From Candidatus Eiseniibacteriota bacterium (GTDB taxonomy: Bacteria > Arandabacterota > Arandabacteria > Arandabacterales > Arandabacteraceae): DNA of 41,714 bases. The DNA lies in assembly GCA_043810925.1 (NCBI GenBank), contig JBDRNT010000034.1, positions 1 through 41,714 on the forward strand, given 5' to 3'. Both the position numbers and the translations under genes were made by a program. Numbering within the stretch: the first letter of the stretch is position 1; each line of letters begins with the position of its first letter. Under the pieces are notes generated by a model, which was given only the letters and a program-made list of their open reading frames with translations, searched no databases and had not been told where the DNA came from. Below, piece after piece: positions 1 to 41,714 of the stretch.

Positions 1-273
1 AGACCTCCCTGTAGTGCCGCGTAACATCGCAATGGACCCCCAATCACGAGATGAGCCTCGGGAATCTCCCACTGTTGGTGGATGGTTTACATTGTCACGC
101 GATCACGCTGGCGAAAATCGGGGGTTTTGGGATGGGAACTACCTAATTACCACCGAGATAACTCGACCTTAATTAGTAATAATTAGTAAGCTGGTACCGA
201 ATTATACCTATGATACTACACAATCGACGCAGCGGCAACCGCTTGCGGCAGGCTGCCGGCGCAAGTCTCAGCA

Positions 274-303
274 TTGACACGTCTTAAGATGGGTGGGTAT
301 AGT
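274..303 (+). promoter_or_regulatory. sigma70-like promoter of the lipoprotein gene
   Basis: TTGACA (274-279), 18 bp spacer, TATAGT (298-303), about 100 bp upstream of ATG 407. Confidence 0.65.
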
Positions 304-406
304 GTGGTAGACGTGTACACAGACACAAGCTTCGACCCCCAATCAAGTTGCAGGCGGGGACGATCCCGAAGTCAAGTGAGGGTAGACGAGTGTGTGGAGG
401 TTAGTC

Positions 407-2563
407 ATGGTTAGAACCCGAAGCAATTCAGTTGTCGGTGTGTTACTTACAGCCTGCTTTCTGGCGGTCCTGGTTGCGGGTTGCAGCGAGAAAGGGGGCG
501 GCACCCGCTTTGCCAATACGCCGCCTGAGACCTTCATCACCTACGGCCCGATCGAAGATTCTCCCAACTACTACGAGATAGCAGTTCAGTGGTATGGGGC
601 CGACCAGGACGGCCGTGTCGAATCGTTTGAGGTCGTCACCTTAAGAGATGTGACCCAGGAGCTCTCCGGCAGCCTCGATTATGAAACTCTGCCCTGGGTA
701 CTCACAACACTAAACCACGGCGATTTCGCACTTCCGGCCGACTCGTGTTGCACACCCGATGAGGACGAGTGGTACAGCACTTCACTCTGGGGTTTCCTTG
801 TAAGGGCTATCGACAACGAGGGAGAAAGAGATCCCGACCCCGCCAGCATCTTCTTCCAGGCCTCAAACCAGGTCCCCAAGGTCACCATAACCGCTCCCTG
901 GGAAACCGTCTGGGGTTACGTTAACCTTCCGCCCCGCTTTTACCTTGAGTGGGAAGGCGATGATCCTGACGGCAATGAAACTCTCATGTCATACAAGTAT
1001 ATCGTCATACCCGAGACCGATCTTCTCACCCGCTCAAAAAGTGATTTGCCCGACAATCCGTGGCCGGGACTGCCTGCGTTTGACAGCGATAGCTCGGGAG
1101 TAAATCACGGCGCGCCCCCAAACGGCTACTGGAGCGAGTGGGTACGGGCTGATTGTACCTACGTCAGAGATCTCGATCTGTCCGACTATGTCGACACCGA
1201 AGAGTTCGTCCATATATTCGTGACGGCGATGGACGAGGCGGGGGCAGTGCTCCCACCGGCCCTCTTCGGTGGTCATTACAATCTCTCTCGGAACCATATC
1301 AAGGTGAAGGTTGGTCGAGATGACGATGGAGTTCCGATTGTAATAGACGGGGCAGTGGCCGGCCGAAGGGCCAGTACCGATCCCGACTCTGAAACCAAGA
1401 TCGCATATCTCTACTCGGGAACCGAGGTCCGATTCGCATTCTGGGGACTGGAGGACGAATCACACGGGCAGGCCGCCGAAGCCTTCCGTTTCTATTACGA
1501 TCACCCTGAGGGCTCAACCTGGGACGAGTGGACACCGGTCGGCCCCATGAGGCGAACTGATGCGTGGCCGGAATGGATTGTCAGGTTTCCGGCGGACCCA
1601 TTCGCTCCGGAGCCTGGCCCGCATGTCTTCGTTGCCGAAGTGCGTGATCTCGGAGGGTCTGTCACCCAGTGTATGTTTCATATAGAGGTCCTTGGGGATC
1701 CCGAGAGCAATCCTGAACGATCGATACTTCTTATTGACGACAACGTGGATGATGGCCTCGATCTCCCACCCTGGGAGACGTGGCACGAGCAGCTCGAGGA
1801 CAGCATGTGGACCGATATTCTCGCCGGTTACAGCTGGAACGTCTTCGATACGGGTCCTGAGTTCAATGAGAGGGTTTCAGCCGAACTCGTGGGGAGTGCT
1901 ACCACCGTCATATGGGCCGCTGATGAGGATACGGGTTTCGAGTCGCAGCTCTTCAGGCTCTGTACGGAGTACGGCAATTTCCTTCATTCATACGTCAAGG
2001 CCGGGGGTAATCTCATAATCATAGGCCGCAATCCGATCTTCGCTCACTTGTTCTGGCCTGACGGCTCGCCTCGGCTTGATGGCATGTGGTTCACCCAGCC
2101 CATACACTGTTGGGATTTCAGGTGGAAGCGAAGTGGTAACGATTCGCTTCTTTACCACAACTTCAACTGGGATATCTTCGGTATAAAGGAGATGTGCCTT
2201 CCCTACGATCCGGTGCCCTTCAGCACACTCTGGCCGTGCAGAGCGGAATGGGACACCGTTGAGACACGCACCATACCCGGGTACGACGGATGGGACGGGG
2301 TCTTTGACAGTGCCTTTTTTATTACTGAGGCAAGAACCGACATCGAAGTGCAACGACTCTATGGCGTGATACCTCTCGGTGCGGGTGGAGAGCCGGGTAC
2401 ACCTGACTGCACCAGGTGGCTTGCGGTTTATGTGCCTGGTGATGACACCAGGGGACACGCCGCCTATATCGGCTTCCCGCCACTGCTTTGTGATCATGAC
2501 CAGGTCAAGGCGATGGTAACACAGCTGCTCGGTCGCTTCGGGGAGTACCCCTCAGGTCCGTAA
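407..2563 (+). CDS. large secreted lipoprotein of unknown function
   Basis: GGAGG at 396-400 precedes ATG 407; signal peptide with LVAG-C lipobox; two W-x-G-x-D-x-D-G motifs; C-terminal alpha/beta-like domain (ILLIDDN, YVKAGGNLIIIG). Confidence 0.8.
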   Translation: MVRTRSNSVVGVLLTACFLAVLVAGCSEKGGGTRFANTPPETFITYGPIEDSPNYYEIAVQWYGADQDGRVESFEVVTLRDVTQELSGSLDYETLPWVLTTLNHGDFALPADSCCTPDEDEWYSTSLWGFLVRAIDNEGERDPDPASIFFQASNQVPKVTITAPWETVWGYVNLPPRFYLEWEGDDPDGNETLMSYKYIVIPETDLLTRSKSDLPDNPWPGLPAFDSDSSGVNHGAPPNGYWSEWVRADCTYVRDLDLSDYVDTEEFVHIFVTAMDEAGAVLPPALFGGHYNLSRNHIKVKVGRDDDGVPIVIDGAVAGRRASTDPDSETKIAYLYSGTEVRFAFWGLEDESHGQAAEAFRFYYDHPEGSTWDEWTPVGPMRRTDAWPEWIVRFPADPFAPEPGPHVFVAEVRDLGGSVTQCMFHIEVLGDPESNPERSILLIDDNVDDGLDLPPWETWHEQLEDSMWTDILAGYSWNVFDTGPEFNERVSAELVGSATTVIWAADEDTGFESQLFRLCTEYGNFLHSYVKAGGNLIIIGRNPIFAHLFWPDGSPRLDGMWFTQPIHCWDFRWKRSGNDSLLYHNFNWDIFGIKEMCLPYDPVPFSTLWPCRAEWDTVETRTIPGYDGWDGVFDSAFFITEARTDIEVQRLYGVIPLGAGGEPGTPDCTRWLAVYVPGDDTRGHAAYIGFPPLLCDHDQVKAMVTQLLGRFGEYPSGP

Positions 2564-2597
2564 ACCGGGACCGTCACCCGGCAGCAAAGATCGTTGT

Positions 2598-5240
2598 CTA
2601 TCTGACCATGTTCACGGTCTTGGTCTTGACCCCGGCATCGGTCTCAAGCCGCATGAAATAGACACCGCTTGCCACGCGTCTACCCTCATCGTTTGTGCCG
2701 TCCCATGCCAGTTGCTGCCTGCCCGAATCCGCATAACGTGACTCGAGCGACTTCACCTTCCGCCCTGCCAGATCATAGACATCGAGTGAGACCTGAGACG
2801 GCCGCGAAAGCACAAATGTGATCGTAGTCGCGGCGCTGAAAGGATTCGGATAGTTGGCAAACCCGGTGACAATCCCCGGCTCCCGCGCATCGACTCCGCT
2901 TAAGTCCGGAAGCGTCGTGAGATCGAAGGAGTGCATCGACCGTCCATGCGTCCCGGCAACCAGCGTACGGCTCGGATTGTGGAGATTAAGGTCAAAGACC
3001 GGGACGGCCGGAAGCCCGGTCCCAAGCATCGACCATTCGGCGCCGGGCACCTCCGTGCAGTAACAGCCGACGTCGGTTCCCACAAAAAGCCGCGAGGGCT
3101 GGGCGGGATCCACCACGATCGCATTTACAGGTGCACCGGGGAGGTTCTCGGTAATATCAGTCCAGGATGCCCCGTAATTTTCGGTTCGATAGACATAGCC
3201 GATGTTCTCATCCCACCTGAGGCCCGAGAACGTCACATAGGCGATTCCAGGACCCGTGGGGTCCGTGGCAACACGCGTCACCCAGCGATTCGGGAGCGAA
3301 GCGGAAATGTTGGTCCAGTTGTCACCGCCGTTCTGCGTTACCCATACATTGGAGTCATCGGTACCGACATAAATCACATCGGGGTCGGCGGGTGAGACCG
3401 CGATTGTCGTGATCGTACCGAAGCCGGCACCCTGATCGCCGTTTGTCAGGTCACCGCTTATGGGATCCCACCAGTCGGCTCCGTCTGTCGACTGATAGAC
3501 CCTGTGGCTTCCATAGTAAAGCGTCAGGTGATCGGACGGATCCATCACCACGGGCGTCATCCAGTTTGTCCGGTCGTCGCCGTTGATACCGTCCAGGGCA
3601 TAGGTCCAGTTACCTGCGAAATTGGTCGACTTGTACAGATAGCCGTACTGGTACTCCGCATATATTATGTCGGAATCGGTCGGATCCACGATGGAGTAAA
3701 ACCCGTCACCACCCAGTATGTTTTCCCAATCGGAGGTCCCCCCCGTAGGGGTCCTGAGCGTACCGTTATCCTGCGTACCGCCGTAAAGCCGCGCCGGGTT
3801 AAGATAGTCGATCTCGATCGCATAGAACTGATTTGTAGGCTGGTCGTAGAGCTTGCTCCAGGACGTGCCGGAGCTTTGCGACACATAGATGCCGCCATCG
3901 TTCCCCTCGAAGATCCGGGTGTGGTCGTTGGGATCGAAGGCCATGGCGTGATGATCCACATGGTTGCTCGAGCCGACCTCGGACCAGGTGGAGCCACCGT
4001 TCTCCGAGCGGTAAAACGGCACACCCAGGGCAAAGACCCGGTTGGGATCGGCGGGATCGACCCTGATCTGTCCGAAGTACCAACCGAAGGAGCTATGGAT
4101 GTTCTCCAGCACCGCGTCATTGGTCCGCGTCCAGGAGTCACCACCGTTTGTCGACTTGTAGACCTGGGCATAGTAATACGGGCTCGGAATGTCATAAATG
4201 GCGTAGATCACATTGGGGCTCGAGGCGCAAACCGAAAGACCTATCCGGCCGACATCCGGGCCTGACGGCAGCCCGCTCGTAAGCTCCACCCACGTGTCCC
4301 CACCATCGTAGGACCGGTAGATGCCGCTTGTGACGCCACCCGACCTGCGATATGTGAGTCCGCGACGCCGTTCCCACATTGCGGCGAAGACGGTATCCGG
4401 TCTGGTGGGATCAATGGCAACATCAGTCCCGGCCGTTGAATCGCTGACCGAAAGCACGAGATCCCATGAGGACCCCGCGTCAGGCGAGCGATAGATCCCA
4501 CGCTCGGGATTGGTACCGAAGAGACTTCCCGTCCCTGCAACCCAGATCCGGTCCGTGTCCATCGGATCGATAACAATACGGGCGATATAGCGGGTCGCTT
4601 CGAGACCGATGTAGCTCCAGTTTGCTCCACTGTCAGTTGACTTATACATGCCCATGCCGAACCAGCTGAAACTCGGGGCATTGGCCTCACCTGTCCCGAC
4701 GTAGATAGTATTCGGAGACTCGGGATCAATGGCAATGGCTCCGATAGTAAGGACCGGCAGATCATCTGAAATCGGATCCCACGTGCTACCGCCGTCACCG
4801 GATCTGAAGACACCGCCGCTCGCCATCGCTGCATAGATGATATTGCTGTTGGTCGGATGAAACGCAAGGTCGGTCACCCGGGCACCGATGTTACTCGGTC
4901 CCTCCTCCACCCAACTCCCTGCGAGCGCGGCCTGTCCCCTCTTCGCCTCAAAACGTAGTGCCTGGGCCTCGGCCACGGCCTGCTTGAGCTGATCGTAGTC
5001 AATCAGCCCATAGGGATAGGCGCGCTGATTGAAGCCCCAGCCGCTCGGAAAGGCACCCGGCTCATAGCGCTTGCCCTCAGCCGCAAGCTCGGCCTTCATG
5101 TCCGCCTTGAGTTGGGCCGCTCTCTGAGTGACTTCCTCCCGGGTCAGACTGCCGCCCCGCTCGCCGGGTCTCTGGATAAACCAGAGAGCCGCGGCCGCGA
5201 CCACTACGACTAAGACCGTCAGCATCAATCTGCGCTTCAT
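2598..5240 (-). CDS. secreted Asp-box/BNR (Vps10/sortilin-like) beta-propeller protein, glycosyl-hydrolase-like, with C-terminal FlgD-Ig/T9SS-type domain
   Basis: N-terminal hydrophobic segment; about 11 SxDxGxxW-type repeats (RSGDGGSTW, KSTDSGANW, RSYDGGDTW...); GGTQDNG and GTHGRS motifs; tail NYPNPF...VYDLAGRKV...WDG...SGVYF; AGGAG RBS. Confidence 0.85.
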   Translation of the reverse strand: MKRRLMLTVLVVVVAAAALWFIQRPGERGGSLTREEVTQRAAQLKADMKAELAAEGKRYEPGAFPSGWGFNQRAYPYGLIDYDQLKQAVAEAQALRFEAKRGQAALAGSWVEEGPSNIGARVTDLAFHPTNSNIIYAAMASGGVFRSGDGGSTWDPISDDLPVLTIGAIAIDPESPNTIYVGTGEANAPSFSWFGMGMYKSTDSGANWSYIGLEATRYIARIVIDPMDTDRIWVAGTGSLFGTNPERGIYRSPDAGSSWDLVLSVSDSTAGTDVAIDPTRPDTVFAAMWERRRGLTYRRSGGVTSGIYRSYDGGDTWVELTSGLPSGPDVGRIGLSVCASSPNVIYAIYDIPSPYYYAQVYKSTNGGDSWTRTNDAVLENIHSSFGWYFGQIRVDPADPNRVFALGVPFYRSENGGSTWSEVGSSNHVDHHAMAFDPNDHTRIFEGNDGGIYVSQSSGTSWSKLYDQPTNQFYAIEIDYLNPARLYGGTQDNGTLRTPTGGTSDWENILGGDGFYSIVDPTDSDIIYAEYQYGYLYKSTNFAGNWTYALDGINGDDRTNWMTPVVMDPSDHLTLYYGSHRVYQSTDGADWWDPISGDLTNGDQGAGFGTITTIAVSPADPDVIYVGTDDSNVWVTQNGGDNWTNISASLPNRWVTRVATDPTGPGIAYVTFSGLRWDENIGYVYRTENYGASWTDITENLPGAPVNAIVVDPAQPSRLFVGTDVGCYCTEVPGAEWSMLGTGLPAVPVFDLNLHNPSRTLVAGTHGRSMHSFDLTTLPDLSGVDAREPGIVTGFANYPNPFSAATTITFVLSRPSQVSLDVYDLAGRKVKSLESRYADSGRQQLAWDGTNDEGRRVASGVYFMRLETDAGVKTKTVNMVR

Positions 5241-5320
5241 ATCATGGCTCCTTTCAGGATCGATCCGGGTAAGTTGATTCCGCTAAAATCAGAGTAGACC
5301 CGCACACACCCATCTTGTCC

Positions 5321-5329
5321 ATTATACCA
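5321..5329 (-). promoter_or_regulatory. extended -10 element (TGgTATAAT) upstream of the beta-propeller gene
   Basis: ATTATACCA on + reads TGGTATAAT on -, 80 bp upstream of the start codon. Confidence 0.5.
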
Positions 5330-5479
5330 TAGAAGCAGGGCGGTTTCCAGCGTTGGATTCCCCATCTAGGCGGGCCAGAGGGATCGCGCATGTAATTACG
5401 ATGGACTTAGCGGTCTTCCACCGGAACTCACATAGGACTCGAGTAACACTGGCTGAATGGAGAGGAACGGACCGCCGGA

Positions 5480-6769
5480 TCAACCGATTTCGGATTGAGG
5501 CTGTGCGGCACCGGCAAGGGTTTCGAAGTGGTCTCTCAAGATCCCGGTGATCTCGCTTTCCCACTGGGGAACCACCATCCAGCGGTCGTCCACTTTCTTA
5601 AGACAGACCATGAGCGGACTCACCGGGTACTTGAAGGCGATTTCGCGAAGGAACTGCCAGTGCTCCTGGGAGTGGACCCGCCGTCCGAGCATGGTCACCT
5701 GAGTTGACGCGAGCTTCTCTTCTATGGTGGAGATGTTTTGTATGATGTCCTTCTCCCTGAGCTCGCGGATCAGCCCGAGCATGGAACCCAGCGTTCCGAC
5801 TTCAGACGAGCCGCCACCGGCCACGGCCTTCCCCGCATCCGCCAAGTCCTCCTCCGACTCAAGCAGATGCTCAAGCCTGTCTCGCAGGCGCCTAAACTGC
5901 CACGCCTCGAGCAGTTCGTCCACACCCGTAAACTCCTTGCCCAGACTCCCGGCAGTTCTCCTGAGTTTCTCGAGGCTCTCCCTGCCCTCATCGTTTCCGG
6001 GCGAGACACGCCCCAGCGACTCAGTGAACCCGGCAATCTCACGTTCTATCCGGTTGAGGCTTTCCTTGAGATCATTGATCTCTTTACGCTCTATGTCTTC
6101 AAGATCATTGTGGGCAGTCCTGTAGTCCATGTAGAACTTGACCGCGTCAGGATCCATCTGAAGCGCAACCGGCGCGAGCAGTGCGCGTCTCGTCTCAGGC
6201 GAGAGATCCTCAACAGCCTTAAAGACCCGCGCGCTCGCAAGCAGGTACTTCAGCGCCCCGTGCACCGAAGCCTCGCTGCTCAGTCGCGTGACACACTTCT
6301 CCGGAGCCGCGGCACAACCTTCATGCAATGCAGTTCCTGAATACTGAAACAGCGGACTCCCGTCATCAAGATCGAGGCTGGCGGCGATGGATAGATCCCT
6401 GGCCGCCGCGGTCATGCCACCTGTCTTTACGGACTCAAGAGCCAGGGAGATTCGTTTCTCGACATACTGGTCTTTCTCATCGAGGAGATCAAGACAGCGG
6501 GCCGCCGAAAGAAACTTGCCTCGTTCTATGCCGTGCTCAAGTATCGTCCGAATAAGGGTATCCGGCAGGTCTTCCGGGTCGGGCTGCCCGGCCAGCACCT
6601 TCTCGACCTCAGCAGTTATGGTTGCCGTATCACCGTCATCAGCGCTAAGCCCGCTGAAGTCGAGACCACTAACATACGGCGGGAGTTCATGAGCCAGACT
6701 GGCGAGTGCAAGCGATATATCACCCAGGCTTATTCCGGCGACAAGAAGCGATTTGCGTTCATCATCCAT
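5480..6769 (-). CDS. hypothetical alpha-helical/coiled-coil protein
   Basis: 429-aa ORF with ATG and GAGGGG RBS, 39 bp downstream of the kinase gene; heptad-like E/L/R-rich central region; no family recognised. Confidence 0.7.
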   Translation of the reverse strand: MDDERKSLLVAGISLGDISLALASLAHELPPYVSGLDFSGLSADDGDTATITAEVEKVLAGQPDPEDLPDTLIRTILEHGIERGKFLSAARCLDLLDEKDQYVEKRISLALESVKTGGMTAAARDLSIAASLDLDDGSPLFQYSGTALHEGCAAAPEKCVTRLSSEASVHGALKYLLASARVFKAVEDLSPETRRALLAPVALQMDPDAVKFYMDYRTAHNDLEDIERKEINDLKESLNRIEREIAGFTESLGRVSPGNDEGRESLEKLRRTAGSLGKEFTGVDELLEAWQFRRLRDRLEHLLESEEDLADAGKAVAGGGSSEVGTLGSMLGLIRELREKDIIQNISTIEEKLASTQVTMLGRRVHSQEHWQFLREIAFKYPVSPLMVCLKKVDDRWMVVPQWESEITGILRDHFETLAGAAQPQSEIG

Positions 6770-6808
6770 GATCCTGGCCTACCCCTCTTCGGCTCACGTG
6801 CTTTAAGT

Positions 6809-8527
6809 CTAGTACTTGAAGATGCTGTCCCCGATAAACTCCCTCAGAATCGAATTCGGCGGCACTTCCCTGCCGGGGATCGTGAGGAAATAGGAAAGGA
6901 AGCGTAGCAGCCTCCGGGTTTCGGCATACTCCTCAGCATCGAGTTCTATCTTCTTCAGGAGCTTCTCAGCGTATCCCTTGAGCACACACAGCTCATACAC
7001 CAGCGAGGAATCGAACATCACGTCGGCCTCCTCCTGGTGCGGGAATACGTACTGATCCTCCCCCCTTCGCACAGACCGCCACCTCGAGAGCGTATCACGG
7101 GCCGCATAGCCGCGGAACAGGTTGTCCCTTACGATCCGCCTCAGTTTCCTTATGTCCGTCGTGGGAACCCGGTTGTGAAAATCGATATTGAGCTGCGACA
7201 GCGCACTCACATATATCTTGAACTTCATGATCGACGGGATCGACGGCGTCAGTGCCGGATTGAGTGCGTGTATGCCCTCAAGTATCAGTGTCTCCTCACT
7301 ATCAAGGCTGAACCTGCGTGAACCGCACCGCTTACCCGATCGGAAACTGAATCTCGGCACCTTGACCTCCTTGCCTCCGATCAGGTCGAGCAACTGCCGG
7401 TTTAGGAGTTCTATGTCAATCGCGTCGGGCGCCTCAAAGTCGTACTCACCGGTCTCGTCTCGGGGAGTTTCCTCCCTGTCGAGGAAATAGTCGTCGAGCG
7501 AAAGCGTCGCGTTCTTAAGTCCGTTGACACTCATCTGGATCGCAAGCCGTTTGGAGAAGGTGGTCTTCCCCGAACCCGACGGGCCCGATATCAGAATCAG
7601 CCTCGGTCTTGTGAGCTTCGACGCAATCGTATCCGCAAGATGCGCGATCTTCTTCTCGTGAAGAGCCTCGGCCATGCGGACGGTCTGACCGCCCTCGCCC
7701 GCCTCTACGATCTCATTGATATCGCCGACCTCGCCGATCCCGAGTATCTTCCCCCACTGGACGTGCTCCCTGAAAACCTCGGCCATCTTCTTCTGCTCTT
7801 CGAATTCAGGGATGCTCATGGGATGTTCATACCGAGGAAATCGCAGTATGAATCCCGGCGGGTAGTAGCGCAGCTCAAAGCGACTGACGTACCCCGTGCT
7901 CGGCGCAAGACAACCATAGAAGTAATCTGTGAATTCGCCGAGTTTGTATATGCTGACGGTGGGCTCGGTCCGGTACTTAAGCACTCCGACCTTATCCATC
8001 TGCCCGTCCCGCTCGAATATGGCGACTGCCTCTTCTACGCTTACCTCCTGCCGCACAAATGGCTCATCGGCATTGACGATCTCTCTCATCCTTGCGTGAA
8101 GTTTCTCGATATCCTCGGTTTCGAGGTGGCGGCCGAGACCTATCTCACAGTAGTAGCCTTTACTAAGGGAGTGTCTAACATAGACATTCGGGTTCTCGAA
8201 CACCTCACGTGCGGCCCTGGTCATTACGAAGGTGAGGCTTCGCCTATAGACGCTCATGCCATCGGCCGTGTCGATCGTAACAAACACCAGCGTCCCGTCA
8301 CACTCGAGCGGTGATTTGAGTTCCCTCACCTTGTAGTTGTACTTCGCAGCTATTACCGGATACTCGGTGTCCACCTTGTTCTTCTTAAGAATCTCAAGCG
8401 CGGTCGTCCCGACCGGCACGGTCAGATCCCCAACCCCTTCAACCGTCACCTTGATCGTGGTCTCTTTAGACCTGGCCTTCCTGGTCTTTGTCTGTTTCAC
8501 CTTTGCTCTTTCACTTGCTTTGCTCAA
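6809..8527 (-). CDS. uridine/nucleoside kinase with N-terminal threonyl-tRNA-synthetase-like (TGS/SAD) domain
   Basis: ThrRS-like N-terminus (VYRRSL, GYYCEI, DYFYG); P-loop GPSGSGKTT; LSLDDYF, EGIHALN, RRIVRD and C-terminal NSILREFIG typical of this fusion family; TTGA overlap with upstream gene. Confidence 0.85.
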   Translation of the reverse strand: MSKASERAKVKQTKTRKARSKETTIKVTVEGVGDLTVPVGTTALEILKKNKVDTEYPVIAAKYNYKVRELKSPLECDGTLVFVTIDTADGMSVYRRSLTFVMTRAAREVFENPNVYVRHSLSKGYYCEIGLGRHLETEDIEKLHARMREIVNADEPFVRQEVSVEEAVAIFERDGQMDKVGVLKYRTEPTVSIYKLGEFTDYFYGCLAPSTGYVSRFELRYYPPGFILRFPRYEHPMSIPEFEEQKKMAEVFREHVQWGKILGIGEVGDINEIVEAGEGGQTVRMAEALHEKKIAHLADTIASKLTRPRLILISGPSGSGKTTFSKRLAIQMSVNGLKNATLSLDDYFLDREETPRDETGEYDFEAPDAIDIELLNRQLLDLIGGKEVKVPRFSFRSGKRCGSRRFSLDSEETLILEGIHALNPALTPSIPSIMKFKIYVSALSQLNIDFHNRVPTTDIRKLRRIVRDNLFRGYAARDTLSRWRSVRRGEDQYVFPHQEEADVMFDSSLVYELCVLKGYAEKLLKKIELDAEEYAETRRLLRFLSYFLTIPGREVPPNSILREFIGDSIFKY

Positions 8528-9057
8528 TGCTCGATCTCCCTGATCCGCGTCTTGTATGCCGCTCGCACCTCTGAGAAGAACTCGTAATACATACCACTCT
8601 TGAAATCAGGAAAACCCCAATCATAGGGTTTCCACCCCTTATCATAATAGAGTGTAGGATCGGCGTACACCCCTTTTCCAAGATAAATCTTCTGGCTGAG
8701 GAACTTGCCTGATACAAGTATGAGTTTGTGGAAGTCCAGGTAGCCGGGATCGATGTTTACGCGTCGCTTCCCGCCCGATGCGAACGCCTGCTCGATCCCG
8801 TTGGCGGCCAGTTTGGCGTCGACGATCTTCCCCGGATCGATGAGGTCCCGGAAAGCGTAGAATATCCGCTTGAGGGTGCCGCCCATTTCATCTTCGTAGT
8901 AGCCGGTCGCATCGAAACTGAACAGCTGCGACTTGAGTTCTATGGGGCCAAACCGGTGTTCGAGCTCCGCCTCCAGGGGTTCAAGCAGATCGCGGCCGGC
9001 GAAGATCACACCCATAAGAAGCTTCACGGGCCGGGGCTCTTTGAGTCCACTCATCAT
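8524..9057 (-). CDS. DUF4416 family protein
   Basis: YYEDEMG, RRVNIDPGYL, IYLGKGVYAD and WGFPDF motifs; ATGA overlap with the upstream stop supports start 9057. Confidence 0.8.
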   Translation of the reverse strand: MMSGLKEPRPVKLLMGVIFAGRDLLEPLEAELEHRFGPIELKSQLFSFDATGYYEDEMGGTLKRIFYAFRDLIDPGKIVDAKLAANGIEQAFASGGKRRVNIDPGYLDFHKLILVSGKFLSQKIYLGKGVYADPTLYYDKGWKPYDWGFPDFKSGMYYEFFSEVRAAYKTRIREIEH

Positions 9058-9896
9058 GTATGTCTTCTTTCCATCAAGAGTCGCTGTGCCAGTTCCGTCC
9101 ACTCACCGCTTATGCCGAATTCCTCCCGTATGACACTTTCTACGCCATCTTTGAGCCTACGCTTACTGATCGTCCCGCGGGATGTGAACTTGAAGAAATC
9201 CCGTCTGAAATAGATGTGCCCCTGTGGCGTCATCATGGTCAGACAGATGTTGTTGAGCGTGGGCTTGGTGAAGGAATCGATCCAGTAGCCCTCGAAGTCC
9301 TCCTCGCGCACGGGTGTATCAACAAATCCGTATCTCCACTTACGGCCGGAAGCATCTTCGGTCCACAACCGGAACCGGTTGTCTTCCTCCCTTTCGATCT
9401 CGACCACTGCATGCGGAAACGTTACGGTTGTCCTTCCCCTGGTGGGAAGCTCGATCACTTCATAGAGAGCATACCCGGGATCGATCATGTACTTCGCGCC
9501 GCATTCCTTCACGATTACCAGGCAGTGTACGTTCGGGCCCATATGCATGTCGGCCATCACTTTATAACAGTCGAATCCCGGCGCAGTCAGCATCCTTTCG
9601 AGAAGGAATGTCAGCGAGAAACACGTGCCGCCGAAGTTCCGTCCGAAGTGGTCGTCGACAACTTCAAGCGGAAACCGCATCGACTGATGAGGTCCGGCGG
9701 AGCCGGCGTTCTTTATGATCTTGCTGATGTTTTCATACGGAAAACGCGCGAGATGACGCGTTAATTCCCTCATGAAGGCGACGCCACTTGCCTGCCGGGC
9801 CATGCCGGTACGAGACAGAAAGAGGCGGGTGGCCTCTTCACCCCTTACGGTTTCTATCAAGGCAGCCCCCGATACTTGTAACAAATCCGACAACAC
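9054..9896 (-). CDS. arylamine N-acetyltransferase family protein
   Basis: FPYEN motif and Cys-His-Asp triad contexts GGTCF, VHCL, IDPG; start position uncertain. Confidence 0.75.
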   Translation of the reverse strand: MLSDLLQVSGAALIETVRGEEATRLFLSRTGMARQASGVAFMRELTRHLARFPYENISKIIKNAGSAGPHQSMRFPLEVVDDHFGRNFGGTCFSLTFLLERMLTAPGFDCYKVMADMHMGPNVHCLVIVKECGAKYMIDPGYALYEVIELPTRGRTTVTFPHAVVEIEREEDNRFRLWTEDASGRKWRYGFVDTPVREEDFEGYWIDSFTKPTLNNICLTMMTPQGHIYFRRDFFKFTSRGTISKRRLKDGVESVIREEFGISGEWTELAQRLLMERRHT

Positions 9897-9899
9897 CTG

Positions 9900-9940
9900 T
9901 TGACACGGCCTAATTCTATTATAAACTTACATTGTTTCAA
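9900..9940. promoter_or_regulatory. overlapping divergent sigma70-like promoters
   Basis: + strand TTGACA (9900-9905)-16 bp-TAAACT (9922-9927) facing the dehydrogenase operon; - strand TTGAAA (9940-9935)-16 bp-TAGAAT (9918-9913) facing the acetyltransferase. Confidence 0.45.
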
Positions 9941-10019
9941 GCATTCTATGGGTAGCTGGCAGGCTGCCCGTCGCGGCAATGGTCGTTCAGACACTGAACC
10001 TGAAAGTGGAGGTTGAGGT

Positions 10020-11201
10020 ATGCCCAAGCACACAGTTGTTACGATGCCCGGCGACGGCATCGGCAAGGTTGTTCTTAAGGAGGGTCTGAAGTTGCTGGAT
10101 GCGGTCGGCTTCGAGGCCGACTATGTGTTCGCCGATATCGGATGGGAATTCTGGGTGACCGAGGGAAATCCTCTACCCAAGCGAACGCTTGATCTTCTGG
10201 AGAAGCACCGGCTGGGTCTCTTCGGAGCCATTACGTCCAAACCCAAGGATCAGGCGGCAAGTGAGCTGGCGCCCGAGCTCAAGGGAAAGGGCCACGTCTA
10301 CTATAGCCCCATCGTCGCTATGAGACAGTACTTCAATCTCGACCTCTGCATCCGGCCATGCAGGACATTCAAGGGTAATCCTCTTAACTTCGTAAGAAAG
10401 ACCAGGGATAGTTACGAAGAACCCGCAGTCGATGTGGTGGTATTCAGGCAGAACACGCAGGGGCTCTACGCAGGGGTTGAATGGACGAACCCGCCTCCCG
10501 AAGTCAGGAAGGCACTTGAAACTCACCCCAAGATGGCCGCCTTCAAGGACGTTCCCAGCGAGGACCTTGCCATCTCGACAAGGATCTTCTCCCGCGGGGC
10601 ATGTCACAGGATAATCGATGAGGGCTTTAAGTACGCCAGGAAATTCGACTATAAGTCCGTGACCATATGCGAGAAGCCGAACGTGATCCGCGAGACCTCG
10701 GGAATGATGCGTGAGGAAGCGCGGAAAATACATAAGGACTACCCCGACATTGCGCTGTGGGAAACCAACATCGATGCCCAGATGATGTGGCTCAACAAGA
10801 ATCCGGAAGACTACGGCGTGATCGTGAGCAGCAACATGTTCGGTGACATCGTTTCCGACGCTTTCGCCGGTCTGGTGGGTGGTCTGGGGTTCGCATGCAG
10901 CGCCAACGTGGGCAGGAACTGTGCGGTGTTTGAGCCCACTCACGGCTCGGCGCCCAAGTATGCCGATCTCGAACCTTCAATCGTAAATCCGATGGCGATG
11001 TTCTTAAGCAGTGCAATGATGCTCGATTACATCGGTGAAGAGAACAAGGCCAAGCGCATCAGAGATGCCATTGCCCGGGTGGTTGAAGAGGGCAAGATCC
11101 GGGCATATGACATGATGAAGCTTAAGGGCGGACCGGAAGTCCTGGGCCAGGGCGCAGCAAGCACCAGTCAGATCACCGATGCGGTGACAGCAAAACTGTA
11201 G
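10020..11201 (+). CDS. isocitrate/isopropylmalate/homoisocitrate dehydrogenase family enzyme, probably NADP-dependent
   Basis: [57 protein letters not shown] motifs; GGAGG/GAGGT RBS. Confidence 0.9.
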
Positions 11202-11221
11202 AGGCTTCTTGAGGAGGAATG

Positions 11222-13027
11222 ATGGGATCGACTCTTATCGAGAAGATAATCTCGGAGCACGCGGGCAAAAGCGCGAGGGCCGGGGATGTGGTGGACATGA
11301 GGATCGATGTTAGAATCGCCAGGGACTTTGGCGGGGCGAACGTGGTAAAGAACATCGAAGACCACGGACTTGGCATAGACAATCCCGAAGTCACCTTCTT
11401 CACCTTTGACTGCAATCCCACCGGGTCCGACCAGCGCTACGCGGCCAACCAGCAGCGAATCAGGCTGTTTGCCGCCAAACACAATGTCAAGGTCTATGAT
11501 ATTACTGAGGGGATCGGAACCCACATTGCTGTGGACGAAGGCCTGGTGGGCCCCGGCACGACCGTGGTTTCAACCGACTCCCATGCCAACATCGTCGGTG
11601 CAGTCGGTGCCTTCGGGCAGGGTATGGGCGACCAGGACATAGCCCATGCTTTCGCAAAGGGCCGTGTCTGGTTCAGGGTACCGCCGACAGTAAGAATAAC
11701 CATCGTGGGCCGCAGACCGGAGGGGACGACGGCCAAGGACGTCACCCTGGCGCTTCTTCAGAAGATTGGCGCGGGTGGACTTCTGGGTTTTGCAGCTGAA
11801 GTCTATGGTGAGGCCGCCGACGCGATGGATCTTTCCGAGAGGATCACCCTGGCCTCAATGGCTACTGAGATGGCCGGTATCATCATCCTTTTCCCGCCGA
11901 GCGAATCGGTGCTTTCAAAGCTTAAGGCCCTGACGGGAAAGACCTACACCGCCATCGCCGCTGACGCCGATGCCACATACGAGCGCGAGATAAAACTCGA
12001 TGTGAGCGATCTTAAGCCCCTGGTATCGCTGCCCGGCAATCCCGAAAACGTCGTGGCTCTGAGTGAAGTCATGGGGACCAGGATCCATTCGGGGTTTATC
12101 GGCTCGTGCACGAACGGCCGCTATGAGGACATGCTGGAGGCGGCACAGGTGCTCGAGGGCCGAAAGGTCGCACCCGGGGTCGTCCTAAAGATTGTCCCCG
12201 CAACCAACCGGATCTGGCGCAGGTGTCTTGAAGAGGGAATCATAAAGACGTTTAAGGATGCAGGCGCCCTTGTCGGCAACGCGGGCTGCGCGGGTTGTGC
12301 CGCCGGCCAGGTGGGCCAGAACGGCCCTGGTGAGATAACGATAAGCACAGGCAACCGCAATTTCCCCGGCAAGCAGGGCCAGGGCAAGGTCTATCTGGCA
12401 TCACCCGGGGTCGTGGCGGCATCGGCCGTTCGCGGCTTGATAGCGACACCGATGACGATCGATACGGATATCGCCGCGCGGGCGGCCGAGAAGGAGACGG
12501 CTGCCCAACCCAGACCCCAGCCGGCGGCCCAGCCGGCTACACCTCTCAAGGTCAAGGGTAAAGTGTGGGTGATCGCCGAAGACAACATAGACACGGACAT
12601 GATCTACCACAACAGGCACCTGGCCGTTACCGAAATCAGTGAGATGGGCAGTTACTGCTTCGGCAATCTCGAAGGCTGGAAGGACTTTCCCGCGAAAGTC
12701 AAGCCGGGTGATCTCGTCATAGTCGGCAGCAATTTCGGCTGCGGATCATCCCGGCAGCACGCCGTGGATTGCTTCAAGAGTCTGGGCGTCCAGGCGGTCA
12801 TCGCCAGGTCGTTCGGCGCCATCTACGAGCGAAATGCCATAAACGCAGGGCTTCCGATAGTGCAGGGAGATATCACAAGCCTTAAACTCAAGAATGGTGA
12901 TGTCATAAGCGTGGACTTCACAAGCGGCGAAGTGACAAGCGAAGCCACGGGCAAGAAGACCGACGTGAAGCCCTTCTCGGATGTTCAGCTTGAAATCTAC
13001 AAACGCGGCGGTCTGCTTTCCGGATAG
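11222..13027 (+). CDS. aconitase-family hydro-lyase, fused LeuC-like large and LeuD-like small subunits
   Basis: DSH, GSCTNGR, GCAGC (three Fe-S cysteines), STGNRNF, then a Pro/Ala/Gln linker and a swivel domain DNIDTD...NFGCGSSR; start may be 11219. Confidence 0.9.
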   Translation: MGSTLIEKIISEHAGKSARAGDVVDMRIDVRIARDFGGANVVKNIEDHGLGIDNPEVTFFTFDCNPTGSDQRYAANQQRIRLFAAKHNVKVYDITEGIGTHIAVDEGLVGPGTTVVSTDSHANIVGAVGAFGQGMGDQDIAHAFAKGRVWFRVPPTVRITIVGRRPEGTTAKDVTLALLQKIGAGGLLGFAAEVYGEAADAMDLSERITLASMATEMAGIIILFPPSESVLSKLKALTGKTYTAIAADADATYEREIKLDVSDLKPLVSLPGNPENVVALSEVMGTRIHSGFIGSCTNGRYEDMLEAAQVLEGRKVAPGVVLKIVPATNRIWRRCLEEGIIKTFKDAGALVGNAGCAGCAAGQVGQNGPGEITISTGNRNFPGKQGQGKVYLASPGVVAASAVRGLIATPMTIDTDIAARAAEKETAAQPRPQPAAQPATPLKVKGKVWVIAEDNIDTDMIYHNRHLAVTEISEMGSYCFGNLEGWKDFPAKVKPGDLVIVGSNFGCGSSRQHAVDCFKSLGVQAVIARSFGAIYERNAINAGLPIVQGDITSLKLKNGDVISVDFTSGEVTSEATGKKTDVKPFSDVQLEIYKRGGLLSG

Positions 13028-13035
13028 GAGGACAC

Positions 13036-14301
13036 ATGGGCCGGACATTTGCACAGAAACTGCTTGCCCTTAAAAGCGGCAAGAAGAGTGTTGATGTTAG
13101 TGAGATCGTTACCGTGAGACCAGATCATCTGTTAACACACGACAATACGGCTGCGATAATCTCAAAGATCGGCGATGAACTCAACACCTACGGTATCGCC
13201 GACACCGATATCCCGGTCATCGTCATCGACCACGTCGTACCCGCAAGCAACGAAAAGACGGCCGCCAACCACAAGAAGATAAGAGAGTTCGTGTCGAAGT
13301 TCGGTGTTAAGCATTTCTATGACGCCGGCCATGGCATCTGCCACCAGGTCCTGATCGCCGAAGGCCATGCTCTGCCGGGCTCGCTCATCGTGGGAAGCGA
13401 TTCACACACATGTACCTACGGGGCCGTCGGGGCGTTTGCCACCGGGATTGACAGGACCGAGGCGGCGTCAATTTTCTTAACGGGGCAGACCTGGCTTAAG
13501 GTCCCGCAGTCGATGAAGATAGAGGTCAAGGGTAGGCTCACAGGAGCAGCGTCGGCCAAGGATCTGATCTTAAGGATAATCGGTGACATCAGCGCGAGCG
13601 GAGCCAATTATCTTTCGGTTGAGTTTCACGGTGATACCGCGTCGCTAACGATTGAGGACCGGATGACCATCGCGAATATGGGTGTCGAGATGGGCGCGAA
13701 GAACGCCGTCTTCCCTGTCGATGAGGCTACCGGGGCGTTCTTGAAACAGGCGGGAGTGAGTTCGGCGTGGAAATCCGTCTGGGCGGATCCGGACGCGGAG
13801 TACATCAGGACTCTGACATACGATCTCGGCAAGATCGTGCCTACCGTCGCCAAGCCGCACAGCGTCGATAATTGTGTACCAGTCACCGAATTAGTTGGGC
13901 TTCCGATTGAGCAGTGTCTGATCGGCACATGCACCAACGGAAGGCTCGGAGACCTGCGCACAGCTGCGGCGATTCTTAAGGGCAAACAGGTTCACAAGAA
14001 CACCAGGCTCCTAATACTGCCTGCGAGCCGGGAAGTCATGCTTGAGGCACTCAAAGCGGGCATACTCCAGACCCTGATCGAAGCCGGCGGCATCGTTCTC
14101 CCGCCGGGCTGCGGTCCCTGCCTGGGAGCGCACCAGGGTGTGCTGGCTCCCGGCGAGAAATGCTTGAGTACGGCAAATCGTAACTTCAAGGGCAGAATGG
14201 GTTGTGTGGATGCTGAGATATACCTTGCGAGCCCCGCGACCGTAGCGGCGAGTGCAATCGAGGGAAGCGTAGTCGATCCGGGGAAGGTGGTAGACCTATG
14301 A
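13036..14301 (+). CDS. homoaconitase / 3-isopropylmalate dehydratase family large subunit
   Basis: THDN, IDH, GICHQ, GSDSHT, GTCTNGR, GCGPC, STANRNF, YLASP motifs; AGGAGG RBS. Confidence 0.9.
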   Translation: MGRTFAQKLLALKSGKKSVDVSEIVTVRPDHLLTHDNTAAIISKIGDELNTYGIADTDIPVIVIDHVVPASNEKTAANHKKIREFVSKFGVKHFYDAGHGICHQVLIAEGHALPGSLIVGSDSHTCTYGAVGAFATGIDRTEAASIFLTGQTWLKVPQSMKIEVKGRLTGAASAKDLILRIIGDISASGANYLSVEFHGDTASLTIEDRMTIANMGVEMGAKNAVFPVDEATGAFLKQAGVSSAWKSVWADPDAEYIRTLTYDLGKIVPTVAKPHSVDNCVPVTELVGLPIEQCLIGTCTNGRLGDLRTAAAILKGKQVHKNTRLLILPASREVMLEALKAGILQTLIEAGGIVLPPGCGPCLGAHQGVLAPGEKCLSTANRNFKGRMGCVDAEIYLASPATVAASAIEGSVVDPGKVVDL

Positions 14302-14789
14302 AGGTATGGAAGTATGATGATAATATAAATACCGATATGTTGTTTCCGGGCAAGTACACTTATACCTGTAGCACCGCCGAGGAGATAAGACCGCACCTGC
14401 TTGAGGACCTTGATCCGGATTTCGCAGGGCAGGCCCAGGCAGGGGATATCGTGATGGCAGGGGATAACTTCGGATGTGGGAGCTCGCGGGAGCAGCCGAC
14501 GGTGGGGCTTAAGGCAGTGGGGATCAAGGCAGTCGTCGCCCGGAGCTTCGCGAGAATCTTCTACAGGTCGGCAATAAACCAGGGGCTGATTCTGGTCGAG
14601 TGCCCGGAGGCTGTGGACGCCTACCATGAAAGTGACCCGGTTGACGTCGATCCCGAGGAAGGACTTATAACGGTGGCCGGCACGGAATTCAGGTTTCCGA
14701 AGCTGCCGCCGGAGATCATTGCCATCAGAGACGCTGGCGGTCTGCTTGCTTATGTTAGAAAAGAACTCACAGCCAGGGGGACGCGGTAA
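14298..14789 (+). CDS. homoaconitase / 3-isopropylmalate dehydratase family small subunit
   Basis: DNINTD-x3-PGKY, NFGCGSSREQ, SFARIFYR, GGL motifs; ATGA overlap with the large subunit. Confidence 0.9.
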   Translation: MKVWKYDDNINTDMLFPGKYTYTCSTAEEIRPHLLEDLDPDFAGQAQAGDIVMAGDNFGCGSSREQPTVGLKAVGIKAVVARSFARIFYRSAINQGLILVECPEAVDAYHESDPVDVDPEEGLITVAGTEFRFPKLPPEIIAIRDAGGLLAYVRKELTARGTR

Positions 14790-16000
14790 TGGCAAAAGGC
14801 GAAGCGGGGAAACGCGGAAAAGATGTCAGGTCGGATTGCTGGATTGCGATTGATAAGAAGAACTCCGGCGGCATCTCGCTTAAGGTGACATCGAAAGTCG
14901 AGAGCATGTACGGCGATTCGATCAGGGCAACGCTTGAAGAGGGGCTTAAGTTCTTCGGAATCAAGGATGCGACAGTGGAGCTGGAAGACCGGGGGGCTCT
15001 GCCGTTCGGGTTGATCGCACGCTTGGAAGCCGCGGTTAGAAGGCTTAATCCCGCTGAAGAGAAGCAACTCCTACCGGAGATGTTTTCGGAATGTACGTAC
15101 GCTACGACCCGGGAGAGGATGAGGCGCTCAAGGCTTTATCTCCCCGGTAACGAACCCAAGTTCGCGGTCAATGCCGGTATCCATCGTCCAGATGGCGTCA
15201 TTTTAGATCTCGAAGACAGCGTCCACCCTTCGGAGAAGGATGCAGCGCGCGTGATGGTGCGAAACGCACTAAGACAGGTTGATTTCATGGGTGCCGAACG
15301 CATGGTGCGAATAAACCAGGGCGAGATGGGTCTTCTGGATCTCGAGTTCGTGGTACCGCATAACGTCCATATCATCCTGATACCCAAGTGCGAAAGCGGC
15401 GAGGATGTGAAAACAGTCGACGCCAGGATCCAGGAGATAAGAAAACGCGAAAAGATCGATTCCGATGTGTTTCTTATGCCCATCGTCGAATCGGCTCTCG
15501 GGGCCTTGCGGGCGTATGAGATCGCGACGGCATCGCCCAGTACTGTAGCTCTAACCATAGGCCTTGAGGATTACACGGCAGATATCGGCACGCGGCGCAC
15601 AACCGAGGGGCGCGAGAGTTTCTGGGCACGCTCCCAGGTGGTAAACGCCGCGCGTGCCGCCAAGGTGCAGCCGATCGATACCGTGTTTTCCGATGTGCAG
15701 GACATGGATGGGCTTCGCGAGAGCGTGGTTGAAGCCAAGTCGCTCGGTTTCGAAGGTAAGGGCTGTATTCACCCCAGACAAATCGGTGTCATACATGAAG
15801 CCTTTGCGCCGGAGGATGCCGAGATCGAACGCGCAAAGCGGATCGTGCTCGCCTTCCAGGATGCCGAATCCAGGGGGCTTGGAGTGGTCTCACTCGGAAG
15901 CAAGATGATTGATCCTCCGGTCGTAAAGCGGGCACTCCACACCGTGGACCAGGCGATCGCTACAGGAAAGCTCGATGAGGATTGGAGGGACCAGAAATGA
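14789..16000 (+). CDS. citE: fused citrate-lyase acyl carrier (CitD-like) and citryl-CoA lyase beta (CitE-like) protein
   Basis: N-terminal ~90 aa CitD-like (SKVESMYG, DRGAL, IARLEAA); then RRSRLYLPG, LDLEDSV, VRIN, IPK, VESA, GLEDY, GKGCIHPRQ, MIDPP; TAATG overlap. Confidence 0.88.
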   Translation: MAKGEAGKRGKDVRSDCWIAIDKKNSGGISLKVTSKVESMYGDSIRATLEEGLKFFGIKDATVELEDRGALPFGLIARLEAAVRRLNPAEEKQLLPEMFSECTYATTRERMRRSRLYLPGNEPKFAVNAGIHRPDGVILDLEDSVHPSEKDAARVMVRNALRQVDFMGAERMVRINQGEMGLLDLEFVVPHNVHIILIPKCESGEDVKTVDARIQEIRKREKIDSDVFLMPIVESALGALRAYEIATASPSTVALTIGLEDYTADIGTRRTTEGRESFWARSQVVNAARAAKVQPIDTVFSDVQDMDGLRESVVEAKSLGFEGKGCIHPRQIGVIHEAFAPEDAEIERAKRIVLAFQDAESRGLGVVSLGSKMIDPPVVKRALHTVDQAIATGKLDEDWRDQK

Positions 16001-17556
16001 AAACCGATTCCGACCTTGTTCGAAATGCAGCCGGAAGGCTGGTTCCAACCGTCGCAAACGGAAAGGAACAGGTCCCTTACAAGGGCGTAGCCAAGTATAA
16101 GCCCGAAGGCACGAAGGCGGCCCCCCCTATCGCTTCATGCAGGGACTACCCGTCCGATGGTAACAAGGTGGTGAAGGACTTAAAGACCGCGCTTAAGGCC
16201 GCCGGGCTTAAGGACGGGATGACGATATCCACGCATCATCACCTCAGAGACGGCGACCTGGTCGCAAACATGATATTCGACATTGCAGCTGAGATGGGTG
16301 TTAAGGACCTGATGTGGTTTCCCAGCGCCTCCTTCCCCTGCCAGGCCAAGAACATCGACCACATGGATAGCGGTGTGATCCATCACATCGAAGGAAGTAT
16401 GAACGGTCCCCTTGGGCGCTACTGCTCCGAAGGTAAGATGCGAGGCATGGGAATGCTGAGGTCACACGGCGGCAGATACCAAGCCGTCCAGGACGGCGAG
16501 GTGCATATCGATATCGCCGTCATTGCGGCACCCACGTCCGATCCCTTCGGTAACTCAAACGGTCTCACCGGTCCCTCGGCCTGTGGTCTTCTGGGTTTCG
16601 CCCTGGCCGACTCACAGTATGCGGACAAGGTCATCGTTGTAACCGATAATCTCATTCCTTTCCCGTGCATTCCCTGGCAGATACAGGGCAACTATGTCGA
16701 CCATGTGGTAGTGGTGGATAAGCTCGGCGATCCTGAGAAGATCATCTCGGGGACGACGCAGATCACCCGGAGCCCAGACCGGCTCCTCATTGCCGAGATG
16801 ACCGCGCAGTTCGTCAGGGAAGCAGGACTCATCAAGGACGGCTTCTCCTTTCAGGCTGGTGCGGGCGGTACATCGCTAGCCTTCGCCATATTCTTAAAGG
16901 AAATGATGAAGGATGCGGGCGTGAAGGCGAGGTTCATACGTGCGGGGAGTACCAAGTATCAGGTTGAGATGCTCGAAGAGGGCCTCACCGACTATATCCT
17001 CGATGGCCAGACGTTTGATCTTGAGGGCATACGGTCGATGCGTGAGAACCCCGGTCATGTGTGGACGAGTCCGTTTACGAGCTACAACTATCACGGGAAG
17101 GGCAATTTCGCTTCGCTCTTAGATATCGTAATCCTCGGTGCCACCGAGGTCGATGTTAATTTCAACGCCAATGTCGTGACTCACTCCGATGGGCTTTTGC
17201 TTCACGGTATCGGCGGGTGGCAGAACTGCCTCTTCGGTAACTGCGTGATCCTACCCATCCCATCATTCAGAGACCGGATCCCGGTCCTGGTGGATGAGGT
17301 TACGACGCTTTGCGGTCCCGGGGAGTTGATAGATGTCATCATTACCGAACGCGGGATAGCGATAAATCCGCTCAGGAAGGATCTCCTCGATGCAGTCAAA
17401 GGATCCGATCTTCCGATAAGGTCGATCGAGGACTTAAAGGCCGGCGTCGAGAAACTCTGTGGCGGTAAGCCTCAAAAGCCGAAGTTTAAAGACAAGGTCG
17501 TGGCGGCAATCAAGTGGGTCGACGGGACCCTCATCGACTCCGTCCGCCAAGTCTAA
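15997..17556 (+). CDS. citF: citrate lyase alpha subunit / citrate CoA-transferase (CitF-like)
   Basis: LKDGMTISTHHHLRDGD, RSHGGR, FSFQAGAGG, LGATEVDVNFN, GIGG, TERGIAINP, VDGTLID; GGAGG RBS and ATGA overlap at 15997. Confidence 0.92.
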   Translation: MKTDSDLVRNAAGRLVPTVANGKEQVPYKGVAKYKPEGTKAAPPIASCRDYPSDGNKVVKDLKTALKAAGLKDGMTISTHHHLRDGDLVANMIFDIAAEMGVKDLMWFPSASFPCQAKNIDHMDSGVIHHIEGSMNGPLGRYCSEGKMRGMGMLRSHGGRYQAVQDGEVHIDIAVIAAPTSDPFGNSNGLTGPSACGLLGFALADSQYADKVIVVTDNLIPFPCIPWQIQGNYVDHVVVVDKLGDPEKIISGTTQITRSPDRLLIAEMTAQFVREAGLIKDGFSFQAGAGGTSLAFAIFLKEMMKDAGVKARFIRAGSTKYQVEMLEEGLTDYILDGQTFDLEGIRSMRENPGHVWTSPFTSYNYHGKGNFASLLDIVILGATEVDVNFNANVVTHSDGLLLHGIGGWQNCLFGNCVILPIPSFRDRIPVLVDEVTTLCGPGELIDVIITERGIAINPLRKDLLDAVKGSDLPIRSIEDLKAGVEKLCGGKPQKPKFKDKVVAAIKWVDGTLIDSVRQV

Positions 17557-17564
17557 CCAAACTA

Positions 17565-17728
17565 CCTGGGGTCAGAGCTAAAAAAGATCGCACCCCATTT
17601 CCGTAATTCGTTGTCTGACAATACGTTATGCCTAACCTATGCGAATTCTGAGCTCTGACCTCAAGCGATTTATGCACCTTTTTAGCTCTGACCCCAGGCG
17701 ATTGTGCACCTTTTTAGCTCTGACCCCA
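17565..17728. repeat. REP-like GGGGTCAG(A)/TCTGACCCC repeat cluster between convergent genes
   Basis: CCTGGGGTCAGAGCTAAAAA (17565-17584) is inverted relative to three AGCTCTGACC copies; two of these lie in near-identical ~33 bp units (17665-17697, 17698-17728). Confidence 0.75.
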
Positions 17729-18841
17729 TCAGGAAAGGTAGAAGTCTTCGATCTTCTGCATTATGGCGGGGAGGTTGAAGCGCCGGCGGGCGGATTCGCA
17801 TGCACGTATTCCGAGATCGCGTCTTAGCTCCGGGGTTTCAATGAGCGTCTCGATGGACCGGGCAAGGCTATCCACACTACGGGGCTCTGCCAGGAGACCG
17901 ACCCTGCCACCCTCCAATACCTCGGGTGTGCCTCCAGCATCCGTGCCTATACAGGGAAGACCCGATAGCATCCCCTCAACAATGCAGTTGCCGAAAGTCT
18001 CTTCATAGGTGGGCATGACGAAGATGTCGAGCGCGCTTAAGACCCTGGGGATATCGTCCCGGAAACCCATGAAGACCACAGTATCATCCATGTTGTATTC
18101 AGCGGTCTTCCGTTTGAGAAACTCCAGGTAGGGCTCGCCTTCGGCAAAGGTCGGTTCGCCTACTATAAAGAGCATCAGTTTCGAGAAGTGACGCCTGGCG
18201 ATTCTCACAGCCTCGATCAACTCATACTGTCCCTTCTGCTGGTCGATCCTGCTTGTGCAGCCGATTGCGAGGTGGTCATCGCCTATACCGAGTTCCCTTC
18301 TTACCTCAGCACGAACTTGATCGTCGAACTCGTAGCTCTCGGGTTCAAACCCGTTGGGTATCACGCGGACCTTTTCAGGGGCGACCCGCGTGCCCTCTAC
18401 AAAGCACTTCCTCCCCATCTCCGTCAGCACGATCACACCCGCGAGCTTGCTATAGACCATCCTGTGGAACAGGTCCCGCTTGGTGGTCCCCCGGAAGAGG
18501 ATTCTGCTCACGTAAAAGAGCCGGGGCGCCTTCCAGCCGACAAGCGCAGGGTAGAGCATCCAGATGTCCTTGGAGTAGTGGGTCTGGATGACATCGATCC
18601 CGTTACGTCTGAGGAAGGCCCTGATCTTGACGGCGGCCCTCGGATCGAAGTACCTGGTCATGCGTGGTACCGTGATCTGCTTAAGACCCCGGTCACGTGC
18701 TTCCTGGCTCAGGCGGCTTCCCTCGGGTACTATCGAGTGAACCTCATGTCCCCTGTTTCCAAGGTTCCCGGCCCATCTCAAGGCGGACATCTCAAGCCCG
18801 CCCCACGACGTCGAAAGACATACATTGGCAATTTTCAACAT
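17729..18841 (-). CDS. glycosyltransferase family 4 (GT-B)
   Basis: WGGLE, VIPNG, SRIDQQKG, FMGFRDD, EETFGNCIVEGM (E-x7-E), GGTPEV motifs. Confidence 0.9.
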   Translation of the reverse strand: MLKIANVCLSTSWGGLEMSALRWAGNLGNRGHEVHSIVPEGSRLSQEARDRGLKQITVPRMTRYFDPRAAVKIRAFLRRNGIDVIQTHYSKDIWMLYPALVGWKAPRLFYVSRILFRGTTKRDLFHRMVYSKLAGVIVLTEMGRKCFVEGTRVAPEKVRVIPNGFEPESYEFDDQVRAEVRRELGIGDDHLAIGCTSRIDQQKGQYELIEAVRIARRHFSKLMLFIVGEPTFAEGEPYLEFLKRKTAEYNMDDTVVFMGFRDDIPRVLSALDIFVMPTYEETFGNCIVEGMLSGLPCIGTDAGGTPEVLEGGRVGLLAEPRSVDSLARSIETLIETPELRRDLGIRACESARRRFNLPAIMQKIEDFYLS

Positions 18842-18897
18842 AGCCGGATCATAACACAGCCATATAAGCGGACAAGTGTGGAATCAGGGAGTGATGC

Positions 18898-19746
18898 TCA
18901 CCGGGACCGGGGCACGAGGTGGTAATTCTTTATGCGGTCGAGCCGATACACCTTCTCTCTTGCATCACCATGGCAAAACGCCGCCAGGTACACGATACCT
19001 CCGTAACCCAGGATCGCGCGCGGTGTGACTTCACGCGGCTCTTCGCCCTTTGTGCCTCCTGCGTAGACCATGACTATCCGATGCTTTTGCTGGATCGCAG
19101 AGGCGAGGTCCTCAAAACCGATGGGCGGTTTGGTCTCATAGATACGTGAGCTCTCAAACACGATGGGCTTTGAAAGGTTACCGAGATCCGCAATCGTCTT
19201 TACGCTGGCTGCCTCGGCGAGGAGCGTAAGGAAGACGTCCCTGGTCAGTCTTGCATCGGCCAGGGCGCGGTGTTTCTGCCCCATTGAAATCCCGAGCATG
19301 GTCGCCAGATTCACAAGGCTATAGCTCGGAAGGAGAGGCATCACAGCCTGAGCAAGCAACTTTGTGTCGAAGATCAGGTGGGTCGGGAACGCGAGCCCGA
19401 GCCGTATCAGATCCACACCGATAAAGCCTACGTCGAAGGGAGCGTTCTGAGCTATGAGGATGGTATCGGACGATCCGAGGAAGGCGAGGAAACGCGGCAT
19501 CACGGCTTCCACCGTGGGCTGGCCCCGGACCATCTGATTGGTTATGTGATTGACCTGCTGTACCTCGGGTGGAATATCGCTCTCAGGATCGATCAGCTGC
19601 TCAAACACCGCAATCTCATCCCCAGCGGCCGTAAAGCGGGTCGCACCGATTTCGACGAGTCTCGCCGACACGGGGTAGAGTCCAGTCGTCTCAGTATCAA
19701 ACGCGATGAAGGTGGCCTTATCCATCTCTAGGTCGGGTGTTGCCAT
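18898..19746 (-). CDS. DEDDh 3'-5' exonuclease (DnaQ-like) fused to a C-terminal WYL domain
   Basis: FDTETTG, QNAPFD, HRALADA; C-terminal Y...REVTP...YLAAFCH...YRLDRI; AGGAG RBS; TATAAT at 19772-19767 on -. Confidence 0.87.
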   Translation of the reverse strand: MATPDLEMDKATFIAFDTETTGLYPVSARLVEIGATRFTAAGDEIAVFEQLIDPESDIPPEVQQVNHITNQMVRGQPTVEAVMPRFLAFLGSSDTILIAQNAPFDVGFIGVDLIRLGLAFPTHLIFDTKLLAQAVMPLLPSYSLVNLATMLGISMGQKHRALADARLTRDVFLTLLAEAASVKTIADLGNLSKPIVFESSRIYETKPPIGFEDLASAIQQKHRIVMVYAGGTKGEEPREVTPRAILGYGGIVYLAAFCHGDAREKVYRLDRIKNYHLVPRSR

Positions 19747-19820
19747 CAACGTGACTCCTGGTTGCTATTATACTAAGGTGATTATAACGAATCGCGGCTA
19801 CACTCTCCAGAGCAATATCG

Positions 19821-20594
19821 TCAGCCGGTCTTAAGCACCTCGGTGATCCGGTCGTAGAGGAAGGGATGGCCTGCGACACCCGCCCCGTCAGCGTATGCGA
19901 TCCTGCCACCCGCCTCGGTGACAATGATCTCTCCCGCCGCAACATCCCACACCTTCGGCGGCGCACCCAGATTCACATAGCCGTCGTATGCGCCACTCGC
20001 ACAATGGCACAGTCCCAGGGAAGCGATACCCACGATTCGAACCCGGAGGCAATTGAGGATCAGTTTCCTCATCCTCGTGAGCGCCCTGTCCAGAACTTCC
20101 TCCGTATCATGACGGGACGGTATCTCAAGACAGATGAGGGCTTTCTCGAGATCCGTCTCCCGGCTGCATGAGATCTGCTCGCCATTGAGATGAGCCCCGT
20201 GGCCCTTAACGGCCGTAAACAACTCATCGTTCTCCGGGAAATAGACAACCCCGATAGCAAGCGCGCCGCCTGTTCTAAGGGCCACCGATATCCCATAGAG
20301 CGGAATGCCTCGCGCAAAATGCCTCGTACCGTCTATCGGGTCCACGATCCAGACGCAGTCCGCATCCGGCTTCTTCTCTCCTGACTCTTCAGAGATCACT
20401 CCATGGTCCGGGAACTCCTCCGACAGGAATGAGACGATCGCCTCATCGACCTTAAGATCGATATCCGTCGTCACCTCGCACCGGGGCGTATTGCTCACCA
20501 CCTTCGAACGGCGGAAACCCTGCCGTGCGATTTCACCGGCAGACATGATTGCCGGGATCACCTTCCGTATTATCTCCTCATCCCGCATCGTCAA
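19821..20594 (-). CDS. inositol monophosphatase family protein
   Basis: VTTDID, SEE, WIVDPIDGT and WDVAAG motifs. Confidence 0.9.
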   Translation of the reverse strand: MTMRDEEIIRKVIPAIMSAGEIARQGFRRSKVVSNTPRCEVTTDIDLKVDEAIVSFLSEEFPDHGVISEESGEKKPDADCVWIVDPIDGTRHFARGIPLYGISVALRTGGALAIGVVYFPENDELFTAVKGHGAHLNGEQISCSRETDLEKALICLEIPSRHDTEEVLDRALTRMRKLILNCLRVRIVGIASLGLCHCASGAYDGYVNLGAPPKVWDVAAGEIIVTEAGGRIAYADGAGVAGHPFLYDRITEVLKTG

Positions 20595-20603
20595 CTGCCT
20601 TTC

Positions 20604-22808
20604 TTATCTCGGCGCGCCGACCAGTTCCCGTATGCTGTCCTCAACTCCCTTTGCGGCCCGGTGAAGTTCCTGTTTCTTTTCAAGCAGGTTGTCCTCGGAC
20701 ACCGGCGAGTGAAGCTGTGTATGAAAACGCAGCGAGTTGGTCGTACCCGACGGTCTGATCGTCAGATGATTCAGCCGGTCCTCATCGAAGTAGAATCGAA
20801 CGCCCTCATCCGGAAACTCGAAATCTCCACTCGGCGGATAGATCGCATCATACTTGCCCGTACGGTAAATACAGGTCGACTTGACGGTGAGCCCCCCTAT
20901 CTTAAGCCCCCCCGCCTTCGCACGCCGGTGAAGGTCGAGCGTCGTCTCGAGAATCGTCTTCTTGATTCTATCACCTTTGATCCCGGGGTATTCGCCGTCC
21001 AGCGGATCGGGCTCATAGTGGTTCACGAAAAGCCCTATATCAGGATCGAGATATACGTGCTTGTCTATCAACTCAAAGACGCTTGTCCCCTGCTGCCTGG
21101 CCCACTCCCCGACCTCCGCAATCAAGAGCGCAGCAAATGTCCCGTCCTTGTCACGAACATGGCCACCGGTCCCCAGGGAAAACTGGTCGGGTGGCGGAGA
21201 TCCGAGGATCGAGAAACCATTGCTCTGCTCCATGGCCGCAATATTGTGCACCCGCTTCGCGTCCATGCTGAAGGTTTCTTGAATGAACGGGTGACAAAGA
21301 GGATCTGAAGGGCTTTTCCTGCCTTCATGGAGACCCGTAGCGAGTTTCCCGTCCCAGGTGTCCCTTACCCCGGCCGATAAGGCGGCAAATCCCACCCATG
21401 TCTTGACAACACCCAGCCCGTTCTTAAGCGACAATTTGACGATGCTGTCACTCGTGGTATGCGACAGCACAACAAAGGCCTTCTCGGGATCCGAGGTCTT
21501 ATCTTGATTGAGCCTGAACCAGAGTACAAGCGCCCACAGGTCATCGGCGGTCAACAGTGTGTGGTCCCCTGAATTGTGGAGAGATCGCTGCGCTTCGGGA
21601 ACCTTGACGACGACGGCACATCGATCGGCATCGGGATCGGTCCCGATCAGGATGTCGGTCTTCTCCCACCGGCCGGGGTACTCTTCCTGAAAGGCACTTA
21701 CCGCCCGTTCGGCCGCTCTCGGGTCTCCCGGGTCGGGTTGCTGTTCCTTACCCGCCTCGCTGCAGAAGGATGGAAAAAGCCCGTTGAGTTCGTTGAGTTC
21801 GTTCCTGGTGATACTGGTGACATGCTTAAATCCGGTTTCCGCCAGCAATCTGGGAACGGCCTTTCTGCCCGCACCATGGAAGGCGCAGTAAGCGACTCTG
21901 AGTGACGCCTCGCTACCCGGCTTGCCCGCATAGAGCAGGAATGATTTTACGTGCTCGCGGTGTGCCTTGTGGATGTCGATCAGATCACACCCATGATAGT
22001 CGAAACTGTCGACCTTCTCGCGCCCGCCAAGAAAGTGAACCTTGCCCTTGGGCGCATCCGAAATCGGACAGAGTTTGATATCGTCCGTCGTAGCCTTGAC
22101 TATGTACTCCCTGTACATCTCCTCGCGCTCTTCCGGGTCGAACTGTGATCCGTTACCGCACGACAACTTATACCCGTTGTAGCGATAGTCGTTGTGACTC
22201 GCGGAAATCAAGATCCCCATGTCGGCTCTAAGATGCGGTATCGCAAACGTCACCTCAGGATACGGACAAGGCTCATCAAAGAGATAGACGGTGTAGCCAA
22301 AGGCAAGGAAGAGCTCGGCGATCTTCTCCGCAAAGTCGTGGCCCCGGATGCGGCTGTCATATCCGATCACGATCTTGCAGAAACCCTTGCCCGCCCCAAA
22401 CTTCGCAACACCCACCGAGGTCTTAAGGAGCACAACGTTATTGAGCGTGTTGGGTCCTTTAAGTATGCGCGCATCGATGCCGTCCCGTGCAAGGGCCTCA
22501 ATCGACGCTCTATCACTTGCCATTAATCCTCTGATGCCGCCTGTTCCGAAGCTCATATGCTTCCGGAAAGCGTTTACCAGATCCTCCCACCTGCCCCCTT
22601 CGACGGCATCCACGATGCCCGCCTTGAGATTAGGCGATATCCTGTCGATGTTCTCATCTTCGAGCCACTCCCTGAGGTCTGAGAGCGTATTCCCGCTAGC
22701 GTCATCGTATAACTGCTTGTCGATGTGCCCTTTCTCCATCTCTGAGTCGAGATACCGCCCGATGCCCTGTTCCGCATCCGAGATCACCTTGTTGATGTCA
22801 AATGCCAT
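20604..22808 (-). CDS. phosphoglucomutase/phosphomannomutase family (alpha-D-phosphohexomutase)
   Basis: FGTGGIRG, GYDSR, SASHN (phospho-Ser), GTDPDADR (metal loop), VRDKDG, IRPSGT; ATG 22808 follows AGGGG, GTG 22829 is an alternative. Confidence 0.88.
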   Translation of the reverse strand: MAFDINKVISDAEQGIGRYLDSEMEKGHIDKQLYDDASGNTLSDLREWLEDENIDRISPNLKAGIVDAVEGGRWEDLVNAFRKHMSFGTGGIRGLMASDRASIEALARDGIDARILKGPNTLNNVVLLKTSVGVAKFGAGKGFCKIVIGYDSRIRGHDFAEKIAELFLAFGYTVYLFDEPCPYPEVTFAIPHLRADMGILISASHNDYRYNGYKLSCGNGSQFDPEEREEMYREYIVKATTDDIKLCPISDAPKGKVHFLGGREKVDSFDYHGCDLIDIHKAHREHVKSFLLYAGKPGSEASLRVAYCAFHGAGRKAVPRLLAETGFKHVTSITRNELNELNGLFPSFCSEAGKEQQPDPGDPRAAERAVSAFQEEYPGRWEKTDILIGTDPDADRCAVVVKVPEAQRSLHNSGDHTLLTADDLWALVLWFRLNQDKTSDPEKAFVVLSHTTSDSIVKLSLKNGLGVVKTWVGFAALSAGVRDTWDGKLATGLHEGRKSPSDPLCHPFIQETFSMDAKRVHNIAAMEQSNGFSILGSPPPDQFSLGTGGHVRDKDGTFAALLIAEVGEWARQQGTSVFELIDKHVYLDPDIGLFVNHYEPDPLDGEYPGIKGDRIKKTILETTLDLHRRAKAGGLKIGGLTVKSTCIYRTGKYDAIYPPSGDFEFPDEGVRFYFDEDRLNHLTIRPSGTTNSLRFHTQLHSPVSEDNLLEKKQELHRAAKGVEDSIRELVGAPR

Positions 22809-22841
22809 GTCTTTAAGTTCCCCCTGCACACGGTCTGATTT

Positions 22842-23708
22842 CTACTTGAGGTTGCTGCCCGTCAGTCTCGCTCCTACACCAAGATCTATGTAATTGGCTC
22901 CGTATTCTTCTTCAAACATGGTTCTTGTACCGTCGCCGGAGCAGTGGCACGGTCCGGCGTAGGTGACACCGCTCTTCTTAAGGTCGGATATCACGTCCTT
23001 CACGTCACCGCCACCAGCTCGCATCAAGTGAAAACCCCCCATTGCCAGAAGCATCTCATCCCCGAGGAATTCTCTGGCCTCATTCACGATCGGCACGATA
23101 CCTGGATGTGCGCAACCCGTTATCACAACAAGTCCCTTGTCCGTACGCACTACGAGTGATTGCTCCTTGATCCAGCCGCCGAGCTCGCCGACGGAGTATG
23201 CGTTCGTGCAAATCTCGACCGGATCTTTGACGTCGATTGCCTCCGCACCGGCCTTTGTGACCCGCTGCTTGAAGTTCGCAGCGAACGATTGCGGCATGTA
23301 AACCTTGACATTCGGGTTCGCCGCCAGAATATCCCATAGGCCGCCTGTGTGATCCTCGTGGGCATGAGAAAGTACGACAATATCGATGTCCTCAGGCTTG
23401 ATCGAAAGACTGTCCATGTTTGCCAGAAGGATAGGCGCCTCTCCCCCCGTGTCGAAGAGAATAAGCTTCTCCACTCCTTCCACCAGACACGAGAAGCCCC
23501 ATGCCGTCTTAAGCCCCTCCGCGTGCGGATTGTTGTCGTAGACGACGGTCAGACGCAGATCTTCCAGGGGTATCCCGGTTCCGTTCTCATCCTCGTCGGT
23601 CATATCAGCACTACCCTCTTTGCCACCGTAGCACAAAGTCGTTATCAGCCAGGCCATCAGAACGATAGCTGTGACAGCAAACCCTGATCTCACCGACAGC
23701 CTATGCAT
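22842..23708 (-). CDS. MBL-fold metallo-hydrolase (LFDTG...GCAHPG...GGFH family)
   Basis: WGFSCL, LFDTG, SHAHEDH, TGCAHPG, GGFH, PCHCSG; hydrophobic N-terminus; alternative start 23603. Confidence 0.85.
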   Translation of the reverse strand: MHRLSVRSGFAVTAIVLMAWLITTLCYGGKEGSADMTDEDENGTGIPLEDLRLTVVYDNNPHAEGLKTAWGFSCLVEGVEKLILFDTGGEAPILLANMDSLSIKPEDIDIVVLSHAHEDHTGGLWDILAANPNVKVYMPQSFAANFKQRVTKAGAEAIDVKDPVEICTNAYSVGELGGWIKEQSLVVRTDKGLVVITGCAHPGIVPIVNEAREFLGDEMLLAMGGFHLMRAGGGDVKDVISDLKKSGVTYAGPCHCSGDGTRTMFEEEYGANYIDLGVGARLTGSNLK

Positions 23709-23818
23709 CGTAACCCTTCACCACATGCTTAACTTGTTGGATATGATAACAGGGTAACATCCTCGTTTCAAAGTGATAACCACGAAGATTTGCGTACTGC
23801 GTATCTGTGACTCTTTTC

Positions 23819-26155
23819 CTATCTCACATGCACGGTCTTTCGGGTAACCTTCCGGCTGCCAGCCTCAACCGCTACGAAGTAGATACCCGGGCCCAGGATC
23901 TCCCCCGCATGACCGGTTCCATCCCACGTGACCGCAAACTCGCCCGCCGGATACTCGCTATTCGCGAGTGATGCAACCTCCCGGCCCATAACATCGTGGA
24001 CCGTGATACGAACGCGTGTCCCCGCAGACAAGGTCAGACGAAGCGTGGCTGTCGCCGTGAAGGGATTCGGACGCCCCGGGCCCAGCCGGACCCTAAGACC
24101 TGCGTCACCAGCCTCCTCCCCACCCGAGCTGGCTACGCCTGCGTTCGCACCGGCGACCACAAGGGCGGGATCACCGTATAGGTTGAAATTATAGAGGTTC
24201 ATGTATTCGTAGACACCGTCCCAGCCATAGTTGGTATGAGCATCGAATTTGCCGTTATAGAGAGCATCCCCGACCTTGTCGCCCTCGGCGATCATGTAGC
24301 GGTTGAAGTCAAAACAAATCTGTTCGGTTCCGCCAGGGCTCGTCTTCCAGTCGCTCGAGACCGCAGCGGGTCTCGATGAACTCACAATGCCTGCCGAAGA
24401 TCCCCAGCCGGGAAGTGTCAGGAGATCGATACCGCAATTGCCGTAGGGATTGGGGTCGGGATAGCCGACGTTACAGGATATCGCGAACACGATCGACGGG
24501 TGATCGTCATCGAGGTTCGAGGTTGCCGCATGTATGAACTGGTAACTCACCATTTCACCATTACTCTGCTCAGGCACACCGTCACCATCGTCCCACTCCC
24601 AGACTGTTCTATAAGCACCGTCGGACCAACCGTGCCCCGACCAGTTAACGTAGGCATGTTCACCGGTTCTCCAGGCGGTGTTAAAGGCAGATTCGGAAAT
24701 CGGCGGCCAGGGATAGGGTGAGGTCATAACACCGGCCTGCTCGCTCATATGGGTCAGCGTCATGCCACCCATCAGCCCTGTCTCGATCGAATCCAGACAT
24801 GTGGTCCCATCGATGAACGGGTAGCCGCTATGGTTCTGGTTTTCGAAGAAGAGTATCGACCCCGCGCTCAGGGCGTTATTCTTCCATGCGCCCGTATCCT
24901 GCTCGAAGGTCACGAGTTTATCGAGGGTATACGTGATCCGGGCTGGACTGTTGACCGGAATACGCCCCACAGCGACTTCGGCCAGGAAATCCGGATCATC
25001 GTCACCGTATTCACCATGATAGCCGTCGCCGTCGGAATCCCATGAGACTGCATCCGGGAATGACAGATCGGCGAAGTAATAGTCATTGGGTGTACCGGGG
25101 GCTATGAGACCCGGATCGCTGGGATCGTAAACATGGTAGGTGGGGTCAGGGTAGCAGATACGCATGGGGACCGTCGCATAGTCACCGACAAAGAGCACGT
25201 ATTCGATTCCCCAGGTCAAATAGTAAGCCATGAGGAAGTTACGTATCTGTTCCGCGAGATCGACGCCCGGTTGGGTTGTGATCTCGGTGTCTGTCACAAG
25301 CACTGTCCGCAAGCCATAGCCCAGGCTGGCTTTCCAGGTCGGAAAATCCGAAGCCGTGATGGCACTTTCAAGACCGCTCGTCGTTATGATCACATAATCG
25401 TAGGTCTCGCTTTGCGGCAAGGGTTGCAGTCCATCAGACTCATAGAGTCCGGCGATCTCGTCATAGTTGGAAAAGAGTCCGGCAGCTTTCTCATCGGCGA
25501 CACGATCGTGAAGACGCCGGTTGATATCTTGCGCCTCAGCGCTACCGGCCACGGGCAGGTCATAGGTGATCACAACACTAACTTCACTATGGTAGTCCAG
25601 CCGGCCTGACTCGGGATAGTACGTAAACGGGCAGAAGGCAACCGATGCATAAGCGTACTTACGGAGCGTACCTCGTTCGGCAAGCCACGCTACATCGCTG
25701 GGAAATGGACTATCCGAAAAGTATACAGATTCGTGCTTGGTCTCCCACTCCCTACCCATCCGCTCCATCGCCTCATCATGCCGGGGCATTCCCGGCAGCA
25801 TCATGATCTGCGGGAAGGGCTCAATCTCATAGACATCGGGAAGCTGAACCGTCTCGGCCGTAACGACGTCAACCGACAACGCCCTGGCACCCGGCGGCAG
25901 GGCAATCAGGAAGCGCTCCATCGGCAGCCGGGGGCTCCCCGGCACCATAAGATGGCCGAAGCCCTCCATCTCGATCCGAGAACCACCTGTTTCCTGGCTT
26001 ACCTGATAGGCACCGCTACGCAGCGTTGCGGTCGCCCGGCCTTCACCGATCGAAAAATCCGCAACGGCCGCCCGGCCGGCACCCAACGCGGAAGCGGTCC
26101 AGGCGATCACTACGGCAAGAACAAGCATCCACGCAGTCGCTGTCAAGCGTCTCAT
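23819..26155 (-). CDS. peptidase C25 (gingipain family) with propeptide and C-terminal FlgD-Ig/T9SS-type domain
   Basis: signal peptide; PGSPRLP propeptide; YVIIT, YVLFVGD, DYYFAD, VGRIP, catalytic SGHG and ISC, NLYGDP; PNPF...WDG...GIYF tail. Confidence 0.9.
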   Translation of the reverse strand: MRRLTATAWMLVLAVVIAWTASALGAGRAAVADFSIGEGRATATLRSGAYQVSQETGGSRIEMEGFGHLMVPGSPRLPMERFLIALPPGARALSVDVVTAETVQLPDVYEIEPFPQIMMLPGMPRHDEAMERMGREWETKHESVYFSDSPFPSDVAWLAERGTLRKYAYASVAFCPFTYYPESGRLDYHSEVSVVITYDLPVAGSAEAQDINRRLHDRVADEKAAGLFSNYDEIAGLYESDGLQPLPQSETYDYVIITTSGLESAITASDFPTWKASLGYGLRTVLVTDTEITTQPGVDLAEQIRNFLMAYYLTWGIEYVLFVGDYATVPMRICYPDPTYHVYDPSDPGLIAPGTPNDYYFADLSFPDAVSWDSDGDGYHGEYGDDDPDFLAEVAVGRIPVNSPARITYTLDKLVTFEQDTGAWKNNALSAGSILFFENQNHSGYPFIDGTTCLDSIETGLMGGMTLTHMSEQAGVMTSPYPWPPISESAFNTAWRTGEHAYVNWSGHGWSDGAYRTVWEWDDGDGVPEQSNGEMVSYQFIHAATSNLDDDHPSIVFAISCNVGYPDPNPYGNCGIDLLTLPGWGSSAGIVSSSRPAAVSSDWKTSPGGTEQICFDFNRYMIAEGDKVGDALYNGKFDAHTNYGWDGVYEYMNLYNFNLYGDPALVVAGANAGVASSGGEEAGDAGLRVRLGPGRPNPFTATATLRLTLSAGTRVRITVHDVMGREVASLANSEYPAGEFAVTWDGTGHAGEILGPGIYFVAVEAGSRKVTRKTVHVR

Positions 26156-26193
26156 CGGATCCCCCAATGGTTTTGGGTACGCAATACACCTAT

Positions 26194-26219
26194 CCGGTTA
26201 TCCATTATACCATAACCGG
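26194..26219 (-). promoter_or_regulatory. extended -10 element inside an 8-bp inverted repeat (candidate operator)
   Basis: CCGGTTAT (26194-26201)-10 bp-ATAACCGG (26212-26219) encloses TGGTATAAT on - (26212-26204). Confidence 0.5.
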
Positions 26220-26312
26220 TTGTGCTACTTCAATGATGGGGAGAATCCCGACACGCACTGCTTGAAGACTGCATAAAGCGGAGTTATGATGCCCGAGAGA
26301 GGAGGCTGGCCG

Positions 26313-26672
26313 ATGAAGTTATCTTTTGGCGAGGTCCAGACATTCGTTTCAGACCTTGGAGTTGCCAGAAAGTTCTACGTTGACACCCTGGGCCTGAAGC
26401 TCGTGAAAGAGACGGAGAAGTGGCTCATACTTGACGTCTCGGGTAACCAGTTCATCCTGATGGCGGGGGGAAGGCCCGTTGTCCGGCAGAAAATCTACGG
26501 TACCGAATGTACCACCGTGCTCTGTCTCATGACCGATGATATCCACCGGGACTATGCAGCTCTTAGAACCGCTGGGGTCCGGTTCTTCTCCGAGGTCAAC
26601 AAGGTGGCTGAGGGTGAATACGTGGCTTTTCAGGACCCGGACGGCAATATCCTCGAGCTGATCCAGCAGTAA
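26313..26672 (+). CDS. VOC/glyoxalase family protein
   Basis: VSDL...FYVDTLGL and FQDPDGNILEL; AGGAGG RBS before ATG 26313. Confidence 0.88.
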   Translation: MKLSFGEVQTFVSDLGVARKFYVDTLGLKLVKETEKWLILDVSGNQFILMAGGRPVVRQKIYGTECTTVLCLMTDDIHRDYAALRTAGVRFFSEVNKVAEGEYVAFQDPDGNILELIQQ

Positions 26673-26827
26673 GTTAACCCGCTTGCTGCCTCGAGCAGGC
26701 TCCATATAAGGGCCCCAACTCGGTTTTGCCTTGCAATCGGTCGAATCCTGATCTATAGTAAAGGCGATCCGCGCCACTCCCCAGTGAGGATGCTTTGATA
26801 GTCACTAAGTCACGGAGGTGATCCCAG

Positions 26828-27748
26828 ATGAGAAACCACCCTGAGTTTCTTATGATGCTTTTGAGCCTATCTTTCTGCATTATCCTGATCGGCCAACCGG
26901 TCTGGTCGGAGCCCGCGCCCTGGACACCCGCGCCGTCCATCCTGCTCGCACAGGCGGAGGACGAGGGGGATATCGATGAATCCTACAACTCATACGGCGC
27001 CGATACGGACGAGGAGATCGAATACGATGAGGCCATAATCTCTCCCGAGGAGGCAGCAGAGAAAAAGGCTGCTCCCGGGGCCATGACTGCCGTCGATAGC
27101 CTAATCCGGGGGATAAGATGGCTCGGACATGCCTCCTTCCTGATTGAGGGCGGCATAGCAATCTACATCGATCCCTACAGTCTGCCTGAGGGCCTCCCTC
27201 CCGCAGATCTGGTTCTCATAACCCATGACCACCGGGATCATTTCTCCCCCGGCGACCTGAACAAGATCCTCAAACCCACGACAGTGGTGGTCTCCGTGAA
27301 ATCGGTCTGTGATAATCTGCCGACCAAGGCCAAGAACTCCAGGACCGTAGCGCCGGGAGACACCATATCGGTTGGTGAGGTTTCGATCGCCGTCGTCCCC
27401 GCCTACAACATAAAGAAGGACTTTCACCCCAAAGAGAACGGATGGGTTGGGTTTGTCATCGAGGTCGAAGGACGGAGCATTTACCACGCGGGGGACACCG
27501 ATCTCATTCCGGAGATGAAGCACATAGATGCCGACGTTGCCCTGCTTCCGGCGGGTGGCACCTACACGATGGATGCCGATGAGGCCGCCAAGGCAGCTAA
27601 TCTCATAAAGCCACAGGTTGCGATCCCCATGCACTGGGGTACGATTGTCGGAAGCGAGGAAGACGCGAAGGCATTCAAGACCGCCTGCAAGGTCCCCGCG
27701 CTGATCCTCAAGGACGAGTCGAAGCAGGTTAAGGTCAAGGAAGAATAG
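26828..27748 (+). CDS. MBL-fold metallo-hydrolase (UPF0173/UlaG-like) with signal peptide and acidic linker
   Basis: WLGHASF, IDP, THDHRDH, YHAGDT, GGTYTM, IPMHWG; GGAGG RBS. Confidence 0.85.
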   Translation: MRNHPEFLMMLLSLSFCIILIGQPVWSEPAPWTPAPSILLAQAEDEGDIDESYNSYGADTDEEIEYDEAIISPEEAAEKKAAPGAMTAVDSLIRGIRWLGHASFLIEGGIAIYIDPYSLPEGLPPADLVLITHDHRDHFSPGDLNKILKPTTVVVSVKSVCDNLPTKAKNSRTVAPGDTISVGEVSIAVVPAYNIKKDFHPKENGWVGFVIEVEGRSIYHAGDTDLIPEMKHIDADVALLPAGGTYTMDADEAAKAANLIKPQVAIPMHWGTIVGSEEDAKAFKTACKVPALILKDESKQVKVKEE

Positions 27749-27773
27749 CGTCACCTCGAAAGGAGGAGGCACG

Positions 27774-28877
27774 TTGAAGAAAATAGTAATCATAGTGGTA
27801 GTAGTCGTGGTGGTCGCGGTCGTACTCTTTGGAGTCCTGCGCGGTAGGAAAACCGAGATACCCGACGTCCGGATAGTAGCTGTTGAGAGGGGGACTATTA
27901 CCAAGGCTGTGGTTGCGACAGGAGAGATACGGCCTCTCGCGGTGGCGGAAGTGAAATCGAAGATAGGCGGTGTGGTCCGGAGGTTCTACGTCGAGGAAGG
28001 TGACGTGGTCGGGAAGGGACAGAAGCTCGCTGAGATCGTGCCATCCGCTACACCCGGAGAGCTTGTCTATGCCAGGGAGAAGGTTAAGACCGTAAAACTC
28101 CAGCTCGAACGATCCGAGCGGAGGCTCGGGCGCCTGGAGGATCTTGCGGATAAGAAACTGATTTCCCTCGAGGAAGTCGAGGAGGCGGAGACCGAGCTCT
28201 CGATAGATGCGGCCCGCTACGATGCTGCACTTGCGGAACTGCAGGTGCTCGAACAGGGCTCGTCCGGAAAGAGTATCAGCCAGGCGGCCGCCGGCTCTCA
28301 GACCGCAGATGCGCTGATCGACATGATCGTCACATCGCCGATCTCCGGCATAGTGCTCTCACGGAACGTCGATGAGGGCTCCGCTGTGATACCCGTCTCG
28401 TCGGCATACGGCGGCACAAGTCTTCTCACCCTTGCCGATGTATCGAAGATGCATTTCGAGGGGAATGTCGATGAGAGCGATGTGGCAAAGATAACCGCCG
28501 GGATGCCTGCAAAGATATTCGTGGATGCATTCCCGGATACCGTCTTCGATGGCCTGCTTACCAGGATTGCCCCGCAGGGCCTCATGGAAGAAGGCGTTGT
28601 GAACTTCAGTGTAAAGGCCGAGCTTACGACCCACACGAATCTCTTAAGGACAGGCATGTCCGCGGATGTCCAGCTCGTCCTCGACGAACGCCACGACGTA
28701 CTCACGGTCCCTGAAGGAGCAGTTATCTACGAGGCTGACAGTACCTTCGTCGAACGCGTCGATGCGACGACAGAGGCAGGAAAAAAGCGCGTGCCCGTCA
28801 CGGTGGGCCTGAGTGACGGCATCAAGACAGAGATCATCAGCGGTCTCTCCGAGGGTGAGGAACTGGTTCTGCAATGA
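27774..28877 (+). CDS. membrane fusion / periplasmic adaptor protein (MacA-like)
   Basis: N-terminal TM; V-EGDVV-KGQ-L lipoyl half, helical hairpin, SPISG, VDESD, GMSA, ISGL-EGE; TTG start after AGGAGG. Confidence 0.9.
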   Translation: MKKIVIIVVVVVVVAVVLFGVLRGRKTEIPDVRIVAVERGTITKAVVATGEIRPLAVAEVKSKIGGVVRRFYVEEGDVVGKGQKLAEIVPSATPGELVYAREKVKTVKLQLERSERRLGRLEDLADKKLISLEEVEEAETELSIDAARYDAALAELQVLEQGSSGKSISQAAAGSQTADALIDMIVTSPISGIVLSRNVDEGSAVIPVSSAYGGTSLLTLADVSKMHFEGNVDESDVAKITAGMPAKIFVDAFPDTVFDGLLTRIAPQGLMEEGVVNFSVKAELTTHTNLLRTGMSADVQLVLDERHDVLTVPEGAVIYEADSTFVERVDATTEAGKKRVPVTVGLSDGIKTEIISGLSEGEELVLQ

Positions 28878-31390
28878 ACCTATCCGACCTGCTGCGTCAA
28901 TCCGTTAAAGCAATCACCAATCATAAGCGCAGGAATTTCTTCTCAACTTTCGGCATCGCATGGGGTGTCGCGTCTGTTCTGATCCTCGCCGGCTGGGGCG
29001 TGGGCCTGCAGAAGTTCATGAAAGAGGGCATGGGGGCGCTGGGTGAGGATCTGATTATAGTCTTTCCGGGTCATACGTCAACGGGCATAGGCGGCTACCG
29101 CGCCGGGAGACCGATACCCCTTTACCCGGAAGACATAGATGTGATCAAGGCGTATGCCTCCAAACTTAAGACGGTGATCCCCATAGATGAATACAATCTG
29201 ACTGTTTCGCGTGGAGCAAAGTCCGAAGATCGTGATGTGCGGGCGGTCGTTCCCGACGCCAGGATAATGAGAAAGCTCCAACCTGAGCGGGGGCGTTTCT
29301 TCACACCGGATGATATGCGTGACAGAAGGCGGGTCTGCTACCTCGGCCGGAAAACCGCAGCCGAGTACTTCAAGGCGGGGGAAGATCCCCTGGGCCAGGA
29401 GCTCCGGATCAGCGGTATCAGATTCACCATAGTCGGTATCCTGCCTGAGAAGAAGCAGATGGCTCAGATCGGGACACGCGATGAGGACCTGGTCTTTATT
29501 CCGTTTTCCACCGGCCGGAGTCTCTTCGGAGGGCGTCACCCGCTCTGGTGCATAATGGGCCAGTCCTTCAACCCCGAACAGGATGAGGAGGCCGTTAAGG
29601 AGATAAGAAGGGCGATGGCGGCAAAGTACCATTTCGCCCCGGAGGACGAGGAGGCTTTGTTCATCCTCCCCATGACCAAGTATACCAAGATGATGGATAA
29701 GTTCTCCGCGGCAATCGCCATCTTCGTCGCGGGTGTGGGAGCTCTCACCCTCGCCATCGGTGGAATAGGTGTCATGAACATGATGCTTGTTTCGGTCAAT
29801 GAGAGGATCGGCGAGATTGGAATTCGGCGGGCGGTGGGAGCCACACGCAAATGGATCGTCTTGCAGTTCCTGACCGAGAGTTTCCTGCTAACAGTCGTGG
29901 CGGGCGTGATCGGTCTCGCGGTGGGTCTTATCATCCTGCTTGTGGGATCGCGACTGCCTGTGCCTGAATACATCCCGCTTCCCATTCTCTCGGTAAACGT
30001 AACGATTGTCGCCATAACGGTGATGGTCGCAACAGGCATAGCCTCGGGCATAACACCGGCGCGGCGCGCTGCCGGCATCCCACCCGTCCAGGCAATCAAG
30101 GGAAACTTAAGAACCCTGATGCCTAAGATGAAGCGAACGAGGACGGTTCTTCCTTTCCCCGGGCTTTTCGGAGAAATTGTATCTCAGGCTCTGGATGATA
30201 TAAGGACGAGCAGGCTAAGGGCAGTGCTTACGGGCTTCGGCGTGTTCTGGGGCGTAGCCGCAGTCGCACTCCTTATGGGATGGGGCATCGGTATGCAGGA
30301 GAGGATGGAAGAGGATATCGCCCAGCTCGGTGGCAGGAGGACCGTGATCTACCCACGCCGCGTCGAAAGCAAGATAAGTGGTCTCAAACGTGCAAGCCAG
30401 CTTCGCTTCACCCAGGAGGACATCGACGACATCACGACCAACGCCTGGTACATCGAGTACTTCACACCGGAGCTATGGGCGGGATTCCCCGTCGTCGAAT
30501 ATGGTGGTGAATCACGTGCAGTACATACACTGGGTGTGATGCCGGATGTCAAAATAGTAAGGAACTTCGGAATTGCGAAAGGTCGGTTCATCAACCTGCG
30601 GGATATTCGCGAGGTTAGAAAGGTGTGCGTGCTGGGGGCCTCCGTTAAGGAGCGGCTCTTCGGGTCTGAAGAAGCTGTCGGGAAGTTGGTGAGGATCAAG
30701 GGCAAGGCGTTCACCGTCGCCGGGGTAATGACCGCCAAGGGTGAGCAGAACTCAATCAACACATCGCTCGATGATGATAAGTTGTTGATTCCCTACTCGA
30801 CCGCGAAGGTCCTCACAGGCTCACGGTATCCCTCCTACCTCATGCTCCACCCCACAACGGCCATTCCCTACGACGATATTGAGGAGCGTCTCCGCGGCAC
30901 CATTCTCGCAAACCATGGAATCGACCAGGAGGATGCCGTCGGCATCTATTCGGCCCTTGAGGCCCAGCGAGAGATCGGAAAGGTCATGATCGGTCTCACG
31001 GCATTCTTAGGTGGCGTGGGGCTTGTGACTTTGCTCATCGGCGGCGTGGGTGTCGCAAATGTGATGTTTGTCTCGGTGGCCCAGCGAACACGCGAGATCG
31101 GGATAAGACGTGCCGCAGGCGCCCGGAAGATACACGTTTTTCTTCAGTTTCTGTCTGAGGCCGTGATCATCTGTCTCGCAGGCGGAGTTCTGGGAGCACT
31201 CCTTGCCCTGGGCATATCCAAAGGCTTAAGTGTACTGCCCCTGCCACGGATGTTCGCGGCACCCAAGGTAAATGGGACCATGCTCCTCTTGATCTTCGGA
31301 TTCATAGTGGGCGCAGGCATAATCTCGGGTATATTCCCCGCAAGGAAAGCCTCCAACAGCAACGTAATCGATAGCCTCCGCTACGAGTAA
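28874..31390 (+). CDS. MacB/FtsX-type ABC permease made of two fused permease units
   Basis: two copies of G-(I/V)-x-WGV...GRF...GG(I/V)GV-N-M-VSV-(E/Q)R--EIGIRRA-GA...QFL-E...PAR; ends SLRYE; ATGA overlap with the adaptor. Confidence 0.9.
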   Translation: MNLSDLLRQSVKAITNHKRRNFFSTFGIAWGVASVLILAGWGVGLQKFMKEGMGALGEDLIIVFPGHTSTGIGGYRAGRPIPLYPEDIDVIKAYASKLKTVIPIDEYNLTVSRGAKSEDRDVRAVVPDARIMRKLQPERGRFFTPDDMRDRRRVCYLGRKTAAEYFKAGEDPLGQELRISGIRFTIVGILPEKKQMAQIGTRDEDLVFIPFSTGRSLFGGRHPLWCIMGQSFNPEQDEEAVKEIRRAMAAKYHFAPEDEEALFILPMTKYTKMMDKFSAAIAIFVAGVGALTLAIGGIGVMNMMLVSVNERIGEIGIRRAVGATRKWIVLQFLTESFLLTVVAGVIGLAVGLIILLVGSRLPVPEYIPLPILSVNVTIVAITVMVATGIASGITPARRAAGIPPVQAIKGNLRTLMPKMKRTRTVLPFPGLFGEIVSQALDDIRTSRLRAVLTGFGVFWGVAAVALLMGWGIGMQERMEEDIAQLGGRRTVIYPRRVESKISGLKRASQLRFTQEDIDDITTNAWYIEYFTPELWAGFPVVEYGGESRAVHTLGVMPDVKIVRNFGIAKGRFINLRDIREVRKVCVLGASVKERLFGSEEAVGKLVRIKGKAFTVAGVMTAKGEQNSINTSLDDDKLLIPYSTAKVLTGSRYPSYLMLHPTTAIPYDDIEERLRGTILANHGIDQEDAVGIYSALEAQREIGKVMIGLTAFLGGVGLVTLLIGGVGVANVMFVSVAQRTREIGIRRAAGARKIHVFLQFLSEAVIICLAGGVLGALLALGISKGLSVLPLPRMFAAPKVNGTMLLLIFGFIVGAGIISGIFPARKASNSNVIDSLRYE

Positions 31391-31397
31391 AGTTCCT

Positions 31398-31535
31398 GTA
31401 GCGTCGTCGCTCCTGCGGCGACGGCCTTCACGTCGGGGGTGGAACCCCGACGCTACCGGACACGTTGTCTTCGTTGCGTCGGGGTTCCATCCCGCCAGAC
31501 TTGGTCCCTGTTGCGTCGGGGTTCCACCCCCGACG
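31398..31535. repeat. cluster of four GTAG-type REP palindromes
   Basis: consensus GT(A/T)GCGTCGGGGTTCCACCCCCGACG at 31431-31456 (-), 31473-31496 and 31510-31535, plus variant GTAGCGTCGTCGC-TCCT-GCGGCGACG at 31398-31423. Confidence 0.85.
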
Positions 31536-31611
31536 GCCCTGGTCTCCGCGGCCTACGGCCTTTGGTTGCGAACCTCCCTCACCCATGATACAATCCTCTC
31601 AGAGGTGATTG

Positions 31612-32691
31612 ATGATGGGTTTGGGCCTGAGCTGCAAGTATCTCACTCTTCTGCTCGCGGCCGCTTGTGCCGCTTGCCTCGTTTCCGGAACCGAAACCGA
31701 TGCAAGGTCCTGGTACGTACTACCCGATAGCACAGGCGATGCGCCCACGATTCCGGCCGGCCTGGACTCAGCATCCTACGGAGATACGGTGTTGGTAGCC
31801 CCAGGCATATACCAGACCTTCGATGATCCTGAGACCAAGATCTACGCCAAGGATGGGGTGTGGCTCTTGAGCGAGGGTGGACCGGATGTGACAGTGATCG
31901 AGATGTGTGGTGCCACCGGGATCACGTTCTTTACATGCGAAGGCGCGAGAGCATCCGGCTTCTGGATTCGGCCTGGATCAGGCGGGGGCTGTGAGCCACC
32001 GCCACTTCTGGCCAGGGGGATATCATGCTACGAGTGTACTGATGTGATCGTTGAGCATTGCATCATAGAAGGCGTGGATCACGGGATATATGTGAGAGGT
32101 GCCTCTTCGGAGTGGTGGAAGCCGGTCTTCAGAAACAATGTCATACGTGACTGCTACATGGGCATCTACTGCTGGGATATCCATGATCCAGGGCGTCCGT
32201 TTTTCCAGGGTAATACTATTACTGAGTGCGCATTCGGAGCAGAGATCCTGGATTCTGCACCGAATCTGGATGGGAATGAAATAACTCACAATGCATGGGG
32301 CCTGAGTTACGGGGGGCACTGCGGGGGCAACTGTACGCGCAACGTGATTGCCTACAATGAGGATGGTGGAGTATGGGTGTATTCTGATCCACCGCTCGCC
32401 TCACCCGACTTCAACGGAACGTGGCTTCCTGAGGAGGCAAACGACTTCTACGGTAACGGTGGCTATGACATTCGTTACATGTATGACCCGGAGCAGGGGC
32501 AGGGACTTGTGATGGCCATATACAACTGGTGGGGGAGTGATTGTCCCAACTTCGCGAGTAGGATCTATGGTAGTAACGTTGTGTACAGCCCCTGGCTTGA
32601 TTCAACTCACACGGTTGCTATAACTGAGGCCGATTGCCAGGGGGCGACCGAACCAACCACCTGGGGAAGCATCAAGGCGATGTTTCGATGA
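31612..32691 (+). CDS. secreted right-handed parallel beta-helix (NosD/pectin-lyase-like) protein with C-terminal TWGxIK motif
   Basis: signal peptide; PTI-AG...GDTVLVAPG-Y; repeated N-x-I...G-I turns; NWWG; ends TEPTTWGSIKAMFR. Confidence 0.85.
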   Translation: MMGLGLSCKYLTLLLAAACAACLVSGTETDARSWYVLPDSTGDAPTIPAGLDSASYGDTVLVAPGIYQTFDDPETKIYAKDGVWLLSEGGPDVTVIEMCGATGITFFTCEGARASGFWIRPGSGGGCEPPPLLARGISCYECTDVIVEHCIIEGVDHGIYVRGASSEWWKPVFRNNVIRDCYMGIYCWDIHDPGRPFFQGNTITECAFGAEILDSAPNLDGNEITHNAWGLSYGGHCGGNCTRNVIAYNEDGGVWVYSDPPLASPDFNGTWLPEEANDFYGNGGYDIRYMYDPEQGQGLVMAIYNWWGSDCPNFASRIYGSNVVYSPWLDSTHTVAITEADCQGATEPTTWGSIKAMFR

Positions 32692-32709
32692 TGGAGAGAC
32701 GACAACGAT

Positions 32710-32818
32710 CGTCGAGCGCGGAGACCCGATTCGTCGGGGGTGGAACCCCGATGCTACAGGAACAAGGGCCGTCGGGAGTGGAGATCCGATCCGTCGGGTA
32801 CGGAACCCCGGCGCTACA
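32710..32818. repeat. tandem REP units with a 60-bp period
   Basis: 32710-32758 and 32770-32818 each contain a degenerate CGTCG..GGAGA.CCGAT copy followed by CGTCGGG...GGAACCCCG..GCTAC, the reverse complement of the GTAG REP. Confidence 0.8.
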
Positions 32819-33374
32819 TAACAAAGAACTCCTGGATGGCGGTGGCGGTGTCCTCTTTTCCGAGCAGGCGGGCTAGTTCTATTGAGAAAGGTATGATGGC
32901 CTGCACGCTTGCCGTGATAATGTTCTCATCCACGGCCAGCGGTTCCTTTACGCGCGTCGCACCCTGAAACCACCCACGCGTGTCTTCAGTTATGTCGCAT
33001 GCGAAACGGCTCCCCGAGAGAATCCCTGCGGCTCCCAGAATCAGGGGAGCACCACAGATCGCAGCTACGATCTTGCCCTGCTTCCAGAATTCCTGGATGG
33101 TCCTTATCAGCGGCGCATCCTTGCCCAGATCCCGGGGGAAACGGCCCTCATCGGGGTCCACACCTCCCGGCAGGAAGAGACCGTCGAACTCGGAGACAGT
33201 GATGTCTTTAAGCGTCAGATCCACCTCAAGATCAAATCCCAGGGCCGTCCTGATTCGATCCGGACCGACCGATACGAATGTGTGCTCTATCCCGGGCCGA
33301 AGGCAGAAAATCGGAAAGCCCACTTCCCAGTCTGCGACTCCCTGATACACGATCACCGCGAGTTGCTTAACCAT
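32814..33374 (-). CDS. DJ-1/PfpI family protein
   Basis: ADWE, FDGLFLPGG, AAICGAP nucleophile elbow, IITA; ATG 33374 follows GGAG. Confidence 0.85.
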   Translation of the reverse strand: MVKQLAVIVYQGVADWEVGFPIFCLRPGIEHTFVSVGPDRIRTALGFDLEVDLTLKDITVSEFDGLFLPGGVDPDEGRFPRDLGKDAPLIRTIQEFWKQGKIVAAICGAPLILGAAGILSGSRFACDITEDTRGWFQGATRVKEPLAVDENIITASVQAIIPFSIELARLLGKEDTATAIQEFFVM

Positions 33375-33403
33375 GTCACTCTCCGGACCCGGCTCCCGAC
33401 CGG

Positions 33404-33631
33404 CTATTCCGACTTGAACATCGACGAGAGTATCTTGGCAGTACTTGGGATTGCGATTATCAGAGCAACGACAATCACACCCCATCCGACAGTAACGCGG
33501 TTGAAATCGTAGTACTCACAGAGCAGGATACCAATCCCCACTCCAAAAACAAACTTGGCAACGATGTGGGTTGTAAGCAGACTATTCGGTAACTCCTTGA
33601 ATATGTCCCGGGCTCGCCCGTAAAAGCTCAC
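33404..33631 (-). CDS. small two-helix membrane protein of unknown function
   Basis: GTG after GGAGG; two hydrophobic segments (IVAKFVFGVGIGILL, VGWGVIVVALIIAI); fills the gap between OsmC and DJ-1 genes. Confidence 0.6.
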   Translation of the reverse strand: MSFYGRARDIFKELPNSLLTTHIVAKFVFGVGIGILLCEYYDFNRVTVGWGVIVVALIIAIPSTAKILSSMFKSE

Positions 33632-33650
33632 GCTCTCACCCCCTCCCTGC

Positions 33651-34061
33651 TCACACAACCTTGACGTCGTATTCGATCTTGGCCTTTTCCCTGAGCATCA
33701 CGCCAACCGAACAGTATTTCTCATTGGACAGATCGGCTGCTTTCCTTGCCTTTTCCTCAGTCAGATCGTCGCCTGAGACGACGTAGGTGATCTTCATCTC
33801 CTCGTAGTACCTCGGGTGTTCCTCCCTCCGCTTGGTCTCGACCTCGATATCCAACTTCTTAAGACCGACCCTCATCTTCTCAAGGATCGAGACGATGTCC
33901 ATCCCGGTGCAAGCACCCAGACCTATCGCAAGCAGTTCCATCGGGGTGGGATACTTGCCCGTACCCCCAAACGCCGGTCCGGGCTCCAGGGTCACACTTG
34001 CCCCGCTCTCCGTGGTGCTTACAAATCGCATATCGCCATCCCATTTCATCCGTATACCCAC
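33651..34061 (-). CDS. OsmC family protein (YhfA-like)
   Basis: PTPMELL...GACTGMD and EKYCSV two-Cys motifs; AAGGAGG RBS. Confidence 0.9.
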   Translation of the reverse strand: MGIRMKWDGDMRFVSTTESGASVTLEPGPAFGGTGKYPTPMELLAIGLGACTGMDIVSILEKMRVGLKKLDIEVETKRREEHPRYYEEMKITYVVSGDDLTEEKARKAADLSNEKYCSVGVMLREKAKIEYDVKVV

Positions 34062-34094
34062 AAATTGCCTCCTTCCTCTTTCTTCACTGTCATG

Positions 34095-35600
34095 TCATCC
34101 TTTGATGCCCAGAACCTCGACCGGGTTGCGCCCGCGTTTTAAGACGAGATCAACCCAGGCAAGGTTAAGTTTCCTCAGTGTCTCAAGCCGTGCGATCTTT
34201 GCGTTGAAAAGACCCGTCTCAGAGTCCACGAATTCATTTAAGGATATTACATCCTGTGCATACTGGGTGCGTTTGGTCACAAGCATCTGCTCTAAGAGCT
34301 CGACCTGTCTTGTCTGAAGCTCGAGCCTTGTTCTCAGTGCCGTGATCTGCGCAGCAAGATGCGCCCTCTCTTCGACGGCAATCTGGATTGCGTCTTCGTG
34401 TGCCGATTCGGCGGTCTTTAAGGTCGCTTGCGCCAGGCCGATATCCGAGCTCAACCCCGGCTCCGGGAAAGTGAACCCGAGACTCAACGAGCCACCCCAT
34501 CTGTTCTTCTCGAACTCATCCCGGGCCTGCCGGAAGTCATCCCCCACACCCTGAAACCCATACCAGAGGGACACCGCCGGGCGACCGTAACGTCTTCTCC
34601 TGGTCTCGGCGAGCCCTATCCTGGCTACCTCTACATCATAGCCGGCTTTGACAACCTCCGGCGACGGTGCGCTGCGGTCGGCCGCATCAGCGAACAAGAC
34701 CTCGCCAAGGTCCTCCGGAGTGAGATCACCGGTGGCTGTGGGTGTCACAACCCGTAGCTGCCTCAGGGCCCTGTCGAAGGCTGTCCGGGCTTCAAAATGC
34801 TTGATCCGGGCGTCATTCGCCGCAACCTGTTTTTCAAGCACGTCGGTTTCCGAGATCAGAAACTCCCCAAACTGCTTGATCGCCGCCTCGGCTTCATGCA
34901 CGGCACGATCGAGCCTGCGCTCTTCCGTCTCCAGCCTGTAGGCGCCGATCAGGTAGTCGAAGAAGAGGTTCACCGCCTTCTTCATGCCAGCGGCCGCATC
35001 GATCTTATGCTGCGCGGCCTTTATCTCGTACTCAAGTGAGGCTTTCCTGATCTCATTTCTCCGCTCCCACGGGCCGAAGAGGGGCTGATCGAGCGAAAAG
35101 CCCACATCTGTTGAGAACTCCTCGTCACCGGCCTCACGGGAATACGTTGCATCCTCGGGGAAACCCTCGGATGAGAAATCCGAGCTCCTCTTACTCGCAC
35201 TTCCGGTCAGTGACAGATTGCCCCCTGTCGGAAGCGGCTGTCTCAGGGTGAGCGACATAAGATGCGATCTCAGCTTGCTCTGATAGAAACCCCTGTAGGT
35301 TGTACTGTCCTTTGCATTGTACAGATTATCGTAGAGCCTCCCGTACGAGTAATAAGGCGAGGTGATGCTGAGCTGGAGACCCGGTGGGGCGAGGTAGCGC
35401 TTTCCACTCATTCTCCTTTCGGATGCCTCGACCCTGAGCAGCGAGGCGGCAAGCCCACTATCGGTCTTAAGATAGCGGACGAGGAAATCCGTGAGTGTGA
35501 TCTCGTCCTCCGCTAAAACCGCTGTGGTGCGGGCCGGACCGATTACAGCAACCAGGCCCAGCAGCACAGATGCAAGAAGTAAGCGAGGATTGCTACTCAT
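34095..35600 (-). CDS. TolC family outer-membrane channel
   Basis: signal peptide from ATG 35600; LRQPLPTGG, LDQPLF; alternating beta-strand and long helical segments in two halves; 8-bp overlap with the permease stop. Confidence 0.8.
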   Translation of the reverse strand: MSSNPRLLLASVLLGLVAVIGPARTTAVLAEDEITLTDFLVRYLKTDSGLAASLLRVEASERRMSGKRYLAPPGLQLSITSPYYSYGRLYDNLYNAKDSTTYRGFYQSKLRSHLMSLTLRQPLPTGGNLSLTGSASKRSSDFSSEGFPEDATYSREAGDEEFSTDVGFSLDQPLFGPWERRNEIRKASLEYEIKAAQHKIDAAAGMKKAVNLFFDYLIGAYRLETEERRLDRAVHEAEAAIKQFGEFLISETDVLEKQVAANDARIKHFEARTAFDRALRQLRVVTPTATGDLTPEDLGEVLFADAADRSAPSPEVVKAGYDVEVARIGLAETRRRRYGRPAVSLWYGFQGVGDDFRQARDEFEKNRWGGSLSLGFTFPEPGLSSDIGLAQATLKTAESAHEDAIQIAVEERAHLAAQITALRTRLELQTRQVELLEQMLVTKRTQYAQDVISLNEFVDSETGLFNAKIARLETLRKLNLAWVDLVLKRGRNPVEVLGIKG

Positions 35601-36822
35601 ATCGCAGTGCCTCTCCGGGATCGGTTCTGGCAGCCCGTCTTGCGGGATAGTAACCCGACGCCACACCTACCACCCCGGCCACCCCAACAGCCACAAGAAT
35701 GTGCAACACGTTTATGGCGGTCCGCCACGCGGCGTATCCGGCCACAGCCGCTGACAGACCTATCCCCACACCGATACCCACGACACAGCCTACCAGACTG
35801 AGCGCAATAGCCTCAATCAGGAACTGAAGCAGGACCGCATGGGAGGTCGCGCCCGCTGCCCGTCTTACGCCAATCTCATGGCGCCGCTCAAGCACAGTGG
35901 CGAGCATGATGTTCATGATGCCGATTCCGCCCACGAGAAGACTTATGCCGGCAATTGCTCCCATGACTATGTTAAACGTCCGCTGCGTACGCTGGCTTTG
36001 TTGAAGCAATGCCTGGGGTACGATCAGTCTGAAGTCTTTGTTGTCACCATGGAGCCGCTCAAGGCGTTTCTCGGCAAGCACCGAAGCCGCCGGGACATCT
36101 CCTGAACCCGCGACCGCGATTACGACCTCATCAATGCTTTCATCCGGACGCGGGCCACGATCCCTGGTCCCCTCGAAGTCTCCGGCAGCCCGCAGGGGAA
36201 CAAACACCTGGGTGTTGTAGTGAGGCAGCTTAAGCCCGCTGACCCTCGACCTCCCGACCTTCTTATACTCGGAAACCCCTATCACCGTAAACCACGAATT
36301 CCCGATCTTGACCTGTTCACCGCAGGCATTGTCGAACGCAAATAGCGCCTTTTTAAGCGATGAACCAAGCACGCATACTCTGGCTCCGCCTGCATCATCG
36401 GCAGCATCAAGGAAGCGGCCGCTCTGGAGCTCCAGGTTGAGGATCGCCCGGAACGCAGGACTGGTGGCGACGACCTCAGCACGCACACGTCGCCCACCGG
36501 CCTGTACAACGCTTTCAGGATAGCGTCTCAGCGCGGCCCAGCCGGATACTATCTCAAGCGCTCCAAGCGCCCCGGCGTCCCGCATGACGAGACCTTCCGT
36601 GGTGCCGCCATCCCAGCTGCCTGATGCGTTTTCGACGAAGATCGTGTTGGCACCGAGAAGCTCTACCTGCTCGGTTGATTCCTTCCTGGCTCCCTCGCTT
36701 ATCGAGAGCATCGCCACTACAGCCCCGACTCCGAACACCACGCCAAGCGCGGTCAGGAAGGAACGAACCTTATTTGAGGCAAGCGAATGAAAAGCAATTG
36801 GAAAGACCTGGATCGGATGCAC
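35593..36822 (-). CDS. MacB/FtsX-type ABC permease
   Basis: RSFLTALGVVFGV, GRF, SLLVGGIGIMNIML, ERRHEIGVRRAAGA, YPARRAA, EALRYE. Confidence 0.92.
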   Translation of the reverse strand: MHPIQVFPIAFHSLASNKVRSFLTALGVVFGVGAVVAMLSISEGARKESTEQVELLGANTIFVENASGSWDGGTTEGLVMRDAGALGALEIVSGWAALRRYPESVVQAGGRRVRAEVVATSPAFRAILNLELQSGRFLDAADDAGGARVCVLGSSLKKALFAFDNACGEQVKIGNSWFTVIGVSEYKKVGRSRVSGLKLPHYNTQVFVPLRAAGDFEGTRDRGPRPDESIDEVVIAVAGSGDVPAASVLAEKRLERLHGDNKDFRLIVPQALLQQSQRTQRTFNIVMGAIAGISLLVGGIGIMNIMLATVLERRHEIGVRRAAGATSHAVLLQFLIEAIALSLVGCVVGIGVGIGLSAAVAGYAAWRTAINVLHILVAVGVAGVVGVASGYYPARRAARTDPGEALRYE

Positions 36823-36830
36823 TGCGTCCG

Positions 36831-38003
36831 CTACCCCTCACGTTTTTCCATCGGATCCAACAAGGCGATCTCCTCGGTCCCTTCGAGACCCGAGCGAATC
36901 ACGATATGCGTGTCGTTTCGTTTGCCAACCTCGACTTCGCGCTCCCGGAAGGACCCACCGGCCCTGACGTAGACAACAGGTCGGCCGTCCTTCTCAAAGA
37001 CACCCTCGATCGGAACCGAGATCGCATCATCGATCACATCGGCGATGATCTCGACCCTGGTCTTCATACCGGGTCTGAACCTCGCATCAATGCTGTCGAG
37101 CCCGGCCGATACATCGAAGACATTAGGCCCGCCGGTGTAGTTCCTGCTTCGTGCGAGATTGCCGATCTTTGTTATCCGGCCGCCGTATGATGTGTCGGGA
37201 TATGCCTCAAGGGTAATGATACAAGGCAGACCGACGGCGATTCTGCTTATGTAGATCTCATCAATGTCGGTAGCGACATAAAGCGTCCTGAGATCGGGCA
37301 GGCTTATGATCGGTTGCATCGGCCAGGGTGAGTCCCCTTCCTGTACCTTGACCTGCTGGCCCCCCTTCCACACCTTCTCATGGACGACGATGCCGTCTCC
37401 GGGAGCAGTGACCGAAAGATCCGTAAGACTCCGCTCGGCTGAGGTAAGGCGCTCCTCGGCCCGCGCTATGTGAACCTCGGCCTTGACGACCTCAGCCCTC
37501 ATTATCTTCACCTCGGTCTCGTATTTCATCCTGGCCAGATCGAGCTCCCGCTGGGCGTTTTCAAGGTCGAGTGCCGATTCCCCCTCGGCTTTTCTCGCCT
37601 CTATCCCCTTCTTCCTTATTTCTTCCTTGAGCTCCCGCTCGCGCAGGCTGTTCTTAGCATCGGTCAGATCGAGATCGGCCTTAGCCGCGGTGAGATCCCG
37701 TTTTGCGCCCTCGAGCCTGTCCAGAAGCTCCGTGGGGTCGAACTGGACTATGAAATCACCCTTTGCCACAACCGTGCCCTCAGGTATGAGTCGAGTGATA
37801 AGCAGTTTCCCCCCGACACTTGGCGCACTGATTGTGAGCGAACGGAGCGCCTTGATCTCTCCGCTTCTGGTGATCGAGATCACGAACTCCCCACGCCTGG
37901 CTTTTGCCAGCGGGATATCGCGCCCCCCGCCCATGCTGACGAGGAGCGCAACCACGACGGCGATTACAACGATGCTCAGGATGTAGAGATTTCGTCTTCG
38001 CAC
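36831..38003 (-). CDS. membrane fusion / periplasmic adaptor protein (MacA-like)
   Basis: N-terminal TM; PEGTVV-KGD, coiled hairpin, APGDG, IDE, RPGM, SGL. Confidence 0.88.
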   Translation of the reverse strand: MRRRNLYILSIVVIAVVVALLVSMGGGRDIPLAKARRGEFVISITRSGEIKALRSLTISAPSVGGKLLITRLIPEGTVVAKGDFIVQFDPTELLDRLEGAKRDLTAAKADLDLTDAKNSLRERELKEEIRKKGIEARKAEGESALDLENAQRELDLARMKYETEVKIMRAEVVKAEVHIARAEERLTSAERSLTDLSVTAPGDGIVVHEKVWKGGQQVKVQEGDSPWPMQPIISLPDLRTLYVATDIDEIYISRIAVGLPCIITLEAYPDTSYGGRITKIGNLARSRNYTGGPNVFDVSAGLDSIDARFRPGMKTRVEIIADVIDDAISVPIEGVFEKDGRPVVYVRAGGSFREREVEVGKRNDTHIVIRSGLEGTEEIALLDPMEKREG

Positions 38004-38019
38004 CGGGTTGTCCCGATCC

Positions 38020-38439
38020 CTACTGGGTACGCTTTATGATGTGATACCCGAACTTGGTCTCAACGATGTCCGAGACCTTGCCGGGCTCAAGGGCGAAAGC
38101 GGCGTTCTCAAATGGTTTGACCATCTGGCCCTTGCGGAAGAAGCCCAGATCTCCCTGGTTCTCCGCGCTCGGGCAGTCGGAGTAAGTCGTGGCAAGCTCT
38201 TCGAAGCTCTCACCGGCATCCAACTTCTTCTTGAGATCCTTGATGAGCGCGTCCGCTTCTTCCTTGGTTCTTGTGGCAGTTGTTCGCTCAACACCTGCAT
38301 ATGATACCAGGATGTGACTTGCCCGGATGTTCCCCGGCGGTACGGGCTGGACCGTCTTAACCGGTTCCGCCTCCTTCTTTTCCGCACAACCCACAGCCAC
38401 AAACATGATCATGACCAGCACCAATGCGATTCGTCTCAT
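38020..38439 (-). CDS. parvulin-type peptidyl-prolyl isomerase lipoprotein
   Basis: AVG-C lipobox; RASHIL, FEELA--YSD, GDLG-F, MVKPFE-AAF-L, T-FGYHII. Confidence 0.92.
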   Translation of the reverse strand: MRRIALVLVMIMFVAVGCAEKKEAEPVKTVQPVPPGNIRASHILVSYAGVERTTATRTKEEADALIKDLKKKLDAGESFEELATTYSDCPSAENQGDLGFFRKGQMVKPFENAAFALEPGKVSDIVETKFGYHIIKRTQ

Positions 38440-38533
38440 GGTGTCCTCCTCTCCTTGCTGGAATGATACCCACTTGAAGGTTCCTCATGTGAAAGTTACC
38501 ATAGAGAGAGGGGAGGGTCAATATCTAGAGACA

Positions 38534-39658
38534 ATGAAGATCTCCGACGCGAAGACGAAGATAAAGGATATCGCCCGGGATCTGGGAATCGACGGTATAG
38601 GCTTCTGCGACGCCGGCACCCTGGACGGTACGGAAAAGGCCTTCAGGACGGCCATAGAACGGGGCTTCATACCGGCCCGGTCCGTACCCCGGGATTCGAC
38701 CCTGGCCAGACTCACAACCCCCGCGCGACATCTCAAGGGCGCCCGGTCCGTGATCTCGGCCTACCAGTCATACTTCACTGGTGAACCACCCTGTAGCGAT
38801 CCCGGGTGTGGGACGATTGCAGCCTACACCCGCAGCAACTACTACGAGGACTTGAAACGCAGGCTTAAGCGGCTTGCCGGCGTGATGGAGAGGGACTTCG
38901 GCTGCAGGACAAAGGCCTTTTCATGTTACGTGACGCTGGCCGAGAAACCGCTCGCCCGGAGGGCCGGCCTCGGTTTCTATGGGAAGAACGGTGTAATCGT
39001 CACACCCATCCACGGTTCGTATGTCGTCTTAGGAGAGATCATCACCGACCTTGAGCTCGAACCTGATGAGATGATTGAGACGACCTGCGGCAGTTGCCGT
39101 CTCTGCATGGACGCCTGCCCGACAGGAGCTATCAGGACACCGTACTTCATAGACAGGAACATTTGCATTCAGCACCTCTCCAGCAGTATGGACCCCATTT
39201 CACCCGGCATAAGGGAACGTTGGGCAAACAGGCTGTATGGTTGCAGCGCCTGCCAGGAAGCCTGTCCTTATAACTCCAGCATACCCCCCACCGGCCGGGA
39301 TGTCGCCTTTGGCGCGGTGGGTTCATCCGCTCGGCTGGACGAGATTATTGCCATAAGCGAGGACGGGTTCAGTGCCAGATTCTCCGACAACCAGATCGGC
39401 ATCCGTGGAAGGAACGCTATCAGAAGAAACGCGATAATGATTGCGGGTAATTCCCGGTTGGAAGCCCTCCTGCCGCTTCTGCGCACCTGTGCGACAGATG
39501 ACGACCCGGTGATCAGGCTTAACAGTCTCTGGGCGATCGCACGGATCAAAGACCCATCGGCGAAGACCCATCTTGAAGCAGCCATGCGCCGGGAGCAGGA
39601 CGGAGAAGTTCTCATGGAAATCAAGTCTTTGCTTGACGGATTCGGCCCTGTTGAATAG
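38534..39658 (+). CDS. queG: QueG-like epoxyqueuosine reductase family Fe-S protein with C-terminal HEAT repeats
   Basis: A-RAGLGF-GKN, GS---LGEI, CGSCRLCMDACPTGA, GCSACQEACP, RNA; atypical at the DYH and VDT positions. Confidence 0.7.
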   Translation: MKISDAKTKIKDIARDLGIDGIGFCDAGTLDGTEKAFRTAIERGFIPARSVPRDSTLARLTTPARHLKGARSVISAYQSYFTGEPPCSDPGCGTIAAYTRSNYYEDLKRRLKRLAGVMERDFGCRTKAFSCYVTLAEKPLARRAGLGFYGKNGVIVTPIHGSYVVLGEIITDLELEPDEMIETTCGSCRLCMDACPTGAIRTPYFIDRNICIQHLSSSMDPISPGIRERWANRLYGCSACQEACPYNSSIPPTGRDVAFGAVGSSARLDEIIAISEDGFSARFSDNQIGIRGRNAIRRNAIMIAGNSRLEALLPLLRTCATDDDPVIRLNSLWAIARIKDPSAKTHLEAAMRREQDGEVLMEIKSLLDGFGPVE

Positions 39659-39691
39659 TATGGAGTAGGAGACTAAGGGCATTAGATATAG

Positions 39692-40144
39692 ATGAAGCTA
39701 TCTGAATTGGTTACTGCAAAGAGAATCAACCTGGATCTTAAAGCCACAACCAAGGATGGCGTTCTAGAAGAGCTGGTCCAACTCCTCAAGGTGAGCAACC
39801 CTGCCAGAGAGGCACTTCTCAACACTTTGCGATCGCGTGAAGCACTGGGCTCAACCGGAGTGGGAAAAGGCATAGCGATACCCCACTGCCGCTCGCTTGT
39901 GGTGAGTGAAGTCATTGTTGCTGTCGGTAGATCCAAGAAAGGCATCAGTTTCAAGTCGATGGATAGGAAGCGTGCCTACCTCTTCTTCCTTATCGTGGCA
40001 CCCCCTGTCGGCGATCCGGCCGACTACCTCATTGCCCTGGGGAAGGTCGCCCAGGCGGCACGTCTGATGTCCGCGGACAAGAGAATCAAGAGTGTCAGGG
40101 GCCCCAAGAAATTCATAAGCCTGATCGAGGAACTCGAAAAATGA
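39692..40144 (+). CDS. PTS EIIA component (Fru/Ntr type)
   Basis: RE-LGSTGVGKGIAIPHCR phospho-His motif; stand-alone 150-aa domain. Confidence 0.9.
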   Translation: MKLSELVTAKRINLDLKATTKDGVLEELVQLLKVSNPAREALLNTLRSREALGSTGVGKGIAIPHCRSLVVSEVIVAVGRSKKGISFKSMDRKRAYLFFLIVAPPVGDPADYLIALGKVAQAARLMSADKRIKSVRGPKKFISLIEELEK

Positions 40145-40494
40145 ACCCGCAGCTCCAGGTTTTGATAGCACTGCAGGACATCCTTTTCATGATAAGGGAA
40201 TCAAAAGATCCAACCCAGAAAAGGGCACTCGGGAAGATGGGTTTCAAGATGGACAATGTCGAGTCACTTGAGACCACCAGGGAGGATCTCGAGAATCAAC
40301 TGAGCCCCTCGATTCTCAGGGAATACAGCAGGGCAACACAGCGCCATGGCAGAATCGTGGCCCCGGTGATACGCGGAACTTGCTACGGCTGTTTCGTCCG
40401 GATTCCCTCCGCCATAGACGCCGCAGACGACCGCAACAAGACTCTCTACAGATGTGAGAACTGCGGTATGTATCTCTACTGGGTGGACAAGTAG
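40141..40494 (+). CDS. C4 zinc-ribbon protein (DUF164-like) with short helical N-terminus
   Basis: L--LQ-I start; Y...G--VAPV--GTCYGC-V-IP...CENCG--L; ATGA overlap with EIIA. Confidence 0.8.
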   Translation: MNPQLQVLIALQDILFMIRESKDPTQKRALGKMGFKMDNVESLETTREDLENQLSPSILREYSRATQRHGRIVAPVIRGTCYGCFVRIPSAIDAADDRNKTLYRCENCGMYLYWVDK

Positions 40495-40551
40495 CGTCGG
40501 GGTCCCACCCCGACGATCCTCCATCCGTCGCGCACGGAGACGCGATGCTAC
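40491..40551. repeat. inverted REP doublet (REPIN-like)
   Basis: GTAGCGTCGGGGTCCCACCCCGACG (40491-40515, +) faces GTAGCATCGCGTCTCCGTGCGCGACG (40551-40526, -). Confidence 0.8.
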
Positions 40552-40581
40552 ATTTCTCTAGTGTTGTGACACAAAAGTTCC

Positions 40582-40609
40582 TTGACATATATGTTGGTTG
40601 TAGTATCCT
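40582..40609 (+). promoter_or_regulatory. candidate transposase promoter overlapping the left inverted repeat
   Basis: TTGACA (40582-40587)-16 bp-TATCCT (40604-40609), then AGGAGG and ATG 40636. Confidence 0.45.
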
Positions 40610-40635
40610 CTTCTGCAGAGAGGAGGGACACCCCC

Positions 40636-41714
40636 ATGAGACCGAGAAAGGATGCTATCATCCTTAATCCCTCGCACCGCGAATTGCTCAAACAGTGGTC
40701 GAGAACTCGAGCGGGACGTCATGACTTGGCCTTCCGGGCCGCAATCGTCCTGGCCGCTGCCAGTGGCTTGAACGACATCTGGGTCGCACGGCAAATGAAT
40801 ACCACCCGCGCTACGGTAGGCAAGTGGTTGCGTCGATTCCGAGAGGAAGGTCCCCAAGGCCTCCACGACGATGTGCGCTCGGGAAGGCCTCGCACTATCA
40901 AAGATCAGAAAGTGGCCGAGATCGTTAACCGAACCCTCAAGAGCAAACCCGCAGATGCCACCCATTGGAGCAATCGTTCCATGGCCGAAGCCGGAGGAAT
41001 CAGTCGGGAGACTGTGCGAAGGGTCTGGCGTGCCTTCGGACTCCAGCCCCATCGCAGTGAAACTTTCAAACTCTCCACCGATCCGCTCTTTGTGGAAAAA
41101 ACCCGGGATATCTGTGGCCTCTATCTCAATCCCCCTGACAAAGCACTTGTACTGTGCGTCGATGAAAAAAGCCAGATCCAAGCCCTCGATCGAACTCAGC
41201 CCGTGATGCCCATGCGCCCTGGTCTGCCCGAGCGGCGTACCCACGACTACATCCGACACGGCATCGCTAGCCTGTTCGCCGCCCTCGATATCGCCTCCGG
41301 CAACGTGCTGGGTAAATGCTATCTCCGACATCGGCATCAGGAGTTCCTCAAATTCCTCCGGCTCATTGACCGCCAAGTACCCCCCGAACTCGATGTCCAT
41401 CTGGTACTCGACAACTACGGCACTCACAAACACCCCCGGGTCCGAGGCTGGTTCGCAAAGCATCCGCGCTATCACCTTCACTTCACTCCCACTAGCGCTT
41501 CTTGGCTCAACCAAGTAGAACGCTTCTTCTCTACTCTCACTCAAAAACAAATCCGCCGAGGCTCATACACCAGCGTTCGAGACCTTATGATCAAGATCAA
41601 TCGCTATCTGGAACTCTACAACCACAACACCAAACCATTTGTCTGGACCAAATCGGCTGACGAAATCTTCGAGACCATCTATGCTATGTGTCAAGATACT
41701 TCTGAGTCACAACA
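40636..41714 (+). CDS. IS630 family transposase (stop codon beyond the window; absent from the ORF track)
   Basis: manual translation MRPRKDAIIL...W-RRF...RSGRPR...THWS...VDEKSQIQAL...HDYIRHG...LDNYGTH...SWLNQVERFF...KPFVWTK is open for 359 codons to the edge. Confidence 0.93.
   Translation, partial: MRPRKDAIILNPSHRELLKQWSRTRAGRHDLAFRAAIVLAAASGLNDIWVARQMNTTRATVGKWLRRFREEGPQGLHDDVRSGRPRTIKDQKVAEIVNRTLKSKPADATHWSNRSMAEAGGISRETVRRVWRAFGLQPHRSETFKLSTDPLFVEKTRDICGLYLNPPDKALVLCVDEKSQIQALDRTQPVMPMRPGLPERRTHDYIRHGIASLFAALDIASGNVLGKCYLRHRHQEFLKFLRLIDRQVPPELDVHLVLDNYGTHKHPRVRGWFAKHPRYHLHFTPTSASWLNQVERFFSTLTQKQIRRGSYTSVRDLMIKINRYLELYNHNTKPFVWTKSADEIFETIYAMCQDTSESQ

Follow-up and report, generated by a model that had tools for sequence, protein, structure and literature searches.

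A conserved operon in Candidatus Eiseniibacteriota with a citrate-lyase-type enzyme at the position of a synthase: a possible pathway of the homocitrate series

Which pathway could be served by an operon that joins a β-decarboxylating dehydrogenase and aconitase-family enzymes to the subunits of a citrate lyase? The question is raised by six genes at positions 10020-17556 (+ strand) of the window, by which we mean the whole stretch of 41,714 nucleotides analysed. ORF calling places all six on the same strand in one packed cluster, with gaps of 17 and 8 bases followed by overlaps of 4, 1 and 19 bases, in agreement with an earlier note on this DNA, which had described six co-oriented, tightly spaced genes. 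Pfam and NCBIfam models identify the products as an Iso_dh-family dehydrogenase, a fused aconitase-family protein, a LeuC/LeuD-like pair, a CitD-CitE fusion and CitF; the two aconitase-family enzymes of that note correspond to the fused protein and the split pair, and its citrate-lyase subunits are the CitD-CitE fusion and CitF.

9900..9927, + strand: promoter-like site in the 123 bases between gene 1 and its divergent upstream neighbour (TTGACA, 16 bases, TAAACT)
10020..11201, + strand: gene 1, ICDH/HICDH/IPMDH-family beta-decarboxylating dehydrogenase, 393 aa (Pfam Iso_dh, 250.7 bits)
11219..13027, + strand: gene 2, fused aconitase-family protein with large and small domain in one chain, 602 aa (Pfam Aconitase and Aconitase_C)
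13036..14301, + strand: gene 3, LeuC/HacA-like large subunit, 421 aa (Pfam Aconitase)
14298..14789, + strand: gene 4, LeuD-like small subunit, 163 aa (Pfam Aconitase_C), specificity loop FPGKYTYT
14789..16000, + strand: gene 5, CitE-type C-C lyase with a fused CitD acyl carrier domain, 403 aa (Pfam)
15982..17556, + strand: gene 6, CitF-type acyl-ACP:acid transferase, 524 aa from TTG (Pfam CitF, 457.9 bits)

The promoter-like site is putative, being a consensus match only (10/12 positions), and seven such sites occur where shuffled sequence would give 4.2. Translation of gene 6 probably begins at the ATG at 15997: this codon overlaps the gene 5 stop as ATGA, and a GGAGG precedes it.

Profile searches of the assembly (3.85 Mb, 185 contigs, 91.7% complete) located no isopropylmalate, homocitrate or citramalate synthase, leuA included; the sole HMGL-like match is the oxaloacetate decarboxylase alpha subunit, an OadA equivalog, on a different contig. 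CitG, CitX and Citrate_ly_lig (CitC) gave no matches in the whole assembly, window included, and the absence of these helpers, without which the carrier domain may not be loaded, counts against the pathway proposed below. The lack of a synthase and of citC/G/X, claimed earlier for the window, thus extends to the assembly. Elsewhere the genome carries a second Iso_dh gene as well as genes for its own citrate synthase (311 bits) and for a canonical aconitase (PRK07229, 993 bits, cut-off 612), so that the operon should be dispensable for citrate and isocitrate housekeeping. Every window protein scores under every NCBIfam equivalog cut-off, which supports the earlier view that the operon enzymes differ from ordinary LeuB/LeuCD, and likewise from ICDH.

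The arrangement is conserved. Of 18 genomes in the phylum, 16 encode the CitDE fusion; in 11 of the 15 other CitDE-positive ones the dehydrogenase gene shares a contig with CitDE, and the start-to-start spacing is 4769-4937 bases in the nine genomes with a whole dehydrogenase gene (4769 in the window); chance is excluded. We surveyed 80 loci with CitDE, drawn from Ignavibacteria, KSB1, Eisenbacteria, WOR-3, Gemmatimonadota, Phycisphaerae, Acidobacteriota, Aminicenantes and further groups. Of these, 58, in many phyla, carry one or more partner genes, and 28 have the full set, in which dehydrogenase, CitDE and CitF are present and both (de)hydratase slots are filled. In all five genomes whose CitDE lacks a partner within 10 kb, a homologue of the dehydrogenase (54-70% identity) occurs elsewhere in the genome. 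Synteny, which the earlier note had asked to be surveyed in other genomes, is kept within the phylum, with linkage across phyla that include many groups of uncultured bacteria. Together with the genome-wide lack of a synthase, these data support its proposal that the six genes form one conserved module, in which the lyase stands at the position that a synthase has in known pathways. We found no published description of the module in the literature, and the six genes look like those of an undescribed pathway.

Each of the two (de)hydratase slots of the module has two alternates. The first is filled by a LeuCD-like pair at 13 loci and by a fungal-type fused homoaconitase of the Lys4 type at 29, with no locus carrying both; the second by a gene-2-type protein at 17 and by PrpD at 36, with both at a single locus (L073). 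The Lys4-type protein L032:5676-7649 passes the TIGR00139 homoaconitase equivalog (876.7 bits, cut-off 529.9), and its loop YPGKYTY matches the FPGKYTYT of gene 4. At three KSB1 loci a malic enzyme gene is found between the LeuD-like gene and CitDE.

The top NCBIfam models of gene 1 are two homoisocitrate dehydrogenases, AksF2 (252.6 bits, cut-off 540) and AksF (244.4, cut-off 500), although it falls far short of both cut-offs; its top PDB matches are the NAD-ICDH 6lky (191 bits) and the Thermus HICDH (170 bits). In the substrate loop gene 1 has SpI, ICDH has SvN and TtHICDH has GaI; gene 1 thus carries Ile at the position of the substrate-binding Asn of ICDH, as in the Thermus HICDH. The motif HGSAPKY is the version of the Thermus ICDH 2d1c, which we take to be an NADP-using enzyme, whereas NAD-type enzymes have HGSAPDI and the solved HICDHs compared carry this NAD-type motif. 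Gene 1 is proposed as a homoisocitrate dehydrogenase/2-oxoadipate reductive carboxylase, probably NADP(H)-dependent to judge from these motifs.

Gene 2 passes the subfamily models NF001614 (400.1 bits, cut-off 385) and hacA_fam (386.2, cut-off 385.7) and remains under that of aconitate hydratase PRK07229 (311 against 612). Its translation contains a conserved loop, HN(R)HLAVT, and stretches with Cys residues of the kind that an Fe-S cluster would need, presumably as its ligands. We propose that it may dehydrate a tertiary hydroxy acid as a functional equivalent of PrpD. Gene 3, the candidate large subunit of a homoaconitase-type hydratase, scores over the subfamily cut-offs of NF001614 (533.1), hacA_fam (521.7) and IPMI_arch (510.5) and under the cut-offs of HacA_Meth (457.8 against 550), LEU2 (448.6 against 610.65) and TIGR00139 (301.1 against 529.9). 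Gene 4 passes LEUD_arch (162.5 bits, cut-off 108.95); in the PDB it is nearest to the small subunit of the M. jannaschii IPM/citramalate isomerase (134 bits, loop YLVY), followed by a homoaconitase small subunit (111 bits, loop YLRT) whose Arg it lacks.

In the lyase, gene 5 combines a CitD-type ACP domain (residues 14-89; Pfam MdcD/CitD, 59.3 bits at 15-85) with a CitE/HpcH domain (residues 110-392; Pfam HpcH_HpaI, 179.5 bits at 113-329), both below the NCBIfam cut-offs (citD 59.9 against 63.5; citE 270.5 against 443.4), and its top PDB matches are malyl-CoA lyase and CLYBL. The residues R14-S15-D16-C17 are invariant across 22 sequences. Gene 6 is nearly a canonical citF (497.3 against 501.45), with 400 bits to the CitF structure 2hj0 and 378 to 1xr4.

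Two genomes of the same class lack CitDE and CitF and keep homologues of the dehydrogenase and of gene 2 at 48-53% identity. A dehydrogenase homologue of 57-58% identity also occurs in the two genomes without CitDE, so co-occurrence alone is insufficient to tie the dehydrogenase to CitDEF. In one of the CitDE/CitF-less genomes, G025, whose contig is long enough, the whole set of an HD gene, LeuC-like, LeuD-like, dehydrogenase and gene-2-type genes is present at 45-53% identity, with unchanged loop motifs. Ahead of this set, in a single tight operon with gaps of 9, 17, 3 and 47 bases, come the beta and alpha subunits of a succinyl-CoA-synthetase-like enzyme and a homologue of citryl-CoA lyase (216 bits to 6hxp). 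Among 24 loci on metagenome contigs, the HD gene follows a citryl-CoA lyase homologue in ten, and such a homologue lies near hydratase or dehydrogenase genes in four. By tblastn the window's genome contains no citryl-CoA lyase and only an ordinary sucCD-like pair (40% identity).

We propose, with a probability of about 0.4 and from sequence comparison, that the operon encodes a self-contained pathway of the general form 2-oxo acid + CO2 + NADPH <-> next-shorter 2-oxo acid + acetate, running from 2-oxoadipate through homoisocitrate, homoaconitate and homocitrate to 2-oxoglutarate and acetate. Gene 1 would convert 2-oxoadipate into homoisocitrate by reductive carboxylation (oxidative decarboxylation in reverse). 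Genes 3 and 4 would interconvert homoisocitrate and cis-homoaconitate, only that half of the isomerisation, like Lys4-type homoaconitases, and gene 2, in the place taken by PrpD in other lineages, cis-homoaconitate and homocitrate. The CitD-CitE fusion with CitF would then cleave homocitrate into acetate and 2-oxoglutarate through an acyl-thioester cycle resembling that of citrate lyase. Cleavage is the more likely direction, since at the concentrations found in cells it is favoured by an ATP-independent lyase, and since the dehydrogenase has the look of an NADP(H) enzyme.

In this mechanism the need for two (de)hydratases may be stereochemical. Citrate (pro-3S)-lyase and citryl-CoA lyase both belong to the si type, and the homocitrate of such lyases would have the S configuration. 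Its acetyl-derived arm would then sit where aconitase is unable to dehydrate it, and a second, dedicated dehydratase would be required, as in the methylcitrate cycle. Fungal and Thermus homoaconitases likewise carry out only the conversion of homoaconitate to homoisocitrate, a second enzyme making homoaconitate, and this split has been likened to methylcitrate dehydratase plus aconitase (PMC3556520, in the part available). It is the substrate, direction, stereochemistry and physiological role of the pathway that we infer.

The homocitrate series, to which the earlier note had pointed on motifs, is indirectly supported by the sister protein that passes TIGR00139, by the GKYTY loop common to gene 4, the Lys4-type proteins of sister clusters and G025, and by the Ile of gene 1; against it, no window protein reaches a homoisocitrate dehydrogenase or homoaconitase equivalog cut-off. 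Counting against it also are the greater proximity of gene 4 to the isopropylmalate/citramalate isomerase subunit than to homoaconitase, the near-canonical citF and the resemblance of the replacement lyase in G025 to a citrate-specific enzyme. No source of 2-oxoadipate was found in the window's genome.

The citrate and citramalate series, named earlier as alternatives, both stand. In the citrate series, unlikely though the most probable of the rivals, 2-oxoglutarate and CO2 would give isocitrate, cis-aconitate, citrate and finally acetate and oxaloacetate, either to ferment glutamate/2-oxoglutarate or as a segment of an unconventional reverse TCA cycle; run oppositely, it would form a second oxidative branch. 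The scores of CitF suit it, and G002, a complete Phycisphaerales chromosome, has no Iso_dh-family gene besides the cluster dehydrogenase and no monomeric IDH, so the cluster enzyme may act on isocitrate there. The malic enzyme of the KSB1 version and the OadA equivalog of the window's genome both fit oxaloacetate as product, and the CitF and CitE-CitD fusion of I. album have been proposed to serve in fermenting citrate or in a reverse TCA cycle of unconventional type (PMC3362086, in the part available). However, a single aconitase performs both halves of the isomerisation, yet two different (de)hydratases are kept in every version and a canonical aconitase is already present in the genomes examined. 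Moreover, the alternate hydratase passes a homoaconitase rather than an aconitase equivalog, and the dehydrogenase lacks the loop Asn of ICDH and lies under every ICDH cut-off.

Somewhat less probable is homocitrate chemistry in the building direction, in which the lyase would act as a synthase on acetate (or an acetyl thioester) and 2-oxoglutarate, giving homocitrate and then 2-oxoadipate for aminoadipate-type lysine synthesis or a product such as glutaryl-CoA. Homocitrate synthase is missing from the window's genome and from G002, G007, G025 and G026, the Lys4-type enzyme belongs to the biosynthetic homoaconitase family, and a synthetase and lyase like those of G025 could reverse and yield ATP. 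DapA is absent from G002 and G005, and in I. album dapABD, asd and lysC are reported missing (PMC3362086, in the part available). Nevertheless, the window's genome has DapA (292 bits) and no LysW, homocitrate synthase or LysX; LysW is missing from four of five other carriers, and the fifth, a Melioribacter MAG, carries next to lysW and lysX a homocitrate-synthase-like gene of its own. The NADP-type look of the dehydrogenase against the NAD-type motif of the solved HICDHs also speaks against building, as does the thermodynamics of citrate lyase, by which condensation of free acetate is unfavourable at cellular concentrations. The tie to lysine or aminoadipate metabolism suggested earlier found no support here: the window's genome has no AlaDh_PNT_N match that could represent a lysine-ketoglutarate reductase of that type, its sole good Sacchrp_dh match adjoins a LysA-like decarboxylase, no saccharopine-dehydrogenase homologue occurs at the 80 CitDE loci, and no lysine enzyme is among the 25 most frequent of 153 Pfam families in 105 de-duplicated same-strand neighbours. 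With LysW, LysX and homocitrate synthase lacking, DapA present and saccharopine dehydrogenase at none of the loci, a synthase-free entry to lysine is unlikely in this organism.

More doubtful again is another alkyl-malate series, chiefly a reversed citramalate pathway for threonine or methionine carbon (2-oxobutyrate and CO2 through 3-methylmalate, citraconate and citramalate to pyruvate and acetate), with the isopropylmalate series as second candidate. Gene 4 has its nearest solved relative there, Clostridium tetanomorphum has an ACP-dependent citramalate lyase related to citrate lyase, all substrates would belong to central metabolism, in keeping with the lack of conserved transport or feeder genes in the module, and the argument from a si-type lyase for a second dehydratase would apply too. 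Against this, the alternate hydratase is a homoaconitase equivalog, the shared GKYTY(T) loop is polar, unlike the YLVY of the isomerase, and in alignments with ICDH and HICDH the dehydrogenase retains the Ser of the ICDH carboxylate-binding loop, which solved IPMDHs presumably lack at that position. Finally, it is very improbable that ordinary leucine-type genes and an ordinary citrate lyase are merely adjacent: every family is common singly and the window proteins match subfamily-level models only, but leuA and citC/G/X are absent from the genome, order and spacing are kept across the phylum with linkage across phyla, and the module survives a swap of lyase type.

Several known systems resemble parts of the module. 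The I. album pair IALB_1146/1147 (Liu et al. 2012) shares the fused architecture and is treated as a citrate lyase, in a discussion that leaves the neighbouring dehydrogenase, homoaconitase-like and PrpD genes unmentioned (PMC3362086, in the part available). The citrate lyase CitDEF with CitC/X/G of Klebsiella, E. coli and lactic acid bacteria has the same CitF, CitE domain and CitD-type carrier domain, but in the module CitD is fused to a CitE far under its equivalog, CitC, CitX and CitG are missing from the window's genome (CitG also from all five other carriers), and the company is a dehydrogenase and (de)hydratases instead of citrate carrier and oxaloacetate decarboxylase genes. Homologues of the reverse TCA citryl-CoA synthetase and lyase of Hydrogenobacter precede the module in CitDEF-less relatives; the window's genome lacks these genes, and the organisms look heterotrophic from the window genes.

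The methylcitrate cycle likewise pairs PrpD with aconitase, as the module pairs a PrpD-family protein or gene 2 with an aconitase-family hydratase, and uses a separate dehydratase for the arm that aconitase cannot attack (PMC3556520, in the part available). It differs in that the PrpD homologues of the module reach only 69-91 bits on the prpD equivalogs (cut-offs 458-950), that no methylcitrate synthase or methylisocitrate lyase lies within the cluster, and that the decarboxylating dehydrogenase would be unusable for 2-methylisocitrate. The upper alpha-aminoadipate pathway of fungi and Thermus, in which homocitrate synthase is joined by aconitase, a Lys4/LysTU homoaconitase and Lys12/HICDH, employs the same three families for isomerisation and oxidative decarboxylation, divides the isomerisation between two enzymes (PMC3556520, in the part available) and has its Lys4-type homoaconitase matched at equivalog level in sister clusters. 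In the module, however, a citrate-lyase- or citryl-CoA-lyase-type enzyme takes the place of homocitrate synthase, a dedicated fused protein or PrpD that of the TCA aconitase, and a KY motif that of the NAD-type DI motif; the LysW-type lower pathway is absent from the window's genome, and the direction of the module would probably be the reverse.

The earlier note had described six co-oriented, tightly packed genes at 10020-17556, and the open reading frame positions, the spacing (gaps of 17 and 8 bases, then overlaps of 4, 1 and 19 bases) and the Pfam and NCBIfam matches bear this out.

Genes of the operon, identified with Pfam and NCBIfam
10020-11201, plus strand: gene 1, Iso_dh-family dehydrogenase, 393 aa
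11219-13027, plus strand: gene 2, fused aconitase large and small domains, 602 aa
13036-14301, plus strand: gene 3, LeuC/HacA-like large subunit, 421 aa
14298-14789, plus strand: gene 4, LeuD-like small subunit, 163 aa
14789-16000, plus strand: gene 5, CitD-type carrier domain fused to a CitE-type lyase (CitDE), 403 aa
15982-17556, plus strand: gene 6, CitF

The start of CitF is more probably the ATG at 15997 than position 15982; this ATG shares an ATGA with the TGA stop of gene 5 and is preceded by GGAGG, and in gene 1 a GGAGG lies 8 bases 5' of the ATG. Promoters and terminators were scanned at consensus level only. On its flanks the operon has unrelated genes in divergent or convergent orientation, one arylamine N-acetyltransferase-like and one for a glycosyltransferase. 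Among the matches listed, the nearest named record with this order and these flanks is a MAG labelled Candidatus Eisenbacteria (L010), at 71-84% identity across the six proteins. Elsewhere in the window, two secreted FlgD_ig proteins (2598-5240 and 23819-26167, both minus strand) are a Sortilin/Vps10-repeat protein and a C25 (gingipain-family) peptidase with a propeptide domain, one of the two also having a Por_Secre_tail (type IX secretion). At 18898-19749 (minus strand) a WYL domain is fused to an RNase T-type exonuclease domain, and two MacB/FtsX-type efflux sets with HlyD-type adaptors lie at 27774-31390 (plus strand) and 34095-38003 (minus strand), the second alone having an outer-membrane factor gene.

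The lack of a synthase and of citC, citG and citX, first seen in the window, holds for the whole genome (3.85 Mb, 185 contigs, 91.7% complete). CitC, CitX and CitG gave no matches in it, and its sole HMGL-like gene encodes OadA, the oxaloacetate decarboxylase alpha subunit (TIGR01108, 772.1 against a cut-off of 756.5), so that isopropylmalate, citramalate and homocitrate synthases are all missing. Five further carriers, two with complete chromosomes, likewise gave no CitG matches. PrpD was not found in the window's genome, which encodes a citrate synthase, a second Iso_dh gene under all NCBIfam cut-offs and, on another contig (C38), an aconitase-family protein scoring 993.1 on PRK07229, the aconitate hydratase equivalog (cut-off 612).

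A synteny survey, as the earlier note had proposed, found the spacing conserved in the phylum and the linkage of the genes also among the best 80 of at least 584 loci. Of the 18 species genomes compared in the window's phylum, 16 carry the CitDE fusion and all 18 a dehydrogenase homologue; of the other 15 CitDE-positive genomes, 11 have the two genes on one contig, and their start-to-start distance is 4769-4937 bases in the nine genomes with a whole gene (4769 in the window). A pattern scan with one genome per species returned at least 584 confirmed relatives, of which the best 80 loci, from many phyla, were classified by tblastn with nine reference proteins. At these 80, CitF was found at 65, the dehydrogenase at 33 and a small HD-domain gene at 33, with at least one partner gene at 58 and the full set at 28; the 22 partnerless loci include 11 with less than 5 kb of upstream sequence. 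In 5/5 genomes in which a partnerless CitDE was flanked by a full 10 kb on either side, the dehydrogenase homologue (54-70% identity) was encoded elsewhere, as was CitF in both of the two that were checked. The operon is real, conserved and apparently undescribed; its chemistry is inferred.

Several loci hold additional genes. Three KSB1 loci (L015, L016, L047) have a malic enzyme gene between the LeuD-like gene and CitDE; its product, of about 750 aa, is MaeB-type and includes a PTA domain. One family of small ORFs, each about 120 aa long, occupies gaps between operon genes in 26 copies at 18 loci (L023, L029, L035, L054, L057, L072, L078 and other Ignavibacteria), and Phd/YefM-YoeB pairs lie between PrpD and CitDE at several Ignavibacteria loci.

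None of the products reaches the equivalog cut-offs of an ordinary LeuB or LeuCD, the grouping that the earlier note had named as evidence against its pathway: gene 1 scores 169.8 on leuB (cut-off 353.2), gene 3 scores 448.6 on LEU2 (610.65) and gene 4 scores 159.7 on leud (245.85). Gene 1 in fact lies under every NCBIfam equivalog cut-off. Its best models are the methanogen homoisocitrate dehydrogenases AksF2 (252.6, cut-off 540) and AksF (244.4, cut-off 500); it scores 231.3 on the best isocitrate dehydrogenase (ICDH) model (cut-off 510), and it matches the Thermus homoisocitrate dehydrogenase (HICDH) in the PDB with 170 bits. In PDB alignments the substrate loop reads S-P-I-V in gene 1, S-v-N-v in NAD-ICDH and G-a-I-r in Thermus HICDH, so that gene 1 keeps the ICDH Ser, has Ile at the place of Asn as in HICDH, and has Val for the HICDH Arg; the roles of the ICDH Asn and of the other loop residues are those given in the ICDH and HICDH literature. 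The use of NADP(H) is suggested by the motif HGSAPKY, which is that of Thermus ICDH 2d1c, an NADP enzyme, and not the HGSAPDI of NAD-type ICDH and HICDH.

The lyase subunits differ in their closeness to citrate lyase. CitF is almost canonical (457.9 bits on Pfam CitF, cut-off 27; 497.3 on the NCBIfam citF equivalog, just under its cut-off of 501.45). The CitE domain scores 270.5 on TIGR01588 citE (cut-off 443.4), reaching only the HpcH_HpaI family level, and the CitD domain aligns at residues 14-89 to model positions 14-89 with 59.9 bits (cut-off 63.5). Ser15 of gene 5, within an RSDC motif and invariant in 22/22 sequences, is a candidate for the prosthetic-group serine, Ser14 in the canonical carrier.

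The two aconitase-family enzymes are best understood from their replacements. Genes 2 and 3 score 311.3 and 357.7 on PRK07229 (cut-off 612) and 247.7 and 301.1 on the homoaconitase model TIGR00139 (529.9), gene 3 reaching 457.8 on HacA_Meth (550). Sister clusters carry a Lys4-type fused protein of about 656 aa, whose copy in a Melioribacter-labelled locus (L032) scores 876.7 bits on TIGR00139, the fungal-type homoaconitase equivalog, well over its cut-off of 529.9. The specificity loop is YPGKYTY in this protein and FPGKYTYT in gene 4; the solved small subunits of M. jannaschii have YLVY (isopropylmalate/citramalate isomerase) and YLRT (homoaconitase). Among the best 80 of at least 584 loci, the LeuCD-like pair (13 loci) and the 656-aa protein (29) never occur together, and the gene-2 type (17) and the PrpD family (36) do so once, at L073; the combinations are LeuCD-like with gene-2 type at nine loci, 656-aa with PrpD at 26, 656-aa with gene-2 type at one and 656-aa with both at one. 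From this mutual exclusion, the TIGR00139 score and the loop motifs we conclude that genes 3 and 4 probably occupy the slot of a homoaconitase, and gene 2 that held elsewhere by PrpD. A precedent for such a division exists. Fazius et al. (PMC3556520) found that fungal homoaconitases only interconvert homoaconitate and homoisocitrate, and cite earlier work for the same limit in Thermus; the dehydration of homocitrate falls, in their account, to a second enzyme, and the split is likened to that of methylcitrate dehydratase and aconitase.

The phylum's two genomes without CitDE (G025 and G026, each 96% complete) gave no CitF or HMGL-like gene, and both retain dehydrogenase and gene-2-type homologues with 48-53% identity. 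In G025, where the contig is long enough, the HD, LeuC-like, LeuD-like, dehydrogenase and gene-2-type genes are complete (45-53% identity), with the same motifs GKYTYT, SPIV and HGSAPKY as in the window. Upstream of this HD gene and module lies a different gene set, with gaps of 9, 17, 3 and 47 bases.

Genes preceding the module in G025 (locus L108, 12117-17541, minus strand)
upstream gene of 515 aa, function unassigned
SCS-beta-like gene (SCS beta 254 bits; citryl-CoA synthetase large subunit 124 bits; weak Citrate_bind match)
SCS-alpha-like gene
citryl-CoA lyase (CCL) homologue (6hxp 216 bits; citrate synthases about 60 bits)

A metagenome scan with the G025 lyase returned 24 loci (L116-L139, 36-100% identity): the HD gene lies directly 3' of CCL in ten, another ten end within 550 bases past the lyase, and hydratase, dehydrogenase or PrpD genes are near CCL in four. 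The CCL-HD pair of these contigs has 41-61% identity. This CCL operon in relatives that lack CitDE indicates that the isomerase/dehydrogenase module is joined to one or the other of two unrelated cleavage systems. Both are accompanied by the HD protein; its homologue in the window's genome (51% identity) lies away from the operon, on contig C35 at 28051-28614 (L095 8051-8614, minus strand), where it overlaps the end of a DUF4438 gene near subtilase and pyruvate phosphate dikinase genes. The L032 copy gave no NCBIfam match and the copy of the window's genome no useful PDB relative. A role as loader of the carrier domain was considered and dropped, because the HD gene also follows the ACP-free CCL variant.

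The most economical reading of the module is a 2-oxoacid chain-shortening (or chain-lengthening) route in which a tertiary hydroxy acid would be cleaved by a lyase instead of being built by a synthase. We favour the homocitrate series as substrates, at somewhat less than even odds, on the homoaconitase-equivalog score of the alternate protein, the common loop motif, the HICDH-like Ile and the separate enzymes of the citrate cycle. Cleavage of the CitDEF type (citrate (pro-3S)-lyase in the stereochemical naming of NCBIfam) and cleavage by citryl-CoA lyase, an enzyme related to si-citrate synthase, would both leave the acetyl-derived arm in a position that aconitase is unable to dehydrate, which may be why a dedicated second dehydratase is always present; the intermediate would then be (S)-homocitrate. 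We lean towards the cleavage direction because of thermodynamics and the NADP-type look of the dehydrogenase. We put at roughly three in ten the probability of a widespread, undescribed chain-shortening pathway that runs the first half of the aminoadipate pathway backwards. It would proceed through (S)- and not (R)-homocitrate to a si-type lyase, either ACP-fused CitDEF or a citryl-CoA synthetase/lyase pair, converting 2-oxoadipate to 2-oxoglutarate and acetate or acetyl-CoA with no need of oxygen or of a 2-oxoadipate dehydrogenase complex. Its carrier domain would be loaded without CitC, CitX and CitG, and the small HD protein, conserved 3' of both lyase types, would take a new role in the pathway.

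The homocitrate reading of the earlier note thus gains the alternate-slot equivalog, the loop and the Ile, whereas every window protein lies under the homo-series equivalog cut-offs. Further points count against it: gene 4 is nearer to the small subunit of isopropylmalate/citramalate isomerase, CitF lies close to the canonical subunit and the replacement lyase resembles the citrate enzyme, and a malic enzyme is found inside the KSB1 version and OadA in the window's genome. In addition, the cluster dehydrogenase is the only Iso_dh gene of a complete Phycisphaerales chromosome (G002), in which no monomeric IDH and no HMGL-like gene was found, and no source of 2-oxoadipate was found.

The same chemistry could run biosynthetically and build lysine, which is unlikely in the window's organism. 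DapA is missing from two of five other carriers, and the excerpted I. album genome paper reports missing lysine genes (PMC3362086); LysW, however, is present in only one of the five, a Melioribacter-labelled MAG with a homocitrate-synthase-like gene of its own placed between lysW and lysX. This row stands at a contig end (L105 8083-10243: lysW, 72.5 bits; a homocitrate-synthase-like gene, 351 bits on TIGR02146 against a cut-off of 413.55; lysX, 332 bits) and amounts to a LysW-type aminoadipate pathway alongside the lyase cluster. The cluster enzymes are not the sole homoaconitase and HICDH candidates for that operon, since separate LeuC-like and LeuB-like genes exist. The tie to lysine metabolism proposed at first finds no support here: LysW and an AlaDh_PNT_N-type enzyme were not found in the window's genome, Melioribacter-MAG queries for the homocitrate-synthase-like protein and LysX gave no tblastn match in it, and it encodes DapA. 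Lysine-catabolic genes were neither recognisable there nor detected, with the queries used, beside the best 80 of at least 584 loci, and homologues of three Sacchrp_dh proteins occurred at none of these 80. No lysine enzymes were among the top 25 of 153 Pfam families in a tally of 105 same-strand neighbours (left from 147 after dropping same-family repeats and proteins over 850 aa). On contig C37 of the window's genome (51837-54754) the genome's one good Sacchrp_dh match, a 507-aa Sacchrp_dh_NADP protein for which no NCBIfam match was found, is encoded after a LysA-like PLP decarboxylase (183.9 bits, lysA cut-off 297.9); the two could be a polyamine-type pair or an uncharacterised diamino-acid enzyme pair.

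The main texts of the open-access literature yielded no account of the cluster and none of a homocitrate lyase. The excerpted I. album genome paper (PMC3362086) notes CitF and the CitE-CitD fusion, for which it proposes fermentation of citrate or an unconventional reverse TCA cycle; in the excerpted M. roseus paper only the lack of ATP-citrate lyase is noted (PMC3534657). If the chain-shortening pathway is real, bacteria of sediments, soils and reactors would commonly encode a central-carbon route absent from pathway maps (at least 584 stretches match), whose genes now carry the separate annotations 'citrate lyase', 'isopropylmalate dehydratase' and 'isocitrate dehydrogenase', and the metabolism reconstructed for Ignavibacteria, Phycisphaerae, KSB1, Acidobacteriota and others would need revision. 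Next to methylcitrate, it would be the second case in nature of an isomerase that stereochemistry forces to be split; it would also point to a citrate-lyase-type carrier whose loading does not depend on CitC, CitX and CitG, and provide a bacterial relative of fungal Lys4. The cultured carriers Melioribacter and Ignavibacterium make direct testing possible.

The operon can be set against known systems. The citrate (pro-3S)-lyase system CitCDEFXG has the ligase CitC and the prosthetic-group helpers CitX and CitG, whereas the window's genome has none of them. An isocitrate dehydrogenase would show an ICDH equivalog score and a Ser-x-Asn loop, and gene 1 has neither. The leucine pathway LeuA-LeuCD-LeuB starts from 2-isopropylmalate synthase, which this genome lacks, and the window genes stay below the LeuB, LeuC and LeuD equivalogs. 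The alpha-aminoadipate pathway has homocitrate synthase and a LysW/X lower pathway, neither of which is in this genome; DapA is present. An aconitase would pass the aconitate hydratase equivalog, and genes 2 and 3 stay below it. The operon combines known parts, joining the enzymes of 2-oxoacid elongation to a citrate-lyase-type cleavage.

Follow-up and report, generated by a model that had tools for sequence, protein, structure and literature searches.

The gene at 10020-11201 of the window (the whole 41,714-nucleotide stretch analysed here) encodes a beta-decarboxylating dehydrogenase and opens a compact, widely conserved operon of six genes, which also encodes two hydro-lyases of the aconitase family and a lyase of the CitD-CitE/CitF kind. 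The operon probably serves to shorten a 2-oxo acid, most likely lysine-derived 2-oxoadipate, through CO2 addition and release of acetate. The dehydrogenase belongs to a large, uncharacterised clade found in at least 597 genomic stretches, with carriers among the Gemmatimonadota, Ignavibacteria, Bacteroidota, Planctomycetota, Acidobacteriota, Eisenbacteria and some archaeal bins. Residue comparisons give good support to the prediction that the enzyme is NADP(H)-dependent. Our leading reading, to which we give slightly short of an even chance, is that it carboxylates 2-oxoadipate reductively with NADPH, as part of an upper aminoadipate pathway running in reverse. The genes of the operon and the site ahead of them are listed below.

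9900..9927, + strand: promoter-like site TTGACA-16-TAAACT, 10 of 12 consensus matches, in the 123-bp gap ahead of the dehydrogenase gene
10020..11201, + strand: beta-decarboxylating dehydrogenase (PF00180), 393 aa, of an NADP-type clade without a characterised member
11219..13027, + strand: aconitase-family hydro-lyase, fused large and small subunits, 602 aa (Pfam Aconitase and Aconitase_C)
13036..14301, + strand: LeuC/HacA-type large subunit, 421 aa
14298..14789, + strand: LeuD/HacB-type small subunit, 163 aa
14789..16000, + strand: CitD-CitE fusion with acyl-carrier-like and citryl-thioester-lyase-like domains, 403 aa (Pfam ACP and HpcH_HpaI)
15982..17556, + strand: CitF-like alpha subunit, acyl-transferase (Pfam CitF, 457.9)

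The promoter-like site is only a weak hint, because the region contains 7 sites of this kind where shuffled sequences give 4.2 +/- 1.8. For the CitF-like gene, the ATG at 15997, which has GGAGG ahead of it, is the likelier start.

The dehydrogenase is small and soluble-looking. Pfam PF00180 (Iso_dh) matched residues 5-389 at 250.7 bits (cut-off 27). All 16 NCBIfam model matches fell under their cut-offs, and none of the curated IDH, IPMDH and HICDH models was reached. The two best matches were the AksF-type HICDH models NF040619 (244.4, cut-off 500) and NF040626 (252.6, cut-off 540), a wide shortfall that counts against a homoisocitrate substrate. The best IDH-model score was 231.3 against a cut-off of 510, and the prokaryotic NADP-IDH models TIGR00183 and NF005425 gave 164 and 157.4 against 567.3 and 490, respectively. 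Assignment as LeuB (3-isopropylmalate dehydrogenase) was rejected on a TIGR00169 score of 169.8 against 353.2 and on RQNTQG in place of the RELTGGIY of E. coli LeuB. In alignment with E. coli Icd, the catalytic set Y150, K219, R102, R112 and R143 corresponds to Y160, K230, R119, R129 and R153, and the metal-site D252, D276 and D280 correspond to D283, D307 and D311, with roles that we assume to be those of the Icd residues. The catalytic Tyr and Lys, the substrate Arg triad and the metal Asp residues are all kept across the family. The AF2 model (pLDDT 89.9, pTM 0.90) has the fold of IDH, HICDH and IPMDH, with TM-scores of 0.76-0.81. Foldseek returned at least 409 PDB chains at E <= 0.001, and the approximately 40 chains listed were all IDH, HICDH or IPMDH. 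Since the three enzyme types are equidistant from the model, structure comparison does not help with the substrate.

Translation of 10299-10964 bore out the three motifs of the original prediction, all of which lie inside the 393-residue open reading frame, and alignment with Icd supplied the rest of the coenzyme set.

10299..10325, + strand: substrate loop YYSPIVAMR, residues 94-102 (Ser96, Ile98, Val99 and Arg102 align with Icd Ser113, Asn115, Val116 and Arg119)
10446..10469, + strand: RQNTQGLY, residues 143-150 (Arg143, Gln144 and Tyr150 align with Icd Arg153, Glu154 and Tyr160)
10941..10964, + strand: coenzyme motif HGSAPKYA, residues 308-315 (Lys313-Tyr314 align with Icd Lys344-Tyr345)
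11106-11120, + strand: Tyr363 and Lys367, the rest of the coenzyme set

The 120 best homologues of the dehydrogenase were aligned to count conservation. Y94, S96, P97, I98, V99, R102, Q103, R143, Q144, N145, T146, Y150, Y314, Y363 and D364 were identical in all 120 and K313 was kept in 119, so the motifs are not chance occurrences. The K-Y pair was present in 147 of 155 dehydrogenase genes from the fetched loci. RQNTQGLY had been singled out as a departure from RENTE. Its first Gln (Gln144) is indeed family-wide, but the second is a minority variant: most of the family reads RQNTEGLY (113 of 120 homologues), with RQNTQGLY in the other 7. The earlier distinction between coenzyme motifs agreed with the solved enzymes, HGSAPDIA being found in Thermus HICDH and the NAD-IDH 6LKY and HGTAPKYAG in E. 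coli Icd. Thermus thermophilus IDH (2d1c) shows an identical HGSAPKYAG. K313, Y314, Y363 and K367 occupy the positions of Icd K344, Y345, Y391 and R395, which we take to be ligands of the 2'-phosphate. Four of the five such Icd ligands are conserved, and the position of the fifth, R292', is Asn. These alignments give good support to the NADP(H) linkage that had been proposed.

The substrate determinants point in more than one direction. Ile98 replaces Icd Asn115 in 120 of 120 homologues, and Thermus HICDH also has Ile there (Ile84), in favour of homoisocitrate. We presume Asn115 to be a ligand of the isocitrate gamma-carboxylate; within the Ser113-Asn115 pair that binds this group, only the Ser is kept, as Ser96. 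The retention of Ser96 counts against homoisocitrate, as does Val99, which aligns with Thermus HICDH Arg85, presumably the determinant that recognises the distal carboxylate. When the 70-residue substrate-loop segment was compared with the PDB, only E. coli-type IDHs were matched (12 sequences at E <= 1). The family insert carries the near-invariant Lys residues K74 and K90 and the conserved K76. Homoisocitrate-type specificity, as originally predicted, stands as the leading reading because of Ile98, the fungal-type homoaconitase and aminoadipate-aminotransferase-family gene beside relatives, and coexistence with ordinary IDHs. It is weakened by Val99 in place of Arg85, the kept Ser96 and the IDH-like loop.

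Among solved structures, Thermus HICDH (1X0L, 3ASJ) ranks second by sequence match (8e-49). It shares the fold (Foldseek E 3e-31, TM 0.78/0.91) and has RxNTEGLY and the same catalytic set. It differs in its NAD-type coenzyme motif, in FFGAIRYLR in place of YYSPIVAMR, and in lacking both the 'YAGVEW...' insert and one of approximately 15 residues that precedes the substrate loop. Thermus HICDH runs oxidatively in lysine synthesis. Type I E. coli Icd, at 33% identity, has the coenzyme, catalytic, Arg-triad and metal residues given above together with Ser113 and Val116. Of the enzymes compared, it has the locally closest substrate loop, and a 'YAGxEW' insert is common to both, whereas Asn115 and Glu154 are Ile and Gln here, Arg292' is not kept and the inserts differ. 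The homodimeric NAD-IDHs of Methylococcus (6LKY) and Xanthomonas (6M3S/6LTF) are the best matches in sequence (3e-55) and fold (2.6e-31), but they have S-x-N, RENTEG and the NAD-type coenzyme motif and are without both inserts. S. pombe HICDH (3TY3; TM 0.77, 30% identity) is a weaker match (1.4e-39) than 6LKY, which also counts against homoisocitrate.

The 602-residue hydro-lyase exceeded the cut-offs of PRK00402 (400.1, cut-off 385) and hacA_fam (386.2, cut-off 385.7), and fell below those of aconitase PRK07229 (311.3, cut-off 612) and fungal homoaconitase TIGR00139 (247.7, cut-off 529.9). The window holds no fungal-type homoaconitase (TIGR00139 scores of 247.7 and 301.1), a point against the homoisocitrate reading. 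The 421-residue large subunit scored 521.7 on hacA_fam and 510.5 on IPMI_arch (cut-off 410.15), with the equivalogs HacA_Meth and LEU2 under cut-off. Its gene shares 4 bases with that of the 163-residue small subunit, which scored 162.5 on LEUD_arch (cut-off 108.95) and lay under the leud and HacB equivalog cut-offs. The CitD-CitE fusion was below cut-off for citE (270.5, cut-off 443.4) and citD (59.9, cut-off 63.5). A Ser is present in 36 of 37 family members, in an RSDC context against ESGD in E. coli, and falls one column off E. coli CitD Ser14 in the MAFFT alignment. The CitF-like protein scored 497.3 on TIGR01584 (citrate lyase alpha), only 4 bits short of the cut-off of 501.45, which speaks for citrate rather than homocitrate. 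No match to the prosthetic-group accessory genes CitC, CitG and CitX was found in the 91.7%-complete genome, with positive E. coli controls. Compared with citrate lyase CitDEF of E. coli and Klebsiella and with citramalate lyase, the carrier, lyase and transferase modules are alike; here CitD is fused to CitE, the three models stay below cut-off, a dehydrogenase and hydro-lyases belong to the operon, and CitC, CitG and CitX were not found.

We surveyed 156 loci and drew gene layouts for 23 clusters. Ignavibacterium album and Melioribacter roseus are cultured organisms with a related cluster. All 23 clusters drawn had two hydro-lyases, either PrpD-like with Lys4-like or fused with LeuCD-like, and none had an AcnA/AcnB-sized gene. 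The same division of homocitrate isomerisation over two hydro-lyases is described for fungi in the portion of PMC3556520 available to us. Three of three adjacent hydro-lyases from relatives scored 740-885 on TIGR00139. The cut-off of 529.9 was exceeded in three of five relative genomes and in none of 14 control genomes, among them Thermus, Deinococcus and M. jannaschii. At six of the 156 loci an aminotransferase gene lies 31-163 bases upstream of the dehydrogenase on the same strand; among solved structures its product most resembles PH0207, human kynurenine/alpha-aminoadipate aminotransferase (4e-75) and Thermus LysN (6e-55). A seventh locus, from Gemmatimonadota, has an AADAT/LysN-family gene at the head of the cluster. 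The link is confined to these seven loci and about two lineages, a limited spread that counts against the homoisocitrate reading. In the window no aminotransferase is linked to the dehydrogenase, and the genome's best homologue, on contig C171, is 34% identical.

The lyase partner also varies. CitDE/CitF genes occur at 72-78 of the 156 loci, ATP-citrate-lyase/citryl-CoA-lyase-like genes at six, and a CoA-transferase with a citryl-CoA-lyase-like gene at one. That three non-homologous C-C cleavage systems are joined to the dehydrogenase gene argues for the reductive, carboxylating direction, and this context lends support to the reductive carboxylation raised in the original prediction. 2-Oxoacid:ferredoxin oxidoreductase-like (KorAB-like) genes adjoin the dehydrogenase at nine loci. 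With the six ATP-citrate-lyase-like loci they give a textbook reductive TCA look, which is evidence against homoisocitrate. In an archaeal locus a fumarate-reductase-like flavoprotein adjoins the dehydrogenase. For a 673-residue gene of a Cloacimonadota locus (L205) no informative PDB match was found, and an HD-domain partner matched nothing in the PDB or NCBIfam except HDIG.

Nine further carrier genomes (G001-G009) were checked for coexisting IDHs. An NADP-IDH above its NCBIfam cut-off accompanied the clade member in four (G001, G002, G007 and G009) and a monomeric IDH in two (G003 and G006), so that six of nine have a canonical NADP or monomeric enzyme. G008 has further PF00180 genes, which brings canonical or likely IDHs to seven of nine; in G004 and G005 no second IDH candidate was found. 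A housekeeping IDH role for the clade was rejected on this coexistence with canonical NADP-IDHs or monomeric IDHs. The genome of the window itself has a separate IDH-like paralogue with SANVAMR and RENTEG, an aconitase and a citrate synthase. LeuA, LeuB, homocitrate synthase and isopropylmalate synthase were not found in it. Its OadA and OadB would suit oxaloacetate as a product, against the homoisocitrate reading. Its sole strong saccharopine-dehydrogenase-domain (Sacchrp_dh) gene adjoins an Orn/DAP decarboxylase and on that account belongs to a polyamine pair, again against that reading. The 156 loci surveyed showed no link to the saccharopine pathway.

In the proposed pathway, the dehydrogenase would convert 2-oxoadipate, CO2 and NADPH to homoisocitrate. 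The two aconitase-family hydro-lyases would each catalyse one half-reaction, from homoisocitrate to cis-homoaconitate and on to homocitrate, which the CitD-CitE/CitF lyase would cleave to 2-oxoglutarate and acetate. Lysine-derived 2-aminoadipate would in this manner be fed into the central metabolism of an anaerobic protein degrader. The chemical steps are those of the upper alpha-aminoadipate pathway of fungi and Thermus, including isomerisation over two enzymes (as in the available part of PMC3556520), and some relatives carry a Lys4-type hydratase or, at six loci, the aminoadipate-aminotransferase-family gene. Unlike in that pathway, a CitDEF-, ACL- or CoA-transferase/CCL-type cleavage enzyme takes the place of homocitrate synthase, NADP is the predicted coenzyme, the reactions would presumably run in reverse, and in relatives a PrpD-like protein replaces aconitase. 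One difficulty is stereochemical. The CitE and citryl-CoA-lyase families are Si-specific, and the aminoadipate pathway uses (R)-homocitrate. Cleavage would then need a new stereochemistry or (S)-homocitrate, which tells against the homoisocitrate reading; to our knowledge, (S)-homocitrate is used by no known pathway. Perhaps, and we put this forward with appreciable doubt, the operon represents an oxygen-independent, CO2-fixing digestion of 2-aminoadipate via (S)-homocitrate to 2-oxoglutarate and acetate in at least hundreds of species, inhabitants of sediment and soil that would span many phyla. No description of this operon or of a homocitrate lyase was found in the literature searched.

A dedicated NADP-IDH, carrying 2-oxoglutarate through isocitrate and citrate to oxaloacetate and acetate or acetyl-CoA, is a rather unlikely but serious alternative. 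It would serve a reductive TCA cycle built on citrate lyase, or the fermentation of glutamate-family amino acids. Ser96, Val99 and the LRQ..L..C.RP stretch after them are Icd-like, as are the fold and the 'YAGVEW' insert, and the highest query TM-score, 0.81, was to E. coli Icd. The near miss of the CitF-like protein on the citrate lyase alpha model, the KorAB-like and ATP-citrate-lyase/citryl-CoA-lyase-like neighbours, the archaeal flavoprotein and OadA and OadB all fit this scheme. An unconventional reverse TCA cycle with CitF/CitE-CitD was, moreover, raised in the Ignavibacterium genome paper (PMC3362086, in its available part). The invariant Ile at the Asn115 position and the failure to reach any IDH model speak against it. 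With canonical NADP or monomeric IDHs in six of nine further genomes and a separate aconitase here, a full parallel enzyme set would be redundant. We know of no citrate/isocitrate system that needs two hydro-lyases, and the relatives' partner fits fungal homoaconitase, not aconitase. The operon also departs from the reductive TCA segment, which it resembles in the KorAB-like and ACL/CCL-like genes of some relatives' clusters and in the proposed NADPH-linked reductive carboxylation. It has two non-canonical hydro-lyases for one aconitase and a dehydrogenase without Asn115, and canonical IDH and aconitase occur elsewhere in the same genomes.

Another 3-substituted malate (3-methylmalate, 3-isopropylmalate or a longer homologue) is an improbable substrate. 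The matching 2-oxo acid, such as 2-oxobutyrate or 2-oxoisocaproate, would be shortened, or the enzymes would be broad and iterative. Ile98 and Val99 are hydrophobic at positions that we take to be the alkyl-recognition sites of IPMDH. The small-subunit specificity loops KYTYT and RHLAV lack, in an uncertain alignment, the Arg of the methanogen homoaconitase loop. The YLRT/YLVM loop rule was set aside as evidence because of that alignment. In a genome without LeuA and LeuB, the LeuCD-like pair would not be for leucine synthesis. Citramalate lyase, the one other CitDEF-type enzyme known to us, offers a precedent. Against such a substrate, Ser96 and the insert Lys residues suggest that the distal group is polar or charged, and the Lys4-type partner and aminoadipate-aminotransferase-type neighbour point to a C7 tricarboxylate. 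Still less credible, and in our judgement very improbable, is a biosynthetic module. Its lyase-like proteins would join an acetyl unit to 2-oxoglutarate or oxaloacetate, and oxidative action of the dehydrogenase would yield NADPH and 2-oxoadipate or 2-oxoglutarate. The enzyme order is that of 2-oxoacid elongation, the corresponding synthases were not found in the genome, and an aminoadipate-type aminotransferase would also suit lysine synthesis. Free acetate is, however, a thermodynamically unfavourable starting point for condensation, and the partner of some relatives has succinyl-CoA-synthetase-like subunits, as in ATP-citrate lyase, which make sense only for cleavage. The genome's own citrate synthase and the failure to find CitC, CitG and CitX in it also argue against biosynthesis.

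If the 2-oxoadipate carboxylase reading holds, this would be the first homoisocitrate-type dehydrogenase with an NADP(H) linkage to act as a carboxylase, within a widespread and unannotated catabolic module. Current pipelines label the operon genes 'isocitrate dehydrogenase (NAD+)', '3-isopropylmalate dehydrogenase' and 'citrate lyase', so TCA, leucine and citrate-fermentation capacities would be mis-assigned in reconstructions of the carrier phyla. Under the NADP-IDH alternative, the operon would still stand for a reductive TCA branch that relies on citrate lyase and has non-canonical enzymes of its own. Such a branch was merely speculated on for Ignavibacterium in 2012.

In sequencing runs, only small shares of the sampled words were matched (0.05-0.08). 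A groundwater RNA library had no dehydrogenase-specific sequence; two of its short contigs were identical to 12070-12262 and 13187-13351, and they are no proof of transcription. Among the loci surveyed, an omega-aminotransferase and an aldehyde dehydrogenase adjoin the dehydrogenase at loci L078 and L161, and an aldehyde dehydrogenase alone does so at L032 and L012. These neighbours are compatible with a lysine 6-aminotransferase and an aminoadipate-semialdehyde dehydrogenase and, equally, with GABA catabolism.

The dehydrogenase lies in an operon of six genes, laid out as follows.

10020-11201, + strand: dehydrogenase, a 393-aa ORF with a GGAGG ribosome-binding site upstream
Gene 2: 602-aa fused aconitase-family protein
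Gene 3: LeuC/HacA-like large subunit
Gene 4: LeuD/HacB-like small subunit
Gene 5: CitD-CitE fusion
Gene 6: CitF

Translation of 10299-10964 gave an open reading without a stop and confirmed the three motifs of the original prediction, YYSPIVAMR (10299-10325), RQNTQGLY (10446-10469) and HGSAPKYA (10941-10964), all inside this ORF. Gaps between the six genes are 17, 8, -4, -1 and -19 bases, the last shrinking to -4 with the ATG at 15997 as the CitF start. The hydro-lyases match subfamily models only (hacA_fam, 386.2 and 521.7, cut-off 385.7). All lyase parts scored under citrate-lyase cut-offs, CitF by 4 bits. The carrier serine of the CitD part is ambiguous by alignment, with a Ser in an RSDC context conserved in 36 of 37 sequences but one column away from E. 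coli Ser14. The window's own genome (91.7% complete) gave no match for CitC, CitG or CitX and no PrpD-like gene. Public sequencing runs each covered at most 8% of the words sampled. A groundwater RNA library held two short contigs identical to portions of both hydro-lyase genes, which is no proof of transcription.

The full-length dehydrogenase matched Pfam PF00180 at 250.7 bits. A search of NCBIfam returned 16 hits, none at its curated cut-off, led by the methanogen homoisocitrate dehydrogenases (HICDHs) AksF2 (252.6, cut-off 540) and AksF (244.4, cut-off 500), followed by isocitrate dehydrogenase (IDH, 231.3, cut-off 510), LeuB (169.8, cut-off 353.2) and prokaryotic NADP-IDH (164, cut-off 567.3). 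The closest solved structure by sequence was the Methylococcus NAD-IDH 6LKY (3e-55), ahead of Thermus HICDH (8e-49), Thermus IDH 2D1C (3.6e-42), S. pombe HICDH (1.4e-39) and E. coli Icd (about 1e-37). An AlphaFold2 model built from 33 sequences (pLDDT 89.9, pTM 0.90) was poorly defined only at residues 147-156, and the fold it predicts is certain. With this model as query, Foldseek placed IDH, HICDH and IPMDH at equal distance (E about 3e-31, TM 0.76-0.81), so the fold is uninformative on the substrate.

Alignment with E. coli Icd (33% identity) showed a complete catalytic set. R102, R112 and R143 correspond to R119, R129 and R153 of Icd, Y150 and K219 to Y160 and K230, and D252, D276 and D280 to D283, D307 and D311. 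The functions of the Icd catalytic and ligand residues are textbook knowledge. The predicted NADP-type coenzyme motif was borne out, since K313, Y314, Y363 and K367 correspond to Icd K344, Y345, Y391 and R395, the ligands of the 2'-phosphate. Icd R292' has no conserved counterpart. Thermus IDH 2D1C carries an identical HGSAPKYAG, and both Thermus HICDH and 6LKY have HGSAPDIA. Among the 120 best database homologues (73-100% identical), K313 is kept in 119 and Y314 and Y363 in all; at position 367, 78 have Lys and 42 have Arg. HGSAPKY also occurs in 147 of 155 dehydrogenase genes from fetched loci. The other eight have S, R, T, G, H or I and then H or Y after HGSAP, which hints at an altered coenzyme preference in a sub-clade. 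Judged by its sequence, assignment of the enzyme to NADP(H) is sound, and nothing else in the finding is as well supported.

The substrate loop points in two directions. S96, I98 and V99 stand at the positions of Icd S113, N115 and V116. Thermus HICDH reads FFGAIRYLR at the same segment; its Ile occupies the place of Asn115, and the next residue is Arg85, its specificity determinant. The loop, as aligned, is therefore a hybrid, with the Ser and Val of IDH and the Ile of HICDH but without the Thermus Arg. Residues 61-130 alone retrieved weak matches, exclusively E. coli-type IDHs (12 sequences at E <= 1). Upstream of the loop is a 15-residue insert, in which Lys74, Pro75 and Lys90 are near-invariant and Lys76 is conserved. 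RQNTQGLY had been noted as a replacement of RENTE. Its first Gln holds family-wide (120/120 homologues), but the second is a minority form, present in this protein and six others (7/120, with Glu in 113).

The clade of this enzyme is uncharacterised and highly conserved, and has an operon of its own. The 120 homologues are named 'isocitrate dehydrogenase (NAD+)', '3-isopropylmalate dehydrogenase' or 'family protein' in their sources. Species-representative genomes encode a relative in at least 597 stretches (597 of 598 candidates). The best 80 of these are 68-91% identical to the dehydrogenase and stem from bins of Gemmatimonadota, Ignavibacteria/Melioribacteraceae, Bacteroidota, Planctomycetota, Latescibacterota, Eisenbacteria, Chloroflexota, Myxococcota and Thermoplasmatota. 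Clustering at 50% left nearest full-length representatives at 55% and 50% identity. At about 40% identity, P0147, P0149, P0152, P0154, P0155, P0158 and P0236 are fusions of the Iso_dh domain to a MoCF_biosynth (CinA-like), RraA-like or peptidase M20 domain. We found no published description of the dehydrogenase/hydro-lyase/lyase module in the literature, supplements aside.

A housekeeping IDH role was considered and rejected, given another IDH in six of nine further genomes and a separate IDH-like gene and aconitase in the window's genome. NADP-IDH over the NCBIfam cut-off coexists in four (G001, G002, G007, G009) and monomeric IDH in two (G003, Latescibacterota; G006, a Melioribacter roseus bin). 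G008 has additional PF00180 genes of unassigned class, and G004 and G005 had no second IDH candidate. In the window's genome, the second PF00180 gene (contig C55, L082:645-1928) has SANVAMR, RENTEG and HGSAPRM motifs and probably encodes the real IDH. It carries a roughly 70-aa N-terminal extension and scored under all NCBIfam cut-offs. Aconitase and citrate synthase are encoded separately. Neither a LeuA/homocitrate-synthase-type gene nor LeuB was found there.

Neighbours of the dehydrogenase, counted by tblastn over 156 fetched loci (at least three contigs present twice) and in the 70 with at least 8 kb on each side

Aconitase-family protein: 115/156; 65/70
HDIG-domain protein (about 180 aa): 105/156; 62/70
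CitDE: 78/156; 52/70
CitF: 72/156; 52/70
PrpD-family protein: 54/156; 43/70
Lyase of any kind: 57/70

All 23 clusters laid out gene by gene had two hydro-lyases and no AcnA/AcnB-sized gene. Type A clusters (Gemmatimonadota, Ignavibacteria, Bacteroidota, Latescibacterota, some Planctomycetota) pair a PrpD-like protein, far under PrpD cut-offs, with a roughly 650-aa fused hydratase. This hydratase scored 740-885 bits against TIGR00139 'homoaconitase' (cut-off 529.9) in all three cases tested, and the model stayed under cut-off in all 14 control genomes, including Thermus, Deinococcus and M. jannaschii. Type B clusters, among them those of the window, L001, L011, L021, L026, L030, L073 and L075, pair the 602-aa fused protein with a LeuCD-like pair. 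The HDIG-domain protein (e.g. L002:10331-10894, L058:5676-6239) is the dehydrogenase's most faithful neighbour and had no relative in the PDB or curated families. The copy in the window's genome (C35:28054-28548, 43% identity) is unlinked to the operon and adjoins a DUF4438 gene.

Across loci, three non-homologous cleavage systems take the same place beside the dehydrogenase.

CitDE/CitF
Succinyl-CoA-synthetase-like plus citryl-CoA-lyase/citrate-synthase-like set: 6 loci
L071:11275-13365 (Acidobacteriota): family-III CoA-transferase plus a 253-aa protein with the citrate-synthase C-terminal domain only

In the second system, a protein of L026 matched ATP-citrate lyase (ACL) alpha (6HXJ_B, 1.8e-35) and citryl-CoA lyase (6HXP, 2.4e-28), and one of L030 matched succinyl-CoA synthetase beta. 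The L071 pair, beside which the dehydrogenase stands alone, may be a third kind. Such systems split hydroxy-tricarboxylates, and the ATP-using type would be senseless for synthesis. From this context the dehydrogenase most likely feeds the cleavage systems, carboxylating reductively, and a biosynthetic direction of the module is very improbable. The Ignavibacterium album genome paper interprets CitF together with a CitE-CitD fusion as an ATP-independent citrate lyase, and puts forward the possibility of an unconventional reverse TCA cycle (PMC3362086). The accessible portion of the Melioribacter paper makes no mention of such a lyase.

The original prediction was of an NADP(H)-linked homoisocitrate-type enzyme that would suit reductive carboxylation. 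Its coenzyme part stands. Homoisocitrate/2-oxoadipate is the leading, unproven hypothesis, to which we give slightly less than an even chance, with the operon running from 2-oxoadipate through homoisocitrate and homocitrate to 2-oxoglutarate and acetate. Favouring it are Ile98, the hydratase of Lys4 type next to the gene in relatives, the presence of a separate IDH and aconitase, and an isomerisation split over two enzymes. Two enzymes are documented to share this step for fungal homocitrate and for methylcitrate (PMC3556520). An aminotransferase-type gene 31-163 bases directly upstream on the same strand (L006, L010, L173, L193, L198, L200) also favours it. Among solved structures its product is closest to PH0207 (4.9e-78), followed by human kynurenine/alpha-aminoadipate aminotransferase (4e-75) and by LysN of Thermus (6e-55). 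The L006 and L010 dehydrogenases are 73-74% identical to the window's, and a 32%-identical aminotransferase-type gene heads the type A cluster of L043. However, this link occurs in about two lineages only and is absent from the window, whose genome has a best homologue of 34% identity, unlinked. That weakness counts for a serious though less likely rival, in which the enzyme is the dedicated IDH of a lyase-based reductive branch. The retained Ser96 and IDH-like loop, the missing Arg85 and a CitF almost at the citrate-lyase cut-off also favour isocitrate, as do KorAB-like genes beside the dehydrogenase in nine loci and ACL-like genes there in six, which together resemble a reductive TCA set, and OadA and OadB in the window's genome (C172, L126:3877-6869, a Na+-translocating oxaloacetate decarboxylase). 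Another 3-substituted malate is an improbable substrate.

Stereochemistry bears on the second hydro-lyase. CitE, citryl-CoA lyase and ACL are Si-specific, whereas the synthases of 2-oxoacid elongation are of the Re type and the homocitrate of that route is the (R) form. If a Si-type lyase were combined with isomerisation on the acetyl-derived arm, ordinary aconitase could not stand in for the dehydratase required; PrpD exists for methylcitrate for the same reason. With a substrate other than citrate, this would account for a second hydro-lyase being obligatory, but it would also predict an unprecedented (S)-homocitrate.

The sole strong saccharopine-dehydrogenase-domain gene of the window's genome adjoins an Orn/DAP decarboxylase on contig C37 (L124:8837-11751), and the two therefore form a polyamine pair, of carboxynorspermidine type. 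Across the 156 loci no link between the cluster and saccharopine-pathway genes emerged. Three genes upstream of the operon and divergent from it (6809-9896, - strand), arranged likewise in L001, L011 and L021, encode a uridine-kinase/PRK domain protein whose N-terminal part resembles ThrRS, a DUF4416 protein and an arylamine-N-acetyltransferase-family protein. Two other genes, for a Sortilin-Vps10-repeat protein carrying a T9SS sorting tail (2598-5240, - strand) and for a gingipain-like Peptidase_C25 with an FlgD-Ig domain (23819-26167, - strand), both suggest that the organism is a protein degrader of the FCB group. At 18898-19749 (- strand) lies a DEDD (RNase_T) exonuclease-WYL domain fusion.
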